Part shown: positions 1 through 64,000 of the stretch, one piece after another
Position numbering within the stretch: the stretch's first letter is position 1
How the letters are laid out: every line of letters begins with the position of its first letter
From: Eledone cirrhosa
Lineage: Eukaryota
Direction: 5' to 3'
DNA length: 64,000 bases
NCBI GenBank assembly: GCA_964016885.1
Contig: OZ024742.1
Coordinates: 362,204,001 to 362,268,000, forward strand
Translations under genes and position numbers: made by a program
The notes under the pieces: generated by a model
Databases searched by the model: none
What the model was told of the DNA's origin: nothing
The model's input: only the letters and a program-made list of their open reading frames with translations

Positions 1-2778
1 CTTCGTTTTGGGGGCCTGCTCCTGCGCAGCCATTAGCATTCCTTCTGTAGCCTTTTTGAGGTCTCCTCTTCTCAACCAGTTCCATGTCTGTGGATCTCTA
101 AATTCAGTTTTCTCAAAGAAGGTACTATGAAGGGATTTTCCCTTAAGGCTGCTCTTCCTCCTTGATGTTATTTCCTCCTTGGACATCCCCTGGCCTACTG
201 TCCCCTCCTTCAGTACAGCTCTGAGCATTGGCTCCATACTATAGGTCACGTATTTGTATAGGTTGTTTTTCTCCATCTGAACACAGTCCTCTATGCTGAT
301 AAGACCTCTTCCACCCTCAGATCTCCTTAGGTAGAGTCTATCGACATCACTCCTCTTGTGGAACATGTTGTAGATAGTCAATAGCTTCCTAGTCTTCCTA
401 TCCATTTCTTTTTGTTCAGCAACATTCCATCTCAGAATTCCCGCACTGTACCTAATAATAGACACAGCTCGGGAATTTACTGCGCTTATGGCATTTCTAC
501 TGTTCAGATGTGACTTCAATACGCTCCTTACTCTTCGAATGTATTCAGTTCTTAACAATTCCTTCATTTTTTTGTTCTTTATGCCATCAGCCTCCAGAAC
601 GCCCAAATACTTGTATCCTTCCTCAGAGTCAATTTCCTTTATCATCTCACCTGTTGGTATCTGGATCCAGTTACTTCTGCTCAACCTACCCCTCTTCATC
701 ACAATGACTCCACATTTACCAATACCAAACTGCATACATATATCACTGCTGAAAATACGGACAGTGTCAACAAGCACATCCAACTCCTTCTCACTTTTCC
801 CGAAGAGCTTAAGATCGTCCATGAAGAGGAGGTGATTGATGGTAAGCTCTCCCCTTCCCAACTTGTATCCTGCTCTCACTTTTCGCAGCATAATGGTCAA
901 GGGCATCAGGGCAAGGACAAACAACAGAGGGGACAGGCTATCTCCCTGGAAGATACCTCTCTTGATCTTCACGCTTCCCAAGGATACTCCAGTTGATGTC
1001 AACTCTGTCTCCCAGGACCCCATACTCCTGCCCAGCAACTGTCTGATGTTATCTGCCACCCTGAAGACCTCCAGGCTTTTGGTGATCCAGGAATGAGGCA
1101 CCATGTCAAATGCCTTTCTGTAGTCTATCCATCCCATGGCAAGATCAGTGTGTCTCCTCCTGCAATTCCCCATTACCATCTTATCAATAAGCAACTGGTC
1201 CTTTGTACCACGTGACTTCTTTCGGCATCCTTTCTGTTCGTCCGGTAACAAGTTGTTTGTGTGGAGGTGATGGTAGATTTCCTCAGACACAATGCTCGTC
1301 AACAGTTTCCACATTACGGGCAGACATGTGATAGGTCTATAGTTGGTAACATCATTACCCTTGATTCGGTCTTTCATTATCAGAACTGTGGTACCTTTTG
1401 TCAACCACTCTGGCACCTCACCCGACACCAAGCAGTCATTGAACATGGCCGTCAGCTTCGGGTGGAGGGATGTTAAATGTTTAATCCAATACCCCTGCAC
1501 ACCATCTGGGCCTGGTGATTTCCAGTTGGTTAGTTTTTTGGCTTGCCCCTTAAGAGTTTCAACTGTGATACTCAAATCAGTCTGTTGTTGTGCCTTCTCA
1601 CCGATCTCCCTCTGTACTGTCTCAATCCACCCTGCCTGGGCATTGTGTCTAACATCCTGCTCCCATATTCCTCTCCAGAATGTTTTAGCTTGTTCCGCCC
1701 CAGGGATCAAGTCGTTGCCTCTTTCTTTCCCCTCAAGCTGTCCAAACAGCATCTTCTGGTTGCTGTCGAACATGCGGTTCTGTTTATACTGACTGACTCT
1801 GTTCTCGTATCGCCTGATTTTGGCACTCTTTGCTACAATGCGTTGCTTCAATTCCTCTATGATAATATTTAGCTTTTTACTCCTAGTTTTGTATTTTATT
1901 TCCAGTCTATTTTTAGTGCCTATGTTTTTTAGTGTCCCATTCAGTAGTGACTCAAGCTTTCCTATGTCATTTCTCATTTCCCTGATTTGCCCACTCAGTC
2001 GCTTCTTCCACCACGGCTCTGCTCTTTCTTGTCTGTTGTTTCCTCTCGCTTTTATACCAAGTAGTTTCCTCACCGTATTTGCTGTTGCTTTGAGGATATT
2101 GTTGCACTGGTGGAGACTCCTCGCCTCAAGGTATGGGATGACTTTGTTTACCTTAGCTGTTGTTTCTTTTAACTTTTTCCTGTCTACAAATCTTAGGTTC
2201 ATAGGTCTCCCACTATCATTGTTCAATTCATCTACCACTAGATTTAGGATGTCAACCGAATCTTGTCCTAGCCCGTCAGCATTCATCTCCTCAGTGGCCG
2301 TATCTCTGTTCCAGGTATTATTTATCTCAGTATTCAGATCATTGTCTGCTTCGGGTGGTTCCTCCGTTCTCAGGACCTCCTCACCTTCATTTCCCACCGG
2401 CTCGCCTGTCTGGCATACTACACCCGCCATCTCCAAGCCATTCTCTCTGCTCAGTTCCTCCAGTTCCAGCTCGCTTATCCACCCATTAGTTCTTATTACC
2501 CGAGCATGCCCGGCCAATTTTTGTTCATCTAATTTAAATAAACCAATCTCGTTCCAGATGTTATGCATCCGTCTCCTGTAGCCCCTCTCCTTGGGGTTAC
2601 TTTTCAGGTAGCATTGCATAACAGTTCTATTCAATTCTTTCGTCCAGTTGGTTCTGGCCCCTTTCCTTCTTCTTCTTCCTCCAACATCAGCAGTATTTGG
2701 TTGACAGTCAGGTTCCTGCTGCTGAGCCAGGGGGCACCTGTTGGGTGAGAGTCTGTCACATGACGTTCTAGTCTCCAT
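1..2778 (-). CDS. R4/Dong-clade non-LTR retrotransposon ORF (reverse transcriptase), runs off the left edge
   Basis: Manual minus-strand translation from ATG at 2778: METRTSC...WTKELNRTVMQCYLKSNPKERGYRRRMHNIW (R4-type N-terminus), NYRPITCL, WIDYRKAFDMVPHSW, RGIFQGDSLSP, NHLLFMDDLKLFG. The MDD ATG at 822 is in frame with 2778. The ORF track lists no minus ORF here, consistent with no stop before the edge. Confidence 0.85.
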   Translation of the reverse strand, partial: METRTSCDRLSPNRCPLAQQQEPDCQPNTADVGGRRRRKGARTNWTKELNRTVMQCYLKSNPKERGYRRRMHNIWNEIGLFKLDEQKLAGHARVIRTNGWISELELEELSRENGLEMAGVVCQTGEPVGNEGEEVLRTEEPPEADNDLNTEINNTWNRDTATEEMNADGLGQDSVDILNLVVDELNNDSGRPMNLRFVDRKKLKETTAKVNKVIPYLEARSLHQCNNILKATANTVRKLLGIKARGNNRQERAEPWWKKRLSGQIREMRNDIGKLESLLNGTLKNIGTKNRLEIKYKTRSKKLNIIIEELKQRIVAKSAKIRRYENRVSQYKQNRMFDSNQKMLFGQLEGKERGNDLIPGAEQAKTFWRGIWEQDVRHNAQAGWIETVQREIGEKAQQQTDLSITVETLKGQAKKLTNWKSPGPDGVQGYWIKHLTSLHPKLTAMFNDCLVSGEVPEWLTKGTTVLIMKDRIKGNDVTNYRPITCLPVMWKLLTSIVSEEIYHHLHTNNLLPDEQKGCRKKSRGTKDQLLIDKMVMGNCRRRHTDLAMGWIDYRKAFDMVPHSWITKSLEVFRVADNIRQLLGRSMGSWETELTSTGVSLGSVKIKRGIFQGDSLSPLLFVLALMPLTIMLRKVRAGYKLGRGELTINHLLFMDDLKLFGKSEKELDVLVDTVRIFSSDICMQFGIGKCGVIVMKRGRLSRSNWIQIPTGEMIKEIDSEEGYKYLGVLEADGIKNKKMKELLRTEYIRRVRSVLKSHLNSRNAISAVNSRAVSIIRYSAGILRWNVAEQKEMDRKTRKLLTIYNMFHKRSDVDRLYLRRSEGGRGLISIEDCVQMEKNNLYKYVTYSMEPMLRAVLKEGTVGQGMSKEEITSRRKSSLKGKSLHSTFFEKTEFRDPQTWNWLRRGDLKKATEGMLMAAQEQAPKTK

Positions 2779-3807
2779 TTCACCGTTATTCGAACTGTTT
2801 ATGTTCGATATTTAAACACTCTTATCGAGGATTGGCGAATGTATGTTTACATAGCCATCTGTGGATCCGCCATCCCACTTGGCCCTTGTGTGGCATTATC
2901 ACCACGCTGTATACGAACACACATAAACAAACAAACACACGGGCAGAAAGGGCCCCAAAAATGAATAAGCATAAGTTTCATTGTAATGTAGTATTCGAAT
3001 GTCTGACTTAGTTTTTGTTTTTTAAGTTTTACTTTTTCCCCCCTCTTCTCTGTCCGTCCGCCTGCTTCTCTCTTCATTCTTATTTTCTTTACGTTTTTGG
3101 GGTTTCTTTTTTTGTTTTTGTTTTTGTTTTTCTCTGTTTGTTTTTCTCGTTTTTTGCTGTTGTTGCTGTGCTGCTTTGGTTTTGTTGTTTGTTTTTTCTT
3201 TTTTCTTTTGAGTCTATCTATATATTTTGATGCCTTCCTCTTTGTTAGTAGTAGGGATTCTATAATGTGGGAGTAGTAGCAGCCAGCAGGGAGAAGTGGG
3301 AGAGGGCGGCGTTGGCGATACTGAGACAGTGCTGGTGGTGATGTCGATACCGAGGCAGTGGTGGCGGTGATGCGACCGTATTACTGTAGTGATGGTGCTG
3401 TAGCGGTGGCAGCAGCAGTGAAGGAGTCAAGGGGTGGTGGCGGCGGTGATGGGATAGTGGTGGTAATGATGGCCGTAGTGAGCGGTGGCGGTGAAGGTGA
3501 AAATGCTGTTGTGTTTAGTGTACACAGATGATGGGGTGGGTGGTGTATCTAGTTTCTGGTGTTGGTGAGTTTAGCTGTCCTATATAGTGTAGCCAGAGGA
3601 GAGGAGGGGGGGGGGGTTCTTCTTCTTCCATTTATAGCCATTTTTTGGGGGGGATATACAGTGTACAATACAAAGTTGAATATTTGAATATTTGAGCCTT
3701 ATAACAATATATTTTGGGTCCGAATTTTTTGGGGCTCAAGCCGGGTGCTTTACGTAGCATTTGTACTAAGAGTTGTTATTTCACAAATGATTTAAATATG
3801 TTAAAAA

Positions 3808-3809
<2 letters not shown>
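2779..3809 (-). mobile_element. Probable 5' leader of the R4/Dong element
   Basis: ACC- and A-rich non-coding stretch between the R4 ATG and the (TAA)n tract. The boundary is inferred from the tract. Confidence 0.45.

Positions 3810-3881
<72 letters not shown>
3810..3881. repeat. (TTA)n/(TAA)n microsatellite at the 5' junction of Tx1 copy 1
   Basis: About 23 ATT units immediately before tggcgacctacgtag. Confidence 0.95.
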
Positions 3882-4095
3882 GGCGACCTACGTAGTAAAT
3901 CGTATCATCGTGAGCTCCGCAAAGGTTTGTTGTTTTCAGTTGTTTAAAATTGCCATTTATGGAAAATTTTTATTGTTAACTGTATATAAGTGCACATACA
4001 TTGTTTTCTGAAAAGGACACTCAAAAAGATTGGAGCCTTGAGCCCAAAATCTAAGCTTTTATAATTATTAAAAAAAAAAATTTCTTTGAAAAATC

Positions 4096-6020
4096 ATGGC
4101 CGACTCACAGCTGAACCAAGTAGCTGAGAGCATTCGTCACAAACTAACACCTCACACCGACACCACCATTGTAAATATTACTACGTTTGCTAACACTAAA
4201 AATATAAGCAGTAGCAATATTTTAAATTTGTCTCAGGCAGACATTCATTTCCCGCCATTACCAATGACTGCAGGTGTTAAAACCGCCACCCCTACCACAG
4301 CGACAACAGAAACAAAAGAAAATAATAAATTAACTCGTCATATCGAAAAGAATTCAACCAAAATGAACTCTTCCAGACCGAACACCACTGACGCCACCAC
4401 CACCACAACTGAAACTAAAATTAACAATAACAAAAATAACGATAACCACAACAGCAACAATGAAATTAAGAAAACCACCCTGAGTTTTGCCAGAGTAGCA
4501 AAACAGTGCGAAGCATTCTAGGTAACTCAGGAGGAATTAGGAGAAGCCAAAAAAATGGTAAAGAAAGATGGGTACAGGCTCAGCCCCCTCCCCACCTAAT
4601 AAAATGGAGCATCGGCGCCTATGCACTGTGTCTTATCGGACGATTAAAATAACATCGCGCCGAGTGGAACGGGCATCCGAGTCCCAAATCCAAAGAAATT
4701 GGGACATGTGTGGGCAAAAAAACCCCACATCAGACGTGGGCAGAAATATGGAACTGTGGACGTGTTCTTTGAAACACCACTGGAGGCCAGAGAACACTCC
4801 ATGGCCCCATTAACAAGTGACGACTTCACACTCGTCCCAAGCTATTGTGGCCAGAGACTCATGAAGATCAGGGTGACCCACGTTCCACCGGCCATCGAAA
4901 TTCCCTGGCTAATAGCTGCCGTCCTCGCCGGCATCGAAGCCAACACCAAGATAATCGATATAGCGAAAGAAAAGTAGGAGAACTGGTCCGGATCTGGGAT
5001 GGAGCTCCTGATCCAAGCGGACCAAAAAAGCATTGAGGAGATCCCAGAGGTAATAGACCTCACTGACGGCAGCCACCTCACGGTAATCGTCGAGGGCAGA
5101 AGGCCTAGGTGTGTCGTTTGTGGTGAAGGAACCCACCTAAGGGCTTTCTGCCCTCAGGCTAAAAGGTTGAGGCCACCTCTCTTACCCACCCCAGTGACTC
5201 AACCATCAACACCACCAGCAGCAGAAATAGTAGCAACAACAGAAGCAACTGTAACAGCAACAACCCCAGCAACATTAGTAAAATCAACACCACCACCACC
5301 CAACGGCCCATAACTAGCACCAGCGCCTACACCATCCACCACGCCACAACCAAAACCAACGCCTGTGGAGGATTTTCCACTCCCCGGCTTCTCGCAACTG
5401 GAGACAGATTGTGACGACGAGGAGTGTGAAACGGTATCAGGAAAAATTAAAAAAACTTAAAAAAAAAAGAAAAAAGAAAAAATTCTCTTGCTTCCCCCTT
5501 AAAAAACAAAATACAGAGGGAAACAAATAAATTATCGAACAAGAAAGTTAAGACAGATATGCCACCATCCACACCAGCATCACCAACCCCATCACCACAA
5601 ACACCAACACCATCACCATCATTAACCCCAACACCACCATCTCCAACACCACAAAAGTCACCAAAAAGCATAACAGAAACAAACCCACAACAGACGCAAA
5701 CGATACAAAACAACCAAAACGATACACACTACACAGCATTAAATTTGAATAACAACCAATTATTACACTACATGCAACACAACACCAGCATCACAGAAAA
5801 AGACTACACAACAACCCAAAAGTTCACACGACCTCCACACATACAAATCACTCGCATCACACAGAAAACGTACACGACACTAAAACAAAAATTCCCCAAA
5901 GACATCGGAGACTTCCGACAAACACTCTCCAGGGGGATTTATAAGGACATCCTTCCGGAGGAGGCCACAAGCAGTGAAAAGGATGGACAAACCATCCTTC
6001 CTCTACGAGAAGTAAGGTAA
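4096..6020 (+). pseudogene. Tx1 ORF1 (gag-like: RRM-like region, CCHC knuckle, Pro/Thr-rich linker), frameshifted with stops
   Basis: Fragments 4096-4521, 4568-4813, 4699-4977, 4999-5313 and 5559-6020, with YGTVDVFFETP and CVVCGEGTHLRAFC (CX2CX4HX4C). Confidence 0.8.
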
Positions 6021-6054
6021 GTGGTTTTTCCCATCTTTTCCACTCCATTTCAAC

Positions 6055-9000
6055 ATGACCTCACTCAGAATAGGCAGCATAAATGCGCGTGGCTTGGGGT
6101 CGTCATGGAAGCAGGGCCACCTGCTCAACGACCTCAGGTCACTAAACATAGATGTAGTGGCCATCAGCGAGACCAGAATCTCCGAAGCACGGGCCTTCGC
6201 ACCGATCTTCGGCGGCTACGATGTGTACGCATCTCCCAGCCGTCCGGGATCGGGGGTGGAGTTGCTGTGCTTTTACGGAGAGGTTTGGATCTCGCCATAC
6301 GGGCCATCTTCCTGGATGCAGAAGGTAAATTCGTGGTGTTGGACGTGACCAGCGGAGACGGGCAAGCTTTCAGGCTAGTGGCCGTCTATGCACCGACAGG
6401 AACAGGGCAGCCTGATTTCTTCCGGCGTCTGGAGACCTTTCGTGGAACGTCCCGCTCTTTAGTGTTAGTGGGCGACTGGAACGGGATCTTAGATGCACGC
6501 TGGGACTGTGTGGGATTAGCGGATAGGGGAGGAGGGTGCAAGAGCCTCACCAACCTGCCCAGTCGTTTTAAACTGTCTGACAGGTACCGATTGGATTTCC
6601 CGAATGTGCCAATGTGGACTTGGACAAATCGTATAGGGTCATCCAGATCATATCTAGATAGAGTATTTTGTAGGGAAATAGATAGGTCTAGCATAGGCTG
6701 TCCACAATTCAAGATAGTCAGCTACACGGACCACAAATTCTTGATCTGTGTGCTTGACTTAGATAGGCTTCATAGACGAGGACCCGGCTACTGGAAGCTA
6801 AACGCGTCCTTACCAGCGCGCAAGGCCTACAGAGACCGGATTAGCGAACTAGTTAAGCGGGCGTTGACGGGGGCCATGGTCAACAACAAGTGGTGGTTTG
6901 CTCTGAAAAGGACGATTAGAATAGAATCCATTAGGTTTAGTAAGGCTTTAGCAATAGAGAAAAATAGAGCAGAGGGAGAACTAGTTAGAAAATTAGACGA
7001 GGCGCTTAACAAAGGCATCGCGACCGACTTACTTGCGGCGAAAGTGGCCCTTGACCAATTCTTCAATGCAAAGCACGAAGGCTGCGTTGTCAGAGCTAGG
7101 GTGCGTTCTCTCAGACACGAGGGGACGAAAGCCGTTCAATGGGCCCGAGTGGCGGAGGCGCGTCGTGGCAACAGTGCCACAGTCCGGTCTTTGGTGGACC
7201 ATGACGGGCGCATGCTACTCGATCCCGGTCAAATGTGTGAAGCTTTTCAGCGACACTTCGCTCAGCTGTTCGGGGGCAGCGGCGGGCCAGAACGAGGGAT
7301 GGACTTTAGTGTCTACCTCGACGGACTGCCGCAGCTCTCAACCACTGAGGCGGAGTGTTGCGAAAAGCCAATAACAGCCGCTGAAGTACGGGAGGCAATG
7401 ACTGGCTACACAAGGGGTAAATCGCCTGGTTTGGATGGTCTGCCATATGAACTTTACGTACAGATGCCAGACTTGTTCGGAGGCCTCTTGGCGGACGTCT
7501 ACTGCAACTGGCAACAGAACGGGAGAATTCCCACCTCTGTGAGCCGAGGAGCTGTGGAGCTGCTGAGAAAGGATCCGAACAAGGGGGATAACATAGATAA
7601 TTTCATCCCCATAACTCTGCTAAACACAGAGTTCAAGATTTTGGCCAAGGTGCTAGCAAAGAGGTTGGCGCTTGTCGTTGGTGGTCTGGTGGGAGAGGCG
7701 CAGACATGCGCCATTCCCGACAGATCCATCCACGACAACCTCCACCTCATGCGATACATCGTAGAGAAGATAGCTAGGGAACCTGGCACGGGTGGGTCAT
7801 TGATCAATTTAGATCAGTCCAAAGCTTTCGATAGGGTCGACCATCGTTACCTAGCGGCAGTCCTGAGTGCGGCTGGCTTTGGGCCCGTCTTCATAGGCTG
7901 GATCGCTGCCATGCACAGCGACATCTGGTCTGTGGTGAGAGTGAACGGTCACCTTTCGGAACCGTTCAACATCATGCGCTCGGTCCGCCAAGGATGTCCC
8001 CTCTCGTCCCTCTTGTACATATTGATTCTCGAGCCATTACTGCACAAACTGGAGACGTTGAGGGGGGTCCCGCGCGAACTAGGATGCGGAAGATCCGTGT
8101 CAGCATATGCGGACGATGTCACTGTAGTGGTGTCGAACGCCAAACACATCGAGGCGATCGGCACTACACTAAGAGAATACGAAGCGGTGACAGGAGCAAT
8201 GATCAACCAGGAAAAGTCAGTGGGCCTGCAGCTCGGCACCTGGAGAGGCAGGTCCATGCCGTCCAACAGCGTCGTCGGGCGCTGGACGGACGGACCGGTT
8301 AAATTGCTAGGGGTCTGTTTCGGTCCGGACCTCCAGACAGACAAAAACTGGGACGAGGTGACGAGCAGGGTGGCTTCTCTCACCCAGAAATGGGCCGAGA
8401 GGAAGCTGGAGCGCTTGCTCTTTCGCTTTTTGTGGAAGGGACGCGCTCCGATGGTCAGGCGGTCCATCTGCTGTCAACACCAGCTACGTGGAGGGCTGGG
8501 CATGCCGTGGCTGATGATGCGCAGACACGCACTCAGGCTACGACATCTCCACCTCTTCCTCGACGGTGATCAGGTGTGGTCGCCGTTTGCTAGACACGTT
8601 TTTCCCTAGCTCGTCTCCTTGACGGAGCTGCAGTCCTGGGTCAAGCGAAGACCGAGAGGGAGCGCTTGGAGACTGGAATGTCTTCAGGCGCTCACAGCCC
8701 TCGACCAATCGGGCAATGTGATCGGTGGAAACTCCACCTTGGCCTTCTATAGAGGATTAGTGGAGGGGAAGAGCGACGATGTACTTGGAGAAACTCTAAA
8801 TGTCGACGAAAATCAAGTAGCCAATCTCTTCGGAAGGACTTTCGGACCGGGGCCTAGGGACAACTTAGTGAAATCCCTGCCCTGGCAGTGCTACTGAGGA
8901 GCTTTGCCAGTTCGGGATAAACTCTACAGGCATAGAGGTGCCGTCAGCCGGGCATGTCCGAAGATGGGCGCAGGGCGACGGAACCGTCCTGAACGCACTC

Positions 9001-9372
9001 GTCCAGTGTCCGAGCATTGCTGACTTGTGGTTTTATGTCGAACACCTGCTGTCACGTGTAGGACGGATCCAGCTGTCAGCTGAGTCCATCGTGAGGTTTG
9101 CCCCGCCCTCCTCCTTTAGCCGGGAAGGGCAAGCAGTTTTTATCTGTCTGGTGGCCCTGGCGGAAGAGATAGTATGGTGGAAACGTTTGAAAGGGCTGAA
9201 GACAAGCACTTACCTCTTCGGTGATGCCCTGATTAACCTTTTCAAATTTCATTTGAAAAGGAAAATCAGGGTAGAGAGGGAAGTGCTCTCTTCCCAGCAT
9301 TTTGTTGAAAGATGGGTGAGAGAAGCAAGTATGGCTCGAGTGAATGGGCCTACTCTGAATATGTGTCTGTAA
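6055..9372 (+). pseudogene. Tx1 ORF2 (APE endonuclease, RT, C-terminal zinc finger), disrupted
   Basis: SINARGLG/VAISET/GDWN/SYLDRVF/YTDH/GPGYWKLN, DQSKAFDRVDH, RQGCPLS, YADD. Frameshift in the G-run near 6252, 102-bp in-frame deletion near 8406 versus copy 2, stops at 8609 and 8897. Confidence 0.9.
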
Positions 9373-9620
9373 ATCAAAGGTGGAAAACTTGGAGAGGGCA
9401 CTTGCCCTGGTGTTCAGAGTCACTGTGGCCTTTTAATGGGCTTTCTCCACAAATGTCCCTCGGAAGTCTCCCCCCTACTGGGGAATTTTCAATTGTTATT
9501 TTTTGTTACATCCTGTTTTTGTTTTTTTTAGACGCAGAAATGCCCATTTGTACCGTCTTGTATTGTCCTGTATTGTCCTCAATGTCTACTTTATGTAAAC
9601 CCTTGTGGTTAATAAAGAAA

Positions 9621-9622
<2 letters not shown>

Positions 9623-9661
<39 letters not shown>
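9623..9661. repeat. (TTA)n microsatellite separating the two Tx1 copies
   Basis: About 13 ATT units between the 3' end of copy 1 and the same 5' start of copy 2. Confidence 0.95.
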
Positions 9662-9869
9662 GGCGACCTACGTAGTAAATCGTATCATCGTGAGCTCCGC
9701 AAAGGTTTGTTATTTCCGTTTGTTAAAAATTGTCATTTATGGAAAATTTTATTGTTAACTGTTTATAAGCGCACATACATTGTTTTCTGAAAAGGACACC
9801 CAAAAAGATTGGGGCCTTGTGCCCAAAATTTAAACTTTTATTATTATCAAAAAAATTTCTTTGAAAAAA

Positions 9870-11851
9870 ATGGCTAATTCACCTCTGCACGAAGCAGCTG
9901 AAAGCCTTCCTCACAAATTAACACCTCACACCGACACCACCATTGTAAATGTTACTACGTTTGCCAACACAAAAAAAAATATAAGCACCAGCAATATTTT
10001 AAATTTGTCTCAGGCAGATATTCATTTCCCGCCATTACCAATGACTGCAGGTGTTAAAGCCTCTACCACCACCACCACCGCGACAACCACCACCACCACC
10101 ACCACCGCGACAAAAGAAACAGAAGAAGAAAAAAATAAATTAACTCGTGATGTCGAAATGAAATCAAGCAAAATGGACTCTTCCCCACCAAAGACGACTG
10201 ACGTCACCACCACCACAACTGAAACTAAAATTAATATTAACGATAGCAACAACAACAACAATGACATTATAACCCCCCCCTCCTCAGTTTCGCCAGAGTA
10301 GCAAAACAGTTCGAAGCATTTACGGTAACTCAGGAGGATTTAGAAAATGCCAAACAAATGGTAAAGAAAGATGGGTACAGGGTCAGCCTCACCCCCCACC
10401 TAATAAAATGGACCATCGGCGCCTATGCACCGTGTCGTATAGAACAATAAATATAAAATCGCGCCGAGTGGAACGGGCATCCGAGTCCCAAATCCCAAAA
10501 TCTTTAGGACATGTGTGGGCAAGAAAAAACCACATCAGACGTGGGCAAAAGTATGGAACCGTGGACGTGTTCTTTGAAACACCAGAGGAGGCTAGAGAAC
10601 ACTCCATGGCCCCATTAAGAAGTGACGACTTCACACTCGTCCCAAGCTATTGTGGCCAGACTCGTAAAGATCAGGGTGACCCACGTTCCACCGGCCATCG
10701 AAATTCCCTGGCTAATAGCGGCCGTCCTCGCTGGCATCGTAGCCAACACGAAAATAATAGCAATAGCAAAAGAAAAGCAGGAGAACTGGTCCGGATCTGG
10801 GATGGAGCTCCTGATCCAAGCGGACCAAAAAAGCATTGAGGAGATCCCAGAGGTAATAGACCTCACTGACGGCAGCCACCTCACGGTAATTGTCGAGGGC
10901 AGAAGACCTAGGTGTGTCGTTTGTGGTGAAGGAACCCACCTAAGGGCTTTCTGCCCTCAGGCTAAAAGGTTGAGGCCACCTCTCCTACCCACCCCAGTGA
11001 CACAACCATCAACACCACCAGTTGCAGAGATGGCAGCAACAACTGTAGCAGCAACAACAGAAGCAACTATAACAGCAACTACCCCAGCAACAGTAGCAAA
11101 ACCAACACCACTACGACCACCAGCAAAACCAACACCACCACCACCCAACGCTTCAGAACTAGCACCAGCGCCTACACCATCCACCACACCACAACCAAAA
11201 CTAACGGCTGTGGACGATTTTCCACTCCCCGGCCTATCACAACTGGAGACAGATTGTGACGACGAGGAGTGGGAAACGATATCCGGAAAAAAAAAGAAAC
11301 CAAAAAAGAAAAAATTCTCTTCCTTCCCCCCTCCAAAAACAAAATACAGAGGGAAACAAATAAATTAAGAAACAAAATTTAGGACAGATATGCCACCATC
11401 CACACCAGCATCACCAACCCCATCAACCCAAGCACCAACACCATCACCATCATTAACCCCAACACCACCATCACCTACACCACAAAAGTCACCAAAATGC
11501 GAAACAGAAACAAACCCACAACAAACGCAAACAAAACAAAACAACCAAAACGATACACACTACACAGCATTAAATTTGAACAACAAGCAATTATTACACT
11601 ACATCCAACACAACACCAGCATCACAGAAAAAGACTACACAACAACCCCAAAATTCACACCACCTCCACACATACAAATCACTCGCATCACACAGAAAAC
11701 GTACATGACACTAAAACAAAAATTCCCCAAAGACATCGGAGACTTCCGACAAGCACTCTCCAGGAGGATTTATAAGGACATCCTTCCTGAGGAGGCCACA
11801 AGCAGGGAAAAGGATGGAAAAACCGTCCTTCCCCTACGAGAAGTAAGGTAA
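9870..11851 (+). pseudogene. Tx1 copy 2 ORF1, frameshifted
   Basis: Fragments 9861-10301, 10408-10839, 10622-11368 and 11390-11851 are homologous to copy 1, with the CCHC knuckle intact. Confidence 0.8.
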
Positions 11852-11885
11852 GTGGTCTTTCCCATCTTTTCCACTCCTTTTCAAC

Positions 11886-14800
11886 ATGACCTCACTCAGA
11901 ATAGGCAGCATAAATGCGCGTGGCTTGGGGTCGTCATGGAAGCAGGGCCACCTGCTCAACGACCTCAGGTCACTAAACATAGATGTAGTGGCCATCAGCG
12001 AGACCAGAATCTCCGAAGCACAGGCTTTCGCACCGATCTTCGGCGGCTACGATGTGTACGCATCTCCCAGCCGTCCGGGATCGGGGGGAGGAGTTGCTGC
12101 GCTTTTTCGGAGAGGTTTGGATCTTGCCATACGGGCCATCTTCCTGGACCCAGAAGGTAAGTTGGTGGTGCTGGACGTGACCAGCACCACCAACGGGCAA
12201 GCTTTCAGGTTAGTGGCCGTCTATGCCTCGACAGGAGCAGGGCGGCCTGATTTCTTCCGGCGTCTGGAGACCTTTCTTGGAACATCCCGCTCTTTAGTGT
12301 TAGTGGGCCACTGGAACTGGATCTTAGATGCACGCTGGTATTGTGTGGGATTAGTGGATAGGGAAGGAGGGTGCAAGAGTCTCACTAACCTGCTCAGACG
12401 TTTTGAACTGTCTGACAGGTACCGAATGGATTTCCCGAATGTACCAATGTGGACTTGGACAAATCGCATAGGGTCATCCAGATCATATCTAGATAGAGTA
12501 TTTTGTAGGGAAATAGATAGGTCTAGCATAGGCTGTCCACAATTCAAGATAGTCAGCTACACGGACCACAAATTCGTGATCTGTGTGCTTGACTTAGATA
12601 GGCTTCATAGGCGAGGACCCGGCTACTGGAAGCTAAACGCGTCCTTACCAGCGCGCAAGGCCTACAGAGACCGGATTAGCGAACTAGTTAAGCGGGCGTT
12701 GACGGGGGCCATCGTCAACAACAAGTGGTGGTTTGCTCTGAAAAGAGCAATTAGAATAGAGTCCATTAGGTTTAGTAAGACTTTAGCAATAGAGAAAAAT
12801 AGAGCAGAGGGAGAATTAGTTAGAAAATTAGATGAGGCGCTTAGCAAAGGCATCGCGACCGACGTACTTGCGGCGAAATTGGCCCTTGACCAATTCTTCA
12901 ATGCAAAGCACGAAGGCTGCGTTGTCAGAGCTAGGGTGCGTGCTCTCAGACACGAGGGGACGAAAGCCGTTCAATGGGCCCGAGTGGCGGAGGCGCGTCG
13001 TGGCAACAAAGCCACGATCCGGTCTTTGGTGGAGCACGACGGGCGCATGCTACTCGATCCCGGGCAAATGTGTGAAGCTTTTCAGCGACACTTCGCCCAA
13101 CTGTTCGGGGGCAGTGGCGGACCGGATCGAGGGATGGACTTTAGTGTCTACCTCGACGAACTGCCGCGGCTTTCGGCCACTGAGGCGGAGTGTTGCGAAA
13201 AGCCGATAACAACCGCTGAAGTACGGGATGCAATGACTAGTTGCACAAGGGGTAAATCGCCTGGTTTGGTTGGTCTGCCCTATGAACTTTACGTACAAAT
13301 GCCAAACTTGTTCGGAGGCCTCTTGGCGGACGTCTACTGCAACTGGCAACAGAACGGGAGAATTCCCAGCTCTGTGAGCCGAGGAGCGGTGGCGCTGCTG
13401 AGAAAGGATCCGAACAAGGGGGATAACATAGATAATTTTAGGCCCATAACTCTGCTAAACACAGAGTTCAAGATTTTGGCCAAGGTGCTAGCAAAGAGGT
13501 TGGCGCTTGTCGTTGGTGGTCTGGTGGGAGAGGCACAGACATGCGCCATTCCCGACAGATCCATCCACGACAACCTCCACCTCATACGATACATCGTAGA
13601 GAGGGTAGCTAGGGAACCTGGTACGGGTGGGTCTTTAATCAATTTAGATCAGTCGAAAGCCTTCGATAGGGTCGACCATCGTTACCTAGCGGCAGTCCTG
13701 AGGGCGGCTGGCTTTGGGCCCGTCTTCAGAGGCTGGATCGCTGCCATGCACAGCGACATCTGCTCTGTAGTGAGAGTGAACGGTCACCTTTCGGAACCGT
13801 TCAACATCATGCGCTCGGTCCGCCAAGGATGTCCCCTCTCGTCCCTATTGTAGGTATTGACTCTCGAGCCCTTACTGCACAAACTGGTACGTTGAGGGGG
13901 GTCCCGCGCGAACTAGGATGCGGAAGATCTGTGTCAGCATATGCGGATGATGTCACCGTAGTGGTGTCGAACGCCAAACACATCGAGGCGATCGGCACTA
14001 CACTAAGAGAATACGAAACGGTGACAGGAGCAATGATCAACCAGGAAAAGTCAGTGGGCCTGCAGCTCGGCACCTGGAGAAGCAGGTCCATGCCGTCCAA
14101 CAGCGTCGTCGGGCGCTGGACGGACGGACCGGTTAAATTGCTAGGGGTCTGGTTCGGTCCAGACCTCCAGACGGACAAAAACTGGGACGAGGTGACGAGC
14201 AGGGTGGCTTCTCTCACCCAGAAATGGGCCGAGAGGAAGCTATCCCTGAAAGGTCGAGCGGAGGTGGCTAACGCGTACATCGCGTCCGTCATCTACTACC
14301 GCCTGACCGTCGTACCTTGTCCTAAGCCCCGCCTGACTGCGCTGGAGCGTTTGCTCTTTCGCTTCTTGTAGAAGGGACGCGCTCCGATGGTCAGGCGGTC
14401 CATCTGCTGTCAACACCCGCTACGTGGAGGGCTGGGCATGCCGTGGCTGATGATGCGCAGACACGCACTCAGGCTACGACATCTCCACCTCTTCCTCGAC
14501 GGTGATCAGGTGTGGTCGCCGTTTGCTAGACACGTTTTTCCCCAGCTCGTCTCCTTGACGGAGCTGCAGTCCTGGGTCAAGCGAAGACCGAGAGGGAGCG
14601 CTTGGAGACTGGAATGTCTTCAGGCGCTCACAGCCCTCGGCCAATCGGGCAATGTGAACGGTGGAAACTCCACCTTGGCGTTCTATAGGGGATTAGTGGA
14701 GGTGAAGAGCGACGACGTACTTGGAGAAACTCTAGGCGTCGACGAAAATCAACTAGCCAATCTCTTCGGAAGGACTTTCGGGCCGGGGCCTATGGACAAC

Positions 14801-15307
14801 TTCCAGAAATCCCTGGCCTGGCAGTGCTACCGGGGTGCTTTGCCAGTTCGGGATAAACTTTACAGGCATGGAGGTGCCGTCAGCCGGGCATGTCCGAGAT
14901 GCGCACAGGGCGACGAAACCGTCCTGCACGCACTCGTCCAGTGTCCGAGCATTGCTGACTTGTGGGTTTATGTCGAACACCTGCTGTCACGTGTAGGACG
15001 GATCCAGCTATCAGCTGAGTCCATCGTGAGGATTGCCCCGCCCTCTTCCTTTAGCTGGGAAGGGCAGGCAGTTTTTATCTGTCTGGTGGCCATGGCGAAA
15101 GAGATAGTATGGTGGACACGTTTGAAAGGGCTGAAGACGAGCACTTACCTCTTCGGTGATGCCCTGATTAACTTTTTCAAATTTCATCTGAAAAGGAAAA
15201 TCAGGGTAGAGATGGAAGTGCTCTCTTCCCAGCATTTTGTTGAATGATGGGTGAGAGAAGCAAGTATGGCCCGAATGAATGGGCCTTCTCTGAGTATGTG
15301 TCTGTAA
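11886..15307 (+). pseudogene. Tx1 copy 2 ORF2 (APE-RT-zinc finger), disrupted
   Basis: 655-aa APE+RT ORF, then YADD in 13829-14371 and CPRCAQGDETVLHALVQC in 14387-15247. Frameshift near 13850, stops at 14371 and 15247. Confidence 0.9.
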
Positions 15308-15847
15308 ATTAAAGGTGGAAAACTGGGAGAGGGCACTTGCCCTGGTGGTCAGGGCCACTGTGGTCTTTTAATGGGCTTTCTCCACAAATGTCCCTCGGAA
15401 GTCTCCCCCCTATTGGGGAATTTTTCTTTGTTATTTTATTTCATCCTCTGTTTTTTTTTACACGCAGAAATGCCCATTTGTACCGTCCTGTATTGTCCTG
15501 TACTGTCCTTAATGTCTACTTCATGTAAACCCTTGTGGTTAATAAAGAAAACATTATCATTATTATTATTATTATTATTACTTTTATATTCTCTCCTTTC
15601 TCAGAACAATCTAACTTGAAACTCATTTCATCAATAATTTAATTTATGTTGAGAGACGATTTGAAATATCTGGTACATGCTTAACACACACAACTATATA
15701 TACATACACACATAGATGCATACACATTTACACACACATATAGACATACACATATATACATGCACACACATATACATATATACATACATACATAAATAAA
15801 TACATACATATATATATGTATATATATATATATGTATACATATATAT

Positions 15848-16366
15848 GGTGGCTGCCAACTCGTTTTCGAGTACGGCCACTACTTTATATCCATGTAGGA
15901 GAACTCCTACCGATGCGCTGAACGAGTGTGACTTTTTAGTCCAGCCAGCGACTTGAAAACTCTGGTACAAACACTACACTTGTGACAATTATTGTACCAT
16001 GTTACGACAAGTGCAGAGAGATCTCAAGATATAAAGCAATGCCTGTACCGTGAAGCTTTTATAGTGAGCAAAGCCACTGCACGAAGCCAGTCCCACTCTC
16101 TTAACCAAGATGATATTTACAAAAAAAGAAGAACAAGTCAACATGATTGGATACCATCAGGGTTGCAGGTGTTATATCAGAGTTTTCCTTCTCCTAGAAT
16201 TCTGCCTTGACAACGGCTAAGGGGTTATCTCTCCCGGTGATTTTGGATGGCCATTGACTCTTAAGAGCTCCATTGCCCTTTGGCAGGTTTTGCTTTTAGT
16301 CCTGCAGGATATCCAAAGTCACCCTCCTCACCAAGAAACCTTGGTGGGGTTGCCAGTTTAGTCGCT
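15848..16366 (-). mobile_element. Non-autonomous retroelement, probably RTE-derived (5'UTR + 3' tail), copy 1
   Basis: Near-collinear with 61172-61735. Minus strand ends ctcgaaaacgagttggcagcca. Non-coding. Confidence 0.6.
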
Positions 16367-16412
16367 TATATATACATATATATATGTATATATATATACA
16401 TGTATATATACA

Positions 16413-16481
<69 letters not shown>

Positions 16482-16487
<6 letters not shown>

Positions 16488-16870
16488 AAATAAAATTAAA
16501 GTCAAATGATTAAAATTTAGCTTCGTTTATTACTGCTATATATATTTCAGTGACAGCCATCTTTGGCTGTGACCTCTTCAGGCAGTTTGAATTAGTATGG
16601 TATAGACAAGTACATACGTTGTTGAGGTGTATAATATTGTCAATACTCTGATATACCATACTAATTTAAACTGCCTGAAGAGGTCACTGCCAAAGATGGC
16701 TGTCACTGAAATATATATAGCAGTAATAAACGAAGTTAAATTTTAATCATTTGACTTTATTTAACTTTATTTTACACTACTCCAGAGTAACCAAACCAAC
16801 CTGCGCACTTCGTCGAGTGCTCCAGCTGCATACTGAGGTGTTAGTATACAACCAACATAAACTCAAAATC
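16482..16870. mobile_element. HHR family H1 fold-back element (Penelope pLTR-like)
   Basis: Inverted arms about 16499-16604 and 16652-16758. HHR at 16670-16724(+): ACTGC CTGAAGA ggtcac-gcc/ggc-gtcact GAAA TATATA TA GCAGT, mirrored at 16532-16586(-). Flanked by (TA)n. Confidence 0.75.
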
Positions 16871-16888
16871 TCTCTCTCTATATATATA

Positions 16889-17255
16889 TTAGTAAAAAGG
16901 AAAAGAAAATGCTGACAAATTTTTCCCAGTGAAAAATAGTTTAATTAGGAAAAAGTATAAATTAGTAATAAGTATTAGTTAGTATTCAGTTTTAGTTTTA
17001 AGTTTTTACCGGTTGCGCATTTCTTAGAGTGCTCTTGATTTTTGCTCTAATCTGATTAGAGGAAAATCACGAGCACTCTATCTCAAAATTATTTTTGAAA
17101 AGCATAAGAAATGCGCAACCGGTAAAAACTTAAATCTAAAACTGAATACTAACTAATACTTATTACTAATTTATACTTATTCCTAATTAAACTATTTTTC
17201 ACATGGACAAATTTGTCAGCATTTTCTTTTTCTTTTTACTAATATATCACAACCT
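16889..17255. mobile_element. HHR-variant family H2 fold-back element
   Basis: Inverted arms about 16889-17025 and 17106-17243. 17092-17128(+): TTT TTGAAAA GCAT aagaa ATGC GCAA CCGG TA AAA. Confidence 0.65.
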
Positions 17256-17735
17256 CTTAGTACGGCTGATACTTAAATATAAGCACCGTATACCTTCCTG
17301 TCAGTTGATTGAACGTTTGAAAGTATATACTTTCCTTATGTATATTAACGGCTGAGCAGCCTAATTTGCATCGTTTTCGGTATGCCCGGCCGACTATCTC
17401 ACTCGATATGCAAATTAGGCTGCTCAGCCGTTAATATGTATAAGGAAAGTATATACTTTCAAACGTTCAATCAACTGACAGGAAGGTATACAGTGCTGAT
17501 GACAGCTAATAAGCTAGAAACTAGTTCATCGTTCCTTTGTCAGTGTTGAACAAGTTGGCAACGATTGTTGCCGAATACTGTACGGCTAATAATTCGGGCT
17601 GTTTGTTTACAAACAAACCGAGCATTATAATAAATATTCGGTAAACCCATATGTACATATATATATATGTGTACATGTATGTATATACATAGTACTGTAC
17701 GTCTGTATACATATATATATGTACGTGTACATACT
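17256..17735 (+). mobile_element. HHR family H3 (retrozyme-like) copy with inverted 5' segment
   Basis: 17491-17531: CAGTG CTGATGA C AGCT aata AGCT A GAAA CTAG TT CATCG. 17285-17371 is the reverse complement of about 17408-17496. Confidence 0.75.
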
Positions 17736-20700
17736 TATATATAAATGCAAGTTTACGATTCTGTGTGTCCGCCGAAAACTAGCAAACTACCGTACCAAAC
17801 TCCTCAAAATTACATGTACATATTCACTATACACTCGGACACGTAACGGTCGAAACAGTTTTACTTTGCAAATTAAGGAATTCATTTAAATTCAATTTAT
17901 CTTATTTTCTGATGAATATCAAAAGAGATCATCCATTTTGTTTTTTTTTATGTTCTCCAGTCTGTAGATAAGAGAGAGAGTAAGGGATGAGAGAGAAAGA
18001 GAGAAAGTGTGGGAGATGGGAGTGAGAGTAAGGGGATGAGAGATAAAGAGAGTGAGTGGATGGGAGAGACGGAGTAAGGGGTTGTGAGAGAGAATGAGAG
18101 TAAGGGATGAGAGAGACAGAGAGAGAGAGTGGGAGAGAAAGAGAGTAAGGGGATGTGAGTGAGAAAGAAAGAGAGTAAGGGGACGAGAGAGAAAGTCGAT
18201 GAAAGAGAGAGAGGGAAAGCTTCCAGCGTTGTTAACTTTTATTTATTTATTATTTTTACACACTTCTTAACTCTCCCAATGTTATTTATCTTTTATTTAT
18301 TTTTGTTCGTTATTCTGTAGAGGATGAGAGAGAGAGAAAGAAAGAGAGGAGATGAGAAAGAGAAAGGGAGTGAGGCGGATGGGGGAGAGAAAGACAATAA
18401 GAAAAGAGAAAAAATGGGAGAGAGAAAAAAGTAAAGAGGCAAGAGAGAGGGAGGGTGATTAGAGGGATTCTTTAACTAACGTGTGTCCGCGTTTATATAT
18501 ATATTTACACACACATATGTGTGTTATTGGGGGGGGGGGGCGTTCATTAGCAGACGATATATGTTACCATCAAAGCTTATTTTCTACATATGTCTAAAGA
18601 AATCACAGATGCTTTTATAGAAGTTGTATATATGTATTTAACTGACAAAAAAAAAACGGTATTTTAAAAGATATTATTTGAATATATTATTTTTTCCGCT
18701 GTTATTTGAATTAACACAGAAAATATTTTTTTTTGTAGTGTTTGTCGTCTTTTTTTTGGGGGGGGGGGGGGGGGGGGGGGTTTATAAAAAATGATAATTT
18801 CAGAATACAATCTGAAATCCCAATATTTTCTACATATGTCTAACATTAATTACACCTAATATACATTCATATAAAGAGATCATTTAAAACAACTTTACTG
18901 AGTGAACAATACATTCTATAGTTGTTTCTATTTTGGAAAGAGTGTAGTGTGTAATAATTGTTTCTACTTTTGGCACAAGGCCAGCAATTATTCCAGTGCA
19001 TTACTGGTATTTTATTTTATCGTGTAGTGTGTAATAATATCACTTCAAATGCCTAGAAAACGTTCCAGATGATTATATGGAAGGTCATCTTCAGAGGCTA
19101 AGAGAAAGAAAGCGATCTGAAGAAAGTGAAGAAGTTCGGCATATCCGTCTAGCTGCTAACTGAGCCCTAACAGCTTTAGCACGAGCACACCGTTTGGATG
19201 AAAGGGAACAAAGGACTGAAATTAAGGAACAGCAGCAAATCAGGCGAAATGCTAATCAAGCACATCGTTCTCCTGCCCGAGCAGGAGAACAAGCCACAAG
19301 TAAAATGAACGGGCTGATAGCTGCTTTTTCTTATGACACCCAAAAGGACTACAGCAGTAATCCACAAATCAACATTGGGAAAATGAACAAATGCTGCCAA
19401 TATTGTGGTGCCAAGAAGTGGGTAGCAGAAACACCAAGTCTATGCTGCTCAAAAGGCAAAGTGAGCCTTAAAACAATACAAGAACCTCCTGAATTTCTGA
19501 AGAATCTGCTCCTTCAGCATACACCAGAAGCACGACACTTCAATAAATACAACATAAAATATAATTCTGCCTTTCAAATGACATCTTTTGGGGCTGATAG
19601 GAATGTGACTGACTTTAGATTCTGTACAACTTATAAAATTCAGGGACAGTGTTACCACTTAATGGGTGGCCTTCTGCCACTTTCACAGGAGCCTCACAAA
19701 TTTGTGCAGGTTTACTTCATGGGTGGAAATGAAACACAGGCACAACAAAGATGTACCAATGTCCATGGTGGATTGCAGTTCTACATCGTCATAAAGTTAC
19801 AGGAAATGCTTCACCAACATCACATGTACGTCAGTGTATTTAAATATGCACTGGAGCATATGAACACTACCAGAGATCCAAAAATCCTCATTAGGGCGGA
19901 CAAACGCCCAGCTTCAGAACATGAACGCAGATTCAATGCACCTGTCACTGATGAAGTTGCAATCATAATGGTTGATGAACAGCATGAACGACGTGAGATT
20001 GCTTTGCAAAAATGAAGTGGACATTTGGAGCGAATTTGTGAAACTCATAGAGCCTATGATTCACTCCAATATCCGCTCATCTTTTGGAATGGTCAAGATG
20101 GATATCATTTTCAGCTACGGTAGAGGAGAAGATAAGACCAGATGATGTTGATAAGATCATTTCAGCAGAGTTGCCTGATAAAGGTGGTGATCCAGAGCTC
20201 TTTGAAACCATCAAGTCCAAACTCATTCATGGTCCATGTGGAGTCATCAATCCAGCCTCTCCATGCATGACAGATAAAAAATGCAGCAAACATCATCCTA
20301 GAGCTTTTATTCGGCAAACTCGGACTGACAATAATAGATACCCCCTTTATCGTAGGCCTAGACCAGAACATGGAGGCAATACTGCAAGCCTAACAGTTCG
20401 AGGAGAGGAGCTGACAATAAACAATCAGTGGGTCGTCCTACACAACAAATTGTTGTGTAAACTTTTAAAAGCTCATATCAATGTTGAGTATTGCAGCTCC
20501 GTCAAGCAATCCTATATGTCACAAAATATATCAACAAGGGCAGAGACATGGCTACCTTTATTACTGACAAAGAACTCAATAATGGTGGGCTGGATGAGGT
20601 GAAACGGTATCAAACAGGTCGATATATCTCCAGCAAAGAAGCTATCTGGCGAATCTTAGGATTTGATATCCACCAACGCCACCCAACAGTGGTCAACCTC

Positions 20701-22464
20701 GCAGTCCATCTGGAAAATGGACAGAGAGTGTACTTCACTGAGATCACTGCTCGTCAGTTGGCACAAGCATCACATGACACCACACTAGCTGCTTTCTTTA
20801 AACTCTGCCAGAATGATGAATTTGCTCGATCTCTCCTATTTGCTGAAGTCCCAACATACTACACCTGGAGCAATTGCAAGACCTGGAATCGAAGAAAGCA
20901 GGGTCATTTAGTGGAAGGTCAGGAAGTCTAGTCAAGTGATGCTATTGGGCGTGTTTACAATGTCCATCCCAACAACAGAGAATGTTTTTATTTACGGCTA
21001 CTTCTGCATACTGTTCGAGGACCAACGTCATTTGAGGATCTTAGGTGCTTCAGAGGAAGGGAGTGCGCAACATACCAAGAAGCATGCAAAGAGCATGGAC
21101 TCCTGCATGACAATGGACACTGGAAGAAGTGCCTAGAAGAAGCAGCAATCACTCAAGTAGCCAGTCAAATAAGACAATTATTTGGTATTATGGTCACAGC
21201 ATGTGGAAATGATGAAGCTCATCTACTCTGGCAGGAGTACAAAAACAATATGTCGGACAACTATCTACACCTAGCCCGAAGACAACATGGCAATATATAT
21301 ATGGAATATACCCCCAGGATTTACAATCAAGCTCTCTGTGACCTGTCCCATCGAGTTCAGGCAATGAATAGCACATTAGCTAACTGCGGGATGCCAGAGC
21401 CAGATGAAGAAATGGAGGTAGCACAAGACATTTTTCAGGAGACAAACTACGATATTCAAGCATTGCGTAAGTTTGTGGATTAAAATGAACCTCGATTGAT
21501 GAATGACCAGAAATACGCCTACCACATCATCGAAAACATTCAAAATGACAGGGGAGGACTTTTCTTCATCGATGCTCCTGCTGGCACAGGCAAGACATTC
21601 CTCATAAACCTCCTGCTTGCAAAAGTTCGGCAAAAGCAACACATTGCCCTTGCTGTGGCTTCAAGTGGCATTGCAACAACACTTCTGGATGGAGGAAGAA
21701 CTGCACACTCCATGTTTAAGCTGCCCATAGATCTCGCACGGCAGGAACAATCTTTTTAGCACCTAAAAATGTTGCTGTGAAAGAAATCAACAGAAGGCTG
21801 CTGGAGATGTTACCGGGAGAGAAAATATGCTATAAATCAGTTGACACAATCACTTCTCAAGACCATGTTGTAAACTATCCAACTGAATTTTTGAACAGTC
21901 TTGAACAAGCGGGAATTCCTCCACACAACCTGATACGAAGCTTGGAGCATCGGTTATGCTACTTCGCCATCTGGATCCTTGAAAACTATGTAATGGCACA
22001 AGACTCATCATCAAAACTATGATGTTCAATGTTTCAGAAGTTGCAATCATGCCAAGAAAATTTGCTGATGACAATTGTTTCATTCCCAGAAAACCTCTGA
22101 AGTCAACTGATTTGCCATTTGAATTTCAAAGACTTCAATTTCCGATCAGGCTCAGTTTTGCCATGACCATTAATAAATCTCAAGGGCAATCATTGAAAGT
22201 CTTTTCACATGGTCAACTCTATGTTGGCACAACAAAGGTTGGCAACCCTGATTGTCTCTTCATTGTGGCACCACAGGGCAAAACCAAGAATGTTGTTTAT
22301 CCAGAGGCTTTGGAATGAGCAATGTCGTAATTCCTCATTCAATGACAATACACACAGATCCTAATTCCTTAGTCATGTAGTTTGCAAGGAATTCTGAAGC
22401 CGCAAATTTACTGCATGGTGTTACTTTGGAAGAATATGCAGGCATTCCCGGGTACCTCTGCTAT
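17736..22464 (+). mobile_element. Helitron, internally deleted, with degenerate Rep-helicase
   Basis: 19049-22318 fragments: CQYCGAKKW..CCSKGKV, YNSAFQMTSFG, ISAELPD, HINVEYC, KYINKG, DAPAGTGKTFL (Walker A), QFPIRLSFAMTINKSQGQSL, FSHGQLYV, TKNVVYPEAL. Helitron-like 5' end near 17736 and a degenerate 3' hairpin/CTAT near 22441-22464 (ends less certain). Confidence 0.85.
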
Positions 22465-22759
22465 ATAAAGTAGTATAAGTGAGGACTTTGTTGGGTAGAA
22501 ATAGCAGCCAAATTTCCTTCAAATCCCACCATACTTTCTCAGGTATGTATGAAGCAAAAAGGTATGGTTCTATGTGATAACTCGATCTACTAGAAATATT
22601 AGCAAAATACATTTCAAATTACAAACAACTGTCTAACACACATACATGTGTGTGTATGTATCTATGTTTGTCATGTGAGCCACTATAACTGTTGGTAAGC
22701 TAATAGAAATAGAAAACAAATCACCCTCAAACAAGACCCTACTGCCATACCAGGCATTT

Positions 22760-22917
22760 ATTATAATGCTCGGTGTGTTTGTAAACAAACATCCCGAATT
22801 AGGCCGTACAGTGTCTAGCAACCATCGTTGCTCATTTGTTCAACACTAACAAAGGAACGCTGTACTAGTTTCAAGCTAATTAGCTATCGTCAGCAACGTA
22901 TACCTTCCTGCCAGATG
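22760..22917 (-). mobile_element. HHR family H3 fragment
   Basis: 22858-22898(-): CGTTG CTGACGA T AGCT aatt AGCT T GAAA CTAG TA CAGCG. Confidence 0.75.
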
Positions 22918-22954
22918 TACATATATATATACGTATATATATATATATGTGTGC

Positions 22955-23020
<66 letters not shown>

Positions 23021-23195
23021 TAGGTAAAAGATTATCCAAGATGAAGTGATGGTTAATTACTACACTGGATATGGTTGACGTACGGTAAGAGGTTACTCTA
23101 CGAGTTATGGAAGAATAGGCTGCAGTACCACCGTGGAAACACTTGTAAGCACACGGATTAAACTACCTTTTTATGATGTCTACCTGTTATTATTC

Positions 23196-23224
<29 letters not shown>

Positions 23225-23230
<6 letters not shown>

Positions 23231-23642
23231 CTACTGTACGTCTGTATACATATATGTGTGTACGTATACATACTTATATTTAAGTAACAGCCGTACTAAG
23301 AGTGAGAAATGAAATTTCGTTTCATTTTTTCCGTTTATCGTTTTCGGTAACCCGGCCGATTAATTCACTCGATATGCAAATTAGGCTGCTCATCCGTTAA
23401 TATGCTTAAGAAAATTATTTATTTCAGACATTCAACCATCTGGCAGGAAGGTATACGTTGCTGACGATAGCTAATAAGCTTGAAACTAGTACAGCGTTCC
23501 TTTGTCAGTGTTGAACAAATGAGCAACGATGGTTGCTAGACACTGTACGGTTTAATTCGGGATGTTTGTTTACAAACACACCGAGCATTATAATAAATGT
23601 TCGGTGAATCCATACGTACATATATATATGTGTGCATGTATG

Positions 23643-23694
<52 letters not shown>

Positions 23695-24168
23695 CTACTG
23701 TACGTCTGTATACATATATGTGTGTACGTATACATATTTATATTTAAGTAACAGGCGTACTAAGTGTGAGAAATGAAATTTCGTTTCATTTTTTCTGTTT
23801 ATCGTTTTCGATACCCGGCCGATTAACTCACTCGATATGCAAATTAGGCTGCCCAGCCGTTAATATGCTTAAGAAAAGTATATACTTTCAGACGTTCAAC
23901 CATCTGGCAGGAAGGTATATGTTGCTGACGATAGCTGATAAGCTTGAAACTATTACAGCGTTCCTTTGTCAGTGTTGAACAAATGACCAACGATGGTTGC
24001 TAGACACTGTACGATTTAATTCGGGATGTTTGTTTACAAACACACCGAGCATTATAATAAATGTTCGGTGAATCCATACATACATATATATATGTGTGCA
24101 TGTATGTATATATATATATATACATACTACTGTACGTCTGTATACATATATCTGTGTACGTATACATA

Positions 24169-24208
<40 letters not shown>

Positions 24209-24339
24209 TTGTAATATAATGAAACGAAATTTCATTTCTCACTCTTAGTACGGCACTTACTTAAATGTAAGTATGTATGTATACGTACATACATATATGT
24301 ATACGTACATACATATATGTATACATACGTACAGTAGCA

Positions 24340-24379
<40 letters not shown>

Positions 24380-24510
24380 CAGGTACACATATATATATGT
24401 ACGTATCAGTTTAGCGAACGTTTATTATAACGCCCGCTTTGTCCGTTTGTAAACAAGCGAACAGCCTGATTTATGTCATACGGTGCTAAGGCAACCACGT
24501 CACCTTATAT
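23225..24510 (+). mobile_element. HHR family H3 tandem array (about 2.2 units, 464 nt spacing) plus diverged inverted piece
   Basis: HHRs at 23456-23496 and 23920-23960. 24215-24510 is a diverged reverse-complement partial unit. Confidence 0.8.
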
Positions 24511-24527
24511 ATATACATACATACTTA

Positions 24528-24616
<89 letters not shown>

Positions 24617-24620
<4 letters not shown>

Positions 24621-25217
24621 AAAGAATAGAGGTGTAACACACAAGTTATTATATATTGGTAAACGGAATAGAAAATGCTGACAAATTGTTCACAGTTGAA
24701 AAATGGTTTAATTAGGAATAAAAGAGTATTAGTGATTGTATGGGTTAGTATTCAGTTGTGGTTTTAAGTTTTTAAGTTTTTACCGGTTGCGCATTTCTAA
24801 ATGCTTTTCAAAAATAATTTTGAGATAGAGTGTCCGTGCTGTTTGCTCTGTTCTGATTAGTTTTGGGAATTCTACAGTCTTGGCGCAAAATCAACTTTTT
24901 ACATTCACATGACCTCTACCGACCAATCAAAATTGTTTTGACCACAAGCATTTTTACAACACAAAAATAACGCTGGAGCCATTTTTTTAACATAAAAACA
25001 GGTAGAATTCCCAAAACTAATCAGAACAGAGCAAACAGCACGGACACTCTATCTCAAAATTATTTTTGAAAAGCATTTAGAAATGCGCAACCGGTAAAAA
25101 CTTAAAAACTTAAAACCACAACTGAATACTAACCCATACAATCACTAATACTCTTTTATTCCTAATTAAACCATTTTTCAACTGTGAACAATTTGTCAGC
25201 ATTTTCTATTCCGTTTA

Positions 25218-25222
<5 letters not shown>
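24617..25222. mobile_element. HHR-variant family H2 fold-back element, copy 2
   Basis: Inverted arms about 24657-24873 and 25002-25222. TTGAAAA GCATTT ag AAATGC GCAA CCGG TA in both arms (24777-24814 -, 25063-25100 +). (TA)n on both sides. Confidence 0.7.
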
Positions 25223-25269
<47 letters not shown>

Positions 25270-25796
25270 TATGTATATATACACAAACACCTATGCATAT
25301 ATATCCCCATACAATACAATAGGGTGGCAATACTGTGAAACATACATACATACATATATAAATACAAACACCTATACATATATATACATATACCCCATAC
25401 TATAGAGATACTATAGAGATACATATATATATGCATACATTCACCTACACATATATATATACACCCACACACATATGTATACAAACACATACACCCACAC
25501 ATATATAAATATATAGAAACCCCTATACATATATACACATATACCCCCATACTATAGAGATACAATATAGTGTAGCACATACATACATGCACACATATAT
25601 ATATATATATATATACAAACACATACACACACACACATATATATACAAACACACTTATATATCTACCCCCACACCATAGAGAGAGACAATACTGTGAAGC
25701 CATTACTAACTACAATTCCATCTTATTTCATTGTTTAATCATTTTCCTCATTAAATTATTACATGGAAATTTTCTAAATATTCCAATCAGAAGACA

Positions 25797-25800
25797 TACC

Positions 25801-25856
<56 letters not shown>

Positions 25857-26028
25857 AACAACAACAACCACCACCACCACCACCACCACTATTAGTACTA
25901 TAACTACTACTACTACTACTACTACTAATACAACCACCACCACCATCACTACTACCCCCCCACCACTACTACTACTAATACTACTACTACAACAACTACT
26001 AGTACTACTACTACTACCACCACCACCG

Positions 26029-26091
<63 letters not shown>

Positions 26092-27150
26092 TAACCACCG
26101 TCACTACTACTACTACTACTACCACTATTATTACCACTAGTACTACCACTACTACTACCACTATAAACACCACTACTACTACCATTACTACTACCACTAC
26201 CATCACTACGACGACCGCTACTATTAATACTATCAGCACTACCACCCTCCCTACTACTAGCACCAACAACAACACTAATAACAACACCATCACCATCATC
26301 TCTACCACCACCAACAACACTAATAACAACACCATCACCATCATCTCTACCCCCACCAACAACACTGATAACAACACCATCACCATCATCTCTACCACCA
26401 ACAACAACACTAATAACAACACCATCACCATCACCATCATCTCTACCACCACCAACAACACTAATAACAACACCATCACCATCATCTCTACCCCCAACAA
26501 CAACACTAATAACAACACCATCACCATCATCTCTACCCCCACCAACAACACTAATAACAACACCATCACCATCACCATCATCTCTACCACCAACAACAAC
26601 ACTAATAACAACACCATCACCATCACCATCATCTCTACCACCAACAACAACACTAATAACAACACCATCACCATCATCTCTACCCCCACCAACAACACTA
26701 ATAACAACACCATCACCATCACCATCATCTCTACCACCAACAACAACACTAATAACAACACCATCACCATCATCTCTACCACCACCAACAACACTAATAA
26801 CAACACCATCACCATCATCTCTACCACCACCAACAACACTAATAACAACACCATCACCATCATCTCTACCACCACCAACAACACTAATAACAACACCATC
26901 ACCATCATCTCTACCACCACCAACAACACCCTCACCCTCACCATCACCATCATCTCTACCAACAACAACAACACCATCACCATCACCATCATCTATAGCA
27001 CCAACAACAACCTCACCCTCACCATCACCATCATCTCTACCAACAACAACAACAGTAACAACATCACCATCATCTATAGCACCAACAACACCCTCACCAT
27101 CACCATCACCATCATCCCTACCAACAACAGTAACAGTAACAACAACATCG
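25797..27150. repeat. (ACT/ACC)n low-complexity tract and 45-51 bp minisatellite
   Basis: Unit aacactaataacaacaccatcaccatcatctctaccaccaccaac repeated more than 12 times from about 26270. Confidence 0.9.
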
Positions 27151-27373
27151 ATAACAAGACAACAGTTAGCAGACGACAATAAACTCAATTGAAGAAATAA
27201 TATTTCAATAATTTCAGAATTGTTTTATTGTTCTTGGAATTATAATTGTGATTGGAAATTATTATTGAAATTCTTAAGTTTGTTTCGATCAGAATTATGA
27301 AATATTGAGGCAGAATTATGGTCTTTGATTGTAACATATTGTTTCCTCCTGAAAAAATACATATATATATCTA

Positions 27374-27422
<49 letters not shown>

Positions 27423-27474
27423 GCGCGCACACATATATATATATATATATGTGTACGTATATATATGTATGTAC

Positions 27475-27518
<44 letters not shown>

Positions 27519-27670
27519 GTACATACATATATATACGTACACACACATATATATATAACTACATACATATATATATGTACGCATATATATACGAACAAAC
27601 ACATATAAAACATTTATATTAATTATCAATATGAATATTCCTAAGTTACTGTACACGTATTTATATATAT

Positions 27671-27735
<65 letters not shown>

Positions 27736-28340
27736 TTTTGAGTATATGTTGGTTATATACCAACATCTCAGTATGCAGGCTGGAGCACTCGACGAAGTGC
27801 GCAGGGTGGTTTGGTTACTCCGGAGTAATGTAAAATAAAGTTAAATAAAAAGTCAAATGTTTAAAATTTAGCTTCGTTTATTACTGCTATATATATTTCG
27901 GTGACAACTATCTTTGGCTGTGACCTCTTCAGGCAGTCCGAATTAGTGTGGTATAGACAAGTACATATGTTGTTGAGGTGTATAATTTTGTCAATACTCT
28001 GATATGTCCAGTTCCTGGTTGGGTTGTTATTTCACTGAGGAACGGGAATCATATGAATTCAAACAAACGAATTTCAGTGTCAAAGGGCCTCTTCTCCTCT
28101 CATTGGTCAGTTGTTAGAACATTCCTCATTCTAAGTGTTGTTATTGTTGGAGTTAGCTTAAAAAATTGATAAAGTGGTAGAAGGAACAATGTGGTAAAGG
28201 AACAAAATAACAAAAAAAAGTGTCAAACTTCCCATTGCTCAGTTTTGAGAGCATTCCTCAGTCAGAAGTCTATAGAATTCTTTCTGGGGTGAGGCTACCT
28301 GTAGTGTTTGACAAACACCACTCACAATCAATTATCTTGG
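27736..28340 (-). mobile_element. HHR family H1 copy (longer)
   Basis: Matches 16482-16870 and 51121-51435. HHR at 27883-27937(-). The extent beyond about 28055 is uncertain. Confidence 0.7.
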
Positions 28341-28370
28341 TGTTACCATTCACTATTTTCTATATGTATA

Positions 28371-28429
<59 letters not shown>

Positions 28430-28752
28430 GCTTTAATTCCTTTAAATTTTCATCAAAACTCCTTCACTCCCACACTCATTAACATCAAGAGAGACACATC
28501 CAAATCTCTCTTATATAGAGAGTCATACATCACAACACAACCTGATTTCAGTTTGACAATCGCCACCGACGAATGCGAGACAGTTCTCCAGGAAAGTTAA
28601 CCAGGAATCTTTAAAAATCTTCCCACCGAAGTTAACAAAGTACTTACTAGATCTACCAACTGATAATATTATTATATTATAAAAATAAAATTAAATCAAA
28701 TTGTTTAGAACTACAAGTGAAGTCATTCTTTTCCTTTTTAAAAATATATATG

Positions 28753-28784
<32 letters not shown>

Positions 28785-28894
28785 AATATGTATAGAAATT
28801 TCGTATTTCTAAAGAAACACGGTTTTAGGAAGCCGTAGCGATGCAAACACCGGGGCTAACGCCCTCCGGTGGTGTCCAGCAGAAGCAAGGGGCA

Positions 28895-28938
28895 ACCGTC
28901 TATGCATTTCTGGCTTGACTGGCCTTCGTCAGCACGGT
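28895..28938 (-). ncRNA. Type I hammerhead ribozyme motif (family H4)
   Basis: ACCGTg CTGACGA A GGC cagtcaa GCC A GAAA TGCA TA gACGGT, inside a GC-richer island (28790-29072) between (TA)n and (GA)n. Confidence 0.65.
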
Positions 28939-29070
28939 CCCTCCCACCGCTTGCAGCTGCTGGACTTGAAAACAGTCGAGAATATATAGTTTCCTCGTCT
29001 GTGTAAATGAGGTGATTAATCTCATTTGCATATGAAGGTGCATAAGTTGGCTCAATAGATTAATCACCTC

Positions 29071-29193
<123 letters not shown>

Positions 29194-29479
29194 ATTCTTT
29201 TGTATGTTATGATAATTCTCAGCAACAACAGACATACCAGGCGTGTTCCGTTGTTTCTGCTTAAACCGCAGTTTATAAAATTTATAATATGATAAATATA
29301 TCCCATAATTTCGATGAATAGATGTAAGCATTCTTTTCTCACTACTTTCTGAGGTCATCGAAAACAATGACTGCATTTTTTATTTTATTTTGCCATCAAC
29401 GCCTTTTTTTTATTTTTCATTTTGTATTGTCACATGTAGAGTCCATGTGAGTGGCAGCTTTAACATTCAGTAACCAGAA

Positions 29480-29988
29480 TAATTTAGGTAAGGGTAAAAG
29501 CAAAACTCGCTCTCTTCAATTCGGTATTGGTGCCAACCCTTAGCTATGGCCCTGAATCTTGGACAATGACCGAAAGAATACGATCGCGAATAAAAGCCGA
29601 AATGGGATTCCTCCGAAGAGTCCCTTGAGTAACGTTACTCGATAAAGTACGTAAGAACCACTACTTCTCCGAATTGAGAGATCACAGCTCCGATACTATG
29701 GACATGTGGTTAGAATGTCCTAGGACAGAAACACTGGACAGATTTTACAGGCAAAACCAACTGCAGGACACCCAGGTGTAGACGCCGAGCATGATGGTGG
29801 GAAAACATCCACGTGCTTGGCTGATCTCGCTTGGGGAAGCTGCCGGATCAGTTGTAGACGGTTGCTTGTGACAGGACCTACTGGAAGGAGTGTTTGAGGA
29901 CTCTGACCCCATGATCCTCTCAGGCATAAATGAACAAAGAAGAAGAAGAAGAAGAAGAAGAAGAAGAAGAAGAAGAAGAAGAAGAAGA
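29480..29988 (+). mobile_element. RTE-clade LINE 3' fragment with (AAG)n tail
   Basis: Manual translation LFNSVLVPTLSYGPESWTMT...EMGFLRR...IERSQLRYYGHVVRM. Confidence 0.75.
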
Positions 29989-29989
29989 A

Positions 29990-30530
29990 TGATTTCTACT
30001 ATAGGCACAAGTCCAGCAAATTTGGCGGCGAGGGGAAAGTCGATTAAATCAACCCCAGTGCGTGAATGGTCCTTTTTTATCGACCCCGTAAGGATGAAAG
30101 GTAAATCACAACTCAGCGTGATTTGAACTCATTGGTCGACACTACCAATCCATCGCCTTAATAATTGTTGCTACTTTTTGGCACAAGGCCAGCAAATACC
30201 CAGTGCATTACTGGTACTTTATTCTATCGAACCCGTAAGGATGAAAGGCAAAGTTAACCTCGGCGGGATTCGAACTCAGAATGGCAAGGGCCGTAACTCT
30301 AATAATAATGGTTTCTTATATAGGCACAAGGGCAACAATTTTGGGGGCGGGGAAAGTCGATTAAAACGACCCCAGTGCGTGACTGGTACCTTATTTTATC
30401 GACCCCGTAAGGACGAAAGGCAAAGTTAACCTCAGCGGGATTTGAACTCAGAACATAAAGGGCTGTAACTCTATGCTGAAAAGCATCTTGTCCGACGCCC
30501 TACCGACACTACCAATCCATCGCCTCAATA
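29990..30530 (-). mobile_element. Three tandem/partial tRNA-derived SINEs with a Nin/Deu-like central domain
   Basis: Minus strand B-box gagttcaaatcc plus ttgcctttcatccttacggggtcgataaaataaggtaccag. Same family as 34490, 35763 and 60540. Confidence 0.8.
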
Positions 30531-31449
30531 ATAATAATAATAATGATAAGAAGAAGAATTTTGTATTTTTCTTATGTGTTATGTTATTGTTAAACTACTT
30601 ACGGTTTCACCCCTTCTAAATACCAATTCTATTTTACAATTCTGTTTTTGTATTTATATATGCTTCCATATTACTTAAAACAAGTTTTGTCTGGAAAGAT
30701 AAATATCATTTCTACGATGTTGTATTCTTTTTATCCTCCTAAAATGTCGTATGTTTATTTTTTCTCTCAGTATAGTATTATTTACGGAGACCTTTTGCTG
30801 CGGTTTATTAAGAGACGATGGACGGCAGAACCGAGAAGAAAATACAAAAACGACTAAACCGTAAAATACTACTTGATTGAACATAAGTAGGTCTGTGGCT
30901 GGTGAAGTATTATTTATTAACAAGTCTGCGCTGTAATTCTTTTTTGCTGTTGGTTAATGTCGAGAAGATGATGATGATATAGTCGATGGATGGCCGAAAT
31001 CATTTGAAAATTTCACGACGCAGTTTCTAACTTAATCACAAGGCTGGCAATTGGAGCAGTCGATCCCGATCCTAGGGCTTGACTGGTTGACACACGCACA
31101 CACGTACACACACACGCACACACACACGCACACACACACACACATACCCCCCCCCCCCCAAACACACATTTATATATATATAGAGAGAGAGAGCGAGAAC
31201 GACTCACACACACAAAGACATATATATATACATAACTGCAAGCCTATTATCACAGAGAGTTTGAAACGCCTTGATATTGTCAGTGTTTTCGAGATTTTCA
31301 CGTCTACTGCTGGAGCTGGTTGGGTGATTTTTATGAGCTGGACTACAATTAGTGAAGCTGAACTTGGATCTTATTAGTCAATAGTCAGACTAACACTCAC
31401 TCACCAATTGAGTAGTAACGTGTGATTTTTATATCATTCCTGAATGATT

Positions 31450-31855
31450 ATATTCCTGAATGATTTATATGTTTGTAAATAATTTTGTGTTGGTTAGGAA
31501 GCTGTAAGAATGTGTTGGTAATCAATAGTCCGTACTCGCTACAAAGGGATAGCAGTAAGTAGCCATTTGAGTTGGCCTTGCCAGCCCTAAACTTCCTGAC
31601 CAAACTACCCCATACTGATGTATCACATCCCACACGTGCATTACAATCACCCAACAGAAGGAGTTTATCATGGAAATACTTCTCAACTCACAGCGTAACT
31701 TGGAATAGAATTGCTCCCTAGTTTCATCACTAGACTTCATGGAAGGAGTATAGGAACTTAACATGGTTGAATACTTGTTTCTAGCAATGCAAATGCGCAT
31801 CTGACATGTTCCATCTCTTAAAATGTCTGCAGGACAGCTGCAGGCCTCAACAGAC
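31450..31855 (-). pseudogene. RTE-clade APE endonuclease fragment
   Basis: GDCNARVG...GKANSNGYLLLSLCSEYGLLITNTF, homologous to the 58880-59760 APE. Confidence 0.7.
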
Positions 31856-31944
31856 ATATGTGCGTCATGGAATATAAACGCACTAAAAATTCGTTTGTAT
31901 TATATTTTTCCTTAAAAAAAAAATCCTTGCGACGAGAGAATCTA

Positions 31945-32054
<110 letters not shown>

Positions 32055-32216
32055 CCAATAACTTACCTGGGCGGCAGATATCTTGTCTTTAAAGCATAGA
32101 GATATCCGAGACCTCCAGTAGACAACTGATGAAGAAAACTCCCCCCTCTGTTCTTGCTTTCTTCGTATTTCCACTGCATTTTAAGTTACCTTAAATATCA
32201 ACTACACAGCCATTTC

Positions 32217-33275
<1,059 letters not shown>

Positions 33276-33349
33276 ACATACATATATATATATACATACA
33301 TACATACATATATATATATATATAAATATATATATATATATGTATGTAT

Positions 33350-33560
33350 GTAAAGGGTAAACAGAAATAACAACACAATTGGTACAGTATATGGAAGGGA
33401 TATATTAGGTTAACGCGTTGAAATAGCAGGAAGAGGGACTTAACGTTTCGGACGCTATTCCTTAATCAGAAGAAAGAATGAGAAATAAGATTGATCGACT
33501 GGACGGGCGGGTTGGAATAGGAGAAAAAAATGTCTTTAAACAAAAATAATAGGTCCATTC
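33350..33560 (-). mobile_element. Short HHR-bearing element (family H5)
   Basis: 33439-33472(-): CTT CTGATTA A GGA atagcg TCC GAAA CG TT AAG (G8 mutated). A related copy at about 36130-36325(+) has lost the GAAA segment. Confidence 0.55.
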
Positions 33561-33683
33561 ATATATATAGAGAGAGAGGGAGTCGAATAAGAAGAGAGAT
33601 AAGGGTAGGTGAAGAAGTTATTACAGCTCAAAATATGAGATTTATGACAGTAAACTACTGAGAAGGCTACAAACAATTCTATT

Positions 33684-33723
<40 letters not shown>

Positions 33724-34489
33724 TGTATTTGTGGGGAAGGTCTGTCCGTGGCTGTCTGCTTTAATTTATATCACGTAATGTAGCTAGCTGTTCAACAAAA
33801 ACTCTCGGACTTGAAAAAGAAATGCACCGTATTTGCTATAATGGATTATATATCTTCAAGACGGTGCTCCAGCTTAGTCGCAGCCTAATAACTGACACCA
33901 GTTAATAGATAAATAAATAAAACAATATAGAGATACTTGTATTAGATCAATCTCTGTTTAATTCGTTGACTACATTTCTATTTGTTTGTTTTTTATTCGT
34001 TAATTCTTTGTTTTTCGTTAGCTTTTCCCGTCTTTGAAACTCGGAATTCATAATCCTGCCATTAAGAGATTGACTGTATGCCGTCTTTTACGTGTCATTT
34101 GGAAACAACTAATGCAAGAATGACACGGCTTATGTCAGATAGCTTTCCAAAACGGCAATTAGTATATTTTTTTCAAAATTAAATGCTTAAACAACATTTC
34201 GTTTCATGTCAGATTGCAATAAACTTCTCATTTTCTGTTATAAAATGTTAACTATCTTTATAATCAAAGATTGTGTTTATTTAATTAAGCTTCTTTCTCT
34301 TTATTGACTCCGTCAAATCGAAGTTTCCTGTGTAAGTCATGATGTATGGCATAGTGGTTAAAGTATTCGACTCAGCATAGTAGGCAATGAGATCGATTCT
34401 ATGACTGGGCGAAATGTTGCGTTATTGAGAAATATCTTGCTATTTATTCAACAACTCTTATAAGGCTAACTGAAAACTATTATTTTGTG

Positions 34490-34680
34490 CGCGATGAATT
34501 GGCAGTATCGGTAGAGAGTCGGACGCCTTGCTTTGACGCATAGAGTTACGGCCCTTGCCATTCTGAGTTCAAATCCCGCCGAGGTTAACTTTGCCTTTCA
34601 TCCTTACGGGTTCGATAAAATAAAGTATCAGTAATGTACTGGTTAATTGCTGGCCTTGTGCCAATAGTAGAAACAATTAT
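34490..34680 (+). mobile_element. tRNA-derived SINE (Nin/Deu-like domain)
   Basis: tggcagtatcgg A-box-like, gagttcaaatccc B-box, ttgcctttcatccttacgggttcgataaaataaagtatcag. Confidence 0.8.
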
Positions 34681-34764
34681 TTTGTGCGCGAGTTTATCAA
34701 CAATCACACCTTAATCCCCGTAGTAAGTGGGTATATATATATATATATATATTATATATATTGG

Positions 34765-35090
34765 GTAAAGGCACCCTTCGATCATGGATGACTCTGGGAT
34801 TTGCACTTTGAAAGTTTCCCTCCGAGGCACAAGTCCGGGCAAGGTTGTTTGTGGAAGACCAGTAGTTGGCCATGCATAACAGCCTTCCCTCTCTACACCA
34901 TCGATGTTGGCGAAGGGAAAAGTTATGGCCGATACAGCTAGTGACTTCGCAACTCATTTCTACAGGTGAGTGGAATGGAGCAATATGAAAAAAGTGTCTT
35001 ACTGAAGGACAACGCATGTCTGAAAATCGAACTCACGACCTCCCGATTGTAAGCTCAATGCTCTAACCACTAAGCCATACGCCTTCACAC
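34765..35090 (-). mobile_element. Second tRNA-derived SINE family
   Basis: Minus strand: A-box TGGCTTAGTGG, B-box GAGTTCGATT, then ccttcagtaagacacttt core and an RTE-like tail. Confidence 0.75.
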
Positions 35091-35119
35091 ACACATTTAT
35101 ATATATATAAAGGGAGAGA

Positions 35120-35155
<36 letters not shown>

Positions 35156-35762
35156 AACAGAGAGAGAGAGAGAGAGAGAGTATTTATTGCATAAATGCCC
35201 ACGATTCAAACAAAATGACAACCAGAAAAAAACATGAAATGCTGTTAACAACCCACCCCATTGCACTACACTATACCATCTATATTGCCGAAAACTTCAT
35301 GTAGAATAAGTCACGCATGATGATAAGCATATCGACACTACCAGCAGATGTGGCACATCACAATAACCAACAAAAGGCCTACACAGCAGGCTGGAAACAT
35401 CCGCCAAATTTATCCAAATGTTAATCTACCCTGAACCAATCCCCTAAACAACAGCTACGGAACATGCTCACTCAATAATACCAAAAGAAAAAACAAATCT
35501 CTTATACCAACAGAACCATTTATTTAATCTTGCCCCATAGTCAGTGGACCCCAGATGAAAGAACTAGCGGTTAGTCCTTGTCTCATGACTCTGTGGCGAA
35601 ACTCCAGAGTAACAAGACCCACTATTTAGCTTTAATAGAATGTGTGTTTGTGAGTGTGTATATATATACATATACATACATACAAACACACACACACACA
35701 CACACAAACACACAAAACACACACACACAGACACACACACACACACACATACACATATATAT

Positions 35763-35953
35763 AAATAATTGTTTCTACTTTTGGCACAAGGCCAACAATT
35801 ACCCAGTATATTACTGGTACTTTATTTTATCGACCCCGTAAGGATGAAAGGCAAAGTTAACCTCAGCGGGATTTGAACTCAGACCATAAAGGGCCGTAAC
35901 TCTTTGCTGCAAAGCATGGCGTCAGACCCTCTACCGATACTACCAATCCACCA
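35763..35953 (-). mobile_element. tRNA-derived SINE (Nin/Deu-like domain)
   Basis: Reverse complement of the 34490 family. Confidence 0.8.
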
Positions 35954-36333
35954 CACATATATATAAAAAATGATAGTGAGTAAAATCGAAGTTGCAGCTG
36001 CGGCTAGCATCTTTCGAAAGAACAATCCTCAAGCACTCAATGAGATGATATCGATAAATCGATAAATTAAAGCTCAGGGTAATAAACATACGTTAAATGT
36101 GTGACAAATAGAAAATTGTGGCCGGCTAAAAAATGAATGGACCTGTTATTTTTATCTAGACATTTTTTCCAATTCCTCCCGTCCCTTCAATCTATCTAAA
36201 TTCTCATTCTTTCTTCTAATGAAGGACTAGCGTTAAGACCCTCGTCCTGCTATTTCATGCGTTAACCTAATATTTTCTTTCCATATACTGAACCGATTGA
36301 GTTGTTATTTCTGTTTACCCTTTACATACATAC

Positions 36334-36445
<112 letters not shown>

Positions 36446-37655
36446 CCGTTAGACCTGTGCGAAATTCCTTCCTTGCTCACATTTCAACCAGGTTTGATGG
36501 TCTTTATTCTCTCTCGTTCACGATTTCACCGAACTTATATTCATGGAAATTTGGGACTTGACTCGTTCTTCCTCACTTTTCGTTGCTTCACCATCTTTGT
36601 TTGTTTACACTCTCGCTGTTCCCTTTATTTACATGTCCCAACGACTTTCTTTAGCCGTTGCTCGCACCAACCGGAGGTATATGGTCTTTAAAGCGAAGAA
36701 ATACCAATGATGGTTGGAAGATCACTGATGAAGGACCACTTTATTTATATATATATATATATATTTGTGTATAGTGGTAGCTACGGTGCTTCCGTAGGCG
36801 GTATGCCAAAATTAGCACTCGATATTCATCAGAGTAGAGTGTTATATTATCAAGAAAACGAAAAATCAGTGATGCATCTGGACTTAGTTTATTTCGTGTT
36901 ACAAATGTTTCGCCGGCATGTAGTTCGAGTCATGGTCCTTGTATGGATCTAGCCGATTCTACTTCTGCGGGTTCTTCAGACACGTCTGTTATGTCCGGAG
37001 CAAATTTTATCACTGGGGTGTTGTCATCAAAACAACCCCTCAAAAAAACCCTCTTTCCACTCTTGCCATGCCATTGGCTGTTTTTACTTCACGTCATCAC
37101 AAGTTCTGGTCAGTATCTGCTGCCACACGGTTCATCAACTATTTTCCGTCCGACATATTTCAATGGAAATCATGCTGGGTTCAGTACTTCACACGTCTGC
37201 TCACACTTCAGAGTAAGCACACACACATACTAGAATAAACAGATAGTAACACACACATATATATACTTAGACATACACCTATCTATGCATTCACACTCGT
37301 AGGTCTACATGCTCAGACACCCACACCGCCACATACATACATCGCAGTATATATACTCGCACACCCTCTCTCCCTCTCTCCCATGGGCCCAGTCACACAC
37401 ACTTGTTGATACATACCGCCACGAGCCTTCTGACTGTTCTGTATCAATTGGGTAAGCATGTCATATTCAAACGTACACATATATACATACACATGCGCGC
37501 ACGCACACATACGGCCAACCTTCTATACATTTAAATATATATATATATGTATATATATACACACGCTCATACACACTCTCATACACACATACATTCACAT
37601 ACATACATATATACGCACATGTGCATACACAGATATACATACACACCTAGGATTT

Positions 37656-37716
37656 TTTCATTCTGATGAATGAAAGTAAATATCGTTTGCTTTCAAGAAA
37701 CTACTGGTAAATGAAA
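37656..37716 (+). ncRNA. Type I hammerhead ribozyme with canonical core (family H6)
   Basis: TTTCATT CTGATGA a TGAAAGTAAA tatcg TTTGCTTTCA a GAAA CTACTGG TA AATGAAA: 7-bp stem I, 10-bp stem II, GUA site at 37707-37709. Confidence 0.75.
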
Positions 37717-38257
37717 CGACTATCCTATGTTGTTCATTACATAACTATATGTATATATATACATATATATACACACACACATACATACATACACTCACAT
37801 ACATACACAAACGTAATCTCACACATGTCCACACACACATACGAACACATACGTACATAAACATTGCCTACACACGGACCTACACACACACAGACACATA
37901 TATATATATATATTTTTTTTTTATATAAGTATATACATATAGATATATACACACAAAAGATAAAGAAAAAGAAAAAAGGACAACTTAACATGCATACGCA
38001 TATCTACACATATACATAGAAATACCCACACCTAGACCGAACTACATACATCTACACATGCGTGCGCATACATGCTGCCGCATGTATACACTTGCACACA
38101 TGCACATCTGCCTACCCACACGGAAGTGCCACCACATATACATGTACATATATAAACCTCACCTGTAAGTGAACAGTTGAAAATACATTATGCAAGATAG
38201 AATATGCGATATTATGCGAGATAGAATCCCGTCTTACAGACGTGTTTTGAAACCCTT

Positions 38258-38428
38258 AATGAGGTATCCTCTTGATAAGTCGGCAGACCTCACAAAAATT
38301 CTATATCTCTGTGATGTATTGTTTTTGATTATGCCACGAAACTACGTAGTCGAGGAATTTAGAAGCAGTTTAGGTATGATACATCTTATTACTAATTATA
38401 TCTAATGTTTCTTCTCTCTTCATAATGT
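38258..38428 (+). mobile_element. HHR family H7 solo copy (U3-A8 core)
   Basis: 38267-38356: TCCTC TTGATAA GTcGGCA...TGCCAC GAAA CTACGTAG TC GAGGA. Confidence 0.75.
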
Positions 38429-38464
38429 ACTATATATATATATATATATATATACATATATATA

Positions 38465-38522
<58 letters not shown>

Positions 38523-38526
<4 letters not shown>

Positions 38527-38714
38527 AACAAATAAGACCCCGACGGCTGAGCTCAAGCCGTCTCGACGGCTAATTCAGTCCAGAATTAGCCGTCGAAACG
38601 GCTTGAGCTCAGCCGTCGGGGTCTTATTTGTTCCTATTACCCACTCTACTACCCTAAGTATTGAGTACTTTGGTGCGTTATGGTCCACTTGGTTCCTTAC
38701 CACATTTCCTTCGT
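38523..38714 (+). mobile_element. About 190-bp hairpin element in (TA)n (family H8, HHR 3' half folded back at stem II)
   Basis: Near-perfect inverted repeat 38523-38636 containing GAAA CGGCT tgagctc AGCCG TC GGGG, with tail actctactaccctaagtattgagtact. Confidence 0.7.
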
Positions 38715-38740
38715 TATATATATATATATATATATATATA

Positions 38741-41205
38741 CGTGGGAAAGTGAAAAATCGGAGAATAGACCGTTAAAACATGTTTATTTAAAATATCACC
38801 TACGTACGTTTCGCCCAGTTGGGCTTCTCAAGGGCATAAATAATCACAAGTGTTCCTTATATAGTTCGGAAAGAGTTTTGGGGGTTAAATCCACATCAAG
38901 ATTCATTGCTCGCAAAAATATCTTGTTTTGATTTTGCAGCAGGTCAAGGGAGGTAACTCTGGCCGGTGTTAGGGCAGTCTTTCCCGGATAATTTTTTTTT
39001 TTTTTTTTTTCCGTTTGTCTGAGGCTGGGTCTGGTATGCAAGGATTGTTTTCTGGGTGTTATTTTGCTGCGCCTACCCGCCGGTGTGTTAAGACTTGTTG
39101 CAGGGAGATCCAGTGTACTATTTCACTCTTCATTCTTAACCCATCTAAAGAAGGATATTTTTAAGCGATGTGTACAACTTATCGCTGTTTCAGCTCTGCT
39201 GTTGATGAGCTCGTGGGGTGCAGTTATGATGTGGTAGAGCTCCATGAGGCAAAAATCACATTTCCTCTTGAAGTTGTACGGTGCAGCCCTGCCGACAATC
39301 TCCCAGTGCGTGGAGAAGCTAATGTTTAAGTCCTTTAGTGATGTGATGTAGTCCGCGAGCGAGGTGGAGTGCCTTAGTTTTCTATTTGTGAAAGAGTAGA
39401 GATGTGTTCGAAACCTAATTTTGAACGGGCCGGAGGTGGCCCCTATATAATGTTTAACGCTATTGTGGCTAGTAATAGTGCATCTATATATAACCCTATC
39501 GGCCAAGCAGTATCCTCTAAGGGGGCATCGTCCTCTGTCGCGGCAGTTGCAATTTCTGTCGCGGTTCCGTCTATTTCCCACGATAAGGCTATCATTATTG
39601 CTGCCTACGTTGCTAGCTGCGCTACCGCAGCTGTCGTTAGCACTATTACAACCCACAGCACGCGGGATGGTGCGATTGTTATTCCGCACGCCATGTTCTG
39701 CATGTTCCCCAGTCGTCTTCGCGGTCATTCTGGTTGCGTCTGCGGATGCCGTTGCCAACACTATTGGATGCTGTCAGGGAGTTGTTAAGGCCGATACAGT
39801 TATTGTCAGGTGTAGGTGCGTCTGCGTCGAGGTGCTGTGTCTTGGTGATCTTACTGTGGTTCGTTGTTCCTATGATGTCTGCTAGGTTAGGAGTAGTAGA
39901 GAAGGATATTTTTATATTGTTCTTATTAAGAATTTTTCTATACCTATGGTTGGGTGGGAAGTTCTTCTCTAAGGCTTCGAAGAATATCCGGGGTATGTTG
40001 GAGGCCACACTTCGAGAGTAGGGGGGGGGGGTGGAACCATAGGACGTTACGGTGGCGATTACGTGTCCTTGTACTTTTGCTACGGGTGGTTCCATCTAAG
40101 TGATCGCTCTTATGTGTGTTAATGCGCTGTCGCCCGTTCGGTGCCCCTTTCACTTTATGCTCGGGTTCACTCTTTCTACCACTTCCATGTTTATGTACAC
40201 GAAGATGTTGGTTGGAAGGCGTTGGTAGTAGGCCGTCGCCTTTGTTGGTTTTGTAATAGGGGAATAGTTTGAGTAATCTACAGTATTCACCGTCGCCGGG
40301 GACGTGATCTTTGGTGCGGTTATCTATTCTATTATATCCGACTTTAACGAGGTCGCCGCGTGATCGGTTATAGGTATTGCTTACTATAACGTTAGTTTTA
40401 TGAGGGGGGTGGTTTCTAGAGCTAGCGTTAGGGATGTAGAAAATTCCTCGGTTAAAGCCGGCGCTTATCAAGGCCCTATTGTAGTAATCAGCCGCTTGGT
40501 TGAAGATATCCTCATTGGCGGATAGCCTCGAGATTCTATGTGAGATACTATAGACTATGGAGTTGAGAGTCTGCTTAGGGTGGTTGGAGGCATAATTAAT
40601 ATAAGAGAGGCACTCCCCAGGCTTATGGTATGGCTTGTATAAGCCCGTACTCAACTCCAGGGTCACGTCCAGGAAGTTGACAACCCTGTGGTTGAGGTCC
40701 ATAGTTACGGATAGGCCGTATGACTTAAAGAACCTGTGTATATGTTTGTTAAGGTTCTCTATCCTACGGGGGCTATGGTTCCTAACGGTAAACAGGGCGT
40801 CGTCCCTATATACACCTCCTTGTAGGGCCGGTATTTCTTCCCTAAGCTTATGTAGGAGGTATATCCCAACCAGGTCAGTTGCTTGCGCTGAGTCGCTGGA
40901 CCCCATCGTGACATCGAAGTTATCAGGACGGTTGGTTCTGGTCCAGTGGGAGCCTTCGAACTGGATAATGGTTCTACGTGCCGCTAGAATTATGTCTATT
41001 TCTTTTTTGGTGAGGCTAGTGTTAGATCTAGCTAAGATAAGTGCCTTATTTAAGAGTATGGGGGAGATAGAGGCGTAGTAGCTATCTATATCAAGCTGGA
41101 TGAATTTCAGGGTGGCTTTATCCGGCAACTCAGTGAACCAATTTATGACCTGGTCGGTGTTGCCCCAGAGGCAGACCTTAGCCTTTCTATTAAGCTCGAG
41201 TAGTA
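38741..41205 (-). mobile_element. Penelope-like element, Naiad-type, 5'-truncated, with 3' hammerhead
   Basis: RT-GIY-YIG coding region 41205-39123, 3' UTR ending in (TA)n. HHR 38797-38836(-): CC TTGAGAA GCCCA ac TGGGC GAAA CGTACG TA GG. Confidence 0.85.
39123..41205 (-). pseudogene. PLE reverse transcriptase + C-terminal GIY-YIG endonuclease (two frameshifts)
   Basis: LDIDSYYASI, FDVTMGSSDS, GVYRDD, VNFLDVTL, YINYASNHP, NVLWFHPP, CNCR..CPL.G.CL...VIY...YIG, CDFCLME, CTH. The frameshifts lie at or near a G-run (40020-40031) and a C-run (39707-39710). Confidence 0.9.
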
Positions 41206-41210
41206 TATAT

Positions 41211-41830
41211 AATATTATAATGAAATGACAGGAGGCTGGATTTGTGTAAATCCTTGAAAGGTTTATTATACTATGATCATTTCAATGACCGGGTTCCGTA
41301 TGAATCCGGTGATATCATCAGGTATTCGAAATATAATACGTGAATGTAATAGATAAAATCCATGGGGCTGAAAATCGTGTCATGAGATCGACGTTAACTT
41401 ATGCTCCCATCCCTTTCTGTTTTCGTTTATCTGACCGGTAGTAGCATACTATAAACTTTAGCCACGTCACTCCAGGGCGACCGGCTGAGGTTGAAGGAAC
41501 AGAATAGCGGTCGCCCTCGAGTCCTCGATTTTCAGCCCCATGGATTTTATCTATTACACTCACGTATTATATTTCGAATACCTGATGATATCACCGGATT
41601 CATACGGAACCCGATCATTGAAATGATCATAGTATAATAAACCTTTCAAGGATTTACACAAATCCAGCCTCCTGTCATTTCATTATAATATTTAACTCCG
41701 TAATAGCACCACCAACTACAAAAACAAAGACGGTTGAACTGCTTTACGTTAAGTACTCTCTATATTATTGCATTACGATTGACCATACGGAATAGACCAG
41801 CTCTATACAGTGGTGCACCTCAAACCTGAA
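41211..41830. mobile_element. Fold-back element with about 167-bp inverted arms and a degenerate HHR-like motif
   Basis: Arms 41211-41377 and 41526-41692. CTGATGA...GGAA CCCG(G/A) TC near 41582-41617. Confidence 0.6.
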
Positions 41831-41869
41831 TATATATATATATATATATACATATATGTATATGTATGC

Positions 41870-42030
41870 ATGTGTTCGAGTCTCGGGTTCAATCGAAGGC
41901 AACTACACTAACTAAAGTACTCAATATATTATTAGAGTGTTAAAAATAATGTTGGCTTTCCTGATAATTTCTTTTGAATGAAACAGTTCTGTAGAAGCCA
42001 TTTCTATATTAAATAAGGCATTATTTATAT
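41870..42030. mobile_element. Short HHR element with internal inversion (family H9)
   Basis: 41953-42000(+): GGCTTtC CTGATAA tTTC tttt GAAt GAAA CAG tt CTG TA GAAGCC. The upstream part appears to be the reverse-complement 3' tail. A related piece lies at about 45040-45102(-). Confidence 0.6.
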
Positions 42031-42063
42031 ATTTATATATGTAAATATATATATATATATATA

Positions 42064-42250
42064 TAGGAAAAAGTATGACACCGACGGCAGAGCTCAAGCC
42101 GTTTCAACGGCTATTTCTGGACTCCAGAAATCCCCGTCGAAACGGCTTGAGCCCTGCCGTCGGGGTCATACTCTTTCCTATTACCCACTCTACTACCCTA
42201 AGGATTGAGTACTCTGGTCCATCTGGTTCCTTACCACAATTCCTTCGTTA
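42064..42250 (+). mobile_element. Family H8 hairpin element, copy 2
   Basis: Inverted repeat 42064-42180 with the same tail as 38523. Confidence 0.7.
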
Positions 42251-42273
42251 TATATATATATAGAGAGAAATAT

Positions 42274-42393
42274 TAGAAATATTAAAACAATGAAATTAAA
42301 CACAAAACTGTTAATTCATAGTAAAACTCATAATAATGAGTTTTACTGTGAATTAACAGTTTTGTGTTTAATTTCATTGTTTTAATATTTCTA
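42274..42393. repeat. Near-perfect AT-rich hairpin (about 58-bp arms)
   Basis: tagaaatattaaaac...actcat aata atgagt...gttttaatatttcta. Confidence 0.85.
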
Positions 42394-42465
42394 TTTTGAC
42401 TCTGTATCCAATGACTCTGTATCCAATTGAATAATATCGTTGATAAAATGTTTTGTATTTTAAAC

Positions 42466-42733
42466 TTTGCTTCACGACATCTTCTACATACGGAGAGCTC
42501 AATTTGCTGGCCACTGTCACCGTGCCAGCAATAAAATCATATCCGCTCTCTTGCTCTGGAACCCTGACTCCAGCCTGACTAGGAGTAGGAAGCTGTCATT
42601 CCCTGACGTTATCTCTAGGGATACGGGAATCAACAGACATGACCTGGGGGCAGCGATGGGGGACAGGGGATTCTGGGGCATGAGAGTGAGATCCATCATC
42701 TCGACAGTAGTCGACGAGTGATGATGAGTGATG
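42466..42733 (+). mobile_element. RTE-clade LINE 3' fragment with (TGA)n tail
   Basis: RRAQFAGHCHR...LLLWNP...DVISRDTG...AMGDRGFW. Confidence 0.7.
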
Positions 42734-42798
42734 ACATACGAATTACATTGAGTTCTATATACGGTTTAGACCCTACCATTGAGTGGTAGATTTATCTG

Positions 42799-42821
<23 letters not shown>

Positions 42822-42829
<8 letters not shown>

Positions 42830-43175
42830 GTGAGGTTTTTTTTACAAAATTAAAAATAACCGAGGTGTCCTACACGAGTGGAAGTATAAAGAAAAAGGGA
42901 TGAAATCGAAAATGCAACTGAAGTCTTATTTTAAAAAAAAATATATATATTTATTTGGTTCCTTTACCGGTTTCGCAGTTCTTCTGCTTTTCAAAAGATG
43001 AGTTGAGATGGAGGGTCTGTCGTTTTTCTCACATGTGAGAAAAACCACAGACCCTCCATCTCAACTCACCTTTTGAAAAGCAGAAGAACTGCGAAACCGG
43101 TAAAGGAACCAAATAAATATATATATTTTTAAAAAAAATAAGACTTCAGTTGCATTTTCGATTTCATCCCTTTTT

Positions 43176-43182
<7 letters not shown>
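42822..43182. mobile_element. About 300-bp palindrome carrying a U3-A8 hammerhead in each arm (H2-related)
   Basis: Palindrome 42885-43182 centred on acatgt (43031-43036). 43069-43106(+): CCTT TTGAAAA GCAG aagaa CTGC GAAA CCGG TA AAGG, mirrored at 42961-42998(-). Confidence 0.8.
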
Positions 43183-43220
<38 letters not shown>

Positions 43221-43221
<1 letters not shown>

Positions 43222-43989
43222 AAATGAGGTATCCTCTTGATAAGTCGGCAGACCTCGCAAGGACTCTATATCTTTATGATGTATTGTTTTTGTTTATGCC
43301 ACGAAACTACGTAGTCGAGGAATCTAGGAGCAGTTTAGGTATGATACATTTTATTACTAATTATATCTAAATGTTCCTTCTCTCTTCATAATGTATTTTT
43401 AACTCTGATACTGGTTCAGTCTGGTTCAACCGGATTGGTCTGTCCCAGTCATTCATTGAGCAACATCGGTGAGGTTGGCACCCTTAACTCACGGTTGGGT
43501 GTGGATGCATTCATGTATATGTGTGTGTCCGCACGTATCTGTGTGTTTCTAAATATATTGTTAATAACTCCCTCTGGTCGAGTAATCTTTGAAGTGTGGT
43601 GACTGCTGGAAAGCTGCCATTACTCATACTTCTCACCTCCTTCACCACCTCTTCTACGGCTTCGATATAAATACCCCCTCCGCCTCCGTGGTATTTTCTT
43701 CGCGGTTATAAGAGGCTTAGCTCTGTTTCTCGACCGTTATATCGCGTGACTATCTCCCCCTCCGCCTTTTGGGATTCTTTCTCACGTCGTGTAGACGCGT
43801 TCTTGAGGCTAGTAAAATGAGGTATCCTCTTGATGAGTCGGCAGACCTCGCAAGGACTCTATATCTTTATGATGTATTGTTTTTGTTTATGCCACGAAAC
43901 TACGTAGTCGAGGAATCTAGGAGCAGTTTAGGTATGATACATTTTATTACTAATTATATCTAAATGTTCCTTCTCTCTTCATAATGTAT
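43221..43989 (+). mobile_element. HHR family H7 element with 176-bp direct terminal repeats (LTR-retrozyme/pLTR-like)
   Basis: 43221-43396 is repeated at 43814-43989. Each repeat has an HHR (43232-43321, 43825-43914). Non-coding interior, (TA)n on both sides. Confidence 0.8.
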
Positions 43990-44000
43990 ATATATATATA

Positions 44001-44152
44001 TCAGAATGGCCCGGCGTTGCTCGGGATTTGAAATTCTTTTTGCTCACAACACCCACAGGAGAATAAGTATTAGATGTGTAAAGTTTGAAAGCAATCGGTT
44101 GTGTGGTTCTCGAGTCTTAGGGAGTCAGACAGACAGACAGACAGACATTCTC

Positions 44153-44165
<13 letters not shown>
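44001..44165 (-). mobile_element. Miniature non-autonomous Helitron-like element
   Basis: Subterminal hairpin cccggcgttgctcggg at one end, (TGTC)n plus tatataaaa at the other. Terminal CTRR not clearly preserved. Confidence 0.6.
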
Positions 44166-44219
<54 letters not shown>

Positions 44220-44224
44220 AGTTA

Positions 44225-44379
44225 TTCCGGGTTGAGTCGGAGGTAACCACAGTAAGTAACGTACCCAATACATAGCAGAGTATAAATGTTTTAATATAGA
44301 AAAGCTTCTACAGGACTAGAACTGTTTCATTCTCACGAATGAAACAGTTCTAGTCCTGTAGAAGCTTCTCTATATTAAA

Positions 44380-44382
<3 letters not shown>
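44225..44382. mobile_element. H9-related hairpin element folded back at HHR stem II
   Basis: Inverted repeat 44287-44382 centred on ttcattc-tcac-gaatgaa, then GAAA CAGTTCTAG TC CTGTAGAAG. Confidence 0.65.
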
Positions 44383-44443
<61 letters not shown>

Positions 44444-44462
44444 ACACACACACACGCGCGCA

Positions 44463-44515
<53 letters not shown>

Positions 44516-44760
44516 CCCCCCCCACACATATATATATTTCAATCATATCTCATTTTGTTTGACCCGTTTATCTTGTTCGCTTTTTTGGCTATGGTGGTTA
44601 ATGGCTTCTTAACCATCGTCTCAACGTGTATGACCTTTTTAACTTATGTTTATAGCTCTGGTATCATCTTCATATCCATGGGGCGCTTGTCTGCACAATA
44701 TGGAAGTTGCGTTTCGCTAATTTCTACTCGCCGAAATGCGATTCTCGCTAAATTTATATT

Positions 44761-44791
<31 letters not shown>

Positions 44792-44793
<2 letters not shown>

Positions 44794-44997
44794 CGAAGGT
44801 AGTGTGGTAAAGAACCAGGTGGACCATGACTCACCAGAGTACTCAATACTTAGTATTGTGGGTAGAGTGGGTAATAGGAAAATGTTCAAGACCCCGACGG
44901 CAGAGCTCAAGCTGTTTCGACGTCTATTTCTGGACATTTCTGGACGGCTATTTCGTCCAAACGGCATGAGCCCTGCCGTCGGGGTCTTGAACATTTT

Positions 44998-45042
<45 letters not shown>

Positions 45043-45326
45043 AATACCATATTTAATAAAGAAATGGCTTCTACAGAACTGTTTCATTCAAAGAAATTAT
45101 CACATATACATATATATATATGTATAAAAAGATTCAGGACCCCGACCTTTGAGCTCCAGCCGTTTCGACAGCTAGATCCAAACTGTTCGGATGTAGCTGT
45201 CGAAACGGCAGGAGCTCAGTTGTCGGGGTCCTGAATCTTTTCATATTACCTACTCTACTACCCCAAGTATCGAGTACTCTGGTGGGTTTGGGTCCACCTG
45301 GTATTTTACTACACCCTATCTGATGT
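44792..45326. mobile_element. Two more family H8-type hairpin elements
   Basis: 44792-45001(-) with IR 44875-45001. 45127-45326(+) with IR 45127-45241 and tail actctactaccccaagtatcgagtact. Confidence 0.7.
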
Positions 45327-45328
45327 AC

Positions 45329-45361
<33 letters not shown>

Positions 45362-46129
45362 AAAGGGAACATTGGAAATAGGTGGAGGTAGTTGTGTTTT
45401 TTCACTCGGAACAAAATTGTTTTTAAGGAGAGGGAGATATTGTGTAAATATGTGTGTGTATCTCAATTGTGTTAATGGACTGGTCAAGAGTTCAGATGGG
45501 GATGGCGAAGAGGGGAATTTTAAGCTAGAGACAGATACTATGGGATTGGCAAAAGTAGGGTTGTAAAAGAAATTCTATTTTTGGATGGAATATGGTTTTA
45601 GAGAGTATGAGTGTGTACATGTGAGAGTGTATATACAAAAATACACACGTGTGCGTGTGTGTGTGTGTGTATGTGTGGGAGTATGGTGTGTGTGATGTGT
45701 GTGTGTGTGTATGTGTGGGAGTGTGGTGTGTGTGATGTGTGTGTGCTTCAGCTTGTCTGTCACAGGTCCCTTTGTGGTGGGAAATAAAAAAAAATATATA
45801 TATATATGTGTGTGTGTGTTTATGCCTGTGTATATCTGTGTGTATGTGTGTGTGGGTGGTGGGTGTGTTTATTACAGCGTACGTATATGTTTGGTTGTAT
45901 TTTTCATTTCGTCATCATCAGAAGATAATTTATTTCAATTTTCTATTACGTTAACGACTTTTCATAAAAAATCTCCTGTCTCCCTCGCCGTCCTCCGGGG
46001 AAACGCCTTCTCCATTCTGTCCACCGGGGCTGTGGGTGGGCCCCATCTCGTACCGTTGTAGTTGTAGAAGAAACAGGAAGACAACATCTAAACTAAAACT
46101 TTACATTGTTACGAAAGTTTTAAAACAAA

Positions 46130-46282
46130 TAACAACAACAGCGAGAAGAACAAAAATAATAGCATCAACAACATCAACAGTAACAATAATAACAATAACA
46201 ACAACGATAATAATAATAATGATAATGATGATGATGATGGTGGTGGTGGTGGTAATGGTGTTGATGAGGATAATGGTGATAG

Positions 46283-46325
<43 letters not shown>

Positions 46326-46780
46326 AGTGATGATGTTGATGTTGATGGTGAAGACGATGGTGATGGTGATGAGGAAGATGATGATGATGATGATGATGAT
46401 GATGGTTATTAACATTTACTGAAAGCAGAATGTGTTTTAGGAAATAAGATTTTCAATGGTGAGTTTCTTAAAGATTTTCCGATTTTTCCCATTGAACAAA
46501 TTTGAATGGCTTCAAAATAAGATAACTTTATAGTTAAATGGAGTCGGATAGAATAGATGTGAGGGGGGGGGGGGTGAAGAGGAAGAGAGGAGGACGGGAA
46601 GAATCGGAAAGTGGGAAAAGAGACGAAGAAAAGCAGGAAGAAGGAAAAGATGAAGATGAGGATGAAGGTGAAGGATATGGAGAAGAAGAAGGAGTTGAGG
46701 AAGGAGAAGAAGAAGAAGAAAAAGAAGAAAAAGAGGAAGGAGAAGAAGAAGAAGAAGAAAAAGAAGAAGAAGAAGAAGAA

Positions 46781-46824
<44 letters not shown>

Positions 46825-46850
46825 CGATGGTAATGATGATAATGATATAA
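46130..46850. repeat. (AAC)/(GAT)n/(GAA)n low-complexity tracts
   Basis: Degenerate trinucleotide repeats. Confidence 0.9.
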
Positions 46851-49800
46851 TTATAAAGACAATCACTTAAAAGTATCTTAAATACAAAGATATGGAGAAA
46901 CTTTAAGAAAGTGTAATGTTAAACGTTAGAAAGATAATATGAAGTTATGACGGTGGTTCTGATGTTTTCATTGACAAAAGAAGACTAAATATAACACTGG
47001 AAGTCATCTACATTGTGTGTTGAGAAGAGATCTATATGGCCCCACATCAGTGTCAAACACTGAGACTCCTTGTAATAGACATATATCCAGATAGCAGAAA
47101 CTAAACGTGTGCCCCGCAAAGCCCGCTCTTACCAGAAACATTTATAGAAATATATTCAGAAATTGTATATCTATGACGACATTATCTTACCAACCTTGTA
47201 TTTAATAATTCCTAATTTTGTGTCAACTTTACCTTTCATCAATTTGCGATCGATAAAAAAAGTAGCAGTCTAGTACTGTGGTAGATTCTACTGGAGTATA
47301 TCTCTTTCACACTTCCTTTCTCTCACTTTCTATCCTTCTCTGGAAGAAATCTGCTGTATTCAGACCAGGAGAGTGGTTTGGCGCCACTAGCTTTACAAAA
47401 ATGCCCTAGTAACGTCGTATATCAATATGGCACCCCTATGATTCCCTCGGGAGCTACGGACCCATACCAGACCATTATGTATGAAAATGGAAATAGTATT
47501 TATAAATCATATTTCTACGGGCATGCTGGTATTTTATAAATTAACTTGATAAGTCTCTATAAGTTCCGCAATGAATTGGCAGAGCGGATTGAACGATAAA
47601 TCAAATGCCTGGCGGTATTTGTTCAACTTAGTAGTTTAGGAGGGACTGTGAATTGACAGTCATGTTCTTACTCCTTTAAAACAACTTATAAAATATAAAG
47701 AATTGTACATATGTGCATAGGAAAATAATGAGATTATATGTGATTTATGCCTGTGTAGAAAGCATTATTGAATGAAGCTCCGTAGGTTAGGACGGGCAGT
47801 GTTCAAGTTGTTCGGTCAATTGAAGAGATTGTTCATGCAATTAACGTGAACATTCCACGCACACGTGTACTTATAATGTAAATCTCGGTGAGAATCAGTA
47901 ATACGCAGTGTGACAATGTTGACATTTTAAACTACAGGTACAGGTTTATCACACAAAATACCAAACAGTTTCCGTTTATCTAAGTTTACTGATAAGACAT
48001 GCATAGATCCTGGGTTATGTTAAAATACATGAACTGTGACTTAAATCAGAACCTAATTGCGAAGTGAACTCCTTAAACATTCGGTCATGCTGCAGCTACA
48101 TAGTATTGACAGCGTTCTTGAATATAATTAGCTTAGAATGGGAATCGAAACTCTGTTGGGATTCTGGTTTCGTGGTAATTGTCAAACGCTTAGAATAAAT
48201 ATAAGCTGACTAAACATTAAATTATTTTCCTCCGGCTAAATGCCCTTGGTTACAGATTCAAGATCCGTATCATATTTTGTTTATAAGATATATAATATCT
48301 GCATGCTAATTGTAAGATATTATTATCCATAATAATTCAGATACAATGTATTCAGTTTTTGATGGCGACAAACGAAACCTAAATTGAAAATAATCAGTAT
48401 TTGTAATAAGTTCATGTAATTCTTGTATATCACACAATTCCCTCGGATTGAAACGCGATAATTCAACAATCTCGTTTCACTGTAAATAGAATATCATATT
48501 ATCATTGGCAGGTTTTCTCTTCTAAACGTCTTCTCCCCTCGTGGCTATTTGCGTTCTGCTTATTTCTTCTGTCTTGGTTTTCATTAATTCATGGCTGATA
48601 TCTGAATCATAACGAATACGCTGTTATATTGATTTCTTTCGATTTATGCAAAAAGGACCAAATGGTTACGAAATTTACTTTCTAATTAAGAGTTAGCGTG
48701 TTCGAGTCAATTCATGACTTTTTTGGACAAGCGTCTATTAATGTAGTCTCAGTCGTCCCAGAAATTATCCCAATTCTTTTGTTGCTTACACAAAAAGAGG
48801 AACACTATGACGAAATGGTTAAGAATTTCGTTTGTCAATCAAGAGTTTCCATGTTCGAGCCCCTTGTATGAGATTTTAGAATATCTGTCATTTAACAGCG
48901 GTTGTGAGTGAAATTACAACGGTTTTCCTTTTACCCGTCACAAGTACACAACATAGTCAAACGTTTTACTTTCCCATTATAAGGTTCCGTATTCGGACCC
49001 ACTGCAGCTTTTCCAGTGAGTGAAATTGAGTAGAAGAAAATTGTATAAAAGCCTGTCGGATGTACAGTATTTGAAATACAAAGATCCTGCTTTAGCATGC
49101 ACCCCATACAGTTAATATAAGGGTACACAGGTTTTAGAAGGCTAGGCAATTTACACTTTAGTTTAATGTGTAAGCTGTTCGAGTGGCCGAACCACTGCAA
49201 CCCTCTCCACCGAAACAGACAGATGCCTCATTATGTGTACACAACAAAGAAAGAAAATATATGCAATAAAATGGTCGCCCGTATATTACTGGTACATATG
49301 TTTACATGACCTCCGTCAGAATTAAAAATGGCGACTCTGGCTAGGAAGATAAAATTAATACTATGACTCAGCCATTGCGTTCTCTATATAAATTATATTT
49401 AAGACCTCACAACAAAGTTTTGGGTCTCTGCCGTAAGGCACTCACATTTCTGCCATCGAAACTTCAGATTTTGCGCTTTCGTTGGTTTCATATGATTTGA
49501 CATCAGATTTAATCTGTGCTAGAATGAGTCGACCCCAGTATATTACTGGTATGATTTACATGCCAGAGAAAAAGAAAATAACAATTTCAAATATTTAGTT
49601 TCTGGTATACAATAAAGAAAGCATGGCCACGGCTAGAACACCTTTGATCATAAGTTGTTTGTCAAAGCTCATCCCGTTATTAAATAACTGACTGGGAGTT
49701 TATGATAAATTGAAGTGAAAAACCAACAGGTGCGTGTATTTTTATTGGCAGCATGACCCTCCCAAAGTATAACAACATGACCCTCCCAAAGTATAACAAT

Positions 49801-49954
49801 ATTTGTTTCAACACACGTTTTCCGATAAGAAATCTTGCAAAACAAATACAAAAAACAAGTACATGTACATATACATATATATATCTATACATATACTTAT
49901 GAACACAGGTATACACGCATATGTACACATACACAGGTGCACACACATATATAG

Positions 49955-49990
<36 letters not shown>

Positions 49991-50395
49991 GTATATATAT
50001 ATATGCATACATACACGCATGAAGTATTAACACGATATAAGCCACATATTAGCAATAAATTGACAAATAATAGTTTTTCTTTCATTCTTAATTCGTGTTT
50101 ACATTTTGCCAGGTTTTACATGATGAATAAAATATGATTGATGTATTTATTAATTGATGAAACCATATATACAAAGTTGGATAAATATGTAGGCGTTAAT
50201 TGTTGTATTTTATCGAAAAAATTGCATGTTTTTTGTATGATCTGTAAAGATTTATTGAACTTCAATTAGCCTTAGATCGTTCAGGATATTTAATATTCAT
50301 TAAAAAAACTTATATGATTTTACTTAGCAGTATCTTATTGACAATACGAGAGAAATTATATATATATATATATATTTATATATACACACACACAC

Positions 50396-50455
<60 letters not shown>

Positions 50456-50644
50456 TATATATATATGTGTGTGTGTATGTGTGTGTGTGTGTGTGTGGTG
50501 TTATAAATCGAAGTTGTATCCACAGTAGAGCAGATACAAATCGAATTATTTGAGGAGGTCATAAAGCACTCCATGGTGCGATAAGTTAAAACATTTTGTA
50601 TATGTATATATACATACACACACACACATATATATATATATGGA

Positions 50645-51069
50645 TGTATGTATAGTATATTTGGCAATATACCATATGTTTAATTAAAAACATTTAGAAG
50701 ACCATACGCTATCAGTTTTAAAGTAGTGACTATGTCACTTACTACTTTTCGACGAAAGATGGGAGAGAAGCTGACAGTCTGATCACGCTGGTTGGCGTTC
50801 ATCAGAGCCACGCACTCCCCTGCTTTCACCGAAAATTGTAGAATCTGGGTTCTTATAGAATTCCAGTAATAATCAGGAGCTGATTATACAGAACGATTGC
50901 CGGTTCAGCAAATATTAGGTATTAGGATTGGTGCTCTGAAATAGCGATGTAAGTCACTACATTAAAACTGATAGCGTATGGTCTTCTAAATGTTTTTAAT
51001 TAAAAATAGGGCATATTGCCAAATATACTATATATACATTCATGCTATTTCAGATTCAGAGCACCAATC

Positions 51070-51075
<6 letters not shown>
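50645..51075. mobile_element. Fold-back element with nested inverted segments in (TA)n
   Basis: About 50655-50728 is inverted at 50953-51030, and 50921-50945 is inverted at 51045-51074. No clean HHR core seen. Confidence 0.55.
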
Positions 51076-51120
<45 letters not shown>

Positions 51121-51122
<2 letters not shown>

Positions 51123-51435
51123 AGTATATGTTGGTTGTATACCAACACCTCAGTATGCAGAATGGAGCACTCGACGAAGTGCGCAGGTTGGTTTGGTTAC
51201 TCCGGAGTAATGTAAAATAAAATAAAATAAAAGTCAAATGTTTAAAATTTGGCTTCGTTTATTACTGCTATATATATTTCGGTGACAGCCATCTTTGGCT
51301 GTAACCTCTTCAGGCAGTCCGAATTAGTGTGGTAGAGACGAGTACACATGTTGTTGAGGTGTTTAACTTTGTCAATACTCTGATATGCCCAGTTCCAGGT
51401 TGGGTTGTTGTTTCACTGAGGAACTGGAATCATAC
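51121..51435 (-). mobile_element. HHR family H1 copy
   Basis: HHR 51264-51318(-): ACTGC CTGAAGA GGTtACAGCC aaagat GGCTGTcACC GAAA TATATA TA GCAGT. Confidence 0.75.
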
Positions 51436-51444
51436 AGTGTCGCC

Positions 51445-53838
51445 CTGGCAACATCTTAATGATGGGGGACTTCATCCTCCCATGTGTTGACTGGTTCACA
51501 AACAGCTTGATACCAGGGTTTTCCATTTCAACTCCTGATAGGGAGGCAGTAGAATCGCTTCTTGACTTCATAGATGAGTTTTTCCTGTCCCAACTTGTGT
51601 TCGAACCAACAATGTGCCACAAACACTTCTTGGACTTAATGCTCAGTAACCGCACTGACACTATCCACAACATTGCAGTGGTTCTCTGTGATGGTGAGAT
51701 GATGACATGGTTCTCTGTGATCTGAGATTCCACCACCCAAAAAGCAAACCCAGTGACATCTCTCCAGTTCATCCATTTGACACCATGGATCTTCATAATG
51801 CAAACTGGAAAGCAATCAATCATGACCTTTCACATGTCGATTGGTCTTTCACGCACCCTCACACACTCACTAACATTTGTAGACACTGTAACAAATATAT
51901 GTACAAAGCATACCCCATTAAGATCTGTAAATAAATCTAAGTGCAGAATCCCTAGAAATAGAAGAACACTTATCAGAAAAATTAAAAGAATTAACAAAGA
52001 AATCAACAAACTTAAATACTGCCAGCAGCAAACACCCATTTCACTACCATTACATCACTAGAATCGAAGAAACAAAACCTTGCGAAAAAACAAAGTCACT
52101 GGCTCCACTGTTGGCTCTCTAATTGCTGAAAATGGCACTCTCCAAGATAAAGCTAAAACCATGGGGGAGATACTGCAGAAACAATACTGTTCTGTTTTCA
52201 GCAATCCCCATATGGCTGATCTGGGCCGTACCAGTGATGTTAATCCCCAACACACTATATCAGACATAACGTTTGGCGCCCTGATGTCTTAGCGGCAATA
52301 AAAGAAACTAAACACAATTCAGCAGTAGGCCCCGATGGGTTCCCTGCTTGTGCCCTGAAGGCGTATCGACACCAACTAGCATCTCCTCTTGCTAATCTGT
52401 GGAGGAACTCACTGGATGCTGGATATATACCAGAAAACTTATTATCCCAGTCTGTTGTCCCAGTTTTCAAAAAGGGAAACAAATTCATTGCCGTGAATTA
52501 CCATCCGATCTCACTCACCTCATATCATCAAGGTATTTGAGAGGGTGGTGAGATCACGAATAACTCACTTTCTTGAAAGCAACAGACTGCTGAACTCCAA
52601 GCAACATGGGTTCCGTAATGGAAGGAACTGTCTAACGCAGCTACTGCATCATTTTGATAACATTTTGAGAGATTTGGGAGAGGGCTCCAACAGTGATGTC
52701 ATCTACCTTGGTTTTAGCAAGGCCTTTGACAGGGTTGATCACAACATTCTACTGAGAAAACTATCCAACATTGATGTCACTGGAAAGTTGCTGCAGTGGA
52801 TCAAATGTTTCCTGTCAAACCGAACCCAACATGTTGTAGTTGAAGGAGTAAAAACCCAGCCAAAGTCAGTAGTGGTGTCCCACAAGGCACTGCGTTGGGC
52901 CCACTTCTTTTCATTATCTATATTAATGCCATTACTAACATCATCAAGCACAGCAGCATAAGAATCTTTGCAGATGATTCAAAGCTCTAAAGGGTCATCA
53001 ATGGCGTGGGTGACCGGACATGATCTCAGTCAGATCTATTGGCTGTTAGCCAATGGGCGGAAAGGAACAATATGCTGCAGACGAGGATAAATTTGAGTTA
53101 ATCCACTTTGGAAAAGAGGATACCCTGAAACTTCCATAATCCCTTCCTTCAGGTAAAACTCTCGTTGTATCTGACAACAGTAGAGAGTAATTGTGGACAA
53201 CAACATAAGCTGGGCCACTCATATAAACAGCGAAATTTACATGGCCCGTAGAATGTGTTCCTGGATTCTCAGAACCTTCCAGTTGAGAGATATCCACACT
53301 ATTATCCTTCTCTTCTCCACTTTTGCTCGACCATACCCTATACTGTTGTCCACTGTGGTCTCCCCACACGAAACAAAGTATCATGAAAATTAAAGCTCCT
53401 CAGAGGTCAATCACGAAAAAGATAGATGTCATGTCATGTCTCGTCTATTGGGGTCGACTAGAAAAACTCAAACTTTATTCTCTCCAACGCCGCCGTGAGC
53501 GCTACTTTATCTGCATGATGTGGAAAATATTCCATCAGCTTTGCCCAAATGATGCTGGAATCACCTTTAAGGTACACCCAAGGCTTGGCCCCGCTCTCTT
53601 TAACATTACACCAAAACACATTAAAACAGAAACAAACCCCATGAAGTTCAAGAAGTCTTTTGAAAAATTCCTTCAAGAAATCACGGATAAACCTCCTACG
53701 CCCGGATATGTCGCCGCAAACAATAACCCCCTTATTGAGTGGGCTATGATGCCTAAATCCTGATTTGAAAGACTTCGCCAGGTTGTGCTATTAAGTTAGA
53801 CATGGCCTGAGCCAATACTGGCCAAATCCTATCAAAGT
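51445..53838 (+). mobile_element. Degenerate CR1-group LINE (partial APE + RT)
   Basis: MGDFILP..DW, QLVFEPT...LDL, GPDG, QHGFRNGRNCLTQLL, FSKAFDRVDH, SGVPQG, FADD, LKLYSLQRRRERY. Many frameshifts. Confidence 0.85.
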
Positions 53839-53917
53839 TATATATATATATAGCAAATGACACAGTACAATGAAGAAATATACTATTAGTTTCACGCTTG
53901 ATATAGTAGGAAAAGAA

Positions 53918-53955
53918 TATTTACGTTTCAGAAATTAGTCCTTCATCAGAAAATA
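53918..53955 (-). ncRNA. Minimal type I hammerhead motif
   Basis: TATTtt CTGATGA A GGA ctaatt TCT GAAA CG TA AATA, in a short element between (TA)n and (CA)n. Confidence 0.6.
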
Positions 53956-54008
53956 GATTGAGAAATTAAAGAAGAAATAGAAAGATTGAGGAGAGTGGGC
54001 AGCGGCAG

Positions 54009-54172
<164 letters not shown>

Positions 54173-55634
54173 GTGCGTGTGCGTGTTTGTGTGTGTGTGT
54201 GTGTAGTCATTTACATTTTTCAATAATTACAAAGTATGCCATCAAATCCACTTACCTTCACAAAATACTTGTAGTAACTCAATCTATTATTTCATTCATA
54301 GATTTTTAAATATTTGTAGCACAGTTGTTAATTGAAAGACTTCATGTTTATTTTCAAGGATTGTTCTAATCAACTGTGTAGATATTCATCATATTATTGG
54401 ATCATTTAAGTTGAACCATTCATAACTATAGTTTGATGAATGGTTTTGTAGGATTAAGTAATATCATTATCTTTTTTTTACTTTTGAGCTGATATTTTGA
54501 ACTTAACTTATGAGAGTTTCTTCACAAAGATTACGAGGGAAGGATGATAAAATAAATATAAACACTCGAAAATAAACGGTTTTGAATTGTAGAAGCAGGT
54601 GTGGTTTCAGGTGGCTTATGAACCTAGTTAAATATAATAAATACTCGGATAACAATAACGCGTAGTAATATTTTATAAAACGTTAATACATTACAAAGTC
54701 TTCAAACTTAAACGAGATTTCATATTGTGTGTTGAGAAATACGTTAATAACATCTAATATAAAAGAAACTTTGTAACATTTTCTTTGTGCTATAAAATAT
54801 ATGAAAACGAAAACTAACATAAAAAGCATTTTTTTTTAAATCTTAACATTTTGAAGAAACTATCAGAGGAAAAATATTGCTAAAGTTATGGTGCTTAAAT
54901 GCTGTTTGAAATTACATTTAGCTTATAGCAAAGTACAAATATATAAGCATTTTATAAAATGTCAAAATTTTCCTTAGATTATTTGCAATAAATAGAGAAA
55001 AGCAAATTGTCAAACAACGCCATTTTGAATGGCAGTGTGAATTTGAATCCCGAAGAAAAATTTACAGGCAACATAATGACATTTTGAAAATCGAAATATT
55101 GCTTGTAAGTTTGTTATGAGAACTAAGCCACTTTCTAATCAAATATATTTCTCTTAAGAAAACAAATAAAGATTAACCACATAAAAACACAAATAACAAC
55201 AATACATATATTCAAGAAAAAACAAACAATCTCCAAATAAAAAGGAAAACACATACAATATATTACACGTAACTAAGAAAATAAATACATAAGACTACCA
55301 TGAGAGAGATGACAATTATATAGCTATCTTAATAAAACTGTAGACATCTGCTGAAGACATTTTAATTTTATGACAGAGCCTTTATTTGAAAACATTTCTA
55401 AAGCAAACTCTCAGATTTATAAAAATATTATATAGGAAAAACATTTATAATCCGGAAGCAGATGTTAAATGCATTCCGTATAATGTTTAATGTAAATTCA
55501 CTAAAGGATATTCCATATGCATTTTGCTTTTACCCCTATTTGAACGAATGCCACATGTCATCAGCAAACAGCGGAGTCTTTTCAATTATATCGACTTCAG
55601 TTGCATTCAAATATGTATCCTCTTAGAATTGTTA

Positions 55635-55801
<167 letters not shown>

Positions 55802-55995
55802 AGAGGGTGTTAAAGTTTGCTTGAAGCATTGTGAAATGTGTAAAAATACGTATTTAAGAAAGCCACAACAATGCAAAGGGAAATCTCGAGGTAGGAAGTG
55901 AAATATAGATAGGAAAAACAGGTGAAAGTGAAAATTGAGAGAGACAAAGATGAAAACAAAACAAAGGTAGAAGGGTTACCGTAGTAGAGATTTAA

Positions 55996-56031
55996 TCCCA
56001 ATATTTCGGGCTCACGCCCATCAACGGGGGA
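55996..56031 (-). ncRNA. Degenerate hammerhead motif
   Basis: TCCC CCGTTGA T GGGC gtga GCCC GAAA TA TT GGGA. Stems intact, two core substitutions. Confidence 0.5.
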
Positions 56032-56310
56032 AAAGTTCCAAAAGGGGGGGAAACAGGCCAAGCGGAATATATATATATATAATATAAGATCAAAAGATGG
56101 TTAAAGGAGCTCCATGTATTTCATTATGCGCATTTCAAAAACAAACATCATCATGCAATAACATTTGTGTCCCCATCAGATAAAACAGGAGAACATGATA
56201 TGAAGGCTAAAAAACACTTGTGGATAGTGCAGTTTTAAATCAACATATCCGATAAATCAACTTATCCGATATCTGCATTGCTTTATTGTACTACAATAAA
56301 ACTCACCTCC

Positions 56311-56352
<42 letters not shown>

Positions 56353-56864
56353 ATAATGTTGAAATTATAAAAGTGTAACAAATAATATCAGTATATTGTG
56401 CAATGTTGATAGCAATTGTGAATATCGGCGACGGCGCGGACGACGATGGTGATGACGTTGTTGATGATGATGAGGATGATGATGATAGTAATGCTGCTGC
56501 TGATAATGGCAATGACGACGATAGTAATGACAGTAACTAATGTTAATTTTGCTGATAATAATGGTGGCGGTGGTAATGATCTTGATGATGATGATGGTGA
56601 TGATGATGATGATGACGGTGATAATGATGATGACGATGATGATGATGTTGAGGATAGTGGCATAAGTCTTTTAAAGTGAATAAAATAACGTATTACGCTA
56701 TATTTGTATTCAGACATGTATACATATATACATATATATATACATACATATAGACATACATATATACATACATATATGATGGCTGCCCCCTCGTTATCGA
56801 GTATGGCCATTGCACGAGGAGAAAAAAAAATTAATAAATAAATAAAAAATAAAATAAAAAAAAA

Positions 56865-56936
<72 letters not shown>

Positions 56937-56938
<2 letters not shown>

Positions 56939-57150
56939 AAGGCGGGTAAAATTCCTGAGATCCATGGACGAGTTCTCTCCAGCGGTCTCTGTCCCTCATT
57001 ATCGCTGCCATATCCTGCATCTCCAACAGACCAGTGTCTGTCCTTAGGGCATCAACATATGTTAACCTTGGTCTTCCTCTTCTAGTGTGTCCATGTAGGG
57101 GCTCCCAAAGGAGCACTGAGTGCAATGTCAACTCTGGATGTCGGTGAGCC
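56937..57150 (-). mobile_element. RTE-clade LINE 3' fragment
   Basis: VLLWEPLHGHTRRGRPRLTYVDALRTDTG...MRDRDRWRELV. Confidence 0.75.
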
Positions 57151-57435
57151 AACATACATACACATATACACACACATATATACACACACACATACATTAA
57201 TAACAATAATAATAATAATAATAACAACAATAATAATAACGATTTCACTTATTAGCCACCAGGGCCGACATGTAGGGGACAATACAAAGACAGGGACAGT
57301 GTGGGTTTACAATAAGGTGGAGTAAAAGTGCACAATGGCAAGACTAATTTAACGATGAAAATATAAACGACAACAACAATAATAATATACATATACATAT
57401 ATATATATACACACACGCACACACATAAACATACC

Positions 57436-57516
<81 letters not shown>

Positions 57517-57734
57517 TAGCAACTAACAGCGCTGCGATCGAATGTGGCTTTTTAGCCCAGCCAATGATCTAAAATGTCTTGCACAGAGTCGGCAACCAAA
57601 ACATTTACTGGGAATAGTCGGCTGTGTTTGGAGTTCGTGTACTTTTGCATGTCGCTTGAGCCCTCCTGCTGATTTACATTCTCAACTACATGTTTGGTAA
57701 GCATGATGAGTAGCATCTCCAACAGCAGCCTGGT

Positions 57735-60250
57735 AGTCAACCACTGGTCTTACTTTATGACTGCGAAGATGACTTTCGAGTCCAGCTTTGCTTAAGCAGT
57801 CTCGCACAGACGGTGCATGTCAGCACCATAGGAGGACCCTCGCCGTCTGGAAGTGCAACAGCAATGCCCTTCCTCACATCCTGCTTTACTTTCTCGTATG
57901 CGATTCGAGATGCCTCAAAGGCAACTTTTCCCTCATATACAGTCTTTCTCCATTTATTACGATCAGCAGCAATATTTTCCCATGTATCAGCAGAGATGTT
58001 AGCGTCTTTCAGAGAGGTTTTCAAGGAATCCTTATACCTCTCTTTTGGTTTATGTGGCGGTCTTTTTCCTTTAACCAACTCTCCATAAAAGAGTTGTTTT
58101 GGTATTCTAGAATCCTTCATCCTGGCAAGGTGACCACTCCAACGGAGTCGTTGCTTAAGCACAAGAGCTTCTATACTGTCACACATAGTGCTTTCCAAAA
58201 TCTCAACATCACTGATATGGTCCCTCCAGTGAACGCTATGGATCCGTCTGAGACACATCTGATGGAAACGCTCCAATTGCTTAAGGTGGTGTCGATATGT
58301 GACCCAGGTCTCGCAGGCATAAAGAAGACAAGAGACCACACATACCCTGTACACCTTTACCTTTGTCCTCCTGCATATGTCTCGCTGACCCCAGAGTCGC
58401 CTTTCTAGCTTTCCGAAAGCATCACTTGCTTTCCTAATCCTAAGTGAGATTTCACCGTCAAGGTTGCTGTATCGATTGACAGTGCTTCCCAGGTAGACAA
58501 ACTGATCAACCACTCCAAGTCGTTTGCCATACACATAGATGTTTGGTTCAGTGTACTGCTTACCAGAGGCAGGTTGGTACACGATGACGGTTTTCTTGAG
58601 ACTGACAGTCAATCCTAGGGCAGTGCAAGCGTCAGAAACTGCATTCAAAATGTGCTGCATATCACTCACTGTGTGCGCTACAAGATCGCAATCATCTGCA
58701 TACAAGAGGTCTCTTATGATTGATGCAAATACATTTGTCTTTGCAGCAAAGCGCCTGATGTTAAATATGCTGCCTGAGGTTCGATATCGGATGTAAACAC
58801 CATGCTCGCAATTCCTGAATGCAATACAGAAAACCATTGCAAAGTATATGGCAAACAGGGTCGGAGCTGGAATATCCTCCTGTTCACATTTTTATCCTTA
58901 AGACGAGCAGCATTCAATCTTTTGGGCAGGGCAACACCAGGAGCCCGGATTTTACGTTTAGTGATTAGTTTCACTTTTGCGCGTACCAGGCGGTGGTCCG
59001 TCCAGCACTCAGCTCCACGAAGAGCACGAACATACTGCACATCCTGTCTGTCACGCATCCTGACTAGGACGTAGTCCAAAATATGCCATTCCTTAGATGC
59101 AGGATGCATCCATGTGGTCTTGAATTTGTTCTTTTGTTGGAACATGGTGTTGGTAACACACAGATCCAGCTCCTCACACATCTGCAGCAGGAGCATACCA
59201 TTGTTGTTACACTTTCCCACCCTATGCATTCCGATTACATTCCATGTGTTAAAATCCCTACCCACTCTAGCATTAAAGTCACCAAGCACGATGACTTTAT
59301 CTGCCTGAGGGATATTTCTTAAAACACCTTTCAAGGCATGGTAAAAGGACACTTTTTCTTCATCGACAGAATTCATAGTTGGAGCATACACACCCACCAG
59401 GGTCGCATATCTTCCTTTGTCCAGCGGAATTCTCATGGACATAAGACGCTCACTAATCCCTACTGGGAATTCTTCTAATTTATTCACAAGAACAGTCTTA
59501 ACAGCAAATCCTACCCCAGCCTCTCTTCTGGTTCCTTTCATCTCTTCCTTTCCAGAAGAATGTATATTCTCCACAAAATTCTGTAAGATGACCATCTCCA
59601 GCTAACCTCGTCACAGATAAGGCCACGATGTCAAGATCGTAACGTCGAAGCTCTTTTGCAACAAGAGCGGTCCTTCGTTCAGGACGCTCCAAGGAATCCC
59701 TGTCAAGCAGCGTCCGTACGTTCCAGCAGCCAAGACTAAATGCCTTGTTTGGCTCTATTACAATGGCACAATGACGAGCGGGCCCAGGCTGTGATAACCT
59801 GGGGCCCCTGCCCTTATTGCCAATTATCTTTTTTGTTCCAGAACCTAAATTGCCAATTATCTCTTTTATATTGTTCTGGAACATCATTGAATTGGAAATA
59901 ATAAAAAAAAAAAGTAATAATAATAGTAATAATAATAATAATAATAGTACACTATTAATAATTATTAATGCACTCGTGCAATGCCTGTGCGTGACGAATA
60001 TTTTTAAAGTGAGGAAAGACTGTGCACTGAGCCAATTCTACTCTCTGAGCGACAGTAGCTATAACCCGAAAAGAAGAAAAGATCAACATCATCGGTAACT
60101 ACTGAGCCGCAGGTTTTATGTCGGAGTTAACCCAGTTTCCTGAGATGCCTTCTCCTAGAAGAATGCCCTGACAAGGGCTAGGGGTTCTTCACTCTCAGTG
60201 GTTTAACTGCGCGATCGGGCATCCAGCCCGATTATTTCTGTCCCTGCGCA
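57735..60250 (-). mobile_element. RTE-BovB-like LINE with internal deletion of the RT N-terminal half
   Basis: APE: CWNVRTL..RPERRTALVAKEL, YAPT, GDFNARVG, TWMHP.SK.WH.LDY, TDHRLV. Joined near 58880 to the RT C-half LLYADD...YLGS...LRWSGHLARM. AT-rich insertion at about 59810-59970 in the 5' UTR. Confidence 0.85.
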
Positions 60251-60394
60251 AAAAAAAAAAAAAAAATCACTTATTGACACTTATACGTACGACATACACA
60301 CACGCGCATACATATGCGCGCACACACACGCATACATACGCGCGCACACAGCAACACTCATACATACAAACAAACACACACACGCTACTCACTT

Positions 60395-60426
<32 letters not shown>

Positions 60427-60539
60427 TACCGTCATTACTGATACAAGATTACAAGATTATGTCAACTCTTGACTTTCAAGAGTTCGCATAGTTGAAGCCG
60501 ATCGTATTACAGTCCAGTATTATTATAATTGCTTTACAG

Positions 60540-60680
60540 CATAGAGTTATGGCTCTCCACGCTCTGAGCTTAAATCCCGCCTAGGTCAACCTTGCCTTTC
60601 ATCCCCACGGAGTCAACAAAAGAGAGTACCAGTGATGCGCTGAGCCAGTCGCTGGATCCGTGCCAAAAGCAGAAAAAATA
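60540..60680 (+). mobile_element. Degenerate tRNA-SINE (Nin/Deu-like)
   Basis: ctgagcttaaatcccgcctaggtcaaccttgcctttcatcccc...gtaccag. Confidence 0.65.
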
Positions 60681-60956
60681 TTATTAAAGTTGTTTTCTTA
60701 AGGCCCGGTCGCTGGTGATGGTGATGGCGGCGGTGATGGCGGCGGTGGTGGCGGTGGTGGTGGTGGTGGTGGTGGCAGTTGATGTTGTTGTTGTGTTGTG
60801 TGCGTGTGTGTGTGTTTTGTTATTTTGAGTTTTTTTTATTGTTTGTGTTTTTTTTTTTTTAATAGTCTTTTGATGCCGCTGTTGTTGTTGTAAATGTTCA
60901 TTTCAATTCATTCTGAAGCTGTTGTATATACATACATACATATATACATACATATA

Positions 60957-60988
<32 letters not shown>

Positions 60989-61171
60989 CATATATACATA
61001 CATATATACATATATATATATATACATACATATATACATACATTCATACATACATATTTACATACATATATACAAACATATATATATATATATACATACA
61101 TATATACATACATATATACATATATACATATATACATATATACATATATACATACATATATATATATACAT

Positions 61172-61735
61172 ATGTTGGCTGCCAACTCGTTTTCGAGTAC
61201 GGCCACTACTTTATATCCATGTAGGAGAACCTCTACCGATGCGCTGAACGAGTGTGACTTTTTAGTCCAGCCAGCGACTTGAAAACTCTGTGTACAAACA
61301 CTGCACTTGTGACAATTATTGACACAGTGCCTGGACCATGGTACCATGTGACGACAAGTGCAGAGAGATCTTGAGATATAAAGCAATGCCTGTGCCGTGA
61401 AGCTTTTATAGTGAGCAAAGGCACTGCACAAAGCCAGTCCCACTCTCTTAACCAAGATGATATTTACCAAAAAGAAGAACAAGTCAACATCATTGGATAC
61501 CATCAGGGTTGCAGGTGTTATATCAGAGTTTTCCTTCCCCTAGACAAAGGCTAAGGGGTCATCTCTCCCGGTGATTTTGGATGGCCATTGACTCTTATGA
61601 GCTCCTTTGCCCTTTGACAGGTTTTGTTTTTAGTCCTGCAGGATGTTCAAAGTCACCCTCCTCACCAAGAAACCTTGGTGGGGTTGCCAGTTTAGTCGCC
61701 AACGACTCGACCATGAGACAGGTTGTACTGGGATA
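61172..61735 (-). mobile_element. Non-autonomous RTE-derived element, copy 2 (more complete 5' end)
   Basis: Collinear with 15848-16366, with about 35 nt extra at the minus-strand 5' end. Confidence 0.6.
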
Positions 61736-61987
61736 CATGTTACATACATATATACATACATATATACATACATATATACATACATATATATTTACACATC
61801 AACTATATATATCTAAAGTTAGGTTGTGACTATGTCCCCCATTTCTCTCCAACCCTTTTATGTAAAGATCTTTTGTTGTCCTCATTAATCTTTTGCTCAT
61901 TTATCTTATATTTTCTCTCTGTTGCTATCGATGTCTTCTTCATATCTGCCTCTGCCCTCTTCACACCGCCCCCTCTCTCTCTCCATA

Positions 61988-62018
<31 letters not shown>

Positions 62019-62052
62019 CTCTATCTCTCTATCTCTCTATCCCTCTCTCTCC

Positions 62053-62125
<73 letters not shown>

Positions 62126-62369
62126 TCTATCTCTCTCTCCCCTTCCTCTCTCTATCTCGATATCTCTCTATCCCTCTCTCCTCCTCTCTCTCTATCTCCA
62201 TATCTCTCTATCCCTCTCACCCCTCTCTCTCTATCTCTCTATCTCTCTATCTATTTATCTTTCCTTTTGAAACATTTTCTTCAGTTATCATTGAAACAAT
62301 TGTACATCAAAACTTAATTCATTCAAAAGAAAAGAAAAGACCAGATATATAACCAATGGGTCGGATGGT

Positions 62370-63400
62370 GCTGATGTGGCGTGGTGATGTGGAGGTGTTG
62401 GTGTAGTGGTGGTGTGGTGGTGGTGTCCTGGTGTGCTGATGTGGGTGTGTTGGTGTCGTGGTGCAGTGGGGTGGGGGTGTTGGTGTAGTGGTGGTGTGGT
62501 GATGTGGTGGTGTCCTGGTGTGCTGATGTGAGTGTGTTGGTGTCGTGGTGTAGTGGGGTGGTGATGTGGGGGTGTTGGTGTCGTGGTGTGTAGATGTGGA
62601 GGTGTTGGTGTAGTGGTGGTGTGGTGGTGTGGTGGTGTCCTGGTGTGCTGACGTGGGTGTGTTGGTGTCGTGGTGTTGAGGGGTGGTATGTGGGGGTGTT
62701 GGTGTCGTGGTGTGTAGATGTGGAGGTGTTGGTGTAGTGGTGGTGTGGTGGTGTGGTGGTGTCCTGGTGTGCTGACGTGGGTGTGTTGGTGTCGTGGTGT
62801 TGAGGGGTGGTATGTGGGGGTGTTGGTGTCGTGGTGTGTTGATGTGGGTGTGTTGGTGTGGTGGTGGTGTCCTGGTGTGCTGATGTGGGTGTGTTGGTGT
62901 CGTGGTGTAGTGGGGTGGTGATGTGGGGATGTTGGTGTCGTGGTGTGGTGATGTGGGGGTGTTGGTGGAGTGGTGGTGTGGTGGTGGTGTCCTGGTGTGC
63001 TGATGTGGGGGTGTTGGTGGAGGTGTTGGTGTAGTGGTGGTGTGGTGGTGTGGTGGTGTCCTGGTGTGCTGACGTGGATGTGTTGGTGCCGTGGTGCAGT
63101 GGGCTGGTGATGTGGGGGTGTTGGTGTGGTGGTGGTGTGGTGGTGGTGTCCTGGTGTGCTGACGTGGGTGTGTTGGTGTCGTGGTGTAGTGGGGTGGTTA
63201 CGTGGGGGTGTTGGTGTAGTGGTGGTATGCTGTGTGTTGGTATGATAATGGTATTGAGGTGATGGTGTAGTGGTGGTATTAATGCGGTGGCGTGGTGGTG
63301 TGGTGGTGTGGTGGTGTGGTGTGTAGGAGCGTTGAGGTACTAATAGTATGCCGTGTTGGTAAGATGGTGGTATTGAGGTGATGGTGTGGTGGTGTGGTCG
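62370..63400. repeat. GGT/GTG-rich composite minisatellite
   Basis: Recurring modules gtcctggtgtgctga(c/t)gtggg, gtgttggtgtcgtggtg and gtagtggtggtgtggtgg. Confidence 0.9.
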
Positions 63401-64000
63401 TAGGTAATGGTATATTATGGGTTGTTTTATTTTCTAGGTTATTTGCAAGTCCGCTAAAACTGATGAGCTGTTGTCCGTTTTCTATTGTTGCAAAACCATC
63501 CGGCGATGGGCTTAGAAAATATGTAACCTTCGGAATTGAATTGCTAATCCCTCTCGAAGGTGAACCTTGTACCTCAATACACAGCTCAGTGATCAATGCA
63601 CGGATTGAAGTCCTCATGCCATACTCCACTCTGGCTGTCCGTATAATGTCGGCTTAGATCTATATTTGGTAACAACCAGAAGCCAGGAAAACCCATGTCT
63701 GAGGTGTAGGGAAACTAGTGGGTGAATGAATTGATTTTCTTTGCCAAGATATCTTGGAACAGCTGCATCGAACGACCCGGCACCTTGTCCTTATGTAGCT
63801 GCCAGTGTTGTGAGCCTTGAAGATTTGGTATCTTGTGCTGAACTGAGTCACGAGGATATCGGAGGACTTCCTAGTTTTAGGCCTTTGTAACTGCTTTCTG
63901 TTTAGTTTGAACTCATGAAATGCAACGCCTCGGAAGAAATCGATCAACATCAAATGAGTTTTTGGAAATCGATCAACATCTGATGAGTTTTTGGAGCTTT

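What the first reader, a model, noticed from the sequence alone, without database searches (positions are those of the whole stretch)
23225..24150. H3 tandem units: retrozyme-like repeat predicted to release a 464-nt monomer or circRNA
Seen: direct repeats each with (C/T)GTTG CTGACGA T AGCT-loop-AGCT T GAAA CTA(G/T) TA CAGCG. Predicted cuts after 23491 and 23955. No ORF. Six HHR copies of this family in 64 kb. Known: non-LTR retrozymes in several animals are tandem repeats of a few hundred nt with one type I HHR per unit and produce circular RNAs. Inference: a retrozyme family of this genome, with an internal variable (TA)n that sets monomer length.
Basis: partly seen in the sequence, partly recalled or inferred. 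Interest (0 to 1): 0.8.

Follow-up and report, generated by a model that had tools for sequence, protein, structure and literature searches.

The report
Penelope-copied self-cleaving repeat with U6-like promoter
This is one of more than 24,000 copies of a short non-coding repeat that carries a predicted self-cutting RNA motif; its insertion scars match those of Penelope retrotransposons, which likely copy it, and each unit holds a near-copy of the host's U6 gene promoter elements that may drive its transcription.

Summary
Observation confirmed: two 464-nt units (94% alike), each with a type I hammerhead core; cuts predicted after 23491 and 23955; six family hammerheads in the window; 24,446 exact cores genome-wide (control 0). 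It is a non-LTR retrozyme family, a known kind.

Two additions. (1) Insertions show the Penelope (PLE) signature: two fixed 3' ends about 59 nt apart running into (TA)n, 5' truncation and head-to-head inversions. The extra 'tail' sits on exactly one arm in 32 of 32 classifiable inversions; a coding PLE of this genome gives 30 of 32. 5' ends do not pile up at the cut site, so the template was circular or uncut RNA. (2) Each unit carries TATGCAAATTAG plus a TATA box, like this genome's U6, U6atac and MRP promoters but not U2. The spacing is 4-5 nt shorter.

This locus is a poor test case: unit 1's TATA box is mutated and unit 2's helix III has G16.2 to U. No RNA data were available, so cleavage, circles and promoter activity are untested. 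The partner PLE was not identified.

The parts
23226..23689 (+).
23690..24181 (+). Repeat unit 2 plus the run-out to the tail-less 3' end, which merges into (TA)n at about 24181
23430..23516 (+). Type I hammerhead 1. Long interrupted helix I; core 23461-23491; U.U at the base of helix II; helix III is one A-U pair capped by palindromic CUAG; predicted cut after 23491
23894..23980 (+). Type I hammerhead 2; predicted cut after 23955; G16.2 to U at 23953 breaks the helix III palindrome
23492..23955 (+). Predicted cut-to-cut monomer, 464 nt; 68% paired as a circle, with helix I joining its two ends
   Evidence: prediction only
23280..23338 (+). About 59-nt 'tail' segment between the family's two fixed 3' ends (internal copy here; also 23744-23802); contains a hairpin and a T6 run
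23373..23424 (+). U6-like promoter module of unit 1: TATGCAAATTAG at 23373-23384; TATA box mutated
23836..23888 (+). U6-like promoter module of unit 2: TATGCAAATTAG at 23836-23847, TATA at 23879; projected start near 23909, about 47 nt before the cut
23640..23695 (+). Variable TA segment (56 nt here, 20 nt in the 429-nt monomer at 32629-33057)
22755..22917 (-). Inverted 5' piece with a hammerhead (22869-22893), 98% identical to unit 1; its 3' end is atypical (no tail, no TA junction)
23021..23192 (.). 172-bp unrelated repeat between two (TA)n runs, separating the inverted piece from unit 1
   Evidence: also hits L213
24207..24497 (-). 5'-truncated copy of an older subfamily (71-79% identity, no hammerhead) with its tail end in the same (TA)n tract; likely a separate insertion
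32331..33306 (+). Second family locus: inverted tail-only arm (32331-32444, minus) plus two units with both palindromes and both TATA boxes intact; better test construct
17254..17746 (+). Third family locus: diverged single unit (about 84%) with a short inverted 5' piece

Best explanation
This is a two-unit, partly decayed copy of a dispersed non-coding hammerhead repeat (a non-LTR retrozyme) that is likely copied into (TA)n tracts by the reverse transcriptase and endonuclease of a Penelope-like element and is possibly transcribed from its own U6-like promoter. Shown: copy number, hammerhead structure kept under covariation, two fixed 3' ends, one-sided tail, inversions, and the promoter-like module. 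Inferred step 1: the module starts RNA about 47 nt before the cut, and transcription reads into the next unit. Inferred step 2: two hammerheads pair through the ACUAGU palindrome and cut; the monomer is held end to end by helix I and ligated into a circle by a host ligase, as shown for other animal retrozymes. Inferred step 3: a PLE protein nicks (TA)n and starts cDNA at one of two internal sites 59 nt apart on circular or uncut RNA, reading through the cut site. Priming from both target strands would give head-to-head arms with the tail on one arm. Because the unit is copied as a ring or tandem, the upstream promoter is regenerated in each new copy. Odds: PLE mobilisation 0.9; family hammerhead active as a dimer 0.75; promoter functional 0.6; circle rather than uncut multimer as main template 0.5; this locus efficiently yielding the 464-nt RNA 0.25.
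For: 24,446 exact cores, reversed control 0. Helix pairs are kept in 98.1% of cells versus 31-40% when slid, and helix I pair 3 is U.G 86, G.U 40, A-U 7. 138 of 159 copies keep both core and palindrome. Of 45 head-to-head pairs, 32 were classifiable and all 32 have the tail on exactly one arm; 57 of 61 tails run into (TA)n. Independent contigs show a loose end at 23338 going into (TA)n. Positive control: the coding family PLE-H1 gives 30 of 32. The tail and inversion are described as PLE features, the tail as unique to PLEs and set by two internal RT start sites (PMC8557442 passages; PMC11167929). At most 2 of 131 5' ends lie at the cut. Long arrays differ by 0-6 substitutions within and 4-62 between, except L140 and three older two-monomer arrays. 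The two units here share 3 rare variants. The promoter-like element is at -77 to -79 in 5 of 5 host U6/U6atac/MRP promoter types and in 0 of 3 U2 promoters. It precedes the hammerhead in three non-coding families (147 of 188, 4 of 6, 4 of 4 copies) and in 0 of 53 hammerheads of four coding PLE families. Genome-wide, octamer plus core gives 41,067 matches against 514 for the control.
Against: No RNA evidence of any kind was obtained. No coding PLE sharing this unit's sequence was found among 50 GIY-YIG loci and 55 PLE-H1 loci. Element-to-TATA spacing is 43-44 nt versus 47-49 in host genes. A T6 run at 23789 would normally stop Pol III before the second hammerhead. Only one pair changes on both sides within the family, and related sequences inflate that test. 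Among best-hit copies, within-array divergence (0.036) is close to between-array divergence (0.042). Eight of nine Xenopus retrozyme dimers did not cleave in vitro (preprint), and hammerhead cleavage was not needed for PAc insertion. Three further U6atac hits lack the element; they look like retrocopies, which was not checked.
Confidence: 0.72

Rival explanations
1. The family is PLE-mobilised, but from uncut linear read-through transcripts. The hammerhead and circles are by-products or dispensable, and arrays grow partly by local duplication.
For: In PAc, hammerhead mutants insert normally and unprocessed RNA is the main substrate. 84 of 112 hammerhead arms carry a single hammerhead. L140 alternates two monomers 14-16 substitutions apart, which fits a dimer template or a local duplication.
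Against: Core and palindrome are kept across subfamilies about 12% apart and in a more distant family. In L134 both inverted arms hold near-identical units, 2 and 7 hammerheads. Similar repeats give circles in coral, mussel and axolotl (PMC7229834).
Confidence: 0.3
2. The unit is simply the detached pseudo-LTR of a still-existing autonomous PLE, with no independent life.
For: Xenopus retrozymes match PLE pLTRs (preprint). Neptune-like PLEs here have hammerheads with a similar U.U helix II and palindromic tetraloop, and tails of about 63 nt.
Against: None of 74 family loci shows the unit forming both ends of an ORF. Neighbouring PLE fragments belong to several families and are mostly separated by (TA)n. 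The U6-like element was not found upstream of any of 53 coding-PLE hammerheads.
Confidence: 0.12
3. The octamer and TATA match is not a working promoter, and the repeat is transcribed only by read-through from flanking DNA.
For: The spacing is half a helical turn shorter than in host genes, and T runs lie downstream. A 2020 review says retrozymes seem to lack promoters (PMC7761336 passage). The families may have inherited the motif from one ancestor.
Against: The 12-mer is identical to that of a host U6 gene. It sits at a fixed 43-44 nt from a TATA box in three families whose intervening sequence has diverged, and is intact in 69 of 73 arms.
Confidence: 0.35
4. A satellite or LINE-dependent SINE-like repeat with a chance hammerhead.
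For: APE-RT LINEs occur in the window, and Rfam gives no hammerhead hit.
Against: The one-sided tail, two internal fixed ends, covarying helix I and dispersal over many chromosomes all argue against it.
Confidence: 0.03

Closest known systems
Metazoan non-LTR retrozymes (PMC7229834: coral, mussel, axolotl Rtz_331/Rtz_353)
   Same: Non-coding AT-rich unit with one type I hammerhead; monomers to multimers; thousands of copies; co-occurs with PLEs. Palindromic weak helix III as in HHR_Amex1; U.U at the base of helix II as in HHR_Amex2.
   Different: Longer unit (412-584 nt versus about 170-400) with an internal TA tract. PLE tail and 5' inversions shown here were not described in the parts read. 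U6-like promoter module. circRNA not shown here.
Endonuclease-bearing Penelope-like elements (Neptune, Hydra, Poseidon; PMC8557442, PMC11167929)
   Same: 5' truncation, partial tandems, inverted 5' copy, one-sided tail, microsatellite targeting, minimal-helix-III type I hammerhead.
   Different: No ORF. Tail about 59 nt versus the 30-40 nt cited. Long helix I and a U6-like module not found in the coding PLE ends examined here.
Xenopus retrozymes as non-autonomous PLEs (bioRxiv 10.64898/2026.07.22.740005)
   Same: Same conclusion of PLE dependence.
   Different: That work rests on co-occurrence and pLTR homology in vertebrates. Here the evidence is insertion anatomy, and no pLTR homolog was found.
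Newt satellite 2 and schistosome satellite hammerhead repeats
   Same: Hammerhead repeats reported to have internal promoters: snRNA-type, Pol II, in the newt; Pol III in the schistosome. Seen only as cited in PMC2220036.
   Different: Here the module resembles the host's U6/U6atac/MRP class rather than U2. The original papers were not held, so element-by-element comparison was not possible.
Non-autonomous Chlamys elements such as MRC1 (PMC8557442 passage)
   Same: Non-coding PLE derivatives with multicopy head-to-tail insertions.
   Different: Those generally share 3' sequence with an autonomous family, and most Chlamys elements lack hammerheads.

Membership tests
Non-LTR retrozyme | Short non-coding unit in tandem or dispersed copies | tested here: met
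Non-LTR retrozyme | One type I hammerhead per unit with intact core | tested here: met
   (141 of 159 cores intact); Rfam models do not score it
Non-LTR retrozyme | No LTR, PBS or PPT | tested here: inconclusive
   No LTR-internal-LTR layout in 74 loci; PBS and PPT were not searched for
Non-LTR retrozyme | Self-cleavage of the transcript | not testable with these tools
   Prediction only; hammerhead 2 at this locus is impaired
Non-LTR retrozyme | Accumulates as monomeric circular RNA | not testable with these tools
   No RNA holder listed
PLE-mobilised element | Tail at only one end, from two internal RT start sites | tested here: met
   32 of 32 classifiable inverted pairs, of 45 in all; control PLE 30 of 32
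PLE-mobilised element | 5' truncation with inverted 5' copy | tested here: met
   45 head-to-head versus 3 tail-to-tail pairs in 74 loci
PLE-mobilised element | AT-rich or microsatellite target | tested here: met
   57 of 61 tails run into (TA)n
PLE-mobilised element | Terminal sequence shared with an autonomous family | tested here: inconclusive
   Not found in the PLE loci sampled; best tail match 5 of 1000 shuffles among 32 comparisons
Autonomous PLE | RT plus GIY-YIG ORF | tested here: not met
U6-type (type 3) promoter | Host upstream element plus TATA box | tested here: met
U6-type (type 3) promoter | Host spacing between element and TATA (47-49 nt) | tested here: not met
   43-44 nt in the repeats
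U6-type (type 3) promoter | Drives Pol III initiation about 30 nt after TATA | not testable with these tools
   No RNA data

The most novel reading that the evidence does not exclude
A group of retrozyme families has captured the host's U6-type snRNA promoter and uses hammerhead cutting plus circle or tandem copying by a Penelope RT to carry that upstream promoter with it. The result is a self-transcribing, PLE-mobilised circular RNA element with tens of thousands of promoter copies in the genome. Its one-sided tails give direct genomic evidence of which enzyme mobilises animal retrozymes and where on the circle reverse transcription starts.
Probability: 0.4. Interest if true: 0.8.

Novelty: new variant of a known kind. 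Interest (0 to 1): 0.62.

Why it matters
Which enzyme mobilises animal retrozymes, and what transcribes them, are stated as open in the papers read. PLEs are called 'a strong candidate' (PMC7229834), and retrozymes 'seem' to lack promoters (PMC7761336). This family gives a countable genomic signature of PLE action, two mapped candidate RT start sites, and a candidate promoter with a predicted start 47 nt before the cut. All three can be tested directly. It also suggests why the ribozyme and tandem form are kept: they would let an upstream promoter be copied along with the element.

Tried and rejected
Rfam: no hammerhead hit; the sub-threshold miRNA hits come from the TA repeats.

PLE-H1 as the specific partner: 3 of the first 15 copies had a family copy at the 5' side, but 0 of 40 more did, and 2 had one at the 3' side. 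Rejected as shared (TA)n targeting.

Partner by tail similarity: the best of 32 comparisons reached 5 of 1000 shuffles and was not repeated with the older subfamily. On closer reading that Neptune segment lies just before that family's tail, not in it.

PF26215 is not in the library. The GIY-YIG search gave about 10,600 candidates; 50 loci were examined and none had this unit as its pLTR.

Expression: no RNA holder listed, which is not evidence either way. Runs X5 and X6 (organisms B and C) hold only 8-9 low-depth contigs each and were not used.

Within- versus between-array divergence on best-hit loci was uninformative. The whole-monomer folding z of -9.0 is inflated by TA runs; the largely non-TA stretch 23744-24074 gives z = -3.7. 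Target-site duplications cannot be read inside (TA)n.

Earlier scan notes: none. Coats 1994, Ferbeyre 1998 and Lunse 2017 were not held.

Full report
1. Observation. The two units are real: period 464, 94% matches, confirmed by alignment. Each has CTGACGA, then T-AGCT-loop-AGCT-T, then GAAA, a 4-nt loop, TA and CAGCG; the cuts fall after 23491 and 23955. Six family cores lie in the window. There is no meaningful ORF. Rfam scores nothing as a hammerhead.

2. The ribozyme. Helix I is long and interrupted, from 23430 to 23516. On 20 distinct copies, 98.1% of cells pair, against 31-40% when partners are slid. Only one pair changes on both sides; over 141 intact-core copies it reads U.G 86, G.U 40, A-U 7. 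The same two positions vary in independent contigs. Helix III is one A-U pair capped by CUAG, a palindrome suited to a double hammerhead, as described for the axolotl and newt motifs (PMC7229834). 138 of 159 copies keep both core and palindrome. At this locus the second hammerhead reads ACUAUU, and the helix III duplex weakens from -4.8 to -1.3 kcal/mol.

3. The family. The genome is 3.0 Gb. An exact 33-letter core pattern matches 24,446 times, control 0. A 200-kb sample taken at round coordinates held 2 loci. Monomers are 412-584 nt, and the TA segment explains the length (r = 0.98, 39 monomers, not all independent). There are at least two subfamilies about 12% apart and more distant families. 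Of 133 arms in 74 loci, 21 carry no hammerhead, 84 carry one and 28 carry two to seven. These loci were the best DNA hits, the first pattern matches on contig C1 and copies met beside PLEs. They are not a random set, but were not chosen for their ends.

4. Insertion anatomy. Arms end at one of two places, equivalent to about 23279 and 23338, and 57 of 61 of the longer ends run into (TA)n. Contigs of runs X1 and X4 show the same loose end at 23338. There are 45 head-to-head pairs and 3 tail-to-tail pairs. In 13 of the 45 one end could not be classed (locus edge or atypical end). In the other 32 the tail is on exactly one arm, 17 one way and 15 the other, never both or neither; two of these are a local duplicate in L132. 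As a positive control, a young coding PLE family of this genome (PLE-H1, 713-aa RT plus GIY-YIG ORF) has its 90-nt tail on one arm in 30 of 32 inverted loci (55 loci examined, 20 not inverted, 3 without a readable 3' end). Craig et al. list the one-sided tail and inverted 5' copy as PLE features (PMC8557442 passages). Frangieh et al. show in vitro that the tail is the stretch between two internal RT start sites, call it unique to PLEs, and find hammerhead cleavage unnecessary for insertion (PMC11167929 parts 1-2 of 4). I infer that a PLE enzyme inserts this family.

5. Template. A linear cut monomer would leave 5' ends at the cut site; at most 2 of 131 mapped 5' ends fit that. About 50 ends could only be placed in the TA-rich segment. 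Many single copies exceed one unit in length. The template was therefore a circle or an uncut multimer. Long arrays are homogeneous, with 0-6 substitutions within versus 4-62 between. L140 alternates two monomers 14-16 substitutions apart, and L013, L016, L030 and L142 differ by 10-24 within. These data do not separate circle from multimer or local duplication. The two units here share 3 rare variants and have 3 and 10 private ones, so they come from one template and have since decayed.

6. Promoter-like module. ATGCAAAT lies 80-100 nt before the core in 147 of 188 copies of this family, 4 of 6 and 4 of 4 copies of two other non-coding families, and 0 of 53 hammerheads of four coding PLE families (counts include overlapping loci; one further unassigned family had it in 2 of 6). 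Genome-wide, octamer plus core gives 41,067 matches against 514 for the control, and the 12-mer plus TATA gives 23,328 against 760. These counts mostly reflect copy number. The host's own genes give the test. Three U6 promoter types, the best U6atac hit and RNase MRP all have TATG(C/G)(A/T)AAT(T/G)AG at -77 to -79 and TATA at -30, while 0 of 3 U2 promoters have it. One atypical U6 copy (L234) has it further upstream, and three weaker U6atac hits lack it. The repeat's 12-mer is identical to that of U6 gene L225. Against a simple Pol III reading, the spacing to TATA is 43-44 nt instead of 47-49, and a T6 run precedes the tail end. Projecting from TATA puts the start about 47 nt before the cut. 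The octamer is intact in 69 of 73 arms; unit 1 here has a mutated TATA box.

7. Partner. It was not identified. Coding PLEs are abundant. The early association with PLE-H1 did not replicate. Two Neptune-like families have tails of about 63 nt, and one has a similar helix II, but sequence support is not significant. The clade names Neptune and Hydra are my reading from recalled motifs, not from a tree.

8. Comparison and novelty. The element meets the testable features of a non-LTR retrozyme and of a PLE-mobilised element; cleavage and circles are untested. That animal retrozymes depend on PLEs was proposed in PMC7229834 (parts 2-4 of 6 read) and argued from co-occurrence and pLTR homology in bioRxiv 10.64898/2026.07.22.740005 (parts 1-3 of 5 read; its supplements are closed and may hold related detail). 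Internal promoters are reported for the newt and schistosome repeats (seen only as cited in PMC2220036) and for a plant retrozyme LTR (search listing), whereas a review states that retrozymes seem to lack promoters (PMC7761336 passage). I found no paper reporting PLE tails or a U6-type module in retrozymes in searches (0 papers), 76, 84 and 95. The library lacks most subscription journals, so this is weak evidence of novelty.

9. Verdict. New variant of a known kind. Interest 0.62, carried by the PLE insertion signature and the candidate promoter.

Noticed in passing
window 39123-41692 (-): Frameshifted coding PLE (RT and GIY-YIG recognised by motif; no Pfam hit) with a 167-nt inverted pLTR carrying its own hammerhead (41280-41321 minus, 41582-41623 plus).
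   Followed up: partly
window 42994 (-) and 43073 (+); L065, L071, L100: Hammerheads of three Neptune-like PLE families have U3 and A8 in place of the usual C3-G8 core pair (TTGAAAA or TTGATAA ... GAAA CCGG), conserved over many copies.
   Followed up: partly
window 28907-29032 (-); L039, L008: A separate non-coding hammerhead family (TGCA loop) with the same U6-like module 44 nt before TATA and two 3' ends about 49 nt apart.
   Followed up: partly
G000:C1:5738350-5751968; L186, L188: A related family (helix II GTTGT/ACAAC, CTAG loop, 466-486-nt unit) with the same module forms a 30-unit array.
   Followed up: partly
L169 (G000:C3:235110300-235117300, minus): Young abundant PLE family with many intact 713-aa ORFs, a 90-nt one-sided tail and no hammerhead found in its pLTR.
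   Followed up: yes
window 16545-16711, 27896-27932, 51277-51313: Another hammerhead family (TATATA palindrome), including a head-to-head inverted pair at 16483-16773.
   Followed up: no
window 37663-37700; L170, L184, L200: Hammerhead family with a full helix III (CCACTGG or CTACTGG) and a 3' end 36 nt after the cut.
   Followed up: no
G000:C1:952067 and many others: An abundant repeat beginning ATGCAAATCAGGATG, followed about 106 nt later by CTGANGA, appears among the octamer matches; whether it is a hammerhead was not checked.
   Followed up: no
L012 2188-3118; L146 6447-7377: 310-nt tandem repeat with a hammerhead (CGCG loop) and no octamer upstream, next to family copies in two loci.
   Followed up: no
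window 19164-21483 (+): Broken ORFs that look Helitron-like from recalled motifs; no Pfam hit.
   Followed up: no
window 6021-8609, 11847-15247 (+), 57755-59601 (-): APE-RT LINE fragments.
   Followed up: no
G000:C19:31780605-31840331; G000:C3:307349256-307453739: Tandem clusters of U6 and U2 genes; the U2 promoters have a TATA-like box near -32 to -35 but lack the U6 upstream element.
   Followed up: partly
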